From NCBI GenBank assembly GCA_963791045.1, contig CAWBQK010000005.1, positions 1-64,000 on the forward strand: a DNA stretch of 64,000 nt, in the 5' to 3' direction. The position numbers were made by a program, and so were the translations under genes. Source of the stretch: Candidatus Latescibacterota bacterium. Its GTDB lineage: Bacteria; Krumholzibacteriota; Krumholzibacteriia; WVZY01. This document shows, piece by piece, positions 1 to 64,000 of this stretch. Numbering within the stretch: position 1 is the first letter of the stretch; each line of letters begins with the position of its first letter. The notes under the pieces are model-generated. The model was not told the origin of the DNA. It saw only the letters and a list, made by a program, of their open reading frames with translations, and did not search any database.

Positions 1-1195
1 GAAGCAAGTCACTACGTTTCTCGCAGAACCTTTCTGAAGACCGCCGCCGGTGCAGTTTCAATAATCGGAGCTTTAGGCAATCCGGCAATGGCATCCCAAC
101 CTCAAGCAAGCATGCCGACTCGCCCCTTCGGCAGAACCGGCATCGACGTGCCGATCCTCTCCTTCGGCGGCAGTCTAAATACCTCTCTGAGTACGTTGCT
201 GCTCAGACAGGCCGTCAAGTGGGGAGTCACCTACTGGGATACGGCCAATAGTTACATGGGTGGCAGAAGCGAAAAAGGCATGGGAAAATATTTCGAAAAG
301 TATCCTGCCGACCGCAACCGGATTTTTCTCGTAACAAAGTCCCATGCTTGGAACACGGAGGGCATGAGCGAAGACCTCAACCTATCTATAGAACGCATGC
401 AGACCGATTATATTGATCTTTATTTTATGCATTCCGTGAGCAGCAGCAGCGAACTGACGGCGGACAAAAAAGCTTGGGCCGAAAAGAAGAAGGCCGAAGG
501 CAAAATCCGTCTCTTTGGTTTCAGTACCCATTCCAACATGGAAGAATGCATGCTGGCAGCATCCGGGCTGGGATGGATTGACGGCATTATGATGCGCTAC
601 AACTATCGGCTGATGCACGCCGATGAAATGCGACGGGCAATGGAAAAATGTGCCCAAGCGGGAATCGGTCTGACGGCCATGAAAAGCCAGGGCGGCGGTC
701 AGATAAAAACGGATTCGGAGATCGAACTCAAATTGGCCGGACGATTTGTGAAAAAGGGCTTCACCGATGCCCAGGCCAAACTCAAAGCCGTTTGGGAGCA
801 TCCGAATATTGCCAGCATATGTACGGAAATGCCCAACATGACGCAGCTGATGGCAAACGTGGCAGCTGCAATGAACCGGCGGAAGCTTTCGGCCCAGGAG
901 GTTCATCTGCTCCGGCAATACGCCAGGGAAACACGATCGGATTACTGCACAGGCTGTACCGCCATCTGCGAGTCGGCCGTCGACAGCGACATCCCCATTG
1001 GTGATGTCATGCGTTACCTGATGTACGCCCGCAGCTATGGCGACCGTAGTAGGGGCAGGATGCATTTTAAAAAAATCCCACTGAGAATTCGCCGACAAAT
1101 GGGAGGCTGTGGACTATCGTCCGGCCGAACAAAGATGTCCTCAAAAAATAGCGATCGGCAGTCTCATGCGGGAAGCACTGAAGGAGTTGGGTTAA
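1..1195 (+). CDS. Tat-exported aldo/keto reductase with Cys-containing C-terminal domain (5' partial; apparent frameshift near 1100)
   Basis: Frame 1 from base 1 reads EASHYVSRRTFLKTAAG (twin-arginine motif) into ORF 88..1209. AKR motifs: RPFGRTG, WDTANSY, IDLYFMH, GFSTH. C-terminal YCTGCTAIC. The true end DYRPAEQRCPQKIAIGSLMREALKELG* lies in another frame (TAA 1193-1195) and matches the downstream paralog. Confidence 0.88.
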
Positions 1196-1212
1196 AAAAG
1201 GAGGAATAAATT

Positions 1213-2416
1213 ATGTCTGCTAAAAACAAATGCTGGTCCCGCCGGGATTTTTTAAAGACCGCTGGAATAACCGGCGCCGGTTCACTGTTGGTTCCGACGA
1301 TGCACCTGGCCGAGGCTGCCGAAAAGACGCTACAGGTACCTACCCGCCCATTCGGCAAAACCGGAGCGAATGTATCCATTCTTTCACTGGGCGGTATGTT
1401 CAATATCGCCGCCAATCAAATGTTGATGAAACAGGCCATGAAATGGGGCGTAACTTACTGGGATACGGCGGATTGCTATCAAAGAGGCAGTGAAAAAGGC
1501 ATCGGCAAATATTTCAAAAAATATCCTGAAGATCGTCGCCGGGTTTTTCTGGTAACCAAATCCGACGCCCGCAGCCCCAAAGGCATGACAAAGCTTCTGG
1601 ATCGATCCCTTGGAAAAATGAAAACCAGCTATATTGACCTTTACTTTGTGCACGGGATCTATAGTATTGATGAATTGGATGAGAGCACCAAAACCTGGGC
1701 TGAAAAAGCCAAGGCCGCCGGCAAGATCCGCTTTTTTCGGTTTCAGCACACACAGCAACATGGAAGAATGTATGCTGGAGGCCGCCAAACTCGGCTGGAT
1801 CGACGGTATTATGATGACTTACAACTACCGCCTGATGCATACCGACCGCATGAAGCGTGCAGTAGATGCCTGCGTCAAAGCGGGAATCGGAATGACCGCC
1901 ATGAAAACCCAGGGCGGGGGATCGGTAAAGACGGATACGGATGCCGAGCTCAAAATGGCCGGACAGTTTTTGCAAAAAGGATTTACCGATGCCCAGGCCA
2001 AACTCATGGCAGTTTGGCAGAATCCAAATATTGCCAGTATCTGCTCGCAAATGCCGAACATGACCATTCTGATGGCCAACGCCACCGCTGCCACGGGCAA
2101 GGCGCAACTTTCTTCCAAGGACAGAAAATTATTACAGCAATACGCGCAGGACACGCTCGCGGATTATTGTGCCGGCTGCGCGGCAATTTGTGAGTCTGCC
2201 GTGACAGGTGATGTCCCGATCGGAAAGGTGATGCGGTATCTCATGTACAGCCGCAGCTATGGCGACCATGATCGTGCTTGCCGACGTTTCAGAAATATTG
2301 CGCCCGGCATCCGGCGGCGGATAGCTGACTTAGACTATTCATTGGCCGAACAAAGATGTCCCCAAAAAATGCAGATTGGACGGCTTATGAGAGAGGCGGG
2401 TGAGGAATTATCATGA
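1213..2416 (+). CDS. Tat-exported aldo/keto reductase paralog (apparent frameshift in T-run near 1735)
   Basis: SRRDFLK Tat motif, WDTADCY and IDLYFVH in ORF 1213..2193. Continues in ORF 1634..2416 (GFSTHSNMEEC, YCAGCAAIC, RCPQ). Collinear with the upstream gene. Confidence 0.88.
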
Positions 2417-2457
2417 AAATTAGCTCGTTTTAACTGAATTTTCAATAAACATAATCC

Positions 2458-2571
2458 ATTTTGGATTGTGGATTTCGGATTGTGGATTTGTTGTATCGCT
2501 GCGCTCTATCTGTTTTTATTAAATTGACAGAATACCTTAAATCCAAAATCTAAATTCCCATATCCCAAATC
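2458..2571. repeat. Intergenic inverted repeat built from degenerate heptamers
   Basis: GGATTGT-GGATTTC-GGATTGT-GGATTTG on the left and AAATCCA-AAATCTA-AATTCCC-ATATCCC-AAATC on the right, between convergent genes. Confidence 0.55.
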
Positions 2572-2681
2572 TATGAGGAATAAAAGTGAGATCAATTGTT
2601 AAAAGAAACATTGCGATAGAACGTATGATTTTCACCACCATAGGCTGAATCTGTGAACGCTTACAATTCCAAGACGCCGAA

Positions 2682-2903
2682 TTACGGGGCTTTATAGATA
2701 GCCCGCATGGTCTCAATCTCCGATCGGATCGAGTCCTGCAGCGATTTAGGTGCCAGCACCTTAGCCTTTGCGCCCCACTTCAATACCCAGAATTCAATCT
2801 CCTTGGTGCCGGCCACTTCTGCTTCAAAAATGATGGAACCATCTTTTTGCGTCTCAAATTTCTGAGTGTCATGCCAGGTCTTTTCCCGGATGTATTCGGC
2901 ATA
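2682..2903 (-). pseudogene. C-terminal (WCX) fragment of a WYL-domain transcriptional regulator
   Basis: YAEYIREKTWHDTQKFETQKDGSIIFEAEVAGTKEIEFWVLKWGAKAKVLAPKSLQDSIRSEI fits the end of WYL/PafC-type proteins. The HTH and WYL parts are missing. Confidence 0.75.
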
Positions 2904-4213
2904 CCCGTGCCGATTGCGCATCCATGGGAACCCGCCAAAGTAGGGGCATAACGAATCGTTACCGTCTTCATCTGGCCATTAGTGAGAGCATATCCCCCTC
3001 CACCCGATACGATACTATAATGATCGCAGATTTCACTCACATCCCCCGATAGCGTGCCTCCCCCAGTGTTGGTTATTGTAAAGGTGGTATCTTTATAAGT
3101 CCCCGCAACAACGGTTCCAAAATCAATATTAGAGAGACTCATGTCACATTCGGGGGGATCATCCCCTACACCCGAGCATGATACATTCGCACATTCTGCC
3201 CCTGTTTCTATCGTGCAATCGTGTGTTCCACTTACTGTCGGTTCGAAGCGGACAGAAACAATCACAGATTGATTGAATGCAAGACTGTAATAACCCCCTC
3301 CTGACACGATGCGGTAGTGATCGCATGTTTCTTCAACAGATCCAGAGAGAAGACTCTCTCCCGTATTGGTAATGGTGAAATCCAAATCTGATGTATTCCC
3401 GATCGTGATGTTGCCAAAATCGAGCGTTGACTTGCTCACCAGGCAACTTGGCGGGGATTCCGCGACTCCCGTACACGACACATTGACACATTCTGTCCCC
3501 GTTTCGATCGTGCAGTTCTGGGTGCCGCTCGCGGTAGGTTGATATCTCACCGTGACGGTTAAAAACTGCCCGGTGGTGAGAGCGAATGGACCCGCTCCAG
3601 CAAAAATGTCGAAATGAGAGCAGGTCTCACTGACGTTTCCGTGCAATGTCTCTTCTCCGACATTAGTAATTGTAAAAGTCGTGTCTTTATATGCTCCAAC
3701 CGTCAGAGCACCGAAATCAAGGCTGGTTAAACTAAGTTGGCATTCTGGAGGGTTGATGCAAATTCCCGTCATTGAAATATCCGCGCACTCCGTACCTGTG
3801 GAGATCGTACAACTCAACGTACCACTCACAGTCGGAGAAAAACGCACGGTTGCGGTTACCGATTGATCGGCAGTTAGATCAAAATTTCCACCCCCTCCCG
3901 AAACGATATTAAAATACGAGCACGTCTCGCTAAAACTCCCGATCACCCTTCCTTCTCCAGTATTAGTAACAGTAAACGTTGTGTCTTTAAACTCACCAAC
4001 GGTAAGAGTCCCGAAGTCAATAGCCTCAGGTACGATGAGACATTTCGGATCCTTGATTTGAACTGGATTATCTTTTGAGCAAACTGTCAGAAGGCAAATC
4101 AAAAGCAGAAGTGGGATGAGAAGTGGTAGCCTTGAAACTCGGAGATATTTCAGCACTGCTGCCCCCCCAAGAATATATTTCGTTCGAAATAGAAACGGCT
4201 CGATCATTACCAT
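2903..4213 (-). CDS. Secreted protein with four Cys-rich Ig-like (ASH / choice-of-anchor D type) repeats; 3' end broken at ~2903
   Basis: Hydrophobic N-terminal stretch, then four ~100-aa repeats (C-x6-DFG..VG..KDTTFTITNTG...SETC.H..I.SGGG...VRF.PT.SG...CTI.TG). The repeat pattern stops after GCAIGTG, and the ORF tail to 2780 is an off-frame reading of the WYL fragment. Confidence 0.8.
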
Positions 4214-4510
4214 TTATTCATAATCGAGCATAGAGCACCGGCATTCAAATTCTATACAGCAAAAACAGGATAGGTCAATCACGAGTGCTCAATCATCCGT
4301 AATGCAATACTTAACAGACCTAACTATATATGTCAACGAAAATTAGCATTATGAGCCTTTGCCTATCCTCAATCTTGTTCTCTAAAAGTAAACTCGCTAG
4401 AATTAGATAGCGGACGATGTCGTCATTTAAGTGAATGGGGGATTCTTGTGTTAACCGAGAATTTCACAGGCACACCTGCAGGTATCAACATTCTGTAGTG
4501 TTGATGGCGA

Positions 4511-4570
4511 GTTCTCTGTTTTTTGGGAGAGCCGAATTGAGCGAAATAGGCGCTTTTGTGTTAACCGAGA
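4511..4570 (+). repeat. 60-bp repeat, copy 1 (cassette left-end segment)
   Basis: 54/60 identical, ungapped, to 9169-9228. Ends in TTGTGTTAACCGAGA. Confidence 0.9.
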
Positions 4571-4705
4571 ACATCGCGTGGCTGCTTGGGTCGTCCGCGT
4601 CCGCCTTTATTAGTGAGGGAGGTGGAATCTTTGATGGGGCGGGCTCTGTTTAAGCGCGATCGAGTTTTCGGACACTACGGGGTATCGGTTCCCCACTATA
4701 TTAAA

Positions 4706-4752
4706 CTGGCCCCCCAGATGATACCCTAAAACGAACCTGTCTCACTTTTTTT
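4706..4752 (+). repeat. att-like 47-bp direct repeat, copy 1
   Basis: CTGGCCCCCCAGATGATACCCTAAAACGAACCTGTCTCACTTTTTTT, 46/47 identical to 7315-7361. It begins like the reverse complement of the tRNA-Asn 3' end (TGGCTCCCC). Confidence 0.9.
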
Positions 4753-4780
4753 TGGTCTGCTCCATGAAACACTCCTTTCC

Positions 4781-4796
4781 TGGTATAATTATACCA
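4781..4796. promoter_or_regulatory. Perfect 16-bp palindrome with an extended -10 (TGnTATAAT) on both strands
   Basis: TGGTATAATTATACCA, flanked by a further ACACTCC/GGAGTGT inverted pair (4769-4775 and 4798-4804). Confidence 0.5.
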
Positions 4797-4987
4797 TGGA
4801 GTGTCCTTCAACTTTTTGCTTGATTCTGTCCTAGAGGTGTTGACGCCAAACAATAAACTCAATTATAGCCTAGAAAGTGTCTTGTAAACTGGGGGAAGTC
4901 CAGAGTAAAATCAGTATGTGAGCCGGGGAAGGGAGTAAATTTTATACATTTCTTTTTCCTCCCTATCTTAATTAAAAGGAGGCCGCT

Positions 4988-7033
4988 GTGGATCTTATAA
5001 AAGGGAAATATTCATGGCTACTATTGTTTACATCAATTCTATTCCTTTTGATTATCACCAGTAATACGCATGCGATGGACATTGAAATTAGGAGCATTAG
5101 CAACGCTAACCTCATCGTGGCTGAAGGAGAGGAGCCTGTTGAAATCGTTCTCGCCGGTGAGGGTCTGGATCAAATCACTTTGATTGAACCTTTTATTGGC
5201 GATGAACTCGTCGAGGATTTCGAGATTACCAAAGGAGAATTTTCCGGAAATCAACTCACCCTCATATTAAAAGCAGGGCCCAGCACCACTTATGGTTGTT
5301 GCCTTACTCTCAAACTTAAAATTGGAGAAGACACGGTTGAACTCTACACTCCTCTCGCCCTCGCCGGTGCCGTACCCGCAATTATCGAAAGAGGATCGAC
5401 ACTTAAAACAGGTCAGAAACCAAGCAGTTACAGACCGCCTCCCCCTCCTCCTCCCGCCCCATGCAAGATCGTCTCTTTTCTAATCAACAAGGGTGCTGCG
5501 AAAACAAAGACCAGAACGGTTACGCTCAATAACTCTGCTCCAGGCGCAACTCGTTATCGAGCAAGCGAGCTCTCATCATTCAATGGTGTGCGCTGGTCGA
5601 CCTATAGCAGCGCCCCCCAATTCCTGTTGAGCGATGGGTTGGGGACCAAAACAGTATACTTCCAAGTATATTGTTCCAGCGGCGCTTCCACCGTATTTTC
5701 CGATAGAATCACCTATGACAATCTTCCGGAGCAGGAAACTGAAAGAGTTATGATGTACGATGTCTGGGAGACGGGTACTAATCGCTTAGAGCTATTTTGC
5801 AAGGAGGCTTCTCAGGAATTTATTGCAACAGGAGAATACCTTGAAGAAGTATATTTAGACTTTACTACTTCAGGGAGTGAATATCAGCATACAGTCTTTG
5901 TCGAACTACAAAAGTATATCTCTGGAGATCCAGATAAATCCGATTCCTGGCAGACTCTTAAACAGATAAGGAAGAATACTAACGGACTACTCCCTCCCAT
6001 CGCTTTCCAGTTTGATCCTGCTTTCCGGTTAACAGTCGGAAATATTTACAGAATTCAGCTCAAGATGTCTCGAAAAAACAATATCGGAGTAACGGCTTCC
6101 AGTGATGCATACTTATACAATCAGGCACCTCGAAATTACGACTTGAATATGCGCGTAAAGGGACGCCGCATAAATCGTGCTCCAGCACCTGCACGTCCTA
6201 CTAAAACCGCTCTTATTGTTGTACTAGAAAATGGCGGTGTTGGGTTGGATAGCATTCCAGTTTTAAATAATCTTCCTCCCGCTATTCCCACGTTTCGATG
6301 CGGAAGTTGGGAATTTCCCAGGAAAGAAAACGAGAATACCCTGCAATTTCTCGCCAGATTGTGGGGAATGTTGAGTGAAAATGCATACTGTCTTCAGCCC
6401 TGGGAGTGGCAGCCATATATCCTCATCACATCGGACTGGTGGCAGAAAATATCGGACAAATTATTAGAAGATGTGAGTGAGGCAGTTCGCATGGCGGTGG
6501 ATGGCGGCACTCCATACACATATGACAAAGTACAAGTTCTCCGGGACAGTGATGCGAATCCGAGCCGTCTAATATCCACTCTCGCCAATCTCTCGAGAAG
6601 CTACATAATTGATATCCATGTTTTAACTCACGGAGGGGAGAAGACTATTTGCGGTAAAGAACATATTACCGTTCCAAACTTTTTTATCCCCATGAAACAA
6701 CGTATTGTCAGGGATGAAATGTATCTTAACCTTAGGGCTGTATACCAGATGAACTGCAAGAGCGGCACACTCGTGCCGGATTGGCGCGGATTGGGAGCAG
6801 AAGTAGTTAATGGGACTTTTCAGGAATACAACAACTACATGCCTTCTCAGTACTACCATTTCATGATTCACTGGTTGAATAACGAGACTTTCGATGAAGC
6901 AACTTCGAAAAGTTATGAGGACGCAAGACCATACTTTGAGGCAATTTGGGCCGAAGAACCGGATAATGTAATTATGAGCAAGCTGTTTGTCACCGGAACC
7001 GGAACTGTGAAAATGACAACCCGGACAAAGTGA
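4988..7033 (+). CDS. Secreted multidomain hypothetical protein (Pro linker, Ig-like module, possible clan CD protease-like C-terminal domain)
   Basis: 681-aa ORF with AAGGAGG RBS before GTG, signal peptide ending THA, RPPPPPPPAP linker, and C-terminal IDIHVLTHGG...LRAVYQMNC. Confidence 0.8.
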   Translation: MDLIKGKYSWLLLFTSILFLLIITSNTHAMDIEIRSISNANLIVAEGEEPVEIVLAGEGLDQITLIEPFIGDELVEDFEITKGEFSGNQLTLILKAGPSTTYGCCLTLKLKIGEDTVELYTPLALAGAVPAIIERGSTLKTGQKPSSYRPPPPPPPAPCKIVSFLINKGAAKTKTRTVTLNNSAPGATRYRASELSSFNGVRWSTYSSAPQFLLSDGLGTKTVYFQVYCSSGASTVFSDRITYDNLPEQETERVMMYDVWETGTNRLELFCKEASQEFIATGEYLEEVYLDFTTSGSEYQHTVFVELQKYISGDPDKSDSWQTLKQIRKNTNGLLPPIAFQFDPAFRLTVGNIYRIQLKMSRKNNIGVTASSDAYLYNQAPRNYDLNMRVKGRRINRAPAPARPTKTALIVVLENGGVGLDSIPVLNNLPPAIPTFRCGSWEFPRKENENTLQFLARLWGMLSENAYCLQPWEWQPYILITSDWWQKISDKLLEDVSEAVRMAVDGGTPYTYDKVQVLRDSDANPSRLISTLANLSRSYIIDIHVLTHGGEKTICGKEHITVPNFFIPMKQRIVRDEMYLNLRAVYQMNCKSGTLVPDWRGLGAEVVNGTFQEYNNYMPSQYYHFMIHWLNNETFDEATSKSYEDARPYFEAIWAEEPDNVIMSKLFVTGTGTVKMTTRTK

Positions 7034-7090
7034 TTACCGTAACATTTCAAGTAGAAACGGTGGCAGGTCAACCGAGCCTTTGGTTGGCTA

Positions 7091-7142
7091 GTTGTGTTAA
7101 CCAAATCTTTGCTCTCAGCTGCAAATCTGAGAGTATGAGAGC
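7091..7142 (+). repeat. Cassette right-end segment homologous to 13441-13492
   Basis: TTGTGTTAACCAAATC is identical and AATCTGA and TGAGAGC fall in register (34/52 ungapped). Both copies lie ~230 bp left of an att-like core. Confidence 0.75.
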
Positions 7143-7240
7143 ATTCCGGGCTATTAATCGGTCCCCGGTCGACACCCAGATTCTAACCTGAGAACACACC
7201 AATCCTTTACCCCCACAAATCCCTTATCCCTTACACATAT

Positions 7241-7278
7241 ACAGAAGCCCTGCTCTCGACTGAGAGCAGGGCTTCTGT
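7241..7278. terminator. Perfect 17-bp stem hairpin, probable terminator
   Basis: ACAGAAGCCCTGCTCTC-GACT-GAGAGCAGGGCTTCTGT between convergent genes. Confidence 0.75.
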
Positions 7279-7314
7279 TAACCGGTGGAGCGCCAGGTTC
7301 GCTTTTACATAATT

Positions 7315-7361
7315 CTGGCTCCCCAGATGATACCCTAAAACGAACCTGTCTCACTTTTTTT
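7315..7361 (+). repeat. att-like 47-bp direct repeat, copy 2
   Basis: 46/47 identical to 4706-4752. Its TGGCTCCCC matches 13673-13681 exactly. Confidence 0.9.
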
Positions 7362-7535
7362 AAGGTTTATCGGATTCAACTAAGTGCAATAATAACAGCT
7401 CGGATGGAATTAACGGGAGGGACAGGCAAAGCTCTTCGATAATAGAATGTTGCATTGAGCATATCGAACGAATCTCGGCCCAGATAATATGGCGCAACGC
7501 CTACTCGGAAATCTGCCCGATCGGCTGAGGCATAA

Positions 7536-9056
7536 CTAACGTAACCGCTTGGAATCATATTTGCTAACAGGGCGCCATTTTAGGGACAACCAGTAATTGG
7601 CAGAGCTTGCAGCTTCAAACCACCAATGAACCTTGATGGTGCTGCCAACGACAATATCATCAGGCTGTGAAACGATCTCTGCGCTTCCATTCCCGCGCGC
7701 TTTGACTCTGAGCAGGGTTATTCTTTCGGGAACCCACAGTTTTCGCCATGGGACACCATAAGGATGATCGTCCGTCACTATCCAACTATCTTTCACGGTC
7801 CAATAGTCATCTCCTTTGTCGCCGATTACACCCCAGTGACTCTTACCCAGGTTGGGGTGTGTAGACCCAAGGGGAGGCCGTTCGACGTTAAGATTACGCC
7901 GGTCTTTTTGGAGAGTGAAGGTTACCCAGTTCGTGGATTGACCATTGATAACCAGCTTGATTCTGGTCTGAATTTGAGTTCGGCCCTTCCACTTTAATTT
8001 CGGGTAGATATCTCCCGGGTGATGAAGGGTGATTGTATTCGTCGGGCAACACGTGCCCATTTCTTTAACTTTTAAATCCTCAGCGGCATATTTGAAATCC
8101 CCATAATCAACGATGATCTCGTAATCATCAGCTGTTACAATGTCCTTCGCCATCGCATTAGAAAGGTCCAATACAATGGCCTCTCCAGGATAACCCGATG
8201 TCGGACTGATTCGATCGATATGGGTTGGTTTGTCGATAAAAATAGTTCTGAGAACCAGGGATGAGACGCCGTCGCGCCCTTTCACCTGAAGGTATATGTA
8301 ATGCAGTCCCTCTTCGTCCTTGAGAGTAAAGGAAATCTCGTTTGTACCGCTGGCAAGTCTTGCCCAGGAACTGTACACGTCTTTGTTCTTTGTACGATAG
8401 TAATCAGCGTTCGAAGCCGAAAACTGAAGAGTCACCACAGGTCTGGAAGCTACTTCGCGGCCTCTGTTGATCGTGAAGGAGGTGATGCGTGGGGGTGATT
8501 TCACAAACCTTGAACCCCTGGTTTGGATTTGACTGGAAAGGTCCTGATACAAGGCGGGTTGTTCTCCACGCGGCCAAACACCGGTGTAGGAACCAAGCGC
8601 CTCCAGGCCCTTTCCATCCGACAAGAACAGGAATAGACAGGGAATGCCGTCGTCATTTTCGAAGAATAGTGGCGTAGGAACCTGAATGTCTTTGTCGTGA
8701 TTGAAGGATTTTGCCTTAACGAGACCCAGGGTATCGGGTTCGCCTACGATGTGCAACTGGTTTTTATCCTGGCTGTTTAACCAGTAGACTCCAGGTTGAA
8801 TCAATACGTCCCAACCATCTACGCCCTGGAAATGCACCTCTTTTTCGATCCAAAAGCGGCGAATCTCTGACTTGCCGGGCTCCCCTTCCTGGGCATGGGA
8901 TAAATCCCATACAATTCCCGGAACAAATATCAAAGCAAGGAGAAGAACAATGATGCCATAACCATTGCCTTGTCGGATCCGGGAAAAGGTACTCCATCTC
9001 GTTCTGCGATTGGAATTCATCATTACCCCCCATTGATTATTGCCAATTGTGAACAA
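7536..9056 (-). CDS. Secreted or membrane-anchored hypothetical protein with Ig-like modules
   Basis: 506-aa ORF with a hydrophobic segment ending SHA. Module ITSFTINRG...VVTL...W...FTL...G...IYLQV is followed by an IPT/TIG-like PTHIDRISPTSGYPG. Start codon uncertain. Confidence 0.78.
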   Translation of the reverse strand: MFTIGNNQWGVMMNSNRRTRWSTFSRIRQGNGYGIIVLLLALIFVPGIVWDLSHAQEGEPGKSEIRRFWIEKEVHFQGVDGWDVLIQPGVYWLNSQDKNQLHIVGEPDTLGLVKAKSFNHDKDIQVPTPLFFENDDGIPCLFLFLSDGKGLEALGSYTGVWPRGEQPALYQDLSSQIQTRGSRFVKSPPRITSFTINRGREVASRPVVTLQFSASNADYYRTKNKDVYSSWARLASGTNEISFTLKDEEGLHYIYLQVKGRDGVSSLVLRTIFIDKPTHIDRISPTSGYPGEAIVLDLSNAMAKDIVTADDYEIIVDYGDFKYAAEDLKVKEMGTCCPTNTITLHHPGDIYPKLKWKGRTQIQTRIKLVINGQSTNWVTFTLQKDRRNLNVERPPLGSTHPNLGKSHWGVIGDKGDDYWTVKDSWIVTDDHPYGVPWRKLWVPERITLLRVKARGNGSAEIVSQPDDIVVGSTIKVHWWFEAASSANYWLSLKWRPVSKYDSKRLR

Positions 9057-9137
9057 CTCCGGCTAGCTCTCCTTCGTGGATAGCAGAATCACGAATTTCC
9101 CTACTCTAATCAACTGATACAAAATGTGTCAATAAGA

Positions 9138-9168
9138 TTGGCTCTCCGGTCGTAACCCTCTTCGGAAT
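9138..9168 (+). repeat. attL-like junction of the tRNA-proximal unit
   Basis: TTGGCTC core (9138-9144) equals 13672-13678. GTAACCCTCTTCGGAAT (9152-9168) is the exact reverse complement of 13647-13663. Confidence 0.85.
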
Positions 9169-9228
9169 GTTCTCTCTTTTTTGGAAGGGCCGAATTGAGC
9201 AAAATGGGCGGTTTTGTGTTAACCGAGA
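9169..9228 (+). repeat. 60-bp repeat, copy 2
   Basis: 54/60 identical to 4511-4570. Directly follows the att arm. Confidence 0.9.
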
Positions 9229-9361
9229 GCAGTCAGCCTGATCTCTGACCCTCGTTTGACTCGCTACTATATATTTTATGCGAAAGACATTTCGACGTCC
9301 GGAGTTTGGCTTGGTGAGAGTCGACACACTTTCTCTTATCACCCAATTCAGGAGTTTTATC

Positions 9362-10786
9362 ATGAAACGCCTCAAAAACAAATCTATGACGACCGTATTG
9401 GTGTCGGTCGTCCTTTTCCTGGCAATAGCCCTCGTGGCAGGCTGCAGCAATGACGACGACATCACCGAACCCACGACGGTTAATGACACCGTGGACGATG
9501 CCGATTTCGAGGTCACCGACTGGACCAGCGCCACCCACAGCAAGGCCGCGGACCCGAATTTCGACGAGGTGTTCGAGGACAATACCGTCAAGAGAATCGA
9601 CTTCGTCATCACCGCTGAACGCTGGCAGACCATGCTGGACGACATGACGGATCTGTACGGGACCTTCGGGACCGGCGGCGGGCATGCCGCTCGATTTCGA
9701 CGAGGATCCGGTTTTCGTCCCGGCCGAGGTGTTCTACAACGGTATCGAGTGGTATCGGGTCGGTGTGCGCTTCAAGGGAAACTCCAGCCTGGTGTCAACC
9801 TGGCAGAGCGGAATCCTCAAGCTGGCCTTCAAGCTGGATTTCGACGAATTCGAGGATACTTACCCGCAGATCGACAATCAGCGGTTCTACGGCTTCAAGA
9901 AACTGAGCCTCAAGAACAACTATCGACGACCAATCCATGCTGCGAGAAAAAGTCGCCGGTGACGTCTTCCGCAACGCCGGGTTGGCCGGATCCCATACGG
10001 CGTTCTACACCCTCTATGTCGACTATGGAGAGGGCCCCGTCTATTTCGGCGTCTATACCATGGTCGAAGAAGTCGATGACACCGTCCTGGAAACCCAATT
10101 TGCGGATGACGACGGCAACCTGTACAAGCCGGATGGCGACGGCGCTTCCTTCGTCCGAGGGGACATTCAGTGAAGACGTCTTCGTGAAGAAGACCAACGA
10201 GGATGATTCCGACTGGTCGGACATCCAGGCCCTGTTCGACGCCCTGCACGACGACACCCGCACCCAGGATCCCGCGACCTGGCGCGCCAGCCTGGATGCT
10301 GTCTTTGATACCGAGGCCTTTCTCGAGTATCTGGCGGTCAATACCGTCATCCAGAACTGGGACACCTACGGGCAAATGACCCACAACTACTACCTCTACA
10401 ACAATCCTGACACCGGCAAGATGACCTGGATCAACTGGGACAACAACGAAGCCCTTCAGGAGGGAAAGGGCGGGGGATCCCTGGCCCTTGATTTCTCGGA
10501 TCTGGAAAGCGGTCGGTGGCCCCTGATCGAATACCTGTACGCGGACGACGTCTATCGGTCCCGATACGACGCTTATGTGGCAGAGATCATCGTTGGCGCT
10601 TTCAATACGAGTACGATCCAGGCCACGTATGCCGCCTATGCATCGCTGATAGAACCGTATGCCACCACGGAGATCGCCGGGTATACCTTTCTGCACGGAA
10701 GCGGAGATTTTCGGATGGCCATTTCGGAGCTGAACCTACACGCTTCCCAAAGAGCCTCGGCCGTCGGCACCTACCTGGATCAGTGA
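9362..10786 (+). CDS. CotH kinase family lipoprotein (apparent frameshifts near 9685, 9925 and 10155)
   Basis: Lipobox LVAGC. Motifs spread across frames: VGVRFKGNSS, FKLDFDEF, LSLKNNY, MLREKVAGDVF, GVYTMVEEVD, GNLYKP, NWDTYG..HNYYLY, WINWDNNEA. Confidence 0.85.
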   Translation: MKRLKNKSMTTVLVSVVLFLAIALVAGCSNDDDITEPTTVNDTVDDADFEVTDWTSATHSKAADPNFDEVFEDNTVKRIDFVITAERWQTMLDDMTDLYGTFGTGGGHAARFRRGSGFRPGRGVLQRYRVVSGRCALQGKLQPGVNLAERNPQAGLQAGFRRIRGYLPADRQSAVLRLQETEPQEQLSTTNPCCEKKSPVTSSATPGWPDPIRRSTPSMSTMERAPSISASIPWSKKSMTPSWKPNLRMTTATCTSRMATALPSSEGTFSEDVFVKKTNEDDSDWSDIQALFDALHDDTRTQDPATWRASLDAVFDTEAFLEYLAVNTVIQNWDTYGQMTHNYYLYNNPDTGKMTWINWDNNEALQEGKGGGSLALDFSDLESGRWPLIEYLYADDVYRSRYDAYVAEIIVGAFNTSTIQATYAAYASLIEPYATTEIAGYTFLHGSGDFRMAISELNLHASQRASAVGTYLDQ

Positions 10787-10806
10787 GAGCATGCATCATG
10801 AGAACG

Positions 10807-10833
10807 GCGCCCCTTCCTTTTCCGAAGGGGCGC
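10807..10833. terminator. Hairpin after cotH
   Basis: GCGCCCCTTC-7nt-GAAGGGGCGC between convergent genes. Confidence 0.6.
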
Positions 10834-10920
10834 TGTCCGCGGGCATCAGGCATCACTGTCCCTTACAAAAATATCATCCGCCTAGCCACATTTATTGTTG
10901 GCCGGATGGCCTTTTTGGGA

Positions 10921-11025
10921 GGGACACCGGCTCAGCTTCGTGTTTTCGGCCTTTTAGACCACTACCATCTTCCCGCCACCGATTTTTTCGAGAATCTTGT
11001 AGTGGAATATGGTTCGGCCGATCAT
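10921..11025 (-). pseudogene. Degenerate N-terminal remnant of a second Ser/Thr kinase
   Basis: Reads [32 protein letters not shown], matching the neighbour's [33 protein letters not shown]. Its ATG overlaps the neighbour's TGA. Confidence 0.8.
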
Positions 11026-13265
11026 TTGTCTAATCCGATCTTTTTCACCAACGACTGGAAACGCATATTTGACCTAAGACAATCGAAAAAAGGGAACGTG
11101 TTTGAGAATATATTGACCGGAGCCCTGTCTTCGATTGACTTTTCCATGTCATCCAACGCTTCATCAAATTCACCCATACCCACTAAGACGATCGCGCGAT
11201 GGATGGTGGAGACGTATCTCGTCCGAGCCAATTCGTCCAGCCTGGCGAGAATCCGCAGTGCATCGTCCTTTAGTCCGGCCCTGCCGTAAGCTCCTCCGAA
11301 ATACCCAAGTGAGTATGCGTGTTCGGCCGCTAATGGTTCTGCTTTTCGAATAATAGCAACCGCATCGTCATACTTTTCTTTATCCACATATGGCATGGTA
11401 ATATAAGTGGTCGCCAATAGAAAATTCGGATCCATTTCCAGCGCTTTTTTATGATTCGCGATGCTCTCATCGTGCCGGCGTGCAAAATAATACGCAATTC
11501 CTACAACGGTGTTTATTATAAGCGAGAGGGGATCGAGCTCCCGTGCTGTCTCGGCTTCCTCAATCGCTTCATCGAAACGTCCCATAGCCCACAGATATAT
11601 GGCATACCACTCGTGTACTGTTGCGTATTGCGGATTGAGTTCGATAGACCGTACGTACAGCCTTTCCGCAGCGGGCCAATTCCAATCATAACAAGTTGTT
11701 GCCCAAGCCAACGAGGCGTAGGCTTCACCCAATGTGTTATCGATGGCCAGTGCGTTTTCCGCTGCTGCTTTAGCTTTCGGGAATGCCTCCGCCGGTGACA
11801 GAAAACCGAAAAACCCCGTGACGTTATAGACGATCGGCAATCCCTACGTGCGCAAGAACATAATCTGGGTCTTTTTCGATCGCCTGCTGGAAAATTCCAA
11901 GGCCATTCTCATGCCGCCCTCGAGCCTGCGATTCCAGAAGTAGAGTCCCTTGAGATAGAGATTATGGGCTTCCTGGTCGGCCGTGTGTCGTTTTACGAGC
12001 GCACTTCTCTCTTCCGCCATAAGCCGAACCTTGAGCTTATTCACAATGTTCAACGAAATTTCATCCTGGATGGCAAAGATATCATCGAGATCCCGGTCAT
12101 ATTTTTCCGACCAGATGTGAAATCCGTCTTCGACGTTTATGAGCTGCGCGGTGATCCGCAGCCGATTGCCCGACTTGCGAATACTTCCCTCGAGCACAGT
12201 TCTTGACCTTGAGTTGTTCCCCGATCTTTTGGATGTCACTGTCCCGATTTTTGAACTGAAACGCCGATGTGCGCGCCGCAACACGCAGACCTTCGAGTTT
12301 GACCAGTGCGTTTATAAGCTCCTCGGCAATCCCTTCACAGAAATAAGCCTGGTCTTGCTGTGAACTCATATCGCTGAAACGGAAGTACCGCTATCGAAGG
12401 CTTGAATCTCTTGTGCGGTTACCTTTCTCTCCCAAAGTCCCAGGCTTCCAGAGCTTTCGGCAAACAACTCCAGGTCTTTCTTCAGTTCTTCGGCACTCTC
12501 GTACCGGTCTCTCGCGCGTTTCGCTAGAGATCTCGTCAATAATCCGTTCGAGCTTTCTTGGCACATCGGAACGGCGGCTTTTTATCGACGGCGGCTCCTC
12601 ATTAACAATGCGATATATTGTTGCCTGTTCGTAGTCGGCCTTGAAGGGCAGTTCGCCCGTTAGCATCTCGTAGAGCACAATCCCCAGTGACCAGATGTCC
12701 GTCCGATAATCACGGGATCCCCTCTTCCCTGTTCGGGGGACATATAAGCCACCGTTCCAACCGTTGTTCCTGATTGAGTGAGCTGCGTTCTGTCCAGACG
12801 ACTTGGCCAAGCCAAAATCCATCACCTTCACCCGACCGGCCGCAGTGAGCATGATGTTGGCAGATTTGATGTCGCGGTGGATGATCCCATTGCTATGAGC
12901 TTCTTGAAGCCCTTCAGCGACTTCGACGGCGATTCAGACGGCTTCATCGAATGGCAATGGGCCTGAATTGATCTTGGCTTTGAGACTTTCTCCTTCGACA
13001 CATTCCATCACAATGAACGATCGGTTCTTCATACTCGGCGATCTCGTGAACGGTGCAAATATTCGGGTGATTCAGAGCGGCCGCGGACTGGGCTTCGTGG
13101 ATAAAACGACGTCTTGTCTTCCTCGGTACCGACAGCTTGAGGTGAAAGGAATTTCAGCGCGACGGTGCGCTTGAGCTTGGTGTCTTCGGCCTTATAGACC
13201 ACACCCATCCCGCCCTCGCCGAGCTTTTCGAGGATCTTGTAGTGAGATACGGTCTGCCCGATCAT
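11022..13265 (-). CDS. Hanks-type Ser/Thr protein kinase with TolB-N-like domain and TPR repeats (multiple apparent frameshifts)
   Basis: [52 protein letters not shown]. Then [24 protein letters not shown] and [18 protein letters not shown]. TPRs in ORF 11022..11840. Confidence 0.88.
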
Positions 13266-13440
13266 TTTACCCTCCAGCAAGTTAGCAACGCGGTGGGCAA
13301 GACAAAAGGTGCGAATCCTAGGAGTGGCCCTGATTATAGCGGAGGGCCGACCGGCTGTACAGGATCAACTCCTTGGGCACCTAACGGATGCGGAGATCTA
13401 GGTTTCCGTGGCCGCTAATAGGTGAGTGCGACGTGGATCG

Positions 13441-13492
13441 TTTGTGTTAACCAAATCGGAAAACAGCTTTCAGAATCTGAAACTTTGAGAGC
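13441..13492 (+). repeat. Cassette right-end segment homologous to 7091-7142
   Basis: See the 7091-7142 entry. GTTAACCAAA (13446-13455) also has an inverted partner TTTGGTTAAC (13538-13547). Confidence 0.75.
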
Positions 13493-13646
13493 GATTTGGC
13501 CGAACTCTTCGCCCTAATTCTGAACAAGGGAAGCCCGTTTGGTTAACGGTCACAAAATCTCCCTACATCTCGTTGACTAGACAAGCTTCTTGCATATTTA
13601 AAAATGTGGAATCCTAGAAATCGAATCCGGCGTTCTGACACGGGAA

Positions 13647-13678
13647 ATTCCGAAGAGGGTTACAAACGAAGTTGGCTC
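13647..13678 (+). repeat. attR-like junction overlapping the tRNA-Asn CCA end
   Basis: ATTCCGAAGAGGGTTAC-AAACGAAG-TTGGCTC. The arm is the reverse complement of 9152-9168. Confidence 0.85.
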
Positions 13679-13747
13679 CCCGGGTAGGACTTGAACCTAC
13701 AACCCTGCGGTTAACAGCCGCATGCTCTACCATTGAGCTACCGAGGA
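13673..13747 (-). tRNA. tRNA-Asn (GTT)
   Basis: 75-nt cloverleaf TCCTCGG...TGCGG-CTGTTAA-CCGCA...GTAGG-TTCAAGT-CCTAC-CCGGGGA-G-CCA. Confidence 0.97.
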
Positions 13748-13834
13748 GCCTGATTTTGTGTCAGGTATATGTAGTTGGCAACGACACGCCGGGAGGCCAA
13801 AAGGGCCGCGCCGCGAGCCATTATCGGACGCCGA

Positions 13835-13863
13835 ATAATAACGTGTAGGGGGGCGTTTGTCAA
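13835..13863 (-). promoter_or_regulatory. Sigma70-type promoter of tRNA-Asn
   Basis: TTGACA-17bp-TATTAT on the minus strand. Confidence 0.7.
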
Positions 13864-14053
13864 TACGTGAACCCCCGCTTTTTAAGGGGCTTAGGGCACC
13901 CCCAGACGGCACAAACTCGCCAAAAACCAACCCAATCCCCGCTTTACACCACCCCCCGAATCCAGCATAATAGCCCCTGCGAAATTCCATCATAAAAGCA
14001 TGTTCGGCACACCGGCGCACACGGCCGGCTTTCTCACAAAAGGAGACTCCGTT

Positions 14054-15928
14054 ATGAAGCGGTTCCTCGCATTCTCGCTAATCGCCCTCGCGCTTCCGTT
14101 GTGGCTCGGCTGCAGCGGAGAGGACAGCGCCCCCTCGGACAAGGCCCAGGTCGCCCAGGACACCGACGCCGCCGAGGAGGAAATGACTCTCCCTGAACAC
14201 ATAACCAACTACGATCTCAAACTCCAGCTGAGAAAGTTCGCGAAGGTCGACATCGAGTACGACGAGTCGGTGCTTTCCGCTCCTGAAAAAGAAGCCCTCG
14301 GCAAACTCGTCAACGCCGGCCGCATTATGGACGACATTTTTTTCCGCCAGGTATGGGCAGGCAACGAGGATTTCAAAAAGGAATTCGACACGGTTCACAT
14401 TTGGGCTCATCAACACCCGTTCACCAAACTCGGTGAAGAAGTCGACTTGATCCACAATTTGAATCGTTATTACAACATCAACTTCGGCCCGTGGGATCGT
14501 CTGGAGGAAGACGCACCGTTTATCACGACGACACCAAAACCCAAAGGCGCAAACTACTACCCCGAAGATATGACGGCGGAAGAGTTCGATAATTTCCTCG
14601 CCGAGAACAAGGACATGGTAGAGGACTTCCGTGGGTACTTCACAACAATAAGACGAAAAGACGGCAAGCTCACCGCCGTACCCTACAGCGTGGAGTACAA
14701 AGACCTTCTCGAGAAAGCCGCCACACTCCTCCACGAAGCGGCGGACATTCTCACCAAACCAGAAAACAAAGCGAAATTCGCGTCGGGTACCGACTACACA
14801 TCGCTTGCAAAATATCTCAAGAGCCGCGCGGATGCTTTTTCATCGAACACATACCGCGACAGCGACATGAACTGGATGGACGTCAAAAACAACATCATCG
14901 ACGTGACCATCGGCCCGTACGAGGTCTACGAGGACGCCCTTTTCGGGTACAAGGCGGCGTTTGAAGCGTTTATCGCTATTCGCAACCCGGCGGACAGCAA
15001 GAAGCTCGAGGGCATCAAACGCTATCTGCAAAAACTCGAAAACGCACTCCCGATCCCCGACGAACACAAGAATCCGAACCGCGGTTCAGAGTCGCCGATC
15101 AGCGTCGTCGATCTCGTTTACTCGGGCGGCGACACCAAGGCCGGCGTGCAAACCATCGCTTTCAATCTGCCGAATGACGAATACGTCCGCGAGGCCAAAG
15201 GCAGCAAGAAGGTCATGCTCAAGAACATCTCGCGCGCCAAGTTCGACAAGATCCTTACCCCCATCGCCGAACAAGTTCTCGATCCCAGCCAGATGGACCT
15301 GGTGGTTTTCGAAGCGTATTTCAACAATACATTAATGCACGAACTCTCGCACGGGCTCGGCCCGGGAACGATCATGAAGGACGGCAAGGAGACCACGGTC
15401 AACCTCGAGCTCAAGGAACTCTACTCGTTTATCGAGGAAGCCAAAGCGGACATCCTCGGTCTCTACTGCACGAACGTTCTTATCAAGGAAGGATTCCTCG
15501 ACAAAGAATTGGGCAAGAAGGGATACGTTTGTTTTCTGCCGGGGTTCTTTCGCTCGATCCGGTTTGGCGCCACGTCGGCACACGGCAAGGCGAACATGAT
15601 GGAGTTCAACTACCTCCGCGAGAAGGGCGGGATCGTTCTCGATCCCGAGACGGACAAGTTCCATGTCAACGTGGACAAGATGCCCGCGGCGGTCGAGGCG
15701 ATGTCGAAGGAGCTTTTGATGCTCCAGGCACTTGGCGATTACGATGCGGCCAAAGCCTTCATCGAAAAATACGGCAATACGACCGACGACCTCGAACGGC
15801 TTCTTGCCAAGCTCGACAAGATTCCCGTCGATATCGAACCGATCTTTGCAGCGGAAGATTATCTCGAGGATAGCCGCCGCCGGTACGCTCATCCGAAGAT
15901 CGAGGACGATCACGGGCACACTCACTAG
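14054..15928 (+). CDS. Peptidase M49 (dipeptidyl-peptidase III-like) zinc metallopeptidase, lipoprotein
   Basis: AGGAG RBS, lipobox WLGC, GANYYPEDMT, IGPYEVYED, AFNLPND, MHELSHGLGP, EEAKAD. Confidence 0.9.
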   Translation: MKRFLAFSLIALALPLWLGCSGEDSAPSDKAQVAQDTDAAEEEMTLPEHITNYDLKLQLRKFAKVDIEYDESVLSAPEKEALGKLVNAGRIMDDIFFRQVWAGNEDFKKEFDTVHIWAHQHPFTKLGEEVDLIHNLNRYYNINFGPWDRLEEDAPFITTTPKPKGANYYPEDMTAEEFDNFLAENKDMVEDFRGYFTTIRRKDGKLTAVPYSVEYKDLLEKAATLLHEAADILTKPENKAKFASGTDYTSLAKYLKSRADAFSSNTYRDSDMNWMDVKNNIIDVTIGPYEVYEDALFGYKAAFEAFIAIRNPADSKKLEGIKRYLQKLENALPIPDEHKNPNRGSESPISVVDLVYSGGDTKAGVQTIAFNLPNDEYVREAKGSKKVMLKNISRAKFDKILTPIAEQVLDPSQMDLVVFEAYFNNTLMHELSHGLGPGTIMKDGKETTVNLELKELYSFIEEAKADILGLYCTNVLIKEGFLDKELGKKGYVCFLPGFFRSIRFGATSAHGKANMMEFNYLREKGGIVLDPETDKFHVNVDKMPAAVEAMSKELLMLQALGDYDAAKAFIEKYGNTTDDLERLLAKLDKIPVDIEPIFAAEDYLEDSRRRYAHPKIEDDHGHTH

Positions 15929-17745
15929 TACCCAATTGCCTGCCCGTTGCCACGGGGATCCGAACATCCAACAATCCGGCCGTCGCCATTATCGCGGCGG
16001 CCGTTTTGTATGAGGATCGCCTGGATGTTGGCGATGGGCCCACGAACGATCACCTTGTGACCAAACCTCTCGAGCGCCTCAACGACCGGCGCGGCCAGCG
16101 CACCCTCTTCGATCGCTATCTGGTCGGGTAGGTACTGCGCGTGTATACGCCCTTCCGCAACGGCCCTCTCCAGCGGCATGTTGAAATCAATCACATTCGA
16201 CATCACCTGCAACACCGCCGTCGGGATGGTCGACCCTCCCGGGGCGCCGACGACCATAAACGGCTCGCCGCCACGCAGCACGATCGTCGGCGTCATCGAA
16301 CTCAACATCCGTTTGCCCGGCGCGATAGCATTGGCGTCGCTCCCAACGAGTCCGTACAGGTTTGGATACCCCGGCTTGATACTGAAATCATCCATCTCGT
16401 TATTGAGAAGAAAACCAGCCCCGGTCACGGTAACACCCGACCCGAACCATCCGTTGAGCGTATAGGTATTGGAAACGACATTTCCCCACCGATCGATGAT
16501 CGAGAAATGCGTCGTCTCTTCGCGCTCGCCCTTGCGCACCGGCGCGCCCCCAAACGGCACCGTCACACCCGGCGGCGTCAAATCGAGCTTGTCGAGCTCA
16601 CGCACGGGAAGCACACGCGACATGTCGATGAGGCCGTCAAGTTTTTCGATATAAGCCGGATCGGTCAGCCCTCGCGTTGAGACGGGGTAATGATCGGCAT
16701 CACCCATGTAGAGCGCGCGCAGACGATAGGCGATCTTCGTGGCTTCGGTAAAGAGGTGCACATGATCTTTCGAGTGATACCCCATCTTCCCAACGTTTCG
16801 CTTCTCGAAAATCTGAAAGATCTCGGAGAGGATAATACCGCCCGATGACGGGAGCGGTGACGTAAGAACTTCATAGTCGTGGTACTTGAATGTCACGGGC
16901 TCACGGAACTTCGGCTCATACGAGGCGAGACTTAATTTCGATACCTGTCCCCCGCCGCGTTCCATTTCGGCCGCGATGAGATCGGAAGTCTCCCCAACAT
17001 AGAAATCTTTTGCGCCTTCGGTCATAATCCTGTACAGCGTTTTCGCCAGATCGGGTTGACGGAGAATATCGCCGGGCGTAAGCCCGGGATCGATGAAAAT
17101 CTTCCGCGTCTCCGGATGCGACGAGAGAAGATCGTGTTTCTTGTTAATCCGTCCGACCAAAAAGTCGTCGACGGCAAACCCATCTTCGGCAAGCCTCCAC
17201 GAATACGAAAGCACATCGCCCCAGGCGAGCTTGCCAAACCGGGCGTGCGCCATCGCCATTCCCGCCACGGTCCCGGGCACACCGGCGGAGAGATGCCCAA
17301 CTGTGCTCTTGCCTTCGACGACGTTCCCCAGAGGATCGAGATACATGTCGCGCGTGGCCGTCTGCGGCGCCGTTTCGCGATAGTCGATAAAATGCGTCTC
17401 GCCCTCGGCAAGATGAACGAGCATGAACCCGCCGCCCCCAAGATTTCCCGCCTGCGGATATGTCACGGCAAGCGCGAACGAGACCGCCACGGCGGCGTCT
17501 ACAGCATTCCCACCACGGCGAAGAACATCGGCGCCGACCGCCGATGCAATCGAGTCGGCCGACACGACGACAGCGTTGTCTATGACGGCGGTTTTGCCCG
17601 GCGCGCTAACTTCGACGGACGACGCCACGGGCTCTTCCTGCCGGACGTCCGAACATCCCGGCGCGAGGGTTCCCGCAAAAACAAAAATCGCCACGGCAAG
17701 AACGGCCGCGGCGAGAGACATGGGGTTTATGTGTTTGTTTCTCAT
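15925..17745 (-). CDS. ggt: Gamma-glutamyltransferase
   Basis: GGNAVDAAVA, GNLGGGGF, IDYRETAP, catalytic ETTHFSI, NNEMDDFS, PGKRMLSSMTP, SDPR. Confidence 0.95.
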   Translation of the reverse strand: MRNKHINPMSLAAAVLAVAIFVFAGTLAPGCSDVRQEEPVASSVEVSAPGKTAVIDNAVVVSADSIASAVGADVLRRGGNAVDAAVAVSFALAVTYPQAGNLGGGGFMLVHLAEGETHFIDYRETAPQTATRDMYLDPLGNVVEGKSTVGHLSAGVPGTVAGMAMAHARFGKLAWGDVLSYSWRLAEDGFAVDDFLVGRINKKHDLLSSHPETRKIFIDPGLTPGDILRQPDLAKTLYRIMTEGAKDFYVGETSDLIAAEMERGGGQVSKLSLASYEPKFREPVTFKYHDYEVLTSPLPSSGGIILSEIFQIFEKRNVGKMGYHSKDHVHLFTEATKIAYRLRALYMGDADHYPVSTRGLTDPAYIEKLDGLIDMSRVLPVRELDKLDLTPPGVTVPFGGAPVRKGEREETTHFSIIDRWGNVVSNTYTLNGWFGSGVTVTGAGFLLNNEMDDFSIKPGYPNLYGLVGSDANAIAPGKRMLSSMTPTIVLRGGEPFMVVGAPGGSTIPTAVLQVMSNVIDFNMPLERAVAEGRIHAQYLPDQIAIEEGALAAPVVEALERFGHKVIVRGPIANIQAILIQNGRRDNGDGRIVGCSDPRGNGQAIGY

Positions 17746-17808
17746 AGTCAGAGCCTATCAGTTATTGAAGGAGTTCTCAAGACCGGCCGGGTGGCGCCCC
17801 AAAACAAC

Positions 17809-17843
17809 AAAAAAACGGCGAGTGACACATGGCCACTCGCCGT
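17809..17843 (-). terminator. Intrinsic terminator of the ArsR operon
   Basis: Minus strand ACGGCGAGTG-9nt-CACTCGCCGT followed by a T-run. Confidence 0.8.
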
Positions 17844-17859
17844 ACCCCTGAGCCAACAG

Positions 17860-17906
17860 GGCTCTATCAAACTCTCGGCGGACACGCCGCCGGTTTACCA
17901 GATGCC
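17860..17906 (-). promoter_or_regulatory. Candidate bacterial SECIS after the FmdB UGA
   Basis: UGA-GGCAUCUGGUAAAC-CGGCGG-CGUGU-CCGCCG-AGAGUUUGAUAGAGCC. The apical loop with GU starts 20 nt after the UGA. Confidence 0.55.
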
Positions 17907-18104
17907 TCAGGTGGAGCCGGCGCACTGCGGGCCGGCCGACGGACAACTCGCCTCGGACTGTCCACCCTTGGCGAACGTACTGAACATAATCTTGCCTTCT
18001 CCCCCGCAATCGGGGCACGCGATCGGTTCTTCGCGATCGGCCATGTTGCGAAGTTCAAAAAACTCACCTTCGCATTTTTCACATTTGTATTCGTACAACG
18101 GCAT
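17895..18104 (-). CDS. FmdB-family zinc-ribbon protein, candidate selenoprotein (UGA at 17907-17909)
   Basis: MPLYEYKCEKC...CPDCG. Tail SCPSAGPQCAGST-UGA-GIW-UAA. Confidence 0.85.
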
Positions 18105-18130
18105 GGTTACCTTCCCTGTTTTTCTTTTGA

Positions 18131-18493
18131 TCAGCACATCCCGTTCGCGCGTCTCGCTCGTTCGAGATTCGCGATCTCTTCCCATGTATATCGATTGTCG
18201 GTTGTCACGTTTTCTTTTGCGCATAACGAATCCATAATCTGCGTAAGCGCCGGGTCGGACAGCGAGAAAACGACTTCGACGCCGTTTCGCTCGGCCCTGA
18301 CCAGTCCTTCGGAACGAAGCACCTTGAGGTGCTGCGCCACCGATGACTGGGGAACCCCCAACGTCTCCGCTATAAATGTCTGGGTGCACGGCTGGTTGCG
18401 AAGCCCGCACACCATCTCGAGCCGAAGCGGGTGCGACAGCGCCTTGAGCACGCCGGCCGCACGTTGGAATTTATCTTTCAATGAATCGCTCAT
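18131..18493 (-). CDS. ArsR/SmtB family transcriptional regulator
   Basis: LKALSHPLRL, IAETLGVPQSSVAQHLKVLR..GLV..ERNG. Confidence 0.93.
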   Translation of the reverse strand: MSDSLKDKFQRAAGVLKALSHPLRLEMVCGLRNQPCTQTFIAETLGVPQSSVAQHLKVLRSEGLVRAERNGVEVVFSLSDPALTQIMDSLCAKENVTTDNRYTWEEIANLERARRANGMC

Positions 18494-18660
18494 CGCGAGT
18501 CCTCTTCCCGCTTTTTTGTTTTCTCATCCGGCCCGACCGGCCGGTCACATGAAGCCGTTGCTCAGGTCGGGACGCCGAGCCGCGGGAGAACCCATACAAT
18601 GAGGATCATGTATACGGCGATGCCCACGGCGGCGAAGCCAAACGTTTTTAGCGCTTCCAT
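18490..18660 (-). CDS. Small single-pass membrane protein, candidate selenoprotein (UGA at 18562-18564); not in the ORF track
   Basis: MEALKTFGFAAVGIAVYMILIVWVLPRLGVPT-UGA-ATASCDRPVGPDEKTKKREEDSR*. The read-through stop overlaps the ArsR start (ATGA). Confidence 0.7.
18523..18561 (-). promoter_or_regulatory. Candidate bacterial SECIS
   Basis: UGA-GCAACGGCU-UCAU-GUGA-CCGGCC-GGUCG-GGCCGG-AUGA: 6-bp GC stem, GGUC-type loop 23 nt after the UGA, lower UCAU/AUGA stem. Confidence 0.65.
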
Positions 18661-18712
18661 CTCGTCAACCACATCCCTAACTTGTTAAAAATCAAACATA
18701 ATTACTTTATCG

Positions 18713-18748
18713 TTGTATTATGATAATACAAACCAGCGAATCTGTCAA
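18713..18748 (-). promoter_or_regulatory. Sigma70 promoter overlapped by a palindromic operator (likely ArsR site)
   Basis: TTGACA (18748-18743)-17bp-TATCAT (18725-18720). Perfect 8-3-8 inverted repeat TTGTATTA-TGA-TAATACAA at 18713-18731. Confidence 0.75.
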
Positions 18749-18789
18749 GGGGAGGCTCACATATTTTTGAAAGAGTTGAACGGGGGGGG

Positions 18790-20031
18790 CTATTCTTCCT
18801 CGGCGCCGAAAAACACACGCTCGAGGAACTGCACCGAATAGGGCTGTTTCTCCAGCTCATTGTAGGAGAATAGCGAGTAACCTATTACATTTTCGTGCCT
18901 TAGGAGTGACACCGAATATCCGAGATATCGATCGCGGCCGTCGTATACGGGGAGCCCCAGGATATACCGTGCGGGGCTGATCATTCGGCTAATCCGGGTC
19001 GTGAGCGCCACCAATTCGCCGGGTTCGTAGGTATAGGCCATCGGAACGACAAAATCGACCAGGTCGTCCTGGATCCATTTGACCCAGTTCTGCCCCTTCT
19101 CTACCCGGGCGCGTTCCGCCTCGGGCACAACGGCGGCCGAAAGCGCAACATCCCCGATCGCAGCCCGTATCGAGCGGATGAGGGAATCGACCTGCGCGGA
19201 CCGCCACTCGACGAACACACTGTCGAGAAACGCCGCCGTCCCAGGCTTCTCGAGCCACGCGCCCGCCGGATCGCCGGCAACAGCGGGGGTGGACGGCAAG
19301 AACTCGAACGGGTCGACGCCGTAACGCAGGGCAAAGGCCGTCCTCTGGTCCTCGCTGTAGTCGAAGCGGTTGTTGGGGTAACGGACGTAGTCGAGATGGA
19401 TTCCATCGACGGGGTAGCGTTCGACGATCTCGGCGATGACGGCGGTCGTATGAGCGCGGACCCCTGCGAAGCCCGGCGACACAAAGTAGCCCGCCATGTT
19501 CTCACCGAGCCACGCGCTGAGCGGCTTCTCATCCATGCGAACACCATCGCGGTCCGCCATGAGCCACTCGGGATGCTCGCTGACAATGTGATTCGGCGGC
19601 GGAGACGCTTTGGGATCCGACCACACGTAGTACGTGTTGATCCACGCGTGGACGGCAATCCCCGCCTGGTGGCATCGCCGGAGCATATAATCAAACGGAT
19701 CGAAATCATCGATCGGCCGTCCGAGCTTCTGCCCTTCCGGCTCGAGCGACGACCGGTAGTACGCATCACCTCGCCCCCGCACCTGGACGAACAGGAGATG
19801 AAACCGCGCCCGCGTCGCATAGTCGACGGCAAGGTCTACATCTTCCTTTGAACTAAGCGAGTATCGAACAACCCACGCGGCTCGTATCTCGTCCTTCGGC
19901 ACGACGGGCGAGTTAAGGAGGAATGTCTCCAGATACGCCCCCCGCCCCTGTGCTTTCGACAAGCAAGGGAGCGTCAATAGGACCAATGTTACGATGATGC
20001 AGGTTCTCGACAACATATGATTAGTATGCAT
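18790..20031 (-). CDS. Glycoside hydrolase-like family 10 (GHL10/YddW-type) protein
   Basis: EIRAAWV, LFVQVRGRGDAYYRS, FDPF, VHAWIN, VDGIHLDYVRYP, QNW..W...DFVVPMAY, plus a signal peptide. Confidence 0.88.
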   Translation of the reverse strand: MHTNHMLSRTCIIVTLVLLTLPCLSKAQGRGAYLETFLLNSPVVPKDEIRAAWVVRYSLSSKEDVDLAVDYATRARFHLLFVQVRGRGDAYYRSSLEPEGQKLGRPIDDFDPFDYMLRRCHQAGIAVHAWINTYYVWSDPKASPPPNHIVSEHPEWLMADRDGVRMDEKPLSAWLGENMAGYFVSPGFAGVRAHTTAVIAEIVERYPVDGIHLDYVRYPNNRFDYSEDQRTAFALRYGVDPFEFLPSTPAVAGDPAGAWLEKPGTAAFLDSVFVEWRSAQVDSLIRSIRAAIGDVALSAAVVPEAERARVEKGQNWVKWIQDDLVDFVVPMAYTYEPGELVALTTRISRMISPARYILGLPVYDGRDRYLGYSVSLLRHENVIGYSLFSYNELEKQPYSVQFLERVFFGAEEE

Positions 20032-20035
20032 AGAA

Positions 20036-20117
20036 AACGGGCCCGTTACAATCTCTGATGCGATTCCCGCGGCGCGCGGCCTGCGGCATAAACATAGAAG
20101 ATTGTAACGGGCCCGTT
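20036..20117 (-). terminator. 19-bp inverted repeat closing the alpha operon
   Basis: AACGGGCCCGTTACAATCT (20036-20054) and AGATTGTAACGGGCCCGTT (20099-20117), directly after the rplQ stop. Confidence 0.6.
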
Positions 20118-20130
20118 ATTTGACGACTAA

Positions 20131-20751
20131 CTACTTGCTTTTATCAGAAGCTTTCCTCGGTTTCGCCGTCTTGGGGGCTTTCTGAGGCTTCGCTTCCTTC
20201 TTAGCGACCTTTTCCTTGGCCGTTTTCTTGGCTTTGTCTTTTGCCTTCTTTTCAGTCTTCTCCGCGTCCGCGGCAAGTTCGGCCGCCTGGCGTTTCTTCA
20301 TCATCGGCTTCATGGTCTTTTCTGTCTCGACGAGTTCGAGCATGACGGTCTGAGCGTTGTCACCCAGACGAACACCGAGCCTGAGGATCCGTGTATAGCC
20401 ACCCTCGCGCTCCATGTAGTGCGGTGCGATCTCGTCAAACAGCTTCTTGAGCACTGATTTCTTCTGAACGACGCGCGCGGCCTGGCGCCAGTGCGCCAGC
20501 GCGTTGGCCTGCATCTGCTTGGCCTCGACGGCGTTGCCCGCGTCTCTCAGTGACTCGTATTCCTTGTAAGCCGTGTAGCCTTTTTTCGCCCGCGTAATCA
20601 AACGCTCCGCGGCGCGGCGTGCTTCTTTTGCCTTTGCGTCAGTCGTCTGGATACGTTCTTTGTCGAACAACGACGTGACCATGTTGGCGAGCATCGCCTT
20701 GCGATGGGCCCGCGTGCGTCCTAGTTTTCTGTGATCAACTCGGTGTCTCAT
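20131..20751 (-). CDS. rplQ: 50S ribosomal protein L17
   Basis: MRHRVDHRKLGR, TTDAKAKE, GGYTRI, R.GDNA. Has an internal insertion and a Lys/Ala tail. Confidence 0.97.
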   Translation of the reverse strand: MRHRVDHRKLGRTRAHRKAMLANMVTSLFDKERIQTTDAKAKEARRAAERLITRAKKGYTAYKEYESLRDAGNAVEAKQMQANALAHWRQAARVVQKKSVLKKLFDEIAPHYMEREGGYTRILRLGVRLGDNAQTVMLELVETEKTMKPMMKKRQAAELAADAEKTEKKAKDKAKKTAKEKVAKKEAKPQKAPKTAKPRKASDKSK

Positions 20752-20766
20752 CTCGATTCCTTACAA

Positions 20767-21840
20767 TTAGACGGCTTCGGCCGGTTTTTCCGCCTCGTCC
20801 GTATTTTCCGGAGTGTCTATTACTTCCGTTGTCTCTGTTTTTGGCTCCTCAGGCTTATCCTTCCCGGCGCCGCCGAGAATTCCTTCCACATCCATGCCAA
20901 GATGCAGACCCATGCCGTTGAGGATCTCACCGATTTCTTTCAAACTCTGCTTGCCAAAATTCCTGTACTTGAGCATGTCCTGCTCACTGCGGCGAACGAG
21001 TTCACCGAGAAACTTAATGTTGGCGCGACGCAGACAGTTGCTGGAACGAACCGAAAGTTCGAGTTCTTCGACACTGCGGCTGAGAAGCTCTTTGAGTTTT
21101 TCGAGTTCTTCATCAACTACTTCGTCGACTTCTTCCATCGGCTCTTCATCAAAGTGGATAAAGAGAATCATGTGGTCCTTGACAATTTTTGCCGCGAACC
21201 CAAGAGCGTCTTCCGGTGTTACGCTTCCGTCGGTCCCGATATCGAGAACGAGCTTGTCGTAGTCGGTACGCTGACCGACACGTGTGTTCTCGACTCTGTA
21301 CGACACCTTGCGGATCGGCGAGAAGTTCGAGTCCACAGGGATGAGACCTATGTCGAAATCATCCAGATTGTGGGCTTCGGCCGGCACATACCCGCGGCCA
21401 TGACCGATCAGGATCTGCATTTCGACCTTCGTTTTTTCCGTGGCCGTGCAAATCACAAGATCCTTGTTCTTGATTTCGATATCGCTGATCTCTTCGATAT
21501 CAGCCGCCGTGATCTCGCCTTCCTTCTCTACGTTGAGAGTAAGGAACATCGGCTCATCGGTGTGCATGACGACAACGAGCTGCTTGAGATTGAGGATAAT
21601 GTCGGTAACATCCTCGAAAACTCCCGGGATGTTGCTGAGCTCGTGAAGCACACCTGTCATGCGGACGGCCGTTACCCCGGCGCCCTGGATCGACGACAAT
21701 AACGTCCGGCGCAGAGCGTTTCCGATCGTTTGCCCGAAGCCTCTTTCGAGAGGTTCAATGACAAAGCTACCGCCAGAGACGGTAGCCGCCTGTGCGTCCT
21801 TGGTTATTTCCTTTGGCATCAATAAATTACGCCACTTCAT
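20767..21840 (-). CDS. rpoA: RNA polymerase alpha subunit
   Basis: EPLERGFGQTIGNALRR, RVGQRTDYDKL, LELSVRSSNCL, NFGKQSL. Confidence 0.98.
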   Translation of the reverse strand: MKWRNLLMPKEITKDAQAATVSGGSFVIEPLERGFGQTIGNALRRTLLSSIQGAGVTAVRMTGVLHELSNIPGVFEDVTDIILNLKQLVVVMHTDEPMFLTLNVEKEGEITAADIEEISDIEIKNKDLVICTATEKTKVEMQILIGHGRGYVPAEAHNLDDFDIGLIPVDSNFSPIRKVSYRVENTRVGQRTDYDKLVLDIGTDGSVTPEDALGFAAKIVKDHMILFIHFDEEPMEEVDEVVDEELEKLKELLSRSVEELELSVRSSNCLRRANIKFLGELVRRSEQDMLKYRNFGKQSLKEIGEILNGMGLHLGMDVEGILGGAGKDKPEEPKTETTEVIDTPENTDEAEKPAEAV

Positions 21841-21874
21841 CTTATACGCGCCTCCTCATGGAGCTACTTTGCGA

Positions 21875-22504
21875 CTATTTCGAGTAAAGCTCGACGACCA
21901 TCTGTTCGTCCATCGGGACGGGTATCGCTTCTCTGGATGGAATCTCGAGTAATTCGCCTACCATCTTATTCGCGTCGATATCCAGGTAAGGAACCACCGA
22001 CCGGCTGTCGAGATTCTTCATGCTTTCCTGAATCATAAAGAGCTGCTTGCTCTTGTCGCGCGGACCGATTCGGTCGCCAGGCGAAACCAGGAAACTCGGG
22101 ATGTTTACCTTGGTTCCGTTGACCTGGAAATGACTGTGGCGAATGAGCTGGCGTGCCATGGCACGCGATGCACAGAAACCCATCCGATAAACGATGTTGT
22201 CAAGCCTGCGCTCGAGCAGCTGAAGCAAGTTGGTACCAGTGATACCTTTCTGCTGGGCCGCTTTCACGAAATAGTTGTGGAACTGTGCTTCCAGAAGTCC
22301 GTACATCCGCCGGATCTTCTGCTTTTCCCGCAACTGGATGTTGTATTTTGACGGTTTACCTCTACGCCGGCGGCCGTGCTGTCCGGGAGGATAATCGCGT
22401 TTTTCGATGGCACATTTGTTCGAAAAACAGCGGTCTCCCTTGAGAAAGAGCTTGGTGCCTTCGCGCCGGCAAAGCTTACATTTTGCGTCTCTATATCTCG
22501 CCAT
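21875..22504 (-). CDS. rpsD: 30S ribosomal protein S4
   Basis: MARY..CKLCRRE, PPGQHG, LERRLDN, VELYSK. Confidence 0.98.
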
Positions 22505-22536
22505 TCGTTTCTCCCAATCCCAAGAAGGGGTCTGGA

Positions 22537-22929
22537 TTATACTCTACGCCTTTTCTTCTGACGGACGCCGTTGTGAGGGACAGGGGTGACGTCCTTGACA
22601 CCCGTCACTTCGAGACCCGCCGACTTGAGCGAGCGGATCGCGGCCTCACGACCGGCACCGGGGCCTTTTATCCAGGCTTCGACTTTTCTCATGCCCATAT
22701 CCATAACTTCGCGGGCACAACGGTCGGCGGCCTGCTGCGCGGCAAACGGGGTGCTCTTCCGCGAGCCCTTGAAACCCATGGTTCCCGGACTGGCCCAAGA
22801 AACGACGTTGCCGTTCAAATCCGTGATCGTAATGATCGTGTTATTAAACGTCGACTTGATGTGGGCTACGCCCGCGACGTCTACCTTTCTTGCTTTCTTC
22901 TTCTTTGGTGTTCTTTTGGGTTTAGCCAA
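22537..22929 (-). CDS. rpsK: 30S ribosomal protein S11
   Basis: [28 protein letters not shown]. Probable TTG start. Confidence 0.97.
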
Positions 22930-22989
22930 AATACCCTCCTGATTCACTCCATGCGACTAGCGCACGTTGTGTACGTCAACAGCCCGTCA

Positions 22990-23364
22990 CTATTTCTTCT
23001 TCTTACCCGCGCCCGGACGTGCCTTCGGACCTTTACGCGTACGCGCATTGGTGCTCGTCCTCTGCCCCCTGCACGGGAGACCTCTTTTGTGACGCTGTCC
23101 CCTGTAGCAATTGATCTCCATCAAACGTTTGATGTTATCCCGCACCTCACCACGCAGCGACCCTTCAACCTTATAATCATTCTCGAGAATGTTACGAATC
23201 TTGATCGTATCTTCCTCGGTGAGATCTTTCACCCGCCGAGTCGGATCGAGACCCGTCTTCTCGCAGATATTCCGGGCGGACGTACGCCCGACCCCGAAGA
23301 TATACGTGAGGCTGATCTCAAGACACTTGTCGTTTGGAATATCAACACCTGCGATACGTGCCAC
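22990..23364 (-). CDS. rpsM: 30S ribosomal protein S13
   Basis: [24 protein letters not shown]. Confidence 0.98.
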
Positions 23365-23395
23365 CGATCATTCTCCTTTCAAAACCGTCCGGCTC

Positions 23396-23509
23396 TTAAC
23401 CCTGACGTTGTTTGTGCCGTTTGTTCTTACAAATTACGCGTACGACACCCTTGCGCCGGACTATCTTGCAATGTGAACACATTTTTTTGACTGAGCTTCT
23501 TACTTTCAT
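23396..23509 (-). CDS. rpmJ: 50S ribosomal protein L36 (not in the ORF track)
   Basis: Manual translation: [37 protein letters not shown]. Confidence 0.96.
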
Positions 23510-23533
23510 AGGAATCTTCCTTTAACGGATTCT

Positions 23534-23752
23534 CTACTTGTACCTGTAAACGATCCGTCCCTTTGTCAAATCATATGGGGACAGTTCAATGGTCACGCGA
23601 TCACCGGGGAGAATCTTGATAAAATGCATTCTCATCTTTCCCGAAACGTGAGCCAGCACGACATGCTTGTTTTCCAGTTCAACACGAAACATCGTGTTGG
23701 GTAGTGCTTCGAGGACCGTGCCTTCGACTGATATCCCTTGTTCCTTGGCCAC
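23534..23752 (-). CDS. infA: Translation initiation factor IF-1
   Basis: [37 protein letters not shown]. Confidence 0.97.
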
Positions 23753-23785
23753 CAGGTTGCGCCAATCCTTTCTCTTGATACTCAC

Positions 23786-24529
23786 TCAGCGAGTGAGGAT
23801 CTCGGGTCCGTCTTTTGTGATCGCTATCGTATCCTCGAAATGAGCCGAATATTCTTTGTCCGCCGTCACAACCGTCCACCCATCCGAGAGCGTAAAGACA
23901 TCGCTCCGTCCAACATTGACCATCGGCTCGATCGCTATAACAAGTCCTTCTCTAAGCTCCGGGCCTTGCGCCGGAGGACCGAAATTCGGCACCTGCGGCT
24001 CCTCGTGCATCCTCTGCCCAATCCCATGCCCGACAAGCGATTTCACTACCGAGAATCCGTGATCGAGAACAAAACTCTCGACGGCGTGTGAAATGTCACT
24101 CAGCCGGTTTCCCACCCGGGCCTTATCTATCGCTTTTTCCAGCGACGAACGGGTGACATCGAGAAGGGTTTCGGTCCCTTCAGTGATCTTTCCGACGGGA
24201 TACGTTCGCGCCGCATCGGCGTAATAAGAGTTCTTGAAAACCCCTATGTCGATCCCGCAGATATCTCCGTCTTCCAGAACACGCTCATTCGGTATCCCGT
24301 GGACGACTTCTTCGTTAACCGAGATACATGTCGCGGCCGGATACCCGTGAAATCCTTTAAAAGCCGCTTTTGCTCCGGCCTTCTCAATGATTTTCTCTAC
24401 CGCGGCGTCGATGTCTTTCTTTATTACTCCGGGCTTCACGAACTCGGAGAGCATTTCAAAACAGTTTTTGAGAATCGCCCCGTTTCGCTTCATGATCGCA
24501 ATTTCGGAGGGCGATTTCAGATAAATCAT
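23786..24529 (-). CDS. map: Methionine aminopeptidase type I
   Basis: CISVNEEVVHGIP, GHGIG..MHEEP, AIEPM, SAHFEDT. Confidence 0.97.
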   Translation of the reverse strand: MIYLKSPSEIAIMKRNGAILKNCFEMLSEFVKPGVIKKDIDAAVEKIIEKAGAKAAFKGFHGYPAATCISVNEEVVHGIPNERVLEDGDICGIDIGVFKNSYYADAARTYPVGKITEGTETLLDVTRSSLEKAIDKARVGNRLSDISHAVESFVLDHGFSVVKSLVGHGIGQRMHEEPQVPNFGPPAQGPELREGLVIAIEPMVNVGRSDVFTLSDGWTVVTADKEYSAHFEDTIAITKDGPEILTR

Positions 24530-25179
24530 AAGTCGATCAATCCCGATAAAGCGGCGGTCACATCGTCGATCGGCTTTGAACCATCCACACGATGGACGCT
24601 GTACCTGCCGTCATAGAGCCCCAAAATCGGCAGCGTTTCGCTGTCGTAAACATCGAGTCGTTTTTTTATCGTCTCCGGCTTGTCGTCATCACGAAGAATC
24701 AACTCGCCGCCACAGGCGTCACATTTACCTTCCGTTGCCGGCGGCTTGCTCACCAGGTGATAAACCGCTTTGCAAGACAAGCACGTACGACGGTTCGACA
24801 AACGTTTGACGATTGCCTCGGGGTCGATCTCGATATAAATAACCGCGTCTATCTTTTCGCCGGCCTCCGAAAGCACCTCTTCGAGCGCCTCGGCCTGGGC
24901 GAGGTTCCGCGGGTACCCATCGAGTATCCAACCGTTGTACTGGGACCGCTTGTCGGTGTCGGTGAGCGTCTCTTTCAACAGAGCGAGAACGATTTCATCC
25001 GACACAAGCTGGCCCGACGCCATAATGCTTTCAACCTGCTCGCCGATCGGTGACTTGCTCGCAACGGCGTCACGAAGCAGATCGCCGGTTGAAACGTGCT
25101 GAACATTGGACTTCTCGGCGATTAAAGACGCCTGTGTTCCCTTGCCCGAGCCGGGAGCACCAAGAATCACAAAGTTCAT
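24526..25179 (-). CDS. adk: Adenylate kinase
   Basis: GAPGSGKGTQA, STGDLLR, LDGYPR, zinc lid CxxC...CxxC. Confidence 0.97.
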   Translation of the reverse strand: MNFVILGAPGSGKGTQASLIAEKSNVQHVSTGDLLRDAVASKSPIGEQVESIMASGQLVSDEIVLALLKETLTDTDKRSQYNGWILDGYPRNLAQAEALEEVLSEAGEKIDAVIYIEIDPEAIVKRLSNRRTCLSCKAVYHLVSKPPATEGKCDACGGELILRDDDKPETIKKRLDVYDSETLPILGLYDGRYSVHRVDGSKPIDDVTAALSGLIDL

Positions 25180-26490
25180 CTAACGTCGCCCCCGCAGCTT
25201 GCCGTGTTTCGTAAAGCCATCGTAGTGCCGCATTAACAAGTGCGACTCGAGCTGGCGAAGCGTATCGAGAACAACACCGACAACGATCAGGAGACCCGTT
25301 CCACCAAAATAGAACGGTGCGTTTGCTTTCGAAATCAGAACGTCGGGCAGAACCGCGATAAACGCGAGGAAGCAAGCTCCCGGAAACGTAATTCGCGTCA
25401 AAACCCGATCGATAAACTCGGCGGTTCTCTTGCCCGGTCGAATGCCGGGAATAAACCCGCCTGATTTCTTCATATTGTCGGCGACATCAACCGGGTTGAA
25501 GACGATCGCCGTATAGAAGTACGTAAAGAATATAATGATAACCGAATACAAGACCATGTGCACCACGTGCCCCGGTGTCAGAATCATCGCGATGCTCTGC
25601 ATAAACGACAGATCTTTGAAAAACGCTGCGATCGTTCCGGGGAACATGATGATCGACTGCGCGAAAATGATCGGGATAACGCCGGCGATATTGACGCCGA
25701 GAGGAATGTGGCTCGCCTGGCCACCGTAGATCTTGCGACCCACGACTCGCTTGGCATATTGGACAGGGATCCTCCGCTGCCCCTGCGTTACGAGAATAAT
25801 CCCCGCAATAACACCGACCATTATGATCATTAGAATCAAGAGCTTGAACGGGGAGAGCTGTCCGATCGACACGGCCCTGTACGTGTTGAGCGCGTCAATC
25901 GGGTAACGGGCGATAATCCCGATTGTAATAATGAGCGAGATCCCGTTACCAATTCCCCGTTCGGAAATTTGTTCGCCAAGCCACATCACAAACACGGTAC
26001 CCGCGGTAAGTGTCAGAATCGTAATGATCCGGAATCCCCACCCGGGAGCGGTGACGGCAAGATCTCCACCCGGACCGCGAAGGCTCTCGAGGAAGATCGC
26101 GATACCCGTCGCCTGGACACCGGCGAGAACCACCGTGCCGTAACGCGTGTACTGGGTGATCTTCTTCCGGCCTTCTTCGCCTTCCTTCGCGAGCTTCTCG
26201 AAATAAGGCATAACAGCCTGGAAGAGCTGAAGGATAATCGATGCACTAATGTACGGCATGATACCGAGCGCAAAGATCGTCGCCTTCTCGAGGTTACCGC
26301 CCGCAAAAAGGTCGTAAAGACCGAGGATCGTACCCTGTTTTCCCTGGAAGAACGCCGTCAACACCGACGGATCCACGCCAGGAGTTGTGATATGCCCACC
26401 GACTCGGTAGACCACAAGAAGCGCCAGCGTGAAAAGAACCCGCCGCTTCAGTTCGGGAATACTAAAAATTTCCTGAATTTTTGAAATCAT
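25180..26490 (-). CDS. secY: Preprotein translocase subunit SecY
   Basis: FALGIMPYISASII, GIGNGISL, AGVIPIIFA, GIRPG, GGTGLLIVVGV. Confidence 0.98.
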   Translation of the reverse strand: MISKIQEIFSIPELKRRVLFTLALLVVYRVGGHITTPGVDPSVLTAFFQGKQGTILGLYDLFAGGNLEKATIFALGIMPYISASIILQLFQAVMPYFEKLAKEGEEGRKKITQYTRYGTVVLAGVQATGIAIFLESLRGPGGDLAVTAPGWGFRIITILTLTAGTVFVMWLGEQISERGIGNGISLIITIGIIARYPIDALNTYRAVSIGQLSPFKLLILMIIMVGVIAGIILVTQGQRRIPVQYAKRVVGRKIYGGQASHIPLGVNIAGVIPIIFAQSIIMFPGTIAAFFKDLSFMQSIAMILTPGHVVHMVLYSVIIIFFTYFYTAIVFNPVDVADNMKKSGGFIPGIRPGKRTAEFIDRVLTRITFPGACFLAFIAVLPDVLISKANAPFYFGGTGLLIVVGVVLDTLRQLESHLLMRHYDGFTKHGKLRGRR

Positions 26491-26505
26491 TTGTCAAAGA
26501 ACGAA

Positions 26506-26954
26506 TCACGATCCAATGATTCGGATCTCGCCTCCTGCCTTTTCCACGAGTTCCCTTGCCTTCTTCGTGCACGCGTGAACTTCGATCTTGAGCGGCTCGA
26601 TTGATCTCGCCCGATCCAAGAAGTTTCACCGGCATCCCTTTTTTGTTGATCAGACCCGCCTCACGAAGACCGTCCACACCCACACCCGCGTCGGCAGGGA
26701 AACGCTCAAGGTCCTTCACATTCACAATCTGGTACTCAACCCGGAAAATATTGTGAAATCCACGCTTGGGAACACGCCTCTGGAGCGGCATCTGTCCGCC
26801 TTCGAACCACGGACGCCTGGTGCTGCCCGAGCGGCATCGCTGTCCCTTGTGGCCTTTACAAGCGGTTTTACCGTGTCCGGAGCCGGCGCCGCAGCCAATC
26901 CGTTTTCTTTTTTTCTTCGCCCCTGTTGCCGGGCTTCAGGTCGCCGAGTTTCAT
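26506..26954 (-). CDS. rplO: 50S ribosomal protein L15 (apparent frameshifts)
   Basis: MKLGDLKP...; FEGGQMPLQRRVPKRGF; VKLLGSG. Lies between rpmD and secY. Confidence 0.9.
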
Positions 26955-27149
26955 TCGTCGGCCGCCTTTGCTTCCTCCACCTTCACGAGATGATGTACCT
27001 GCGTGAAGCATCCCACGAAGTTGCGGTGTGTCCTCTTTAATCAACGATTGTTGGTTGCGCTGAAATCCGATCGCCTTCATCGTCCGCTTATGCTTCGGAA
27101 GACTGCCGATCAGACTCCTCACTTGCGTTACTTTGAGCTTCTTTGCCAT
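26951..27149 (-). CDS. rpmD: 50S ribosomal protein L30 (apparent frameshift)
   Basis: [15 protein letters not shown]...DTPQLRGML. Confidence 0.9.
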
Positions 27150-27700
27150 GGTCCTTATCCTCGATACTGAACAGTTTGTTTACTGAAATTCCTCTTCTTT
27201 TGGCGACATCCTTCGCGCTCTCGAGCTGTCTCAAGCCCTCCATCGTCGCCTTCACCACGTTGTGCGGGTTGTTAGACCCGAGCGACTTGGCGAGGATGTC
27301 ACGTATGCCCGCCGATTCCATAATCGCGCGGACCGGGCCACCGGCAATAACTCCAGTACCCGGCGAGGCGGGCTTGAGAATCACGTGACCCGCGCCGTAC
27401 TTGCCTCTGACCGTAAAGGGGATGGTGCCCCCGAGTAAGGGGAAGCTTGACCATCGAACGTCTTGCGGTTTCCGTCGCCTTACGGATGGCATCGATGATT
27501 TCGTTGGCTTTACCCAGACCGACACCAACACGGCCCTTTCCATCACCGGCTGCAACGATTGCGTTGAAGCTGAACCGCCGTCCACCCTTGACAACCTTCG
27601 CAACGCGGTTGATGTGAATGGTCTGTTCGATAAATTCCGGTTCGTTCGATTTGCCGTCGAACCTTCGGTCCTGCCGTCTCCCTTGCGAACTGTGAGCCAT
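27088..27700 (-). CDS. rpsE: 30S ribosomal protein S5 (apparent frameshift near 27440)
   Basis: [38 protein letters not shown]. Confidence 0.93.
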
Positions 27701-27789
27701 GGGTTACTAACCTCTCTCTTTCGGAACACCGATCGAACTCGTCGCCGTCGATCAAAGTCCCGAGTTCTGACGATATCGTTTAATGCTAC

Positions 27790-28263
27790 TTAGAACTCCA
27801 GACCGTTTTTACGCGCCTCTTCGGCCAGGACAGCCACACGGCCGTGGTACTGATAGCCACCACGGTCGAATGCAACCTTGCTAACGCCCTTCTGCTTCGC
27901 AGCTTCGGCGATCAGGCGACCGACCTCACGCGCTCCGGCTGTTTTTTTACCGCCGGTCCAGGTCTTCTTTTTCTTCTTATCTTTCTTCTGCGACTTGCCC
28001 TTCTCCTTCGCTTCGGGAGCTTCGGCGGCTTCCGCCGGCTTCTCCGAGACGGGAGCGAGTTTGAGCGTCGAGACTGCCGCGATAGTCTTGCTGCACTTCT
28101 CGCCCTTCTCGTTGATGAACGTGTCATCGACGATCTGAGCATAGATGTGGTTCAAGCTCTTGAAGACACAAAGCCGCGGCCGCTCGCTGGTTCCAACGAC
28201 GCGGTTCCGTACACGACGGTGGCGTCTGATTCTTTTGTAAACTTTTTTATTTGCGATCTTCAT
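27790..28263 (-). CDS. rplR: 50S ribosomal protein L18
   Basis: [29 protein letters not shown]. Has an internal charged insertion. Confidence 0.96.
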
Positions 28264-28313
28264 TCTAGTTTCCTCTGATACCGGTTGAAAGCCTCATGCG
28301 CTCGCGACGAGCG

Positions 28314-28856
28314 CTAGGCACCAGCCGCCGTTTTTCCGGCCTTTCTCTGAATATGTTCGCCGACGTACTTGACGCCTTTACCCTTATACGGTTCGGGCGG
28401 TCTGTACTTCCGAATATCCGCCGCGACCTGTCCCACTTGCTCTTTGACGATTCCCATCACCTTGATCTGAGTGGGAGCGGGGGTCTCGATCTGAATTCCC
28501 TCGGGCACGGCGAAATTGATCGGATGCGAAAAACCAAGCGTCAGAACAAGTTCTTTGCCCTTGGCTTCCGCCTTGTAACCGACACCGACGATTTCGAGCT
28601 CTTTGATAAACCCGTCGGTCACACCGACGACCATGTTGAAAAGAAGCGTGCGCGCAAGTCCGTGCATCGATCTCGTCGTCTTGTCGTCGGAATCCCTCGT
28701 GACCTTGATGACGCCGTCTTCCTGGCTGTAATTACAGACCGCGGGAAGCGTCCTCTTGATTTCACCCTTGGGACCCTTGACCGTGGCCGTTGAGCCATCG
28801 AGGGTCACGGTAACTCCCTTGGGCACTTCTATAGGTAGCAGTCCTACTCTTGACAT
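28314..28856 (-). CDS. rplF: 50S ribosomal protein L6
   Basis: MSRVG, GVGYKA, RPPEPYKGKG. Confidence 0.97.
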   Translation of the reverse strand: MSRVGLLPIEVPKGVTVTLDGSTATVKGPKGEIKRTLPAVCNYSQEDGVIKVTRDSDDKTTRSMHGLARTLLFNMVVGVTDGFIKELEIVGVGYKAEAKGKELVLTLGFSHPINFAVPEGIQIETPAPTQIKVMGIVKEQVGQVAADIRKYRPPEPYKGKGVKYVGEHIQRKAGKTAAGA

Positions 28857-29254
28857 TACCAAACCTCACAGATAACTTCGCCGCCGATGCCGCGACTGCG
28901 ACACTCCGCATCAGGGAGGACGCCCTGCGATGTCGACAGAATCGCCAGGCCATAGCCGCCGAGCACGCGCGGGATCTTGTCCGAAGGGACATAGACGCGC
29001 AGGCTGGGCTTGCTAATCCTCTTCAATCCGTTGATCGCGGATGAATTGTCTTTTCCGTATTTGATGTAGATGCGCAGGAAACCCTGCTTGTCGTCATCAA
29101 TATACTTCACGCCTTTGATGAATCCCGCGTCGATCAGAATCTTGCTGAGTTCGGCTTTGAGCCGCGACGCTGGAATGTCCGTGTATGTGTGGTTCGCTCG
29201 AATCGCATTGCGAATCCGCGTCAGATAGTCAGAAATTGGATCGGTCATACTCAC
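28856..29254 (-). CDS. rpsH: 30S ribosomal protein S8
   Basis: TDPISDYLTRIRNA, SKPSLRVY, GGEVICEVW. Confidence 0.97.
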   Translation of the reverse strand: MSMTDPISDYLTRIRNAIRANHTYTDIPASRLKAELSKILIDAGFIKGVKYIDDDKQGFLRIYIKYGKDNSSAINGLKRISKPSLRVYVPSDKIPRVLGGYGLAILSTSQGVLPDAECRSRGIGGEVICEVW

Positions 29255-29300
29255 TTTTGCTGTCTCCCGTTCGAGAACATGGATATAAACAGTATTCGGC

Positions 29301-29486
29301 TTACCAGCTTGCTTTCACGACTCCGGGAATCTTGCCCTGGAGCGAAAGTTCACGGAAACAGATCCGGCAAATCCCAAACCTTCTCAAATACGCTCGCGAA
29401 CGGCCGCAGCGGTTGCAGCGGCTGTAAGCTCGCACCTTGAATTTCGGAGGTCTATTCGCCTTTGCTATCCAGGATTTCTTGGCCAC
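29301..29486 (-). CDS. rpsN: 30S ribosomal protein S14, zinc-binding type
   Basis: 61 aa with RCNRCGR...CRICFRE and IPGVVKASW. Confidence 0.97.
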
Positions 29487-29502
29487 GCTTCCCCCTACGT
29501 TC

Positions 29503-30046
29503 CTACTGTGTTTTGAACGGCATGTTCATTTGTTTGAGCAGTTTAAAACCCTGCTCGTCATTTGCTGCCGACGTCACGATTGTGATGTCCATCCCGATGA
29601 TCTGTTCGACTTTGTCGTAATCGATCTCCGGAAAAATGATGTGCTCTTTGATACCGAGCGTGTAATTGCCGCGCCCGTCAAAGCTCTTTGTGGGCACGCC
29701 TCTGAAAGTCCCTGATACGCGGGAGCGCCACATTGACGAGTCTGTCGTAGAACTCGTACATCATGTCGCCACGAAGCGTCACCTTACAGCCAATTGACAT
29801 TCCCTGCCGGAGCTTAAACGCCGCAACGGAAAGCCGGGCTTTGTTGAGCTTCGGCTTTTGCCCCGTGATCGTCGCGATGTCGGCCATCGCCGCGTCAAGC
29901 AGCTTGGCGTTGGTGATCGCCTCGCCAACACCACAGTTGACGACGATCTTCTCCAACTTCGGAACCTGCATCACGTTCTTGAAGCCAAATTCCTTCTTCA
30001 GCGCGGGAATGACTTCCTTCTCGTATTTCTCTCTTAGTCTAGCCAC
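29503..30046 (-). CDS. rplE: 50S ribosomal protein L5 (apparent frameshift near 29710)
   Basis: [33 protein letters not shown]. Confidence 0.95.
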
Positions 30047-30063
30047 GGTTTCTTCCCTCTTAA

Positions 30064-30388
30064 TTATTCATTCGTAACGAGCATCTCGTTACACGACTTG
30101 CAAACCCGAACCTTCTTGCCGTCCGATAGCAGGCCTACGCCCGTTCGCGTCGGCTTCGAACATTTCGGGCAAATCAGAAGCACATTAGAGACATGGATGG
30201 GGGCTTCTTTTTCGATGATGCCGCCCTGATCCTGCTGCGAGCGCGGTTTCTGTATGACGTTTGACGAGATGGACTTTTTCGACAATGATACGGTTCGTCT
30301 TGGGATAAACCTTGAGAACCTTGCCGATTTTGCCCTTGTTGTTGCCGGCGATTACTTTGACGGTGTCATTCTTGATTATCTTTATCAT
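30064..30388 (-). CDS. rplX: 50S ribosomal protein L24 (apparent frameshift)
   Basis: [26 protein letters not shown]. Confidence 0.94.
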
Positions 30389-30435
30389 GACGCTTCTCCG
30401 ACCGTTTCAGATCTGTCCCGTGAGCCTTGTCTCTA

Positions 30436-30804
30436 CTAGAGAACTTCCGGCGCAAGGGAGATGATTTTCATAAATCGCTTTTCCCTGAGTTCACGAGCCA
30501 CCGGGCCAAAAATACGGGTTCCGACCGGCTCCTTGTTATCGTTGATGACAACCGCCGCATTCTCGTCAAAACGGATATAGCTCCCGTCAGCCCGGCGAAT
30601 TTCCTTCTTTGTCCTCACGACGACTGCCTTGGTAACCTGGCCCTTCTTGACCAGCCCCCCGGGCATGGCGACTTTTACGGACACAGAGATGATGTCTCCC
30701 ACTCTCGCGTACCGGCGTCCCGTGCCGCCGTGCACACGGATGCAGAGCAGGCTTTTTGCGCCCGAATTGTCCGCAACATGTAACATTGTTTCCGGTTTAA
30801 TCAT
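30436..30804 (-). CDS. rplN: 50S ribosomal protein L14
   Basis: [34 protein letters not shown]. Confidence 0.98.
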
Positions 30805-30854
30805 CGCTCTTCTTCACCTTCGGGTTTCAAAAGTCCAACGACCTGACCACTACC

Positions 30855-31124
30855 CTACTTGGCTTTCTCAAGGACCTCGACCAGTCTCCAACGCTTCATC
30901 TTACTGAGCGGGCTTGTCGCCATGATCTTGACTTTGTCGCCGATACCACACGCATTCTCCGGATCATGGGCGTGGAGCTTCGTTGTTCTCTTGATGTACT
31001 TGCTATAAACCTTGTGCTTGACAAGCCTGTCTACACGCACCGTAATAGTCTTTTCCATCTTGTTGCTCTCAACAACACCGACAAACGTTTTTCTCTGAAT
31101 TCGTTCCACTGTCAGCTCCCTCAT
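30855..31124 (-). CDS. rpsQ: 30S ribosomal protein S17
   Basis: [24 protein letters not shown]. Start uncertain. Confidence 0.95.
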
Positions 31125-31148
31125 GAAGCTCAAAATTTTCTATATGAC

Positions 31149-31379
31149 CTATGACTTGTCTTTTGCCGCGGACAATTCCCCCGGCTTCGCGCCGAGATTC
31201 TTGTCGCGGAGGACCGTTTTGGCCCGGGCGAGTTCTCTCTTTACCTCTCGAACACGGAGAGGATTGTCGAGCTGCTTGACGGACAGCTTGATCTTCAAGT
31301 TCACCAGCTCTCCCACGAGCGTGTCGTGATGCTGCTGGAGTTCTTCGAGTGTCATTTCTCGCATGTCATGTGGCTTCAT
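31149..31379 (-). CDS. rpmC: 50S ribosomal protein L29
   Basis: [20 protein letters not shown]; position in the S10 operon. Confidence 0.95.
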
Positions 31380-31382
31380 CGA

Positions 31383-31802
31383 TTACACTTCCTCGAAACT
31401 ACGCGTTACGAATTTGGTTTTCATGGGTAGCTTGGCCATCGCCAGTTTCATGGCTTCGCGCGCGAGCTCAGGGGGAACACCGTCGAGTTCAAAAAGAACC
31501 CGGCCCGGTTTGACGACACAGACCCAGAACTCGGGAGCGCCTTTACCCTTGCCCATGCGGGTTTCCGCCGGCTTCTTCGAGACGGGCTTGTCGGGGAACA
31601 CGCGGATCCACACCTTGCCCATTCTCTTGACGTGACGCGTTATCGCGATACGAGCCGCTTCGATCTGCTTATTGGTAACCCAGCTTGGTTCCATCGCCTT
31701 CAGCCCGTACTCACCAAATGAGATCTTCGATCCCTTTGTTGCATGGCCTGTCATCCTGCCACGGTGCTGGCGACGAAACTTTACTCGTTTCGGCATCAAC
31801 AT
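31383..31802 (-). CDS. rplP: 50S ribosomal protein L16
   Basis: [25 protein letters not shown]. Confidence 0.98.
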
Positions 31803-31804
31803 GA

Positions 31805-32478
31805 TTAACTAGACCCCTCTCCAGCTTGCGCCAAGGATTTCTTGAATTCTTTTGGAAAGATCTCACCCTTGTAGATCCAGACCTTGACGCCGACACAACC
31901 GAAGGTCGTGTGCGCCGTCGCGGTGGCATAATCAATATTCGCCCGAAGCGTGTGCAAAGGCACCCGGCCTTCGTGATATCCCTCGCGGCGCGACATCTCC
32001 GCGCCACCGAGGCGGCCCGGACGTCTGAACCTTGATTCCCTCGGCCCCCATTCGCATCGCCGAAGCAAGCGTTTTCTTCATCGCGCGCCGGAACGACACG
32101 CGCTGTTCGAGCTGCATCGCAATGTGCTCGGCAACGAGCTGGGCATTGAGCTCGGGCTTTTTGACGTCTTTGATATTGATCTGAATATCCTTGCCCGCGA
32201 GGTGCTTGAGCTCGTCGCGAAGCATGTCGACCTCTGCGCCTTTTCGTCCCGATCACCATTCCCGGCCTGGCGGTATAGATATTGACGGTGGCTTTGCCGC
32301 TCGATCGTTCGATCTCGATCTTGGCCACGCCCGCCTTATAGAGCCGTTTCTTGATATATCGTCTGATCTTGATATCTTCATTCAACCACTGTGCGTATTC
32401 TTTCGTTGAGAACCAGCGCGAATCCCACGTGCGATTGATACCAAGCCTAAGTCCGACGGGGTTGGTTTTTTGCCCCAC
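31805..32478 (-). CDS. rpsC: 30S ribosomal protein S3 (apparent frameshifts)
   Basis: [40 protein letters not shown]. Confidence 0.95.
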
Positions 32479-32848
32479 GTTCTAGCCTCCCTGCGGTTGT
32501 CTCTTCTTCCACCGGAAGCGAGACCACGACTTTAATGTGGCTGCTGCGCTTCCGGATCCTGTATGCCCGACCCTGCGCGCGAGGCCTGAATCCGGTACAG
32601 TGTGCGACCTTCGTCAACCTGGATCGATTTAACAACCATATCTTCCGCTTCGACGGTTCCGCCCTTTTTGTTCACCATGTTGTGCATGGCGGAACGGATC
32701 GTTTTGCCCATCGGAGCTGCTGCCGCCTGCGGGGTGAACTTCAAAATCTCGAGCGCTTCTTCGACATTTCTTCCGCGTACGAGATCGGCAACCTGCCGGA
32801 CTTTTCGCGCCGGATAACCAATATGACGGGCGCGAGCATTGCTTCCAT
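32447..32848 (-). CDS. rplV: 50S ribosomal protein L22 (apparent frameshifts)
   Basis: [31 protein letters not shown]. Confidence 0.9.
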
Positions 32849-32905
32849 CTTGTTTCTCCAGATATAAGATAAACCGCCGGCGAACCGCCAGTTTACTTTT
32901 TGCCT

Positions 32906-33178
32906 TTACCTTGCCGTCTTGCTTGTGTGTCCTCTGTATGTTCTGGTCAGCGGAAACTCGCCGAGCTTGTGTCCCACCATATTTTCGTTGATATAGACCG
33001 GGATGAACTGTTTGCCATTATGAACGGCGACGCGTGTGCCCAACAAATTCCGGGGAAATCGTCGAACGCCGCGCCCAGGTCTTGATGACCCTTTTCGTTG
33101 CCGCCCCGGTTCATCTCCAGTGATCTTCTTCAGAAGCTTCTGGTCGATAAACGGACCTTTTTTGAGACTTCGACCCAT
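32906..33178 (-). CDS. rpsS: 30S ribosomal protein S19 (apparent frameshifts)
   Basis: [26 protein letters not shown]. Confidence 0.93.
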
Positions 33179-33185
33179 AGCCGTC

Positions 33186-34034
33186 CTACCGTTTGTTACT
33201 TTCTTTCTTTGCACGACGCCGAACGATGTATTTATCGCTGGGCTTTTTCTTCCGTGTCTTGTAACCCTTGGTCGGCTTGTCCCCACGGGGTCACCGGGTG
33301 CCTGCCACCGCTGGACTTGCCTTCGCCGCCACCCAACGGGTGGTCGACCGGGTTCATGGCCACACCGCGAACCGTGGGGCCGAAACCCAACCAGCGCGTA
33401 CCGGCCGGCCTTGCCAGAAACGATGTTTTCGTGATCGAGATTGCCAACCTGTCCGACCGTCGCATAACACTCTTTGCGGACGGCTCTCACTTCACCGGAG
33501 GGCAGCTTCAACTGAACGTAGTTGCCGTCCTTGGCCATGATCTGGGCGTACCCTCCGGCCGAGCTGACGATCTGGCCGCCTTTTCCGTGAGTTAACTCGA
33601 TGTTGTGCACATCGAAGTACCCAGAGGAATCTTCTCCAGAGGAAGGGCGTTGCCCGGCTTGATATCCGCCGCTATCCCCGCCACGACGGCGTCTCCGACC
33701 TTCAGACCGTGGGGAGAAAGAATGTAGCGCTTTTCTCCATCCACATAGTGGAGAAGCGCGATCCGCGCGGAACGGTTGGGGTCGTACTCAATGGCAGCCA
33801 CTTTTGACGGGATGTCCAGTTTATCGCGCTTGAAATCGATCCTGCGGTACATCCGCTTGTGACCGCCACCACGGTGTCTCGCGGTAACGCGGCCCCGATT
33901 GTTCCGGCCGCCCGTCTTCTTGAGCGGCTCGAGTAGCGATTTTTCCGGCTCTTTCTTGGTGAGCCAGGAAAAATCGGATACCGTGCGGTACCTCGAAGCG
34001 TCGGTGTAGTCGGTTTAAATTTCTTAATCGGCAT
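33186..34034 (-). CDS. rplB: 50S ribosomal protein L2 (apparent frameshifts)
   Basis: [43 protein letters not shown]. Confidence 0.95.
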
Positions 34035-34054
34035 AAATTTCCAACCTGTCGTTT

Positions 34055-34360
34055 TTATACGACGTCAAATACGTCGATCGAGTCCCCATCGGCCAAGGTC
34101 ACGTATGCTTTCTTCCAGTTTGTCGTCCTACCGGTAAACCGACCGGCACGGTTCATAACTACTCTGGGTTTGCCGCGATAAACAGCGGTGCTCACGTCCT
34201 TGACATGAACCTCGAAGATCTCTTCGATGGCCTGCTTGATCTGCCGTTTGTTCGCTCTCGGGTCAACCCTGAAGACGTAACGATTGCACGTTTCCTTGAG
34301 CATCGCGCCCTTTTCGGTCACGAGCGGCTTCTCGATAAAAAGTCTAATGTCACTACTCAT
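34055..34360 (-). CDS. rplW: 50S ribosomal protein L23
   Basis: PLVTEK, ANKRQIKQAIE, WKKAYVTL. Confidence 0.96.
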   Translation of the reverse strand: MSSDIRLFIEKPLVTEKGAMLKETCNRYVFRVDPRANKRQIKQAIEEIFEVHVKDVSTAVYRGKPRVVMNRAGRFTGRTTNWKKAYVTLADGDSIDVFDVV

Positions 34361-34986
34361 TCTTGAACACCTCTTCCATCGCCTTGAGAGCGCCCTGGGT
34401 GAGGATGATCTTGTCCGCCCAAACAACCTCGTAAGTACTCAACATATTGCCGAGCGTCATCTTGAGCCCCGGGATGTTCCGCGCGGATTTGATGACGACG
34501 GGATCGGATTTGCCGAGAACAAAGAGGACTTTCTTGTGATAACTATCCATGCCCTTGAGAAGCTCGGCAAACTGCCCGGTTTTGGGCTCGTTGAAATTGA
34601 GATCATCAACAACAACGATATCTCCATCCTTCGCCCGGCTCGAAAGCGCGGAGCGCAGGGCCAGCCGCTTGACTTTCTTGGGCAGAGCCTGACGATAATC
34701 CCGCGGATGGGGACCAAAGACCACACCGCCGCCACGGAAGATAGGCGAACGGGTCGTACCGGCACGCGCCCGGCCTGTCCCTTTCTGCCGGTAAGGCTTC
34801 CTGCCGCCGCCGCGAACATTCGGAGCGACCCTTGGTCTTCGCCGTGCCCTGCCGCTGATTGGCAAGATACGCGACTACCGCCTGGTGAATGACGGGAGCG
34901 TTGACCTCACACTCGAACATATCGCTGGGCAGGTTCTGCGTGCCCTTTTCTGTTCCATCCTGTTGGTAATGTTTTGCCGTTATCAT
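34353..34986 (-). CDS. rplD: 50S ribosomal protein L4 (apparent frameshift)
   Basis: RQGTAKTK; KPYRQKGTGRARAG, GGGVVFGP, SARNIP. Confidence 0.95.
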
Positions 34987-35016
34987 CGTTCTTTCTCGCG
35001 TCTCGAGTTTTGTTTC

Positions 35017-35634
35017 TTAGCCTTTGCGGATGAACACGATGCCGTTGGTGGCACCCGGCACGGCGCCCTTGACAAAGATCAGGTTGTTCTCCGCATCGAT
35101 CTGGACAATTTTGAGATTTCGAACGGTCGTGCGTTTGCCACCCATCCGCCCCGGGAGCTTCTTGCCCTTGTAAATCCGTGACGGTGTCGCGCACGCGCCA
35201 ACTGACCCGGGCTCACGGATATTCTTGGAGCCATGAGACTTAGGACCGCTGGTAAAACCGTGACGCTTGATTGTGCCGGCAAAACCCCGACCCTTCGAAG
35301 TCCCGATGACGCTGACATGCTCGGCGCCCTCGAAAACTTTCACATCAAGTACGTCGCCGACCTTAAACTCGGCGGGATCATCGACACGGACCTCTTTGAG
35401 AACCCGCGCAGGGTTGGCCCCCGACCGTTTGAAATGACCTTCAAGCGGCTTTTTTAAACGGCTCTTTTTCGTTTCGCCGTAACCGATTTGAATCGCCGAG
35501 TAACCATCGGTGTCCAGTGTCTTGATCTGAACGATCGGACACGGACCCGCCTGGATCACGGAGACAGGCGTCGCCGCTCCGGATTCCTCGAAGATTTGCG
35601 TCATTCCCAGTTTTTTTCCTATGAGGAGTTGCAT
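35017..35634 (-). CDS. rplC: 50S ribosomal protein L3
   Basis: GKKLGMTQIF, SKGRGFAG, KGAVPG. Confidence 0.98.
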   Translation of the reverse strand: MQLLIGKKLGMTQIFEESGAATPVSVIQAGPCPIVQIKTLDTDGYSAIQIGYGETKKSRLKKPLEGHFKRSGANPARVLKEVRVDDPAEFKVGDVLDVKVFEGAEHVSVIGTSKGRGFAGTIKRHGFTSGPKSHGSKNIREPGSVGACATPSRIYKGKKLPGRMGGKRTTVRNLKIVQIDAENNLIFVKGAVPGATNGIVFIRKG

Positions 35635-35765
35635 CTGAATCCTCTCACCTTTTCCCGGTCTCTGCCGGTGTTATGCTCTTCTCGTTTTGCCCCGGATCTC
35701 TTCACGCTTGCCGTTTCGAGACCTTCAACGCTCGAGAGTCGAGCACGCACCGCAAGACTCATTCG

Positions 35766-36074
35766 CTACGTTCTAATTTCTATGTCAACGCCCGCAGGAA
35801 GCACGAGCTTGGTCAAATCATCGATCGTCTGCTGTGTCGTATGCGTGAGATCGATCAGACGCTTGTGAATACGGATTTCGAACTGTTCGCGTGACTTTTT
35901 GTTCACGTGAGGCGATCGAAGCACCGTGTACACGGAGCGTCTCGTCGGCAATGGGATCGGACCCTTAACTCTTGCGCCGGTGCGCTTTGCCGTTTTGACA
36001 ATCTCATCCGTCGTACGATCGAGTGTCGAGTGCTCGTACGCTTTAAGCTTTATTCGGATTTTCTGATAATTCAC
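35766..36074 (-). CDS. rpsJ: 30S ribosomal protein S10
   Basis: [30 protein letters not shown]. Confidence 0.97.
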
Positions 36075-36137
36075 ACCGACGGCCCTCCTGCCGTGCATTC
36101 AACTCTTTCAAAGAACTATTTACCGTTCGTATCTTGC

Positions 36138-37331
<1,194 letters not shown>

Positions 37332-37340
37332 CTTTCCTCC

Positions 37341-39437
37341 TTAACTATTCACGGCTTTCCCGTGAAAACTACTCACAAGCTGATCCGAGACATCTTTCGG
37401 GAGTTTTTCATAACGTGAGAACTGCATTGTATAAACCGCGCGGCCCTGCGTGAGGGATCTCAGCGTGGTCGCATAACCAAACATTTCCGCGAGTGGAACT
37501 CGCGCCGCGATAACTTGTGCGTCGGAACGTCTAAACATGCCCCCGACCCTCCCTCTCCGCGAGCTCAGATCGGCCATGACGTCCCCCATGTATTCTTCAG
37601 GAACAACAACTTCGACATCCATGATCGGTTCGAGCATGACCGGCCCCGCCTTGCGCATCGCTTCGCTTGACCGCCATGGAAGCCGCCATCCGGAACGCGA
37701 TCTCGCTCGAATCGACATCGTGCGAACGACCCGTCGAGAAGCGTGGCCTTGACGCCAACCACCGGGTATCCGGCGAGGACCCCCGAGGTCAGAGCGTCTT
37801 TGATCCCCTTCTCGACCGCCGAGATGTATTCTCTGGGAACCGTGCCGCCGACGACACGATTCTCAAAAATAAATTCGTCGCCTTCCGGGTTCGGTTCAAT
37901 TTCGAGAACAACGTGGCCGTACTGACCGTGCCCGCCGGTCTGCTTGACGAACTTGTGCTCGGCTTCGGTCAGCTTCTGGATCGATTCCTTGTACGCAACC
38001 TGCGGCCGGCCGACATTGGCGCCGACCTTAAATTCTCTGAGCATCCGGTCGACAAGGATCTCGAGATGGAGCTCGCCCATCCCCGAAATAATTGTCTGTC
38101 CGGTCTCTTCATCCACATGGACCTGAAAAGTCGGATCCTCTTCGCTCAATTTCTCGAGCGCCTGTGAGAGCTTTTCCTGGTCGGCCTTGGTCTTTGGCTC
38201 GATCGCCACCGTGATGACCGGCTCCGGGAAGTGCATCTCTTCGAGCAGGATCGGATGCTTGATGTCGCAAATCGTATCTCCCGTACTCGCCTTCCTCAAC
38301 CCAACGACCGCGGCAATATCACCTGAATAAATCGCGTCGCGCTCTTCGCGCTTGTTGGCGTGCATCTGAACGAGACGGCCAATCCGTTCCTTCTTGTTGG
38401 TCGTCACGTTGATGATCGTGCCTCCCGTCTTCGCGACACCGCTGTACACCCGGATGTAAGTTAGCTTGCCGATGTACGGATCGGTCATAATTTTGAAAAC
38501 AATCGCGGAGAAAGGCTCGTCGTCGCCCACTTTTCTAACTTCTTCTTTTTTGGTGTAAGGATTGATCCCGACAACAGGAGGAACATCCAGAGGGGAAGGC
38601 AAATACGCGAGCACGGCATCGAGGAGTTTCTGAACGCCCTTGTTTTTGAAAGCGGCGCCACAGAGAACCGGGACAAACTCGACACTGATTGTCGCCTTGC
38701 GGATCGCGTCCACAATGCGCTCGCTCGACGTGTCGTCGCGTCTCGACAAAATCGTGCATTACATCGTCGTCGAATTCGGCGAGTGATTCCACGAGGTGCT
38801 CGCGGTATTCCTGCGCCTGCGGGAGAAGATCCTTCGGAATCTCCTCTTCCTGGTATGTAGCGCCTTGCGTCTCTTCGTTGTAGAAGTAGGCTTTCATCTT
38901 GACCAGATCGATGATACCGGTAAACAGGTCACCGCTACCGATCGGAAGCTGGATCGGCACCGCGTTGGCGCCAAGCCGTTCGCGCATCATCGAAACGACG
39001 TTGTAAAAATCGGCCCCCATACGGTCCATCTTGTTGACAAAAGCGATACGCGGGACCTGATACTTGTCTGCCTGCCGCCAGACCGTCTCCGACTGGGGCT
39101 CAACACCACCCACCGAACAAAAAACACCAACGGCGCCGTCGAGAACCCGAAGGCTCCGTTCGACTTCAACGGTGAAGTCAACGTGTCCCGGCGTGTCGAT
39201 GATGTTCACTCGATGGTCGTTCCAGAAAGCAGTCGTCGCGGCCGAGGTAATCGTAATCCCCCGCTCCTTCTCCTGCTCCATCCAGTCCATAATGGCCGCG
39301 CCATCGTGCACTTCGCCCATGCGATGCGTCTTGCCGGTATAGAACAGCATCCGCTCAGTGAGCGTTGTTTTACCCGCATCGATGTGGGCCATGATGCCGA
39401 TGTTGCGAACTTTATCGAGTGGTACCAATCGTGCCAT
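37341..39437 (-). CDS. fusA: Elongation factor G (apparent frameshifts near 38740 and 37720)
   Basis: [49 protein letters not shown]. Confidence 0.96.
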
Positions 39438-39649
39438 TTTATTCTTTGCCCGACCAGTCCCGCGACCAATCGAGCAAGCCGGCTCGATTGATCAGCGAAT
39501 GACCGTGGGGCTATTGATGGTTATTACATTTAGGTGCTCTAAACACCCGCTCACAAACACTATGGTCGTCCTTACTGCTTAACCTTGGAAGTCTTAAGAA
39601 CCCTATGTTTGTGCAAAACAAATATTTGGGACACTGCACAGGCCGTTTG

Positions 39650-40121
<472 letters not shown>

Positions 40122-40139
40122 ATCTAATTCCGCTTCGTG

Positions 40140-40516
40140 TTATGCCGACTTCGGCTTTTTCACGCCGTACTTCGATCGCGCGTTATGTCTGCCTTCCACA
40201 CCTGAAGTATCCAGGACACCACGGATAACGTGGTAACGCACACCCGGCAAGTCTTTTACACGTCCGCCGCGAATCAACACGATTGAGTGCTCTTGCAAGT
40301 TGTGACCTTCACCTGGAATGTAGGCGGTGACTTCAAACCCGTTGGTGAGCCGCACACGTGCGACTTTCCGCATCGCCGAATTCGGTTTCTTTGGTGTCAG
40401 CGTGTAAACACGCGTGCACACGCCCCGTTTTTGCGGACAAGCCGTCATCGCCGGGGTCTTTGATTTGGACTTCTGGGGTCACGCCCCGTTCTTATCAATT
40501 GGTTAACAGTAGGCAC
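40140..40516 (-). CDS. rpsL: 30S ribosomal protein S12 (apparent frameshift near 5' end)
   Basis: [34 protein letters not shown]. Confidence 0.96.
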
Positions 40517-40791
40517 AAACTATCCCTCTGACTAGGTCGTACAAACTACCCGTTCGGATTTGCAGAATTGTGGATAACCTCCACAACTGCAAATCTTGCA
40601 ACAAATTAGCTCTATTTTCGATGTAGATGGGCCAGGACATTTCCAGGCAAGAAAAGTAGAGCAAGCGAAGTACGAATTTAGCCCTAAGTCTATAATTTGT
40701 CAAGAGATTTCCACTTTGGAAAATATCTTTTTTGCCACAGGCGTAAGGGCTCAACCCCTGAAAAAAATCAATTTTTCTGGGGAAAATTCGA

Positions 40792-48817
<8,026 letters not shown>

Positions 48818-48908
48818 GTCGAACCTCGATGATCTCGTTAAGACTCACGCGATCAGTGCAAAAACGAATGCGGTCCTGCCTCAAGCACAGGCCGGAGTGG
48901 AACGCCCA

Positions 48909-49310
48909 CTACTTGATTTCGATTGAACCGCCGACTTCTTCGACCTGTTTCTTGATCGATTCGGCTTCTTCCTTCGCAATCGCTTCTTTGATCGGGCTCG
49001 GAGCGGCTTCAACGAGATCCTTCGCCTCTTTGAGTCCGAGGCTCGTGATCGCGCGAACGACCTTGATGACTTTGATCTTCTCGGAACCGATGGCCGAGAG
49101 GATTACGTCAAATTCGGTCTTTTCTTCCTCGGCTTCGGCCGGGGCACCGGCAGCCATCATCGGCATCGCAGCCATCGGCGCGGCAGCGGTGACACCAAAT
49201 TTTTCTTCGAGATTCGTCACGAGCTCGGACATTTCGAGCAACGTGAGGCCTTCGATGATCTCCATCGCTTGTTCGACGTTGTTTTTCTTAGCAGCCTTTG
49301 CTGTAGCCAT
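48909..49310 (-). CDS. rplL: 50S ribosomal protein L7/L12
   Basis: [27 protein letters not shown]. Confidence 0.98.
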
Positions 49311-49334
49311 CTCTCTGACTCCTTGCTTACAGGG

Positions 49335-49898
49335 TTATTCACTACCTTCGCCCGTTTGCGGCGCGTCTCCACTCGCGGGCTCCGACTCTTTTTTCTCGAT
49401 TATTGCGTTTATCGCATAGAGAAGATTTCTCAATGTCCCTTCGAGGACGGATACGAGATTGTTCCCGGGGCCCTTGAGCCCACCAAGAAGCTGGGACAGA
49501 AGTTCGTCTTTCGACGGGAGCTTCGAGAGCGCCAGCACCTGGGTCGCGTCGATAACATCTCCCGCGACGACTCCCGCTTTGAAAACGGGGGCCTCGTGTT
49601 CTTTGGCAAAATCGGACAGGATCTTGGCCGGAATATTCTCGCTCTCGCGACTGATCGCAAGCGCCGTCGGCCCCTCGAAATGCTCTTCGAGGCCCTCTCC
49701 TGTCGTGCCTTTGATACTCCGTTTGGCCAGCCTGTTTTTGACGACGATATACTCGACGTTATTTTCGCGGCAGACCTTGCGAAGCCGGGAAATCTTTTCA
49801 ACGTTCAGTCCCGTAAAATCATTGAGAACAACGGAAGTCGCCTCGTTGAAGGCTTCCGTCAGTTCTTCGACTCTCTTTACTTTTTCCGGGCGCGGCAT
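49335..49898 (-). CDS. rplJ: 50S ribosomal protein L10
   Basis: VVKNRLA, GPTA, LSKLPSKDEL; synteny. Confidence 0.96.
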   Translation of the reverse strand: MPRPEKVKRVEELTEAFNEATSVVLNDFTGLNVEKISRLRKVCRENNVEYIVVKNRLAKRSIKGTTGEGLEEHFEGPTALAISRESENIPAKILSDFAKEHEAPVFKAGVVAGDVIDATQVLALSKLPSKDELLSQLLGGLKGPGNNLVSVLEGTLRNLLYAINAIIEKKESEPASGDAPQTGEGSE

Positions 49899-49922
49899 CC
49901 CCGCTCACCTCCTGGACTAGGA

Positions 49923-50624
49923 CTATCTGACTAGATTGATAATTTGCTGGGCGTCGAGTTTGATCGACGGCCCCATCGTCGAAGCAACGGAGATGCTTTT
50001 CAGATAGCGTCCCTTTGCCGATGAGGGTTTTGCCCGAAGCAATTCGGTGACAATCACCTTGATATTTTCGAAAAGCTGCTGCTCTTCGAATGATTTCTTG
50101 CCGACGGGAACGTGTATATTCGAACCCTTATCGACGCGGTACTCGATTTTACCGGCCTTTACTTCTTTCACGGCCCTGCCGACATCGAACGTGACCGTAC
50201 CGCTCTTCGGGTTCGGCATGAGTCCCTTGGGACCAAGCACCCGCCCGAGCTTTCCAACCTCGCCCATGAGGTCGGGCGTAGCGATGATGACGTCGATATC
50301 CATCCAGCCTTCTTGCAGCTTTGGAAGATATTCATCGGCGCCGACATGATCGGCTCCCGCCTCGGTTGCTTCCTTTTCCTTTTCGCCGCGGGCGATCACC
50401 AGAACGCGGACCGTCTGGCCGGTTCCATGCGGAAGCACGACAGTGCCACGTACCTGCTGATCGGCGTGTCTCGGGTCGACACCGAGGTTCGCCGACAGTT
50501 CGATGGTCTCATCGAACTTGGCCTTTGCCGATTGCTTGACGAGCGGCACCGCTTCTTCAAGCGAGTACTGCTTGAGCCGGTCGACATTCTCGACCGACGC
50601 CTTGTAATTCTTGCCTCGTTTCAT
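49923..50624 (-). CDS. rplA: 50S ribosomal protein L1
   Basis: [38 protein letters not shown]. Confidence 0.98.
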
Positions 50625-51130
50625 CCTTCGCTCCTTGAATCACTTTCGTCCGCCTGTGCATCCGTCAATTTCACGTCACTCGCACCGCTTTGGGATTCGT
50701 CTTCCACTATGATTCCCATGCTCCGAGCCGTTCCCTTGATCATCAAAACGGCCGTCTCGAGCGACGAAGCATTCAGGTCGGTCATCTTCGTCTTTGCAAT
50801 CTCTTCGACCTGGGCCAGGGTGACGTTGCCCACCTTGTTTTTGTTGGGCTCACCCGAGGCTTTTGCAAGTCCGGCGGCCTGCTTGAGAAGAATGGCGGCC
50901 GGCGGGGTCTTGGTGATGAAAGTGAACGAACGGTCCGCATAAACGGTGAGCACGACCGGAATGATCACACCCGCCTGCTTTTGCGTCTTGGAGTTGAATG
51001 CTTTGCAGAACTCCATAATGTTGACACCGTGCTGACCGAGCGCGGGTCCAACAGGCGGCGCTGGTGTCGCGTTACCGCCGGGGATCTGCAGCTTGATGTT
51101 CGTCATCACTTTCTTTTTGGGTCTTGCCAT
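50621..51130 (-). CDS. rplK: 50S ribosomal protein L11
   Basis: [25 protein letters not shown]. Has an acidic C-terminal extension. Confidence 0.98.
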
Positions 51131-51218
51131 CGTTGTCTCCTGTTCCCTCGTACCATCAATAAATAAATACTGCCGTCGCGCCCATTCACACGGCGACCGA
51201 ACATATCAGTCTTATTGC

Positions 51219-52064
51219 TTAGACGGGTTCGACCTGCAGAAAGTCGAGCTCAACCGGGGTTTCCCTGCCAAAAATACTCACGAGGACACGAAGCTTTCCC
51301 TTCTCCGAATTGATCTCGTCGATTACACCGGTGAAATCACTAAACGGACCGTCCTTGATCCGAATGTGTTCGCCGAGAGTGAAGGGAATCTCGGGAATGA
51401 TCGTTTCTCTTTCCTTGTCCATCCGGCCGAGAATACGTTCGACTTCAGGCCCTGACAGCGGCTGCGGCTTTGCGCCCGTGCCGACGAAACTCGTCACGCC
51501 GGGAATGGCATTGACGAGATGCCAGGACTCATCGCTCATGAACATCTCGATAAGGATGTAACTCGGAAAAAATTTCCTGGTCGTAACGGTCTTCTTACCC
51601 TTCTTCATCTCCGCCACCTCTTCGGTGGGGACGATCAACCGGCCGAATTCGGGGCCGATGTTCGAGGTGTTGACCATTTTCAGAATATTCTCTTTAACTT
51701 TGTTTTCGTGCCCCGAGTACGTGTGGATGACGTACCACTTCATCGGGAGTTTGTTTTCTTCTTCCACGGCTTCCGTGTCCGGCGTGTCGGCGCCCGCTTT
51801 TTCCTTTTTACCCTTTTTGGCTTTTTTATCGGTGGGCTCCGGCGCGTCTTCGGCAGCTTCAACCTCGACAGGAGCTTCGGCGGCGCTTTCGGCTTCCTCT
51901 GTCGCTTCTGTTTCCTGGACGTCGGAACTCTCGCCAGCTTCAGCCTCAACCGGAACGTCGACGGATTCCTCGGCAACTTCGGCCGTTTCGGCCGTTTCGA
52001 CGTCGGGGGTTTCTACTTCTTCGGGCTCGGTGGCCGCGGTATTCTTCTTTTCTTCGGTAGCCAT
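51219..52064 (-). CDS. nusG: Transcription termination/antitermination factor NusG with long acidic N-terminal extension
   Basis: KWYVIHTYSGHENKV, FPSYIL, GPFSDFTG, IFGRETPVEL. Confidence 0.96.
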   Translation of the reverse strand: MATEEKKNTAATEPEEVETPDVETAETAEVAEESVDVPVEAEAGESSDVQETEATEEAESAAEAPVEVEAAEDAPEPTDKKAKKGKKEKAGADTPDTEAVEEENKLPMKWYVIHTYSGHENKVKENILKMVNTSNIGPEFGRLIVPTEEVAEMKKGKKTVTTRKFFPSYILIEMFMSDESWHLVNAIPGVTSFVGTGAKPQPLSGPEVERILGRMDKERETIIPEIPFTLGEHIRIKDGPFSDFTGVIDEINSEKGKLRVLVSIFGRETPVELDFLQVEPV

Positions 52065-52121
52065 GTCTTTTCAGTTCCTCAAGGGACGTATGAATGTCGG
52101 ATTATTTGTATATGTTTCGGC

Positions 52122-52307
52122 TTATCTAAATACAAACTTGATGATTGTGCTCAGAACCTGATCGACCAGCCCGATAAAAATCGTCAGCAGAATCGACGCA
52201 ACAACGACGACGCGTGTCGCTTCTTTGAGCTCTTCTTTGTTCGGCCACGTAACCTTCTTGAGTTCAATCCGAGTTTCCGCCAGGTAATTTTTTAGTCTCT
52301 CCCACAT
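52122..52307 (-). CDS. secE: Preprotein translocase subunit SecE
   Basis: ELKKVTWP plus a single TM segment. Confidence 0.95.
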   Translation of the reverse strand: MWERLKNYLAETRIELKKVTWPNKEELKEATRVVVVASILLTIFIGLVDQVLSTIIKFVFR

Positions 52308-52429
52308 CGACGTGCCTTACCGTTTCGTTTTATGTGTTGGTTCGCGGGACTCCGGTTGAAGAGATCTCTCTCGAGCAAAACGTCGATAACTCCGTCGTTG
52401 GCTCCGAAGACCGCTTTTTCAAAAAGGGA

Positions 52430-52506
52430 TGGCAGGCCCGGCAGGAATCGAACCTGCAACCCCCGGTTTTGGAGACCGGTGCTCTGCCTAATTGAGCTAC
52501 GGACCT
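52430..52506 (-). tRNA. tRNA-Trp (CCA)
   Basis: AGGTCCG...CCGGT-CTCCAAA-ACCGG...TTCGATT...CGGGCCT-G-CCA. Confidence 0.96.
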
Positions 52507-52625
52507 GCGGATGCTGCCTAACGAGAGCCGATCGTCCCAGCTCCGCAAAAAATGTGTCCACCGTTGTCGGCCTTGCCCTCATCCCGCGAGGCGAAGAGTC
52601 GAGCTCAGCCAACTTTTTCTTCTAC

Positions 52626-53820
<1,195 letters not shown>

Positions 53821-53844
53821 GTGCCTCCCTCCGGAGATTGACGC

Positions 53845-53920
53845 TGGAGCCCTCGACCGGAATCGAACCGGTGACCTTTTGCTTACCATGCAAATGCTCT
53901 ACCGACTGAGCTACGAGGGC
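53845..53920 (-). tRNA. tRNA-Thr (GGT)
   Basis: GCCCTCG...TTTGC-ATGGTAA-GCAAA...CGAGGGC-T-CCA. Confidence 0.96.
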
Positions 53921-53975
53921 GAAACACAGTATTTCGAATGAGTAACACTTACAACAAACCAACTAACAAAAAAAA

Positions 53976-54052
53976 TGGAGCGGGAAACGGGATTCGAACC
54001 CGCGACTCTCAGCTTGGAAGGCTGATGCTCTAGCCAGCTGAGCTATTCCCGC
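53976..54052 (-). tRNA. tRNA-Gly (TCC)
   Basis: GCGGGAA...TCAGC-CTTCCAA-GCTGA...TTCCCGC-T-CCA. Confidence 0.96.
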
Positions 54053-54072
54053 CCACCGTAATTGCAAAAAAG

Positions 54073-54157
54073 TGGTGGGGAGGGGAGGATTTGAACCTCC
54101 GAAGGCTTCGCCGACAGATTTACAGTCTGTTCCCTTTGACCACTCGGGAACCTCCCC
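54073..54157 (-). tRNA. tRNA-Tyr (GTA)
   Basis: GGGGAGG...ACAGA-CTGTAAA-TCTGT, long variable arm, CCTCCCC-A-CCA. Confidence 0.96.
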
Positions 54158-54330
54158 GGCACTTGTCTACCGCAATCCAATCAAACGGAAAGAGACACAA
54201 AAACCCAGCGACTTTAAAGCCGTGGGGTATCGTATCCCTCCACTTACAATTTGGTGCTTTTAAACTAATTGAAGAGAGATTATAAAAACAGCCCGCTCGG
54301 TTTTTATATCAGGCTCTATCGCTCAAATTT

Positions 54331-54405
54331 TGGAGCTGGCGAAGGGACTTGAACCCCCAACATCCTCATTACAAATGAGGTGCTCTACCATTGAGCTACG
54401 CCAGC
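54331..54405 (-). tRNA. tRNA-Thr (TGT)
   Basis: GCTGGCG...CCTCA-TTTGTAA-TGAGG...CGCCAGC-T-CCA. Confidence 0.96.
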
Positions 54406-54446
54406 CTACACTGCGCCCACCCGAAAATTCGGGACGCAGAAGCGTA

Positions 54447-54475
54447 AATATAGACGGGCGAGGGATATCTGTCAA
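54447..54475 (-). promoter_or_regulatory. Sigma70-type promoter of the tRNA-tuf operon
   Basis: TTGACA-17bp-TATATT on the minus strand. Confidence 0.7.
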
Positions 54476-54577
54476 GTGCAAAAATAACAGAATCAGGGAG
54501 ATAAAGTCAACGGGCAATTTATAAACAGTCACCAAGAATTATGTGGATAACTTTATTTTTTTTATTTTATGAAATCA

Positions 54578-54599
54578 GGGGGCGCCGCCGGGCGCCCCC
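54578..54599 (-). terminator. GC hairpin after the SPFH gene
   Basis: GGGGGCGCC-GCCG-GGCGCCCCC, with only a weak U-tract. Confidence 0.5.
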
Positions 54600-54628
54600 A
54601 ATTTCCGGTTCGAAAAATCGCTTTTTGG

Positions 54629-55636
54629 TTACTCCGCCGTCTCCGGTGGAGCCGATTTTTTCTTGGTCTCACACGAAGTCGCCACTCCGGACGCCGCCAT
54701 TCCCGCGCCCGGCGCGCCGGGCGCGCCGATCTTCTCCTTCAGGAGCTCACCGATACCGGCAATACTCCCCAGAACACCACTCGTTTCGAGCGGAAGGAAG
54801 ACCTTGGTCGCCTTGCCATCGGCAATCTGTTGCAGGGCCTCAAGATACTTGATCGCGATAAGATCGTTGGTTGGATTGCCGCGGTGAATCGCCCCGTACA
54901 CATTCTCAATCGCCTCGGCCTCGCCCGCCGCCACCGTAAGCTTCTCAAACTTAGTGGCTTCCGCAACTTTTTGAATGGCCTGAGCCCTGCCCTCCGCTTC
55001 GAGGATCGCGGCCTGCCGGACACCCTCGGCCTCGAGGATCGCCGATCTTTTCGCGCCCTCGGCCTCAAGAATCATCGCACGCCGTTCACGCTCGGCCTTC
55101 ATCTGGCGATGCATGGCGTTGGTGACGTCCTGCGGGGGCTCGATTTTCTGAAGTTCGACACGGGTGACCTTGGTCCCCCACTTATCGGTGGCGTCATCGA
55201 GAATCTCGCGAAGACGGGTGTTGATGAGTTCTCGCGACGTGAGAGATTCATCCAACGCCAAGTCACCAATCAGGTTACGGAGGTTGGTCTGGGCGAGCTT
55301 GGTCGCCGCGATGTAGAAGTTCTCCACATTATATGTGTTTTTTATGGGGTCGGTGACCTCGTAGTAGACGACAGCGTCGACCTCAACCGCAACGTTATCT
55401 TTTGTAATAACTTGCTGGGGAGGAACGTCAACGACCTGTTCGCGCATATCGACTTTCATGATTCGCTCGATGAACGGGATGATGATCGTGAGCCCGCTGT
55501 CCGCCGTCCGCTGGTACTTTCCCAGGCGCTCGATCAGACCCTTCTCCCACGGGCGGACGATCTTTAACCCGGTCGCCGCCATAATAAATACGACAAAAGC
55601 TATTGCAAACAATACAACTATAAAACCTGCATCCAT
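54629..55636 (-). CDS. SPFH/band 7 (paraslipin/QmcA-like) membrane protein
   Basis: N-terminal TM, ERLGKY, QQVITKDNV, LAQTNLR, QMKAERERRA.ILEAEG. Confidence 0.93.
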   Translation of the reverse strand: MDAGFIVVLFAIAFVVFIMAATGLKIVRPWEKGLIERLGKYQRTADSGLTIIIPFIERIMKVDMREQVVDVPPQQVITKDNVAVEVDAVVYYEVTDPIKNTYNVENFYIAATKLAQTNLRNLIGDLALDESLTSRELINTRLREILDDATDKWGTKVTRVELQKIEPPQDVTNAMHRQMKAERERRAMILEAEGAKRSAILEAEGVRQAAILEAEGRAQAIQKVAEATKFEKLTVAAGEAEAIENVYGAIHRGNPTNDLIAIKYLEALQQIADGKATKVFLPLETSGVLGSIAGIGELLKEKIGAPGAPGAGMAASGVATSCETKKKSAPPETAE

Positions 55637-55638
55637 CG

Positions 55639-56103
55639 CTATGCTCCTTCCTCAGACGAGCTGGCTTGCCCGGCGTCGGCGACGACGAGATGCGTACCGC
55701 TAATCCGGGTGACAACGACCCTGGTCCCCACAGTGATAACCTTTCCGGATTCGCTTTCGGCCCGCCATTCCTCGCGGTCCATCCGAACACGGCCGGTGTT
55801 CTTGTCGTTGTCGATTTCTTCCAATACTATGCACGGCTCACCGATAAACCGGTCGGCCCCGATTCCCGGGGGCTGCTGCTTCGTAAAGCGATCGGCGAAC
55901 TTCCTCGATACGGCGAAGAGCGTGAATGAAACCACGATAAAGGCCCCGAGCTGAGAGGCCATACTCGCGCCGAGAAGCGCGAGGACGCCCGCCACGGCGG
56001 CCCCAACTCCAAACCAGAGAAGGAAAAACGCCGCGGTGAAGATCTCGCCGACGACGAAGACCGCCGCAAGAATGATCCAAATCCACCAGATATTTGTCGA
56101 CAT
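55639..56103 (-). CDS. NfeD family protein (short form)
   Basis: WWIWIILA...GEIFT..FFLLWFG; GRVRMDREEWRAES; paired with the SPFH gene. Confidence 0.92.
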   Translation of the reverse strand: MSTNIWWIWIILAAVFVVGEIFTAAFFLLWFGVGAAVAGVLALLGASMASQLGAFIVVSFTLFAVSRKFADRFTKQQPPGIGADRFIGEPCIVLEEIDNDKNTGRVRMDREEWRAESESGKVITVGTRVVVTRISGTHLVVADAGQASSSEEGA

Positions 56104-56214
56104 TTTGGCTGCCTCCCGTCTGTAACTCAGTGATTCGTTACTAGAACTACCTCGCGCCACCCGATTTATTCAAGACGGGAGAGGCTTATCATGACGAAAT
56201 CGACCGTAGCCACG

Positions 56215-56259
56215 AAAAAACGGCCGGGACGCCCCGCGCATGCGGGATGTTCCGGCCGT
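56215..56259 (-). terminator. Intrinsic terminator after cysS
   Basis: Minus strand ACGGCCGG...CCGGCCG followed by TTTTTT. Confidence 0.7.
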
Positions 56260-56289
56260 CAAATTAAACGATCGGAGGACTCTCCTGGG

Positions 56290-57724
56290 TTACTTCTTTC
56301 TAACCCTCGACCCCTCCGCTGAATCCTCGATGATATAGCCCTTTGCGTCGAGCTCATCTCGTATCTCGTCTGCCCTCTGAAAGTTACGGTCCTTCCTCGC
56401 CTGCTGACGCTCCTCGGCCAGCGCGAGGATTTCGGGGGGCGCCTCATCGACCCCGGACGGGAATCCATCGGGGAAGATCCCGAGAACCTCGTCAAAGACG
56501 ATGATCGCATCCTTCAATGCCTGGAGGGCCTCACGATCCTCGGTCACCGTCGCGCCCTTCTTGTCGACGAGTTTGTAATACGTTTTTACCAGGTCGAACA
56601 CCGCGCCGAGCGCGCCGGCGCTATTGAAATCATCATCCATCGCTTCGAAGAAACTCGTCCTGGTCTCCTCGATGGCTTCTTTGAGGCTGGTTCCCGCCGG
56701 GCTCGAAATCCCGTCCGAGTCACCAAGTTTCTTGAGATTGTCTTCGATCGAAATACAGGCGAGCTGCATCCGCTCGAACCCGCGCTTGGCCTCTTCGAGC
56801 CGCTCGCGCGAGTACTCTGTTTGTTTGCGGAAGTGCGACGAGAGAAAGTAGAAACGGACGACATCGCCGGAGAATTCGGCGAGCACATCCTCCATCGCGA
56901 AGAAGTGCCCGGTAGATTTCGACATCTTCTCGCCCTTGAGATTCAGCAGGCCGTTGTGGAGCCAAAAGTGAACGAATGGCTTCTCGGTCGCCGCCTCCGA
57001 CTGTGCGAGTTCGTTTTCGTGATGCGGGAAGATGAGATCTTCGCCGCCGCCGTGAAAGTCGAGCGTCTCGCCGAGGTATTTCATCGACATCGCCGAGCAC
57101 TCGATATGCCATCCGGGACGGCCTCGGCCCCACGGACTGTCCCAGCCGGGCTCGCCCGGCTTCGCACCCTTCCAAAGCGCAAAGTCGAGCGGATCTTCCT
57201 TATGCTCGCCGACGGCAATCCGCGCACCCGACATCAGATCGTCCACGCGGCGCTTCGAGAGCTTGCCGTACTCCTCGAATGTCCGCACACGAAAGTACAC
57301 ATCGCCGCCCGCCGGCATACGCGTGGTCCTTGTCGACAAGCTGTTGAATCAGATCGAGGATCTCTTTTATATGCTCGGTCGCCTTCGGATATTCCGTCGC
57401 CTTGCGGATGTGAAGCTTGTTGGCCGCGTCGAAGTACGCGTCGATATTTCGCTGGGCGACTTCTTTGAAGTCGAGCCCCTCGTCGTTCGCCTTGTCGATG
57501 ATCTTATCGTCGACATCGGTGAAGTTCTGGACGTACGAGACCTCATACCCTTTGAACTCGAGGTAGCGGCGGATCATGTCACCCGCGACGAAGGCCAGCA
57601 TGTGACCCATGTGCGGCTTGTCCTGAACGGTCATTCCGCAGAAATACATCCCGACCTTGCCGTCTGTGACCGGCTGGAATTCGATTTTCTTTGCGCGTTG
57701 TGTGTCGTAAACCTTGAGTGACAT
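56290..57724 (-). CDS. cysS: Cysteine--tRNA ligase (apparent frameshift near 57315)
   Basis: CGMTVQDKPHMGH, NFTDVDDKII; DFALWK, GRPGWHIECS, FPHHENE, KMSKS. Confidence 0.96.
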
Positions 57725-57807
57725 CTCGTCCCTCCGCTGGGTTCCTTGTTGTCTGTTGTAATTATCGTGCTTCGTCGCGTGTGTTGATTTCTATCCATGC
57801 TCTGAAT

Positions 57808-58860
57808 TTATAACGTGTTGTCCGGCATCGCCAACTGCAAAATCCTGGAGATCAGATCCGGAAACTCGACCCCCACCGCTTTGGCCGCTTTTGGAACGAG
57901 ACTGTTCGACGTCATCCCGGGAAGCGTGTTGACTTCGAGAAAGCAGTGGTCGCCCTCGGGGGTCAGCCTGAAGTCGACGCGCGAGTACCCTTTGCATCCG
58001 AGTGCGTGGTAGGCGGCCCTGGCCGAGCGCGCGATTGCGTCGGCCACATGCTCGTCGAGCGGAGCCGGCACCAGGTATTCGCAGGCGCCCGATGTGTACT
58101 TGTTCGCGTAGTCGTAGAACCCGTCTTTCGGGCGGATTTCGAGGAGCGGAAGCTCCGCCCCATCGAGCATTGCCGCCGTGACTTCGGTTCCCTCGATAAA
58201 TTCCTCGATAAGATAGCCGCCGCCGTACGACTTCGCCGCTTCAATCGCTTCGGCGAGCTGCTCCCTCGTGTGGACTATCGATATTCCCACGCTGGAGCCT
58301 TCCTGGTTTGGCTTGACGACCGCGGGGAGCGAGGGCATCTCCATGACACGGCTCTCGATGTCATTGTGGTTGTCGTACGGAGGCTCGACAAAAAGCTGTT
58401 TCGCGATCGGCACGCCATCCCGCGCGACGATCCTCTTCGAGAGATCCTTGTTCATCGCGATCGCTGACGCGAGGGCGCCGCTTCCCGTGTACGGAATCCC
58501 CAGATAATCGAGCACCGCCTGGAACGTCCCGTCCTCACCGGCACCGCCGTGGAGACAGTTGAACACCAGGTCACACCCGAGAAGCTCGTACTCTTTGAGG
58601 TAGGTCAAAAAGTTCTGGCGGGCCTTGTACTTCTCCGCGCCGTGGCGCGGCGGGGCGTTTGTGATCTGCGCGTTTTCGAAAAAAGCCGCCGGGTCTTCCG
58701 TCGGCGGAACATCCGGATGGAGCGGGTCGGCAACAACCACCCGATGGCCGAGGCCTTTTATCGCCTCGAAGACACTCTTCCCGCTCTCGAGCGACACGTC
58801 CCTCTCGGCCGAGTCTCCGCCGACAATCAGCATCACGTTCAGTTTTTTTAGAATCTCCAT
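57808..58860 (-). CDS. ddl: D-alanine--D-alanine ligase
   Basis: GGDSAERDVSL, LHGGAGEDG, GSSVG, FYDYANKY, RVDF, EVNTLPGMT. Confidence 0.95.
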   Translation of the reverse strand: MEILKKLNVMLIVGGDSAERDVSLESGKSVFEAIKGLGHRVVVADPLHPDVPPTEDPAAFFENAQITNAPPRHGAEKYKARQNFLTYLKEYELLGCDLVFNCLHGGAGEDGTFQAVLDYLGIPYTGSGALASAIAMNKDLSKRIVARDGVPIAKQLFVEPPYDNHNDIESRVMEMPSLPAVVKPNQEGSSVGISIVHTREQLAEAIEAAKSYGGGYLIEEFIEGTEVTAAMLDGAELPLLEIRPKDGFYDYANKYTSGACEYLVPAPLDEHVADAIARSARAAYHALGCKGYSRVDFRLTPEGDHCFLEVNTLPGMTSNSLVPKAAKAVGVEFPDLISRILQLAMPDNTL

Positions 58861-58936
58861 CCTCGGGTGCTCCTCTTCGATCGTCTATCGTCCATGCTGT
58901 ATAATGTATTAGGAGAATTAACTGCCGCCGTACGGA

Positions 58937-59491
58937 TCATTCTCGACTGATGCTCTGTCTCCATGTGCGTTTCTCTATTTGTCGTACGTCCGATGCTTCC
59001 GCAAGTGACGGGAGATACTTTGACAACGCTTCGAGTTCGATGTCATCCAGGCCGCCCGAATACGGGGCGATCCTTATCAGGTTACCATAATTGCGCCTCA
59101 GAGCGCCCGCGTCATCATCAATCATCAGCACCCGGCCCAGATCGTATCCCTGGCGGGCGACCTTCCGTAAATCTTTAATATATTCCAGTTCACGCGTCTC
59201 ATGGTTATTGTGGGCCGTGCAGCGCTCGCGCGACCACACGAATTCGAGCGGATAATCCGCGCCGAAGATCTTCTCGACGATGCACGCGACATAATCCGCG
59301 GTCGCCGAACTCCACACGGCGACGTCGAACAATTCTTGGATAACCTTGACGAAATCATAAACGCCCGGCCGGGTGTAAATCGAGTACGGCCCGCAGGTGA
59401 AGTCCGCGGTTCGCTCGAGCCCTTCTTCCGTGCCATAAATCAACGTCTCGTCGAGGTCGAGTATAAGAAGGATTCGCGGTATCGATTCCGT
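58937..59491 (-). CDS. HAD-superfamily NIF/FCP1-like phosphatase
   Basis: Extending the ORF upstream in frame gives RILLILDLDETLIY. Also RPG, AVWSSA, KDL, MIDD, NYGNLI. Start probably at ACG 59491. Confidence 0.85.
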   Translation of the reverse strand, partial: TESIPRILLILDLDETLIYGTEEGLERTADFTCGPYSIYTRPGVYDFVKVIQELFDVAVWSSATADYVACIVEKIFGADYPLEFVWSRERCTAHNNHETRELEYIKDLRKVARQGYDLGRVLMIDDDAGALRRNYGNLIRIAPYSGGLDDIELEALSKYLPSLAEASDVRQIEKRTWRQSISRE

Positions 59492-59942
59492 TACGAGTTC
59501 TCCAGGTCCGGGTTGCCGTCGATGAATTTTAGATTGAACTTAACGTGTCGATCTTCCACCGGCCACGCTCATACATAAAGCCGAAGTTGTAACTTCCAAC
59601 AAATGTTCGAACGTTGCGACCCGTCTCATTCGGAAGATAGTGCGAAGCCCGCCCGTAACAGAACACCTTCGCTTTGGGGCTCTCGACGTCGATCAGAAAA
59701 TTCCCCGACTGATGGTGCACAGCCTCGAGATGTTTGAGTCCTTCCTCCCACCCCGCGACGATTTCCTTTGCCGGAATTACTTTTGGTTCGTCGCCCGTCA
59801 TCGACGACACATCAAAATGAACATTCTCCGCGAAGCATTCGAGAACCGTCGGCCAGTCACCCTTGTCGGTCCCGACAAACAGACGGTTCACGACATCCTT
59901 GATGTCCGACTTCTTGATCAGTTCGGTGGTAATTGAATCCAT
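59491..59942 (-). CDS. SnoaL-like / NTF2 family protein (apparent frameshift near 59540)
   Basis: DKGDW...F...V.FD.SS, HHQSGN, GSY, WKID. Ends FNLKFIDGNPDLENS* in the shifted frame. Confidence 0.85.
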
Positions 59943-60026
59943 TCAGATTCTCTCCTTTTTGCGATTATTCGTCCGGCAACCGTTCCGCGCGTCTGTGTTG
60001 GGTGGTCTGGTTATCAAATCGCGAGA

Positions 60027-60464
60027 CTAACAGAAAGCGTCTTTTTTCTTGTCGTCGGATGCGTTCTGGTTGGCGCCCGACAGCTCTTCGAGTTCTCTTA
60101 TTGTAGTGTCGAGTTTGGACAGGTCATGTTCAAGAAGGATCGGCATCATCTTCTGATAGATAGCCCAGTGCGGGCCCCGGGTCTTTGGGCTGAGAGCGAT
60201 ACAATCCCTGTACTTGTCCATATCGCCGCCCAGATGCCAGATTTCTTTGTCCCGCTGGCTGGTGTCACCTCGCGTGTCGGCGTTTTTTATTTTGAGGAGG
60301 CGATCAAGACAAACGAAACCCTTCGCCTTCAGATCGCAATAAGCTTTTCGTCGGCCGCTTAGAACGTTGGTCGTCTGGCCGAGCCCCCACGCGATCACGC
60401 CACCCGCTATCGTGCCGATTACTCCGATCCATGCTTCCACGTGTTGAGCGCTCCTTTTGTCCAT
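60027..60464 (-). CDS. Hypothetical protein with N-terminal TM segment
   Basis: 145-aa ORF; WIGVIGTIAGGVIAWGLG. Confidence 0.6.
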   Translation of the reverse strand: MDKRSAQHVEAWIGVIGTIAGGVIAWGLGQTTNVLSGRRKAYCDLKAKGFVCLDRLLKIKNADTRGDTSQRDKEIWHLGGDMDKYRDCIALSPKTRGPHWAIYQKMMPILLEHDLSKLDTTIRELEELSGANQNASDDKKKDAFC

Positions 60465-60507
60465 TGCGATTCTGCCGTGCCAAAGGGAATCGTCGCGTGG
60501 TTCAAAC

Positions 60508-60708
60508 TCATTCGTGCGGACCGGGCATCATGAACCAAAGAACCAGGTATACCAGGATCCCGGGAAACGCCGCGCTGAAGATTGAAAGGATCACGTATCC
60601 GATTCTCACTCGGGTTGGTTTCCATCCAAGGCGCTCCGCGATTCCCGCGCAGACACCCGCGATCATCTGATCTCTTGATCTCCGCCACTTTCCGTCGTCT
60701 GTTGTCAT
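60508..60708 (-). CDS. PspC domain-containing protein
   Basis: RSRDQMIAGVCAGIAERLGW...R...ILVYLVLWFMMP. Confidence 0.9.
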   Translation of the reverse strand: MTTDDGKWRRSRDQMIAGVCAGIAERLGWKPTRVRIGYVILSIFSAAFPGILVYLVLWFMMPGPHE

Positions 60709-60732
60709 GTCGTTACCTTTGTCGTCGATCGG

Positions 60733-61410
60733 TCAATTGTACCTTGTTCTGATAAACACATACCCACCGGTGCGGGCGCCCCACACTTGCTCGTCTTTTT
60801 CGTCAAACCCGCGGTCCCAACTCACGATTCTATCGTACGTGACCATGACTTCCGATGTTGCGTAACTCGCGCCGCGGAGGGTGCTCTCGCAGTCGTTTCC
60901 TCTCGTGCCGCCGGAGAATGAGCCGTCCGGTTGCCTTTTCAAATAGACCGTGCAACCGTCTCTGAACATCAGTTGGGCGGGGGCGAGATCGGATAGGGCA
61001 TCTTTGTTGCGACCTTCACCGACATAACGCGTCGGGTCGGGGATCGTGTAAACATCGCTCGAGTACACACTGTCCACGGGACCAGTGAGATGATAGACCC
61101 TCTGGCGGTACGGGCGGCCCAGTGAGTTCGCAGCCGCCTGTTCCACATAGATCCAGTACCCGTCGGCTCTGTCGCTCCAGATTCGGACCATTTCCAGGCG
61201 GATGTCGAAAAAGTTCGTGTCGGCATCGGCCTGTTGGGCGCTCGAGAACGTGCCCGTCATCCACTTGGCGAGGAGATCGATCTCCCCGGCCTGGGCCCGC
61301 GGGCTCCCAGCGAAACTCGTAATCAAAACCGCCGCGATGCCGGCGGCACAAAATAATCTTTTAAACAAAACTACTCTCCTCTTGCTCGTGAGTTCTCGTC
61401 GTCCGATCAT
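60733..61410 (-). CDS. CpcT/CpeT-family (chromophore lyase-like) protein with signal peptide
   Basis: WMTGTFSS..QA, WIYVEQA, PYRQRVY, GC, C.S..RGA.YATSEV, SWDRG.D...QVWG..GGY.F. Start uncertain. Confidence 0.85.
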   Translation of the reverse strand: MIGRRELTSKRRVVLFKRLFCAAGIAAVLITSFAGSPRAQAGEIDLLAKWMTGTFSSAQQADADTNFFDIRLEMVRIWSDRADGYWIYVEQAAANSLGRPYRQRVYHLTGPVDSVYSSDVYTIPDPTRYVGEGRNKDALSDLAPAQLMFRDGCTVYLKRQPDGSFSGGTRGNDCESTLRGASYATSEVMVTYDRIVSWDRGFDEKDEQVWGARTGGYVFIRTRYN

Positions 61411-62855
61411 CGTGTGTCGGCCAAGACCTCCAAAACCCCATCCTTCCCCTTCAGCTCCGCAATACCCGCCAGGTCCGGACCATGCACGGAGCCGGTGAGC
61501 GCCGCACGCACGGGAAAAAAGAGCGCCTTGCCCTTCTGCCCCGTTTCCTTGCCGACTTGTTTGACGAGTGACTTGAAGAGCGCGCCGGTAAACTCCTCGG
61601 CCGAAGCGTTCAAAGCATCGGCGAGAGCCTTCAACACGGTGTGCGCTTCGGGTGTCGCGAGCACCTCGCGCGCTTCGTCGTCGACAACGGGCGGCGAACG
61701 GAACGGCGCGGATTTCTCATCCAACTCGGCAAGCGTCTCAATCTTCTCGTGCAACAGGCCAAGGATTTTCAAACGCGCGGCATTGTCATACGCCTCGCGG
61801 ACATATTCCGGGAAGAACGGATCGGCCACGCCAAACAAATCGGCCACATCGGCGGCACGAATGTACTGCCCGTTCATCCATTTTAGTTTTTCACGATCGT
61901 AAACCGACGGGCTCTTGGACACCCGGTCCAACGAAAACGCCGCCGACAACTCACCCACACACAAAACTTCTTTCTCCTCGGGATGCGACCACCCGAGCAG
62001 CGCCAGGTAGTTAATAACCGCACCGGGCAGATACCCGGTCGACCGAAGCTCACCGACGGAGCTCGCCCCATGGCGCTTGGACAACTTCGACTTGTCCTCG
62101 GCATGTATCAACGAAAAATGCCCGAACCGGGGCAACTCAAACCCGCACGCCTTGTAGACCAACACCTGCCGTAACGTATTGGGCAAGTGTTCCTCCCCAC
62201 GCAACACATGCGATATACGCATAAGATGGTCGTCTATGGCGGCCGCAAAGTTGTATGTGGGAATCCCGTTGGACCGCATGATGACGAAGTCGCCCACCAT
62301 GTTCGTCTCGAGACGAATATCCCCGCGAATCAAATCCGGAAACTGAACATCCCCCGGCGGAACCACAAACCGTACGACCTCGGGCGTCCCCTCCGCGCGC
62401 CGTGCGGCCACGTCCGAAACGGACAACGACCGGCACGTGCCGTCGTACTGCGGCGGCTTGCCCGCGGCCATAGCGGCCTCGCGTTTGGCAGTCAACACGT
62501 CGTCCGCACAAAAACACGGATACGCCTTACCCTCGTCAACAAGACGCGCGGTATGCTCACGATAGATATCGAGACGCTCGGACTGCCGGTAGGGCTCGCA
62601 CCCTCCACCAATCCCCGGTCCCTCATCCCAGTCCAGGCCGAGCCAGCGAAGGTCTTCAATCAAAGACGCTTCGCTCAGAGCGGTACTACGCTCGACATCG
62701 GTGTCTTCGATACGAAGAACAAAGGCACCGTTGTGGTGCCTTGCGTACAGCCAGTTGAAAATCGCGGTCCGCGCCCCACCCACATGGAGGTACCCGGTGG
62801 GGCTGGGAGCAAAACGAACGCGCACATCGGATCCGCTCATAAATCTCGCTTTCAT
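61407..62855 (-). CDS. gltX: Glutamate--tRNA ligase
   Basis: RFAPSPTGYLHVG, LRIEDTD, YRQSER, DDHLMRISHVLRGEEH, KLSKR. Confidence 0.96.
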   Translation of the reverse strand: MKARFMSGSDVRVRFAPSPTGYLHVGGARTAIFNWLYARHHNGAFVLRIEDTDVERSTALSEASLIEDLRWLGLDWDEGPGIGGGCEPYRQSERLDIYREHTARLVDEGKAYPCFCADDVLTAKREAAMAAGKPPQYDGTCRSLSVSDVAARRAEGTPEVVRFVVPPGDVQFPDLIRGDIRLETNMVGDFVIMRSNGIPTYNFAAAIDDHLMRISHVLRGEEHLPNTLRQVLVYKACGFELPRFGHFSLIHAEDKSKLSKRHGASSVGELRSTGYLPGAVINYLALLGWSHPEEKEVLCVGELSAAFSLDRVSKSPSVYDREKLKWMNGQYIRAADVADLFGVADPFFPEYVREAYDNAARLKILGLLHEKIETLAELDEKSAPFRSPPVVDDEAREVLATPEAHTVLKALADALNASAEEFTGALFKSLVKQVGKETGQKGKALFFPVRAALTGSVHGPDLAGIAELKGKDGVLEVLADTR

Positions 62856-62880
62856 GGTTGTGATCGGTGCAGAGTATGGA

Positions 62881-63366
62881 TCACTGGTTCTTTGTCACAA
62901 CGGTCGCCACGGCCTGGGCGGCGACAACCTCGCCGCGGCCGACGGCTCCAAATCCTTCCCATGTGGTCGCCTTGACGCACACCTGGTCGGGTTCGAGTCC
63001 AAGGTGCGCGGCCATGATAATCTGCATTTCTTTTTTTCTATCTCCGAGACGGACGGCGTCACTCATAACGACACAGTCGATGTTGCCGATCGAATATCCA
63101 TTCGCATGGACCATGTCGCGGACGATGGACAGAAACTTTTCCCCGGCCATTCCCTTGTACGCGTCATCGGACGGCGGAAAGTGGTCGCCGATATCGCCGA
63201 GACCAACCGCGCCGAGAAGTGCGTCGCATATGGCGTGGCTCACGACGTCGGCGTCGGAGTGTCCGTCGAGCCCGCGCGGCGCATCGTCAAAACGAACGCA
63301 GCCGAGCCAGAGTTCGCGGCCTTCGACGAGCGGATGAACATCCCAACCAATACCCGTCCTGTACAT
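62881..63366 (-). CDS. ispF: 2-C-methyl-D-erythritol 2,4-cyclodiphosphate synthase
   Basis: GIGWDVH, GHSDADV..HA..DA, GDIG.HFP, VKATT.E. Confidence 0.96.
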   Translation of the reverse strand: MYRTGIGWDVHPLVEGRELWLGCVRFDDAPRGLDGHSDADVVSHAICDALLGAVGLGDIGDHFPPSDDAYKGMAGEKFLSIVRDMVHANGYSIGNIDCVVMSDAVRLGDRKKEMQIIMAAHLGLEPDQVCVKATTWEGFGAVGRGEVVAAQAVATVVTKNQ

Positions 63367-63418
63367 GTCGATCTCCTTTTATACGGCGTCCGCTAGAACC
63401 CAACGCGCCACAAGAAAC

Positions 63419-64000
63419 TCACCATCTCTGTTTGCTCAAGATCGCTTCGGCGATTACCGTGTCCTCTATGTAAGTAATCTTAATGTTCGTTCCCTCTCCG
63501 GGGATCGTCCGCACCTCTTCGCCCAAAGCCAGAACGAGCGACCCGTCGTCACTCACCACAGCTCCGCGCTCGAGAGCATCCGCGTGCGCCCGCACGATGA
63601 GTTTCCGATGAAAACCCTGCGGCGTCTGCACGCCCGCCACCCGCGACCGGTCGATCACCACTTTGACACGATCGCCATCGCCCACACGCACCAGCGTATC
63701 AACAGAAGGCACAACCGGGATGACGGCCGAGTGTGATTTCAACATGTCGAGTGTTCGATCGATAAGGAGCGGAGTCAAACACGGTCGCGCCGCGTCATGG
63801 ATAAGAACGATCTCCACCGACGACGACAGGGACTCGAGCCCGAGACGGACCGACTCCTGGCGCGTCTCGCCCCCGGCTACAACGGAGACCTCTCCCGGCA
63901 CGCCATACTGGTCGAACGTAGACGCAACCTGGGATTCCTCTCCCGGCGTCACGACGACCACGACCGAGTCGACACGCGAATGAATGACAAAACGCTCGAC
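63419..64000 (-). CDS. ispD: 2-C-methyl-D-erythritol 4-phosphate cytidylyltransferase (5' end outside window)
   Basis: GGETRQESV, LIHDAARP, QTPQGF, SDD, NIKIT..ED. Confidence 0.95.
   Translation of the reverse strand, partial: VERFVIHSRVDSVVVVVTPGEESQVASTFDQYGVPGEVSVVAGGETRQESVRLGLESLSSSVEIVLIHDAARPCLTPLLIDRTLDMLKSHSAVIPVVPSVDTLVRVGDGDRVKVVIDRSRVAGVQTPQGFHRKLIVRAHADALERGAVVSDDGSLVLALGEEVRTIPGEGTNIKITYIEDTVIAEAILSKQRW

Follow-up and report, generated by a model that had tools for sequence, protein, structure and literature searches.

Tandem islands at tRNA-like genes

The closest described systems are the ssrA-specific islands of Dehalococcoides and their serine recombinase DsiB (McMurdie et al., 2011; PMC3146451), and the composite SCC islands. 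In the extracts of that report on which we draw, the Dehalococcoides islands lie in tandem downstream of a single-copy tRNA-like gene and are bounded by a short direct repeat of its 3' end, as at the locus described here. Their large serine recombinase (LSR) gene overlaps the repeat and has a junction-dependent stop codon, which we also found in relatives of our genome; some islands lack an integration module and were read as cis-mobilisable or fixed, and the units here are likewise recombinase-less. The initial annotation had not recognised the present locus as a named system; in the same extracts, tandem LSR islands at the ssrA 3' end, some without integration modules, are already on record, and the array appears to be a worn-out example of this known kind. 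SCC/SCCmec elements (Ccr), as generally described and as touched on in PMC3146451, are likewise inserted by LSRs into the 3' end of a conserved gene and accrete in tandem, including as ccr-less elements bounded by integration-site repeats.

The locus lies in a window of 64,000 nt (CAWBQK010000005.1:1-64000, GCA_963791045.1) from an uncultured sediment bacterium, Candidatus Latescibacterota (genome G000; 3.66-Mb assembly, 80.9% complete, 5.8% contamination of the bin), which was compared with 35 other genomes of the order. Downstream of tRNA-Asn, foreign-looking and broken genes are separated by what look like leftover attachment sites of serine-recombinase mobile elements. We think it probable that LSRs, since lost, stacked a series of LSR-type units at the tRNA-Asn 3' end, and that the stretch between about 4.5 and 13.7 kb, which may reach back to the contig start, is the fossil of this accretion array. 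It looks like a decayed, enzyme-less example of the known island-stacking route. The target is tRNA-Asn instead of ssrA, and the units are of 1.8-4.5 kb with one or two genes, whereas the ssrA islands, in the extracts cited, carry a six-gene integration module (PMC3146451). Several families of junction arm occur here, one of them a 56-bp palindrome, and no recombinase was found in the window or the assembly. SCC differs in its protein-gene target (rlmH/orfX), in its much larger elements and in recombinases that are usually resident (as generally described; compare PMC3146451).

Integrons, with which the initial annotation had compared the locus, resemble it in their small units of unrelated cargo beside a fixed site, but here no IntI tyrosine recombinase was found, the genes lie in both orientations, probably with their own promoters, and in place of attC hairpins there appear to be tRNA-end cores of LSR-type symmetry. 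Judged by integrase and gene orientation, an integron is improbable: no IntI-type match lies in the window (PF00589), and the genes are not co-oriented.

The tRNA-Asn 3' end recurs across the region

The tRNA-Asn(GTT) gene was confirmed at 13673-13747 on the minus strand. Its 3'-terminal 9 nt read TGGCTCCCC on the plus strand (13673-13681), and the GG at 13674-13675 complements the CC of its CCA end. The initial annotation had proposed four same-orientation sites with a TGGC[T/C]C core, and we found their GG at 4708, 7317, 9140 and 13674 as it had placed them; the sites are here called A to D, and the division into units of about 4.5, 1.8, 2.6 and at least 1.8 kb holds. The repeats are real, but the core alone is weakly above chance and the signal lies in the flanks. 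Exact TGGCTCCCC occurs 37 times in the G000 genome (both strands counted); on one strand of 11.26 kb, 0.057 exact copies were expected and one seen (P=0.055), and with at most one mismatch 1.12 were expected and five seen (P=0.006). These five lie at 4707 and 7316, the sites A and B that duplicate each other, at 9139, and within genes at 3055 and 8877. The core is exact only at B and D, those of A and C being imperfect; every junction retains TGGCTCCCC with at most one mismatch, flanked by arms that are probably element-derived.

A palindromic site divided between C and D

To the left of the tRNA, site D (13647-13672, plus strand) consists of the 17-mer ATTCCGAAGAGGGTTAC (13647-13663) and 9 further nt, and meets the tRNA at the core. 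Site C (9139-9168, plus strand) begins with the core TGGCTCTCC, followed by GGTC and the 17-mer GTAACCCTCTTCGGAAT (9152-9168), which is the inverted copy of the 17 nt left of D. By our arithmetic, 18 kb should contain about 0.01 exact inverted matches of 17 nt. Site C had been taken for an ungapped relative of A and B, a relationship that fails, as its right arm carries the D-left 17-mer in inverted form. Placed together, D-left and C-right form a 56-bp palindrome, site X, in which inverted arms of 17 nt enclose a spacer of 22 nt; the GG noted above occupies spacer positions 11-12. X has the layout expected of LSR attachment sites, which span about 50 bp and have imperfect inverted half-sites on either side of a non-palindromic central dinucleotide; site B does not, and its two arms come from different families. 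Intact site X with the same 17 + 22 + 17 geometry was found at 4/4 loci in three genomes (G010, G002:C67, G007:C56 and G007:C59).

The cores at C and D are directly oriented and their 17-mers, which sit 9 and 4 nt from the core, are inverted. The innermost unit (9139-13681; CotH, kinase stub and kinase genes) would be flanked by the two halves of an attP-like site: had X recombined at its central GG with the end of the tRNA, exactly the hybrid junctions C and D would have formed, in direct orientation, which implies insertion of a circle and not an inversion. We infer that an LSR made the junctions, and likewise the order of events; the units may have been mobilised in trans, as first proposed.

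The motif GGGGAGCCA lies at a constant 9-nt distance from the 17-mer in 7/7 kinase-side copies. The non-coding leader between the kinase gene and site X (13281-13646, plus strand) has counterparts with 68-78% conservation at several loci in each of six further genomes of the order. The genomes compared include none of the same genus, and no gain or loss of the units was seen among them. In a cross-genus comparison, G002:C48 retains the D-left flank (22/24 identical) up to the core, followed by a 26-nt tRNA mimic and not by a tRNA; tRNA-like fragments of 25-27 nt are found in G002:C48 and G026:C276. As the D-left flank together with the kinase is 78% conserved in that other genus, this part may be old or native. 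The left sides of C and of A matched no known arm.

Junction modules and their dispersal

Site X is followed in relatives by a 63-nt module, which in G000 follows C (R63b, 9169-9231, plus strand) and ends in TTGTGTTAACCGAGA. A second copy, R63a (4511-4573, plus strand), is 89% identical and comes without core or 17-mer. Among C/R63 matches outside G000, 16/21 begin within 5 nt of the first base of the core, and conservation in a 9-copy alignment starts at the core. The GTTTTCGGACACTACGGGGT motif (4647-4684, plus strand) lies between R63 and an A-type site both here and in G010, and two inverted copies of it are paired on contig C1 of G000. Site A (4687-4752, plus strand) has the core TGGCCCCCC at 4707, then a conserved 38-nt right arm, AGATGATACCCTAAAACGAACCTGTCTCAC, and a T run; site B (7296-7361, plus strand) has an exact core at 7316 and the same right arm. 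The 46/47 identity first reported between 4706-4752 and 7315-7361 was reproduced, and the match reaches 66 nt at 86% (4687-4752 and 7296-7361), these being the sole two copies in the assembly at up to 10 substitutions. A counterpart of site A in G010 matches at 80% with the same arm. Beside A lies an IS3-family-like remnant, a left end with leader (4762-4830, minus strand; 77% to C1 21054-21122, upstream of orfA there).

The left flank of B (7180-7315, plus strand) is a module of its own, with GAGAACAC, CACATATAC, a hairpin at 7241-7278, GTTAACC and CCAG(G/T)T(T/C)C. Homologous flanks touch tRNA-Asn in two other genera (G007:C16 and G006:C372), as the tRNA-proximal ends of elements that in G007 bear an LSR, and the module also aligns to the end of an LSR-bearing contig (G007:C2). 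The 2.6-kb unit A-B, which carries the gene for a 681-aa protein, has a right end of B-left type, and its left arm recurs in the next unit. All five genome-wide copies of TGTGTTAACC lie in the window, on the plus strand.

GC content is 43-49% over 2-9 kb and 53-60% from 13.5 kb on, with a step from about 48% to about 57% near 9.1 kb. This step coincides with site C and, with the bin contamination, the weak statistics of the core alone and the four sequencing runs found, which hold nothing of 3-9 kb, would suit chance 9-mers on a chimeric contig joined near 9.1 kb. Such an artefact is hardly credible: R63 copies stand on either side of the step (4511 and 9169), the 17-nt inverted match is improbable by chance, and in independent genomes homologous flanks stop at this core too.

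The junctions could instead be dispersed intergenic repeats, MITE/REP-like or regulatory modules upstream of kinase genes, that hold a tRNA-Asn-like 9-mer; the genes between them would then be plain accessory genes, no cassette having moved via the sites. C/R63 copies occur in seven other genomes (1-5 each, 76-90% identity) and D-left copies in six, at loci without tRNA-Asn. Intact X and C/R63 copies in relatives lie by kinase and ordinary genes (aminotransferase, pseudouridine synthase, antiporter), none with a recombinase nearby, and the GGACACTACGGGG motif is a 110-nt inverted pair elsewhere in G000. We nevertheless regard this as unlikely, since the halves of X split precisely at the last 9 nt of the tRNA and are joined to a real tRNA, and the 9-nt spacing of GGGGAGCCA is fixed. 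The alignment holds no conserved RNA fold (-1.6 kcal/mol, 0 compensatory among 7 predicted pairs), and neither a MITE nor an operator would have any use for a symmetry axis on a non-palindromic GG. Dispersal independent of tRNA loci, named at the outset as evidence against a tRNA-anchored array, is in part seen in relatives but not in G000, where all families are confined to the window.

A MITE or IS-derived repeat was rejected as a class: G000 has two copies per family, both in the window, relatives have dispersed copies at 76-90%, and 17-mers 9 and 4 nt from the core are asymmetric for a 9-bp duplication.

Recombinases at tRNA-Asn in relatives

No intact recombinase or transposase was present in 2.4-13.7 kb, in line with the initial annotation. 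The genome search for an LSR that it had suggested was negative: searches of the 80.9%-complete G000 assembly with PF07508, PF00239 and the L021 LSR found no LSR or resolvase, and tblastn of four LSRs against window positions 1-20000 gave a best E of 0.03. In relatives, LSRs with Resolvase, Recombinase and Zn-ribbon domains are encoded by genes that end in NWLPG or IWLPG and a stop across the tRNA-Asn 3' end (L021, G017/L069 and G026/L078), which upholds the view of this end as a serine-recombinase target in the order. The WLPG and stop codons come from tRNA-Asn TGGCTCCCCGGGTAG, with the junction between TGGCTCCCC and GGGTAG. Two LSR elements of G007 end at the core, and in G013 what is left of an LSR C-terminus (residues 432-485, 50% identical) lies directly against tRNA-Asn. 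The LSR frame of G004/L070 passes the core into a 26-nt tRNA mimic where there is no tRNA, an attP-like form. No LSR was found in five relatives that carry arrays or X copies and whose genomes are complete or nearly so (G015, G018, G023, G010 and G012).

In the sister family, eight loci extend for 4 kb or more beyond tRNA-Asn on its downstream side, and six of them have one or two further exact TGGCTCCCC in the same orientation. The units between these cores (1.0-6.0 kb) were searched for a recombinase and none was found; stacking of recombinase-less units at tRNA-Asn, as first proposed for G000, is seen there, each unit having one gene or a few, of either orientation. The boundary motif of this family is the tail of an LSR gene (AIEKEWLPG compared with VIEKNWLPG).

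The identity of 9-12 nt at the junctions is by itself unable to tell serine from tyrosine recombination. Identity blocks of this length and tRNA-like fragments of 25-27 nt are of the size usual for tyrosine integrases, so that the units could be remnants of classical tRNA islands made by these or by another recombinase, with the genes lost and the repeats being tRNA 3' fragments and arm-type sites, a role that TGTGTTAACC-type motifs could play. A 44-nt stretch (7381-7424) also matches, at 82%, coding sequence from a tyrosine integrase fragment beside tRNA-Asp on C3, but only weakly (E=0.002 in a search of the genome). Among 125 ORFs at the relatives' tRNA-Asn and X loci there were 0 tyrosine recombinases and 4 LSRs, and the recombinases that touch tRNA-Asn are all LSRs. 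Inverted 17-nt arms 22 nt apart are too distant for a simple tyrosine core site of the loxP or dif type. These points make a tyrosine origin decidedly improbable. A tyrosine-integrase tRNA island was also rejected as a class, there being no integrase in the window, where 9-nt direct repeats are present; PF00589 matches in G000 lie on contigs C17, C21, C3 and C13.

Beyond the array of LSR-type units itself, we suggest only tentatively that tRNA-Asn is the dock of an integron-like, LSR-run system of gene capture across the order, with cassettes inserted in trans. Small recombinase-less cassettes would bring their own attP, the 56-bp GG-centred palindrome here and elsewhere the final 40-60 nt of an LSR gene, and would stack outward from the tRNA, the LSR arriving on a transient element. 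Because the LSR gene owes its last four codons and its stop to the tRNA, the C-terminus of the enzyme would change with each integration or excision; if true, this would be a built-in switch of the direction of recombination.

Genes between the junctions

The genes lie in both orientations between the junctions, and their state does not support a working variable surface-protein locus, as had been proposed: the array looks decayed, with CotH, kinase and other genes broken. At the outer end, a WYL-type regulator fragment (2682-2921, minus strand, 79 aa) is a truncated gene retaining only the WCX domain (C-terminal part), and a 477-aa lipoprotein-like protein (2780-4213, minus strand) has repeated Ig-like (HYDIN/ASH/DUF1573) domains. 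The CotH-family gene (9278-10786, plus strand) is split over three reading frames, each with its own part of the profile (positions 1-43, 48-114 and 130-320), indicating at least two frameshifts, or assembly indels. The Ser/Thr kinase-TPR gene (11022-13280, minus strand) is spread over at least four frames (13280-13029, 12852-12391, 12284-11844 and 11840-11022), and intact relatives of 757-780 aa occur in G002 and G007. Beside it is a 23-codon stub of a second Ser/Thr kinase gene (10934-11027, minus strand), 79% identical to 13174-13267.

The 681-aa protein (4988-7033, plus strand), with a signal-peptide-like N-terminus, and a 506-aa protein (7536-9056, minus strand) belong to no Pfam family. 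Among the 35 other genomes of the order we found no full-length relative of the former and no relative of the latter; the two have one domain of about 145 aa in common (29% identity, E=3e-8). The genes had been described as mostly for exported proteins, and by eye signal- or lipoprotein-like N-termini are present in the 477-, 681- and 506-aa proteins and in CotH, but the kinase-TPR pseudogene of the innermost unit is of cytoplasmic type. Type IX secretion signals are present in the lineage of G000.

Gene content around tRNA-Asn

The window makes up the first 64 kb of contig C5 in the source genome bin (3.66 Mb, 21 contigs, 80.9% complete, 5.8% contamination), which encodes type IX secretion tails. 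An Rfam scan of 1–20 kb returned tRNA-Asn(GTT) (13673–13747, minus strand) as its sole match. On one side this tRNA is flanked by intact genes for an M49 peptidase and a gamma-glutamyltranspeptidase. On its 3' side the nearest gene, for a Ser/Thr kinase-TPR protein, is broken up over at least four frames (13280–11022); it is followed by the 23-codon stub of a second kinase (11027–10934) and a CotH gene with its Pfam profile split across three frames (9278–10786). Farther out lie genes for 506-aa and 681-aa proteins of no Pfam family, an Ig-repeat lipoprotein-like protein (2780–4213), a 79-aa WCX-domain fragment (2682–2921) and, outermost, two aldo-keto reductase genes, of which the second seems to be frameshifted. 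The 681-aa and 506-aa proteins share one domain (29% identity, E = 3e-8), and no orthologue of either turned up among the order's 35 other genomes. Much of the cargo is broken, for which assembly indels may be an alternative cause. GC content is 43–49% across 2–9 kb and 53–60% from 13.5 kb on. No left edge could be located for the island; the contig begins at window base 1.

The second aldo-keto reductase copy (1213–2416) is read in another frame from about 2150, reflecting a frameshift or an assembly indel; the two copies had no orthologues in the family, the single match being in genome G006 (35%). In public reads, four sediment runs matched 5–7% of words, and at 85% likeness they covered the aldo-keto reductase genes, 2.4–3.0 kb, the kinase and the tRNA, leaving 3–9 kb essentially uncovered. 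A non-coding stretch within 2401–3000, especially 2458–2637, carries GGATTGTGGATTT repeats plus the inverse and adjoins the WCX fragment. Together with that fragment it reached a very high summed contig depth (318–1677) in four sediment metagenomes, with loose ends accumulating at 2458 and 2637. It matched no Rfam family and had no second copy in the bin, and could represent a small mobile or repeat element of wide occurrence.

Repeats at the four junctions

The four junctions listed in the initial annotation were all present: A (4707), B (7316), C (9139) and D (13673, the CCA end of tRNA-Asn). Sites A and B were indeed identical at 46/47 positions, the match extending over 66 nt at 86%, and had no further copies in the genome. 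Site C, noted at first as aligning to A and B without gaps, is not a diverged copy of them: the right side of its core carries GTAACCCTCTTCGGAAT (9152–9168), the exact inverse of 13647–13663, 9 nt left of the tRNA end. Directly after C follows a 63-nt module, R63 (9169–9231), with a second copy at 4511–4573 (89%); RNAalifold on nine copies of the C/R63 module, one strand, gave no supported fold. The sequence TGTGTTAACC has five copies genome-wide, all of them in this region and on the plus strand. The exact 9-nt core, TGGCTCCCC, which is the last 9 nt of tRNA-Asn in plus-strand reading, was seen once against 0.057 expected; allowing up to one mismatch, there were five against 1.12 expected, two of the five inside genes. 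By itself, the core is weak evidence.

An inverted repeat around B (AGGTTCGCTTTTA / TAAAACGAACCT, 28-nt spacer) was considered as a second palindromic att site and dropped, because its centre lies 3–4 nt off the GG and its sides come from different families. A repeat, CGATCG(A/T)nTTTTCGGACACTACGGGGT, occurs as single copies in the window (4647–4684) and in genomes G010, G004 and G026, and as an inverted pair of roughly 110 nt on contig C1 of the bin (14168–14278; L015 4169–4279), where a transposase fragment and a partial match to a tRNA (C1:18148–18203) are nearby. It looks like a MITE-type repeat family.

Two halves of a palindromic site

The left flank of D and the right flank of C lie 4.5 kb apart in the window, with direct cores and inverted arms, but are contiguous in relatives. 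In the relatives they form a 56-bp palindrome, site X, read in G010 as ATTCCGAAGAGAGTTAC-GAACGTCAA-TGGCTCCCC-ACCC-GTAACCCTCTTCGGAAT and followed by the 63-nt module. The arrangement is the same in G002:C67 and, with more degenerate arms, in G007:C56 and G007:C59. In all four of these loci, and in the composite of the window halves, the spacer is 22 nt long, with the GG of TGG at its centre. Serine recombinases require a non-palindromic crossover dinucleotide for polarity, and GG qualifies. Insertion of a circle bearing X into the tRNA end would give the arrangement seen in the window, with hybrid junctions at C and D. Inversion between X and the tRNA end was ruled out, since it would have given inverted cores and the hybrid cores are direct.

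Of 21 matches to the C/R63 family outside the bin, 16 have their left edge at the core, as does the nine-copy alignment. The 135 nt left of B align with flanks touching tRNA-Asn in G007:C16 and G006:C372, and also with the end of G007:C2, a contig carrying a large serine recombinase (LSR); the shared blocks include a hairpin and an invariant GTTAACC. The right arm of A and B recurs in G010 at 80%, 430 nt from site X, and the order there (R63, GGACAC motif, site A) matches that of the window. The flank left of D was considered as a private arm of the element; this was dropped, as the flank is a conserved family in G002:C48, G034 and others. In G002:C48 the flank and kinase are 78% identical to those of the window, implying that the unit is old or the flank native, and the flank meets a 25-nt tRNA fragment directly after the stop codon of another kinase.

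Large serine recombinases at tRNA 3' ends

The comparison set was without a same-genus genome, its closest M49 peptidase being 68% identical. A metagenome scan with the M49 peptidase found no same-genus contig extending past the tRNA; the best fragments (79% and 85%) had the upstream side missing. In the window's family tRNA-Asn adjoins the M49 gene, and many contigs end 13–730 nt from the tRNA 3' end. One metagenome contig (L021; M49 71% identical) carries a 498-aa LSR (Resolvase, Recombinase and Zn-ribbon domains) ending in ...EKNWLPG*, whose final codons, TGG CTC CCC GGG TAG, are the complement of the tRNA 3' end; an HUH Rep gene adjoins the LSR gene. The LSR of G017:C311 (...NKIWLPG*) and a more distant one in G026:C47 (...NWLPG*) run across the tRNA end likewise. 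In G004:C373 the LSR frame passes the core into a 26-nt tRNA mimic and the tRNA is absent, which is how an attP would be expected to look. A 54-residue LSR tail remnant adjoins tRNA-Asn in G013, and the far ends of two LSR elements in G007 terminate at the core.

Distant members of this LSR family (L087–L103), from Acidobacteriota, Dehalococcoidales, Patescibacteria, Candidatus Desulfaltia and a Methanosarcinaceae bin, have a tRNA gene on the opposite strand just past the match in 11 of 16 loci (head-on tRNA-Arg, -Ser, -His or -Gln), which suggests that a broad clade of LSRs has specialised on tRNA 3' ends. A tyrosine enzyme would be compatible with the identity blocks of 9–12 nt taken alone, and 44 nt of the window (7381–7424) weakly resemble a fragment of a tyrosine integrase on contig C3 of the bin; however, such an enzyme was found in none of the 125 ORFs at the relatives' loci.

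In G011, two different tRNA-Asn genes (L073 3377–3452, on C98, and L083, on C132) are each followed by the same 24-nt flank, and one of them has an LSR fragment 88 nt away, where the contig ends. The G011 bin may contain two strains, or one tRNA may be element-borne.

Arrays of small units in the sister family

In the sister family, 6 of the 8 loci with at least 4 kb downstream of tRNA-Asn have extra exact TGGCTCCCC sites in the same orientation, two each in G015, G018 and G023 and one each in G022, G031 and G013; the G020 and G029 loci have none. The junction consensus is gcgATAGAAAAAGAA-TGGCTCCCC-AGrGTGGtGGAyGT, and its left side encodes ...AIEKEWLP, matching the LSR tail ...VIEKNWLP. Units in G015 and G018 measure 1.0–1.7 kb and hold one main ORF in either orientation, several of these ending in ...TWGRIKALYR. 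Those of G022 (2.3 kb), G013 (2.4 kb) and G031 (6 kb) are larger, the last with Fic, an IS and an MT-A70/BglII restriction-modification pair. No recombinase was found in the units, nor any LSR in the G015, G018 and G023 genomes. Small recombinase-less units in either orientation, stacked at tRNA-Asn as first proposed for the window, are therefore real in this order.

In eight genomes of one sister genus (G015, G018, G020, G021, G022, G023, G029 and G033) tRNA-Asn is split at the anticodon region by 242–543 nt. The G015 insert (L005 13132–13375) is a group I intron (RF00028, 95.5 bits, E = 2.6e-25); the longer G018 insert has a 125-aa ORF with, by eye, an HNH-like CxxC...HH...CANCH pattern.

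State of the array and comparison with known islands

No LSR domain was found in the window or the assembly (80.9% complete), and a tblastn search of the window with four LSRs and one Rep turned up no remnant; a 14-residue match at 13643–13684 had seven identities (E = 1.8), four of them in the tRNA-encoded WLPG. Among relatives, members of the X, leader (non-coding, 13281–13646 in the window) and R63 families are dispersed: they occur upstream of paralogous kinase genes and next to ordinary genes, away from tRNA-Asn, with no recombinase near these copies. Such dispersal independent of tRNA loci, which the initial annotation had named as telling against its proposal, is thus seen in part, among the relatives. 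Overall, its observation was partly confirmed and its interpretation gained partial support. The most likely reading, which we favour with some reserve, is that LSR-type units accreted at tRNA-Asn into an array that is now decayed and enzyme-less.

This is a known kind of array in a new lineage, distinguished by an attP-like palindrome with its axis at the CC of the tRNA CCA end. Islands of the same kind are reported by McMurdie et al. (2011; PMC3146451), who describe tandem Dehalococcoides islands downstream of ssrA, bordered by a 20-bp stretch that repeats the 3' end of ssrA. There, the gene for the LSR DsiB overlaps the repeat, which leaves its stop codon uncertain, and islands lacking integration modules are interpreted as cis-mobilisable or fixed. 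SCC composite islands, also cited there, are a second analogue. A tycheposon preprint (10.1101/2020.12.28.424599) assigns tyrosine recombinases to 910 of 937 elements at tRNA genes and LSRs to the remainder. Our literature search turned up no report of LSR cassette arrays at tRNA-Asn.

If the reading holds, tRNA-anchored stacks of accessory genes in uncultured sediment bacteria would be built by LSRs as well as by tyrosine integrases, and their footprints would long outlast the enzyme. Fossil arrays might then be recognised by the last 9 nt of a tRNA with arms symmetric about GG. The window alone, degraded and missing its enzyme, is of modest value; the natural attP/attB pairs with matching LSRs (L021, G017, G026) would be candidate tools for site-specific integration.

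Elsewhere in the bin, on contig C3 (107130–107681; L016), the C-terminal portion of a tyrosine integrase gene, with a TAG in it, comes after tRNA-Asp right at the contig end, probably a further island with a broken assembly.

Follow-up and report, generated by a model that had tools for sequence, protein, structure and literature searches.

The locus analysed here raises the question of why two halves of what looks like a single symmetric site lie 4.5 kb apart, one of them touching the 3' end of a tRNA gene, and what kind of process could have placed them there. The window, by which we mean the whole stretch of 64,000 nucleotides, belongs to a 3.66-Mb assembly that is 81% complete (hereafter G000). 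An earlier note made from the letters alone had proposed a recent, precise insertion of a circle that carries cotH and a kinase-TPR gene, has no recombinase of its own, leaves the tRNA intact and was integrated by a large serine recombinase. Examined against the window and related genomes, the view of the two ends as halves of one symmetric site stands, whereas the serine enzyme, the recency and the precision are not supported.

Arms, core and tRNA-Asn in the window

The right arm, ATTCCGAAGAGGGTTAC, occupies 13647-13663 on the forward strand, and its exact reverse complement was read directly from the sequence at 9152-9168. These 17-bp inverted arms are perfect, as the earlier note had it, and each lies 10 bp off the GG (part of the tRNA CCA) of a shared TTGGCTC, copies of which were found at 9138-9144 and 13672-13678. 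The arm had two matches in the window at up to three mismatches against 0.18 expected (at least two matches in 0 of 100 shuffles), and the whole 3.66-Mb assembly holds it only twice (up to two mismatches). The arms form part of an imperfect inverted repeat of 25 nt (22/25 identical; 9144-9168 with 13647-13671), and these inverted ends directly adjoin the direct repeat of the core. Over 12 nt, the core reads TTGGCTCTCCGG on the left and TTGGCTCCCCGG on the right (11/12 identical), and by itself this direct repeat is at chance level (12-mer, one mismatch, 2 matches vs 0.74 expected; at least two matches in 17 of 100 shuffles). Further core copies that could serve as island borders did not emerge either (8 matches vs 6.65 expected). 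The right core corresponds to the CCA, discriminator and acceptor stem at the 3' end of tRNA-Asn(GTT), which is the sole tRNA-Asn in the assembly and is judged intact by both ARAGORN and Rfam. A search of the site against Rfam matched the tRNA alone and no other family, and a promoter and terminator scan placed terminator-like sites at neither arm. The features of the locus are as follows.

4509..4598, forward strand: second copy of the left-end (LE) module, degenerate, without arm or core (nhmmer, E 3.6e-11)
9138..9149, forward strand: left core copy and junction of outer flank with LE; 11/12 identical to the right copy, and the point where LE homology of relatives stops
9139..9273, possibly to ~9331, forward strand: LE module, non-coding (core, arm, T-run and a GTTAAC-containing stretch; nhmmer)
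9152..9168, forward strand: left 17-bp arm (P' arm), part of the LE module (mismatch scans and inverted-repeat search)
9278..10786, forward strand: cotH-family gene, read over three frames in the assembly (Pfam)
10912..11028, reverse strand: 39-codon fragment of a second kinase N-terminus, with an internal stop (repeat search, tblastn)
11022..13325, reverse strand: Ser/Thr protein kinase with a TPR C-terminus (Pfam, tblastn)
13290..13646, forward strand: right-end (RE) leader, a conserved region upstream of the kinase (alignment of relatives)
13647..13671, forward strand: right 17-bp arm (P arm, 13647-13663) and a conserved 8-nt spacer (scans, alignment of relatives)
13672..13683, forward strand: right core copy, identical with the tRNA 3' terminus (sequence, ARAGORN)
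13673..13747, reverse strand: tRNA-Asn(GTT), intact (ARAGORN; Rfam tRNA, 70.3 bits)

End modules and cargo of the unit

From one core copy to the other the unit measures 4,534 bp, and it is bounded by two end modules, with LE consisting of the core-proximal arm and a conserved module of 100-230 nt, and RE of the arm and the kinase leader. A profile built from the copies of relatives matched LE in the window with an E value of 2.2e-25 (nhmmer; 2e-19 with a long profile), and the RE leader, which has matches in 11 of 208 genomes, shares 67-74% identity with the DNA that precedes kinase paralogues in G007 and G002. A derivation of LE from the tRNA body by way of the GTTAAC motif was considered and dropped as too weak. 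Pfam agrees with the cargo named earlier: CotH was matched on three frames (E 1.9e-35, 1.4e-15 and 0.0031), and tblastn with the intact 780-aa kinase of G007:C59 showed that residues 19-780 are covered by the window kinase. The fragment at 10912..11028 is 79% identical to 13174-13267 (repeat family D1; tblastn 64% over 39 aa). No recombinase ORF was detected in 9138-13678 by the ORF list or Pfam, again in line with the earlier note.

In this assembly, the kinase changes frame several times and has 9 stops within a single frame, and the frame switches of cotH fall at 1-nt differences from related contigs. Even tuf is spread over three frames, and between 36 and 50 kb ORFs do not exceed ~400 aa. 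Because the assembly has indel errors, as the split tuf indicates, the broken frames are no guide to the state of the cargo. A reading of the cargo genes as pseudogenes (three frameshifts in cotH, several frameshifts and nine stops in the kinase) was therefore rejected.

The degenerate LE copy at 4509-4598 sits upstream of an ORF at 4988-7033, where it signals another unit, farther from the tRNA; positions ~4511-4575 are nearly column-by-column identical to 9167-9235, with a mean of 71% over the whole 347-column alignment. The accessory DNA at the tRNA includes a low-GC region with an ORF that has no match in the order; the 506-aa ORF left of the unit, which matched nothing in the 35 other genomes of the order, was therefore of no use as an anchor.

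Joined, tRNA-joined and solo ends in relatives

We found eight contiguous 56-bp RE-core-LE sites in six relatives (G002, G007 with three, G010, G028, G069 and G076), which bear out the proposal that the ends in the window rejoin into a symmetric 56-bp site. All eight align without gaps over 56 nt (84% mean column identity), keep the 17/10/GG/10/17 spacing of the window halves, and are flanked by a kinase leader on the RE side and by the 100-230-nt LE module on the other. Single kinase genes bracketed in the order core-LE ... RE-core-LE were present at G002:C67 and G069:C15, which is the same architecture as in the window. A pattern scan of genome contigs returned 27 matching stretches, including only four true copies, all from genomes already in the comparison; the rest were chance matches. 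Arm pairing within the joined sites reached 81.6% against 80.2% after shuffling (106 of 500 shuffles as high), and the sites of G076 and G007:C59 pair two different arm variants, which argues that the halves are separable modules rather than an obligate stem. Moreover, at least seven other genomes, with no more than ~70% identity in coding DNA, have exact copies of the 16/17-mer of the arm, so the identity of the arms reflects constraint and not youth; as the arm sequence is conserved class-wide, identical arms carry no age signal, and the claim of a recent insertion is not supported.

RE abuts a whole tRNA-Asn in 3 of 208 class genomes (G000, G063 and G069), each of another family. A near-copy lies in G034, and RE is followed by 3' tRNA fragments at G002:C48 and G026:C276. 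Such a sporadic spread is easier to reconcile with repeated joining than with inheritance. Solo core-LE ends were also found, at least 14 in number; their homology stops at the core, beyond which the outer flanks have nothing in common. At an orthologous locus within one genus, the element was absent in three genomes, present only as core and tail in one, and represented by arm or LE in two. All junction types, whether joined, tRNA-joined or solo, break within the shared core in the same 9 nt, and the same core was seen at every junction (at least 25 junctions in many genomes).

This constant break in the core, together with the tRNA-joined, joined and solo ends, supports recombination at the core and the unit in the window as an integrated circle. 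The reading that we put forward, and to which we give an even chance, is that the 4.5-kb block is a CIME-like, trans-dependent, non-autonomous integrated unit bounded by two conserved end modules. We infer a circle, the direction of the event and an enzyme as follows: with the unit circular or in tandem, RE and LE would meet at the 56-bp symmetric site, the centre of which would copy the last 9-13 nt of tRNA-Asn, and exchange between this centre and the identical tRNA 3' end would place the unit downstream of the tRNA and regenerate the tRNA, with an enzyme that would act in trans and be encoded outside the unit.

Several observations count against an integrated unit. The complete genome G076 has at least 10 LE ends vs one RE, an excess that a simple integrate-and-excise cycle does not predict; LE ends occupy ordinary intergenic regions away from any tRNA-Asn; the 7-bp direct repeat by itself is at chance level; and the searches described below recovered no recombinase at the loci examined, no autonomous relative, no empty site and no exact circle junction. 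The LE excess in G076 favours an account that we regard as possible, though only tentatively, according to which there was no circle, RE and LE are independent dispersed repeat modules that carry the arm and the tRNA-like core for separate reasons, the 4.5 kb is simply the DNA between a copy of LE and a copy of the kinase leader, and the tRNA-Asn joins arose by rare microhomology recombination over 9-13 nt. LE copies of long standing that G038 and G086 inherited vertically at one locus, the second LE without arm or core at 4509-4598, and the finding of no enzyme at module loci point the same way. However, this account leaves unexplained why all junction types break in the same 9 nt, why all eight joined sites keep one and the same spacing about the central GG, and why the order is inside-out (LE left, RE right, direct cores), as integration of a circle would make it. 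A broader reading, which we consider doubtful, is a class-wide cassette system in which the 56-bp site would join and separate modules (kinase-TPR, cotH and others) and dock them at tRNA-Asn; the recombinase would never reside in a cassette, and the system would do on the chromosome what integrons or pdif-type modules do by shuffling, with the tRNA end as common currency.

Circle and empty-site searches

Eight sequencing runs contained at most 0.12 of the sequence words, and in four of these runs (X1-X4, Logan contigs, 88% likeness) no joint skipping 9145-13678 was seen. Run X3 contained a back-joint from 13680 to 9150 with two extra letters at depth 2, which is not the exact junction predicted; it resembles the contiguous palindrome, may stem from a relative, and was counted neither for nor against a circle. 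An empty site was not found among metagenome contigs searched with the M49 peptidase, which yielded 52 loci, four of them beside tRNA-Asn; two of these four end at the tRNA, and the other two carry unrelated downstream genes and lack the arm at up to three mismatches. In relatives, the tRNA-Asn/M49 peptidase side is syntenic and the tRNA 3' side is different in each, which counts in favour of the integrated unit, and 7 of 9 contigs of relatives stop no more than 460 nt from the 3' end of the tRNA. The closest relatives with this synteny have unrelated flanks. With neither an empty site nor an exact circle junction recovered from these data, the description of the insertion as precise is not supported.

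Candidate enzymes and mobilisers

The earlier note took the 56-bp joined site for the attP of a large serine recombinase cutting at the central GG. Size and symmetry about the dinucleotide are indeed kept in all eight joined sites, and serine-integrase att sites have such geometry (~50-56 bp, inverted symmetry on a central dinucleotide; PMC5499854, PMC2475636); G007, in addition, has two Resolvase-domain ORFs (open frames of 422 and 525 aa). However, the Resolvase domain (PF00239) had no matches in G000 (81% complete) or in four of five arm-bearing relatives (G002, G010, G069 and G076; 91-95% complete), which leaves 5 of 6 arm-carrying genomes with no serine recombinase. The inner 10 nt of the half-sites in the window are asymmetric (5/10 match by our own count), and a shared identity of 7-13 nt exceeds what large serine recombinases need. 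An attP of this class is thus improbable, and the enzyme acting on the unit probably differs from the one first proposed. Tyrosine recombinases were present in G000 and in all five arm-bearing genomes searched, and we consider a tyrosine recombinase the likelier enzyme type; the candidates in G000 are the Phage_integrase-family ORFs C17:249543, C17:261091 and C21:3-581. No recombinase was found by Pfam in or beside the modules at ~25 loci examined, none of seven tyrosine-integrase loci had a true arm or tRNA-Asn, the same-orientation LE array of G076 contained no integrase, and no autonomous relative with a matching site was found among the genomes searched.

Copies of rve-type IS lie 2-4 kb from modules at three loci, and the inverted ends directly adjoin the direct repeat, as would suit a non-autonomous TIR transposon with 25-bp imperfect ends and a 6-7-bp target-site duplication, served by a DDE transposase in trans. 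Yet the supposed duplication is constant at no fewer than 25 junctions and must therefore be part of the element or of a fixed target, the unit has no transposase, and the rve IS nearby have inverted ends that bear no relation to the arms, which also led us to reject these IS as mobilisers; such a transposon is quite improbable. IS110 as a mobiliser was rejected as well, IS110-type genes being absent from the arm-bearing G002 and G069. Finally, it is very improbable that the palindrome works as a hairpin or an operator in a divergent promoter region of kinase and cargo and was split here by an unrelated rearrangement, as covariation is not above shuffles, hybrids of two arm variants pair poorly, Rfam gave no family match and the rearrangement would need two breaks inside the same 9 nt, although the joined form lies between divergent genes, the arm sequence is strongly conserved and two of three joined sites folded as single strands had z-scores of -3.8 and -4.2 (the third, G002:C67, had -1.09, with 29 of 200 shuffles as good).

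Comparison with known systems

Like a CIME, the integrated unit proposed here lies between two att-like junctions that share their core with a tRNA 3' end, lacks its own recombinase, an absence that fits the CIME definition, and is followed in tandem at this tRNA by more accessory DNA (second LE; ORF in a low-GC region). Unlike in CIMEs, a parent ICE, IME or prophage with a matching site was not found, the ends form a class-wide multi-copy family that is often solo and far from any tRNA, and the typical cargo is one kinase-TPR gene. IMEX and pdif modules are Xer-dependent, with the recombinase borrowed from elsewhere, and MGIs, too, borrow a recombinase encoded elsewhere (PMC5397120). The unit resembles these three in its short symmetric site, its lack of a cis recombinase and the shuffling of modules between sites, but its target is the tRNA-Asn end, not dif or the attB of a helper element.

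Tyrosine integrases usually need identity with a tRNA 3' end of the length seen here, 7-12 bp. Integration sites in tRNA genes were reportedly sorted into sublocation classes by Williams in 2002. As in tyrosine-integrase islands, the identity block spans the terminal acceptor-stem nucleotides and CCA, with the tRNA regenerated, and inverted arms flank an overlap-like core of 6-7 bp; unlike in those islands, the tRNA has no adjoining integrase, and the perfect arms, set 10 bp off the centre, do not border the overlap. The attC site of integrons is an imperfect palindrome with exchange in a conserved stem box, and IntI and attI stand at the head of the array, whereas the breakpoint here is central between the arms and not in an arm. 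Terminal inverted repeats (25 nt, 22/25) are shared with TIR transposons and MITEs, but the flanking repeat is constant and does not vary from copy to copy.

Implications

If the ends are dispersed repeats without a circle, the finding would shrink to a repeat family, not described so far, whose terminus resembles a tRNA. If the integrated-unit reading is true, tRNA-Asn would be a docking point for recombinase-less gene units in this uncultured lineage, and the defined 56-bp site with its defined target would offer a means of tracing the missing enzyme. The pair of end modules would then be a handle for copying and moving signalling-kinase genes within genomes, and this would account for the large number of kinase-TPR paralogues whose leaders are conserved.

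Anatomy of the unit and state of its cargo

The 4.5-kb unit lies between two copies of a short core, each accompanied by one arm of a 17-bp inverted repeat, and direct reading of arms, cores and spacing showed both stretches to be as the earlier note had described them. The core GG stands 10 bp from the arm on both sides, and the inverted repeat runs on imperfectly to 25 nt (22/25), thereby reaching the core.

Features of the unit and its surroundings (arms and cores from reading of the sequence; LE, the conserved module past the left arm)
4509-4598: second, degenerate LE copy without arm or core; the matching stretch is nearly identical to 9167-9235
9138-9144 and 13672-13678: core TTGGCTC, two copies
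9152-9168: left arm, exact reverse complement of ATTCCGAAGAGGGTTAC
Between the cores: cotH-family gene
Between the cores: Ser/Thr kinase gene with TPR repeats
10912-11028, minus: 39-codon remnant of the N-terminus of a second kinase, immediately downstream of the kinase-TPR gene
Between the kinase and the right arm: leader, ~390 bp
13647-13663, plus: right arm, 17-mer ATTCCGAAGAGGGTTAC
13673-13747, minus: intact tRNA-Asn(GTT), its 3' terminus being the right core

The arm pair is far above chance (two matches at up to three mismatches in the window against 0.18 expected; 0 of 100 shuffles reached two), and these are the only copies in the 3.66-Mb assembly. The short direct repeat by itself was not above chance. 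As had been claimed, the right core is the 3' end of a whole tRNA, and no recombinase gene was found between the cores. This is the sole tRNA-Asn of the assembly.

The cotH gene needs three frames to be read, and the kinase, aligned to an intact 780-aa relative, has nine internal stops in one frame and several frame changes. We dropped decay as a reading of these frameshifts, since tuf (EF-Tu; window 52500-53850, minus strand) is equally split over three reading frames. Because of this split, and because no ORF at 36-50 kb exceeds about 400 aa, single-base indel errors are evidently frequent in the assembly, and apparent pseudogenes anywhere in this genome are therefore untrustworthy. Related contigs show one-base differences exactly at the cotH frame switches, as indel errors would give. 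The 39-codon remnant is the only relic in the cargo that can safely be called one, and derives from a tandem kinase array resembling those in G007:C59 (G, genome; C, contig).

Joined sites and junction types in related genomes

We refer to the kinase leader plus right arm as RE. Using a 401-nt query, RE was matched in 11 of the 208 genomes of the class, and in related genomes the upstream regions of kinase-TPR paralogues share 67-74% identity with it. Eight loci in six genomes (G002, G007 with three loci, G010, G028, G069 and G076) show the RE arm, the core and the other arm in unbroken succession. These joined sites align without gaps over 56 nt, all keep the 17/10/GG/10/17 spacing, and on the far side of each stands the sequence past the window's left arm, with its T-run and GTTAAC-containing stretch, which is part of LE, a module conserved over about 100-230 nt. 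The symmetric site that the earlier note had built by rejoining the window's ends thus exists in contiguous form in relatives. Some LE copies hold a second, internal arm-like copy (L051 7683/7788, L057 7907/8014 and L047 1273/1403-1419; L, locus) at a distance of about 105-130 nt from the terminal one, and the long LE form has an inner border similar to an inverted core copy. One joined site has an IS110-family transposase gene (L016, G007:C56, 238-672) 3.2 kb away, and no such link was seen at the others.

Besides these RE-core-LE sites, two further junction types were found. In RE-core-tRNA, the arm adjoins a whole tRNA-Asn, which occurs in only 3 of 208 genomes (G063, G069 and the source of the window, G000), from three different families; G034 has a near-copy of this junction, and in G002:C48 and G026:C276 RE is followed by only a 3' tRNA fragment. 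The flank-core-LE type comprises at least 14 solo ends, in G069, G076, G079, G085, G086, G038 and the window, at which homology ends exactly at the core and outer flanks are unrelated. In G002:C67 and G069:C15, one intact kinase gene is bracketed by core-LE and RE-core-LE, which is the window's architecture with a smaller cargo. At one orthologous locus within one genus, the core is wholly absent from three genomes, one genome shows a short tRNA-like piece that terminates in the core, plus a tail, and two have the arm or an entire LE. According to the earlier note, differing breakpoints in relatives would refute the proposed insertion; those found are the same as the window's, inside the core.

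Four same-orientation core-LE ends lie within 24 kb of G076:C1 (about 581-605 kb; L052, L053), with unrelated genes and no RE between them. Separately, L050 (G034:C326, 2480-2675) and L044 (G063:C1, 1300-1480), whose genomes are placed in different families, share a nearly identical stretch of about 170 nt that includes sequence outside the tRNA; either transfer or a mis-binned 2.7-kb contig could be the cause.

Nature of the arms and candidate enzymes

The arm 16-mer is exact in G069, G076, G079, G085, G086 and G038, and the 17-mer also in G002 and G026. In coding DNA, relatives share only about 70% identity with the window; the arms are therefore held constant, most simply as a putative protein-binding half-site. 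The perfect arm match, taken earlier as a sign of recent insertion, is therefore uninformative on age, and the state of the cargo is no guide to it either. A selected stem was ruled out: pairing over the eight joined sites was no better than in shuffles (81.6% vs 80.2%; 106 of 500 shuffles equally high), and two sites that mix two different arm variants pair poorly. No Rfam family matched the arms. Nor are they ordinary transposon ends with target duplications, as one and the same sequence forms the flanking repeat throughout; rve-type IS copies nearby have inverted ends that bear no relation to the arms.

The proposal of a large serine recombinase was not supported. No Resolvase-domain gene was found in the window's own genome (81% complete) or in G002, G010, G069 and G076 (91-95% complete), which leaves site geometry as its one argument; G007, alone among the arm-bearing relatives searched, has two. 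The block of 7-13 nt shared with a tRNA 3' end is of the kind that tyrosine integrases usually use. All six of these genomes encode tyrosine recombinases. None of seven tyrosine recombinase loci inspected was near an arm or tRNA-Asn, and a Pfam scan of about 25 module-bearing loci revealed no recombinase adjoining a module. IS110-type genes are missing from two arm-bearing genomes.

Proposed integration at the core

The unit is arranged inside out: LE forms its left end and RE its right, and its two cores are in direct orientation. The most economical account of this order is that a circular or tandem-derived unit integrated by recombination at the core. With att-like ends and no integration genes of its own, such a unit would resemble a CIME, outlined as an element that keeps attL and attR and has lost its integration genes (PMC5704250). 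Literature searches returned general element classes, and the records returned held no description of such a site. We regard CIME-like integration as evenly poised, since the unit yielded neither a circle nor an empty site nor an enzyme, one complete genome (G076) has far more LE than RE ends, and LE ends are located far from any tRNA-Asn. The main rival to integration of a circular or tandem-derived unit, which the inside-out order favours, treats RE and LE as repeat modules independent of each other, with no circle involved, and appears rather unlikely.

Accessory DNA at the tRNA-Asn 3' end

The tRNA side toward the M49 peptidase and gamma-glutamyltranspeptidase (GGT) genes is syntenic in relatives, whereas the 3' side is different in each. 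Among nine relatives with tRNA-Asn beside the M49 peptidase, seven have a contig that breaks off no more than 460 nt from the 3' end of the tRNA (L019, L020, L021, L058, L059, G001:C73 and G002:C13), which suggests repeats or strain variation there. L062, a metagenome contig that shares the tRNA-Asn/M49/GGT synteny and lacks an arm, has half of an LE module, the inner one (692-817; nhmmer E 3.5e-14), 2.6 kb downstream of its tRNA-Asn. In the window, GC is 0.41-0.50 across 2501-9500, whereas most of the first 22 kb outside that region has about 0.50-0.64. Genes for Ig-like surface proteins lie in this region, as do two ORFs that match no Pfam family; nothing in the order's 35 other genomes matches the one of 506 aa. 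The degenerate LE at 4509-4598, upstream of a 681-aa ORF without Pfam match, suggests that an older unit lies on the tRNA-distal side. Because low GC, an unmatched ORF and a second LE all lie left of the unit, the tRNA-Asn 3' end is a site whose accessory DNA amounts to at least 11 kb, arranged as two blocks.

Follow-up and report, generated by a model that had tools for sequence, protein, structure and literature searches.

A candidate operon pairing two predicted small selenoproteins with an ArsR-family repressor in a Latescibacterota genome

Selenoproteins of the FmdB zinc-ribbon family have been described before. The catalogued member, a "putative regulatory protein" from the GOS metagenome, carries its selenocysteine (Sec) inside a zinc knuckle, as CxxU (Zhang and Gladyshev 2008, PMC2398784), and reviews give the motif of the FmdB selenoprotein as U/CxxU or UxxU, with Table 1 of PMC13188914 entering it under TIGR02605. 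The same table includes selenoproteins with C-terminal Sec, that is, UXX-star families 1 and 2, KCU-star, and SaoC, and the review proposes that such Sec tails act as ligands or in redox chemistry (PMC13188914). The review is also our source for Tso, the "three selenoprotein operon," which includes an ArsR/SmtB-type regulator, TsoR (via PMC13188914).

The FmdB protein encoded in the window, that is, in the whole stretch of 64,000 nucleotides analyzed here, belongs to the same domain family as the GOS selenoprotein; both are small, and neither has been assigned a function. They differ in where Sec is found: it lies in the knuckle of the GOS protein, whereas the window protein has four knuckle cysteines and would carry Sec in its tail. 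We propose that its gene is the last of a minus-strand operon made up of a promoter with a palindrome, a membrane selenoprotein gene, an ArsR-family repressor gene, the FmdB selenoprotein gene, and a terminator. We consider this reading as a whole to be quite probable. An earlier, sequence-only reading had put forward a TTGACA-17-TATCAT promoter, the three genes, and a terminator, and all of these were located on the minus strand at the coordinates given below. The case for Sec insertion at the UGA codons of both genes is one of comparative genomics. If it holds, a membrane-anchored U-x4-C protein and an FmdB zinc ribbon with Sec in its tail would be added to the selenoprotein catalogue, neither form being entered in the catalogues consulted, and both proteins would be misannotated wherever they are present.

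The membrane protein and the machinery for selenocysteine

The first gene (18490..18660, minus strand) starts with the ATG at 18660, reaches a UGA at 18564-18562 directly after an ACC codon, and continues for 23 codons to a second stop, the TGA at 18492-18490. A GTG at 18672 is another possible start. The open reading frame comprises 56 amino acids, with one transmembrane helix and the motif LPRLGVPT-U-ATASC. The product would cross the membrane once with the U-x4-C motif just past the helix, and the positive-inside rule would place this motif on the cytoplasmic face.

The sequence-only reading had claimed an in-frame UGA in this gene, and the UGA is retained in all the homologs listed from the phylum. 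When the single protein was searched against 61 genomes (its own and 60 relatives), each of the best 18 rows contained one TGA with the match extending beyond it. Of the phylum's 208 genomes, 151 matched a profile of the protein, and the TGA is present in each of the matches listed. Across 35 distinct loci the first stop is always TGA and never TAA or TAG, whereas the second stop varies (TGA 20, TAG 12, TAA 3). The extension between the two is 15-39 codons long and mostly reaches the next gene; in the 27 loci in which FmdB follows directly, it ends 0-10 nt before the FmdB gene in 23. The Sec column and Pro26 are invariant, and Gly29 and the cysteine at Sec+5 are found in at least 90% of rows. 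Thus, conservation past the UGA, which had been named as a check on both genes, is evident for the membrane protein.

No Cys form was seen within the phylum among the matches listed from the 151 of 208 genomes; the Sec/Cys pairing is accordingly based on members from other phyla. Most selenoprotein families include a mixture of Sec and Cys forms, and a membrane protein found throughout a phylum with no Cys form seen is thus unusual. A word-based homolog search with the protein returned nothing, but an exhaustive profile search of the database found 1433 proteins at E <= 0.001, and, with few exceptions, the retrieved full-length matches place Cys in the Sec column. A few entries have W or G in this column or end at ...GVPT. 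In the ESM Atlas one cluster alone matched, an unnamed one from Planctomycetota, at 0.88, and none of the Pfam/NCBIfam selenoprotein models matched. Based on these alignments, the window protein appears to be the Sec form of a widespread C-x4-C family with the consensus LPxLG[VI]PT-C-MSGxC, which has neither a Pfam/NCBIfam model nor a name. The family occurs at least in Planctomycetota, Myxococcota/Deltaproteobacteria, Acidobacteriota, Nitrospirota, and Omnitrophota, a range that is a lower bound since the Cys-form loci were collected by an 8-row alignment search using only the exact word GIPTCMSG. The Cys homologs expected of a selenoprotein were thus many for the membrane protein, all from other phyla, and none for FmdB.

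A SECIS-like hairpin, CCGGCC ggucg GGCCGG, lies inside the coding sequence of the membrane protein (18528..18544, minus strand), its loop beginning 26 nt after the U of the UGA. Bacterial SECIS elements are hairpins that closely follow the UGA and have a G in the apical loop. We scored a hairpin as passing at dG <= -6.5 with a loop start of 19-29 nt and a G at loop base 1 or 2; 31 of the 35 membrane-gene loci passed, as against 35 of 1522 control frames, the long TGA-ending frames of the genome (19 of which pass at dG <= -8). In an alignment of these loci 69.7% of cells are paired, compared with 24.6-38.6% after sliding of the 3' side, changes on both sides occur in 7 of the 8 pairs, and the covariation score was reached by 0 of 500 shuffles; these counts are for a structure named by hand on a MAFFT alignment that mixes two hairpin registers. 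For the post-UGA regions as aligned by MAFFT, with the same two registers mixed, RNAalifold predicted no structure. The SECIS of selD in the same genome shares the geometry of these hairpins, with the loop CGGGU starting at +22.

A search for selA, selB, selC, and selD had been suggested as a check, and the genome proved to encode the whole set, each above its curated cut-off: selA at 460 bits, selB at 374 bits on the same contig as the operon, selD at 373 bits with an in-frame TGA of its own, and tRNA-Sec at 66 bits. Within the phylum, selA is present in 200 of 208 genomes; co-occurrence of the membrane gene and selA is uninformative, selA being nearly phylum-wide. It has to be considered that the UGAs do not encode Sec at all, either because UGA has been reassigned in this lineage or because the genes are decaying and their downstream frames are open by chance. 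The few database entries in which W or G stands in the UGA column are what a gene caller using another code would print. However, TGA is the commonest stop of the genome and ends half of its long frames (1524 of 3073), and is therefore a normal stop here. Furthermore, the UGA occupies one fixed column with conserved flanks in all matches listed from 151 genomes, the hairpins covary, the Sec machinery is complete, and the column in other phyla is Cys rather than Trp or Gly. We regard reassignment or decay as extremely improbable, and conclude from the comparative evidence that the membrane protein is almost certainly a selenoprotein.

The FmdB zinc ribbon and its 3' hairpin

The third gene (17895..18104, minus strand) runs from the ATG at 18104 to a UGA at 17909-17907, which again follows ACC, and then through GGC ATC TGG to the TAA at 17897-17895, so that only Gly-Ile-Trp would follow Sec. 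Its product has the CxxC...CPxC knuckles and a Gly/Ser/Cys tail, and scores above the cut-offs of both family models (TIGR02605, 57 bits against 31.3; PF09723, 48.6 against 34.4). All 16 members scanned match the FmdB family, and the knuckle cysteines C8, C11, C30, and C33 are invariant. No selenoprotein model was matched by the window's own protein (all 16 families) or, among the matches listed (25 of 63 families), by the 16 members.

FmdB adjoins the membrane gene in 34 of 35 loci. Throughout the phylum the two genes travel together, joined by an ArsR gene in about two-thirds of the loci examined. In all 33 loci with a complete FmdB copy the frame reaches TGA, continues for 1-4 codons, and meets a second stop that may be TAA, TAG, or TGA. 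As in the membrane gene (35/35), the first stop is never UAA or UAG (33/33). The changes in the extension are synonymous (GGC/GGA, ATC/ATT/ATA, CCG/CCC, TTT/TTC); Gly-Ile/Val or x-Pro-Phe recurs, and with just 1-4 codons conservation is thin. The second hairpin, CGGCGG cgugu CCGCCG (17876..17892, minus strand), is in the 3' UTR just past the TAA, and its loop begins 23 nt after the U of the UGA. As the FmdB 3' regions, aligned with MAFFT, have too many gaps for pairs to be counted, we used a per-sequence hairpin search with the genome control, in which 31 of 33 loci passed; the simple hairpin search found no clear hairpin at the usual distance in the other two (L026 and L072). A reading of this hairpin as a terminator was discarded, since it has no U tract on its 3' side and the operon has a terminator of its own farther on. 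The GC-stem hairpin proposed to follow each ACC-UGA is accordingly present in both genes and recurs in 31 of 35 and 31 of 33 loci, against 35 of 1522 controls.

The alternative is that the membrane protein is the sole selenoprotein and that FmdB ends at its TGA, the hairpin serving message stability, processing, or attenuation. This would suit the mere 1-4 codons past the UGA and the commonness of TGA as a stop (1524 of 3073 long frames), and the loci are related, such that 33 of 33 does not represent 33 independent events. None of the 36 candidates scored proved to be a homolog that aligns Cys to the UGA, and the tails of FmdB proteins at greater distance are rich in Cys but gave no alignable Cys/Sec pair. 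Yet the first stop is TGA in 33 of 33 loci while the second, 2-5 codons on, varies among TAA, TAG, and TGA, and the extension between them changes synonymously. The distance and G-rich loop of the hairpin are those of the membrane gene and selD at a frequency (31 of 33) far from that of the control (35 of 1522), the missing U tract and the separate downstream terminator also speak against a role for the hairpin apart from Sec, and the one further FmdB-like gene of the genome stops at TAG and lacks such a tail. We therefore consider termination at the TGA improbable, and favor the hypothesis that FmdB is, very probably, a selenoprotein, a conclusion drawn from the pattern of stops, codons, and hairpins. 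The proposal of an in-frame UGA in the FmdB gene is borne out by the TGA in 33 of 33 loci.

SelB would read each of the two UGAs as Sec, helped by the hairpin 19-29 nt 3' of it. In FmdB the SECIS falls in the 3' UTR because Sec sits only 1-4 residues before the C-terminus, and this hairpin would be a natural case of a rare arrangement, a bacterial SECIS acting from the 3' UTR. The protein would be a cytosolic zinc ribbon with a flexible Gly/Ser/Cys tail ending in Sec and 1-4 further residues. The prediction that gene callers would truncate such genes agrees with the databases, where entries stop at the UGA: 27 close homologs of FmdB were found, and the 14 retrieved all end exactly at the TGA.

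The ArsR repressor and the transcription unit

Between the two selenoprotein genes lies arsR (18131..18493, minus strand), encoding an ArsR/SmtB-family repressor of 120 amino acids (winged-helix HTH_5 domain PF01022, 42.2 against a cut-off of 22; NF033788, 74.9 bits against 55) with cysteines at positions 29, 36, 91, and 120. The first three are retained in 7 of 7 same-type orthologs. Cys29 aligns with the cysteine of SqrR (LMIMCYL) and of YgaV (LLILCML), and Cys91 falls slightly beyond the stretch that aligns with SqrR. The protein scores far below the cut-offs of the BigR model NF040642 (49.6 against 155) and the TsoR model NF045707 (41.5 against 115), and among solved structures the Ni/Co sensor NmtR is its best match in sequence.

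The arsR ATG at 18493 overlaps the second stop of the membrane gene (TGA, 18492-18490) in an ATGA junction, as the sequence-only reading had noted, and the start overlaps this stop, as ATGA or by 8 nt, in the window and 6 of 7 other loci with the same gene order. The junction suggests that translation of the repressor may depend on Sec decoding: since the second stop is reached only after Sec is inserted at the UGA, synthesis of the repressor would track Sec-decoding capacity. When selenium is scarce, ribosomes would release 69 nt upstream and ArsR synthesis would fall; in the other gene order, a like coupling would join the membrane reading frame to FmdB (23 of 27 loci have 0-10 nt between the two). 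We think it unlikely that the operon is a sensor of selenium status through such translational coupling, but were this the case, the expression of two obligate selenoproteins would be tied to selenium supply.

The promoter (18720..18748, minus strand) is of the sigma-70 type, with a -35 box TTGACA (18748-18743), a 17-nt spacer, and a -10 box TATCAT (18725-18720), and matches the consensus at 11 of 12 positions; a scan found 2 promoter-like sites compared with a shuffle mean of 0.8. The elements CCCTTGACA ... TATTATCAT are found again 5' of the orthologous gene in relatives of the same family (L022, L023, L024, and L032). Covering the -10 box is a perfect 9-1-9 palindrome, TTGTATTAT c ATAATACAA (18713..18731), which had been described as 8-3-8; a palindrome is indeed present over the promoter, the 8-3-8 form being contained in the longer one. 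Relatives have only AT-rich imperfect dyads at this position and do not keep the perfect palindrome. ArsR would bind the palindrome over the -10 box, a candidate operator, and we judge it somewhat probable that the repressor regulates its own operon. The unit closes with an intrinsic terminator (17806..17843, minus strand), a stem-loop at 17843-17815 with a 12-bp stem (8 GC pairs) and a 5-nt loop, followed by a T run. An Rfam scan of 17750-18800 found no family above noise. Contigs from RNA libraries of two studies (four RNA runs, with every sequencing run containing less than one-third of the sampled words) are confined to 17861-18701; they are a weak hint of transcription and prove neither transcription nor a single transcript.

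Possible function and relation to known systems

Evidence on function comes largely from 25 loci of the Cys forms in other phyla, whose neighbors share a sulfur/thiol-redox theme. They include thioredoxin and a DsbD_TM-thioredoxin fusion, a metallo-beta-lactamase-rhodanese (persulfide dioxygenase-rhodanese) together with TauE, a CoA-disulfide-reductase-like protein with rhodanese, a YgaP-like transmembrane protein, DUF302, and PIG-L, and in one database protein the membrane family is itself fused to thioredoxin. Beside some Cys forms there are genes for RND or HlyD efflux proteins and a MerR gene. A pattern search found an FmdB or ArsR gene beside the Cys forms in 0 of 25 loci, and because these loci lack such neighbors the functional inference may not transfer to the operon. 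We tentatively suggest a thiol or reactive-sulfur function, a possibility that we put at slightly below even. The two selenoproteins would form a membrane-associated selenol/thiol relay acting on reactive species of sulfur (or of selenium, or on electrophiles) at the inner membrane face, and ArsR would respond through its Cys29-Cys91 pair in the fashion of SqrR, BigR, and YgaV.

A module for soft metals or metalloids (Hg, Cd, As, Cu), with ArsR as metalloregulator, and U-x4-C and the Cys/Sec tail as metal ligands in the way of MerT/MerP-like transfer, would account for some of the same observations. NmtR is the closest solved relative of ArsR, one of the family models is named "metalloregulator," RND/HlyD efflux and MerR genes lie beside some Cys forms, and of the four ArsR cysteines Cys36 probably lies near where E. 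coli ArsR has its arsenic-site cysteines. Known selenoproteins include a MerT-like protein with Sec as well as Sec tails that bind metals (PMC13188914). Nevertheless, the operon has no gene for a transporter, reductase, or metallochaperone, thiol/sulfur redox genes make up the majority of the Cys-form neighbors, and in its conserved Cys pair the window ArsR is like SqrR, BigR, and YgaV, which are not metal sensors. A metal module is in our view rather unlikely. Thus, of the selenium-dependent stress or metal-sensing module originally proposed, the selenium part stands, while the function is a matter of interpretation, for which the evidence favors thiol/sulfur redox chemistry over metals. The ArsR pairing and the sulfur-redox neighborhoods of the Cys forms offer a testable starting point for the FmdB/COG2331 proteins and the CMSGxC membrane proteins.

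The proteins of the LPxLG[VI]PT-C-MSGxC family share length, single helix, and motif with the window membrane protein; they differ in having Cys rather than Sec and no FmdB or ArsR neighbor. SqrR, BigR, and YgaV (PDB 6o8k, 3pqj, and 3cuo), ArsR-family repressors that sense persulfides and oxidants, belong to the fold family of the window ArsR and rank among its best solved relatives (E of 1e-10 to 3e-11). Their sensing cysteine in helix alpha-2 aligns with Cys29, and a second cysteine of the window ArsR, in its last helix, is also conserved but falls outside the aligned stretch; the window ArsR has two extra cysteines, and its operon has no gene for a sulfur-oxidizing enzyme. The BigR operon consists of blh-like (MBL-rhodanese) and TauE genes, and genes of these two kinds also adjoin Cys-form homologs of the membrane protein.

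In UXX-star, KCU-star, and SaoC, as in the window FmdB, Sec is near the C-terminus, the SECIS lies beyond the stop, and gene callers truncate the protein. They are unrelated to FmdB by family, NF041211 (UXX-star family 2) being glutaredoxin-like; this model matches only another locus in the genome and not the FmdB gene, and NF041197 (dual-CxxC small selenoprotein) has no match at the operon. The Tso operon, which we compared through the review and the NCBIfam models, differs in its regulator, the window ArsR scoring 41.5 against the 115 of TsoR, and TsoA/B/C/X/Y models are absent among the matches listed for either window selenoprotein. In organization the two are alike, because each combines several unrelated small selenoprotein genes, predicted ones in the window, with a regulator of the ArsR family.

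Operon anatomy and selenocysteine machinery

Several lines of evidence, namely the selenocysteine (Sec) machinery of the genome, the conservation of UGA and the hairpins that follow it, support the core of the sequence-only reading, an ArsR operon with two candidate selenoproteins. All the elements it listed are present on the minus strand, as judged by promoter scan, ORF reading and palindrome search. The promoter (TTGACA-17-TATCAT, 18748-18720, minus strand; 11 of 12 consensus matches in the promoter scan) has its -10 box covered by a perfect 9-1-9 palindrome (TTGTATTAT c ATAATACAA, 18713-18731). Same-family relatives share the -35 and extended -10 boxes but not the perfect palindrome, in whose place they have AT-rich imperfect dyads. 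The first gene, ORF1, encodes the membrane protein and reads from an ATG at 18660 (minus strand) through MEALKTFGFAAVGIAVYMILIVWVLPRLGVPT to the UGA at 18564-18562 and then ATASCDRPVGPDEKTKKREEDSR; its N-terminus, ME(A/S/T)LK, is common to orthologues, and the first two bases of its second stop, a TGA, are the last two of the arsR ATG. The arsR gene (18493-18131, minus strand; 120 aa) is separated by 26 nt from the FmdB gene (start 18104, minus strand), which reads …SCPSAGPQCAGST, UGA (17909-17907), Gly-Ile-Trp, TAA, and a terminator with a 12-bp stem and T run lies at 17843-17815 (minus strand). RNA-library contigs from two studies are confined to 17861-18701. One of them, 732 nt long and derived from a ~95%-identical relative, extends from the membrane ORF as far as FmdB and retains the first TGA. 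These contigs hint weakly at a transcript delimited by the predicted promoter and terminator, and such libraries may carry DNA as well. Directly downstream of the terminator is a 606-aa ORF (15925-17745, minus strand) that by eye resembles a gamma-glutamyltranspeptidase, and a similar N-terminus follows the operon in two relatives (L022 and L025).

The genes for Sec insertion, which the earlier reading had named as a check, are all found in the window's genome (G000): selA (460 bits), selB (374 bits, on the same contig as the operon at G000:C5:72318-74156, minus strand, ~8 kb beyond the window end), selD (373 bits, with an in-frame TGA within the motif SCAGUAAK) and tRNA-Sec (66 bits versus a gathering score of 47). 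Across the phylum, selA is encoded in 200 of 208 genomes and in 125/125 of the high-quality ones. Despite this machinery, TGA is an ordinary stop in this genome, where the 3073 stop-to-stop frames of at least 250 codons use TGA (1524), TAG (803) and TAA (746). A tRNA cluster in the window (Trp, Thr, Gly, Tyr, Thr; 52430-54405) adjoins a translation-factor GTPase-like ORF (53329-53784) that matched the N-terminal part of the selB model, and the region looks like ordinary housekeeping. Outside the window, a glutaredoxin-like ORF (G000:C2:76036-76233, minus strand) has an in-frame TGA in …GKDT-U-PYT…; it scores 43 bits against NF041211 (UXX-star family 2), below the cut-off of 100, and is probably another selenoprotein of this genome.

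Conservation of the UGA codons and cysteine homologues

When the read-through membrane protein was searched in six frames against 61 genomes (its own and 60 relatives), each of the 18 best rows (E <= 0.014), among them that of its own genome, had exactly one TGA and a match running beyond it. An 18-member profile matched 151 of the 208 phylum genomes at E <= 0.01, with at least one TGA in every match listed, a listing that leaves 14 further matches aside; a handful at the weak end (E ~0.005-0.01) could be false matches. By family within the phylum, the genomes matched are 10/12 (f1), 1/23 (f2), 87/91 (f3), 0/7 (f4), 39/43 (f5), 3/12 (f6), 4/10 (f7), 5/8 (f8) and 1/1 (f9). Pro26 and the Sec column are invariant in the alignment, and Gly29 and the Cys at Sec+5 are kept in at least 90% of rows. 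Loci were selected with a pattern that demands a Cys 3-7 residues after U, yielding 35 distinct loci out of 48 fetched, with L031 and L035, which are without that Cys, dropped. The first stop of the membrane ORF is TGA in 35/35, whereas the second is TGA in 20, TAG in 12 and TAA in three; the extension between them spans 15-39 codons, and where FmdB comes directly after it (27 loci) the gap to the FmdB gene is 0-10 nt in 23. The conservation after the UGA on which the earlier reading had staked itself is thus seen for the membrane protein both in the Cys at Sec+5 and in an extension that abuts the next gene.

An exhaustive profile search of 1.84 billion representatives identified 1433 proteins at E <= 0.001, 37 of them at E <= 1e-10, and the reading of Cys homologues rests on 48 retrieved of the 1433. 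All but a few of the full-length homologues retrieved are proteins of 45-109 aa with a single helix and Cys at the Sec column (…LPxLG[VI]PT-C-MSGxC…). Four of the 48 have W at this column and one has G, as expected if the gene caller used another code, and four stop at …GVPT, which is where truncation at TGA would leave them. The set represents a classical Sec/Cys pair, of which neither form matches a Pfam or NCBIfam family. One database protein, P0083 (592 aa, repetitive), matches the profile in eight stretches through the short word …VLPKMGVRT…, apparently a tandem repeat hit by chance.

The FmdB protein is a clear FmdB/Zn_ribbon_8 member (TIGR02605, 57 bits; PF09723, 48.6 bits). Its gene lies just downstream in 16 of the first 18 loci, with TGA as first stop in 16/16, and is found in 34 of the 35-locus set. 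A contig end truncates one of these copies, and in each of the 33 complete ones TGA is followed by 1-4 sense codons and a second stop, whose identity varies. The extensions are of the types G-I/V/L-x, x-P-F(-R), G, A-x and G-G-C, and differences within one type are often synonymous (GGC/GGA, ATC/ATT/ATA, CCG/CCC, TTT/TTC, AAC/AAT). A word-based search gave 27 homologues. Every one of the 14 close homologues retrieved terminates in …G(S/P)T, precisely where the TGA stands, whereas the tails of two distant ones are rich in Cys; these gave no Cys/Sec pair. NCBI assigns two close FmdB homologues to MAGs labelled 'Candidatus Latescibacterota bacterium'. The expectation of homologues with Cys at the UGA was therefore borne out for the membrane protein and not, among the homologues retrieved, for FmdB. 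Only one other FmdB-like gene exists in the genome; its stop is TAG and it has no Cys tail.

SECIS-like hairpins

Among perfect hairpins in the 60 nt that follow each TGA, the most stable one has its loop start 21-29 nt after the U of UGA in 34/35 membrane-gene loci (loops mostly GGA, GGG, GGUCG) and 19-26 nt after it in 31/33 FmdB loci (GUC, GGUC(G), CGUGA, GGA). Most stems vary between lineages yet stay paired, and no U tract follows the hairpin except in two outliers (L026 and L072). Under a single criterion for all sets (loop start 19-29, G among the first two loop bases), 31/35 membrane loci, 31/33 FmdB loci and 35/1522 long TGA-ending frames of this genome pass at dG <= -6.5, as against 19/35, 31/33 and 19/1522 at dG <= -8; some of the last 19 may be further truncated selenoprotein genes. 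In an alignment of the 35 membrane-gene regions, an 8-bp helix that we specified is paired in 69.7% of cells, a value lowered because same-family loci use a register shifted by two, compared with 24.6-38.6% when its 3' side is slid by 1-3 columns. Seven of its eight pairs have changes on both sides, and its covariation score was reached by 0/500 shuffles, a control that overstates significance for related sequences. The genome's selD hairpin, our positive control (GCGCGG-cgggu-CUGCGC, loop at +22), has the same geometry. The FmdB hairpin lies beyond the final stop codon and so would be a bacterial SECIS that works from within the 3' UTR, a situation that must equally apply to the catalogued 'UXX-star' and 'KCU-star' families (PMC13188914 Table 1). 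By every computational criterion the membrane protein is a predicted selenoprotein, and the same can be said of the FmdB protein in all respects except a Cys homologue, though the 1-4 codons after its UGA form a short stretch in which to judge conservation.

Regulator, possible function and known selenoproteins

With the ArsR/SmtB subfamily model the ArsR protein scores 74.9, above the cut-off of 55, but it falls below the equivalog cut-offs of BigR (49.6 versus 155), TsoR (41.5 versus 115), SdpR, PagR and CmtR. Among solved structures it best matches NmtR, an unnamed ArsR (8qkf), YgaV, SqrR and BigR, and its Cys29 (LEMVCGL) aligns with a Cys of SqrR (LMIMCYL) and YgaV (LLILCML). A pattern search placed an ArsR gene within 1 kb in 24/35 loci. 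In seven it lies between the two selenoprotein genes, with Cys29, Cys36 and Cys91 kept in 7/7; in 17 it lies upstream of both, and there a Cys is conserved in the early helix that carries Cys29, while the second Cys of an IC-x3-C motif aligns with Cys91. Where arsR lies between, its start and the membrane ORF's second stop overlap (ATGA in L021-L024, 8 nt in L025 and, by coordinates, in L031 and L032), and in L033 it starts a few bases downstream. The boldest reading, and a rather improbable one, is that repressor translation is coupled to Sec decoding and that the operon would thereby serve as a selenium-status sensor.

Through the exact word GIPTCMSG we fetched 25 Cys-form loci, from MAGs labelled Planctomycetota (Thermogutta, Schlesneria, Planctomicrobium), Deltaproteobacteria/Polyangia, Acidobacteria, Nitrospirota and Omnitrophota; a pattern search found an FmdB or ArsR gene beside the Cys form in 0/25. 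The neighbours, scanned in 49 flanking ORFs chosen from 116, have a common theme: a thioredoxin upstream with a DsbD_TM-thioredoxin fusion downstream (L077, L079, L082, L084, L086), a metallo-beta-lactamase-rhodanese fusion with TauE/SafE (L076, L089) or with a pyridine-nucleotide-disulfide oxidoreductase (L080, L088), a CoA-disulfide-reductase-like protein with a rhodanese domain (L090, L093, L094), a YgaP-like TM protein (L075), DUF302 with a PIG-L deacetylase (L083; PIG-L also in L098), two thioredoxins (L099), AcrB or HlyD efflux parts (L090, L092, L093, L096), MerR (L098) and cytochrome bd (L081, L091). The database protein P0081 (208 aa) combines the CMSGxC membrane module with an entire thioredoxin domain that carries WCGPC; the fusion may be genuine or the product of an error in gene calling. 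Given these neighbours, the P0081 fusion and the SqrR-like Cys of ArsR, the best-supported reading would be a role in thiol/selenol redox or reactive-sulfur chemistry, transferred from homologues in other phyla. The U-x4-C motif is predicted on the cytoplasmic side from the K/R-rich tail and the positive-inside rule, where it could be accessible to the flexible Cys/Sec tail of a cytosolic zinc-ribbon protein.

A 2026 review catalogues 119 prokaryotic selenoprotein families and subfamilies (PMC13188914 Table 1). Its FmdB entry has Sec in the knuckle (UxxU), and the 2008 GOS paper (PMC2398784) and a 2022 review give CxxU and U/CxxU, respectively; that table has no entry for an FmdB protein with a tail Sec or for a single-pass membrane protein with PT-U-x4-C. 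The window's proteins have no selenoprotein-family match in NCBIfam release 20.0, which includes the curated models cited there; NF041211 matched another locus of this genome and NF041197 gave no match at the operon. The listings from literature searches pointed to no description of either form, and word searches in the deep-Sep and BSepDB papers gave nothing relevant. Within that table, NCBIfam 20.0 and the main-text literature searched, neither form is catalogued. The two proteins are additions to the bacterial selenoproteins, encoded in a selenoprotein operon that is no new kind of system.
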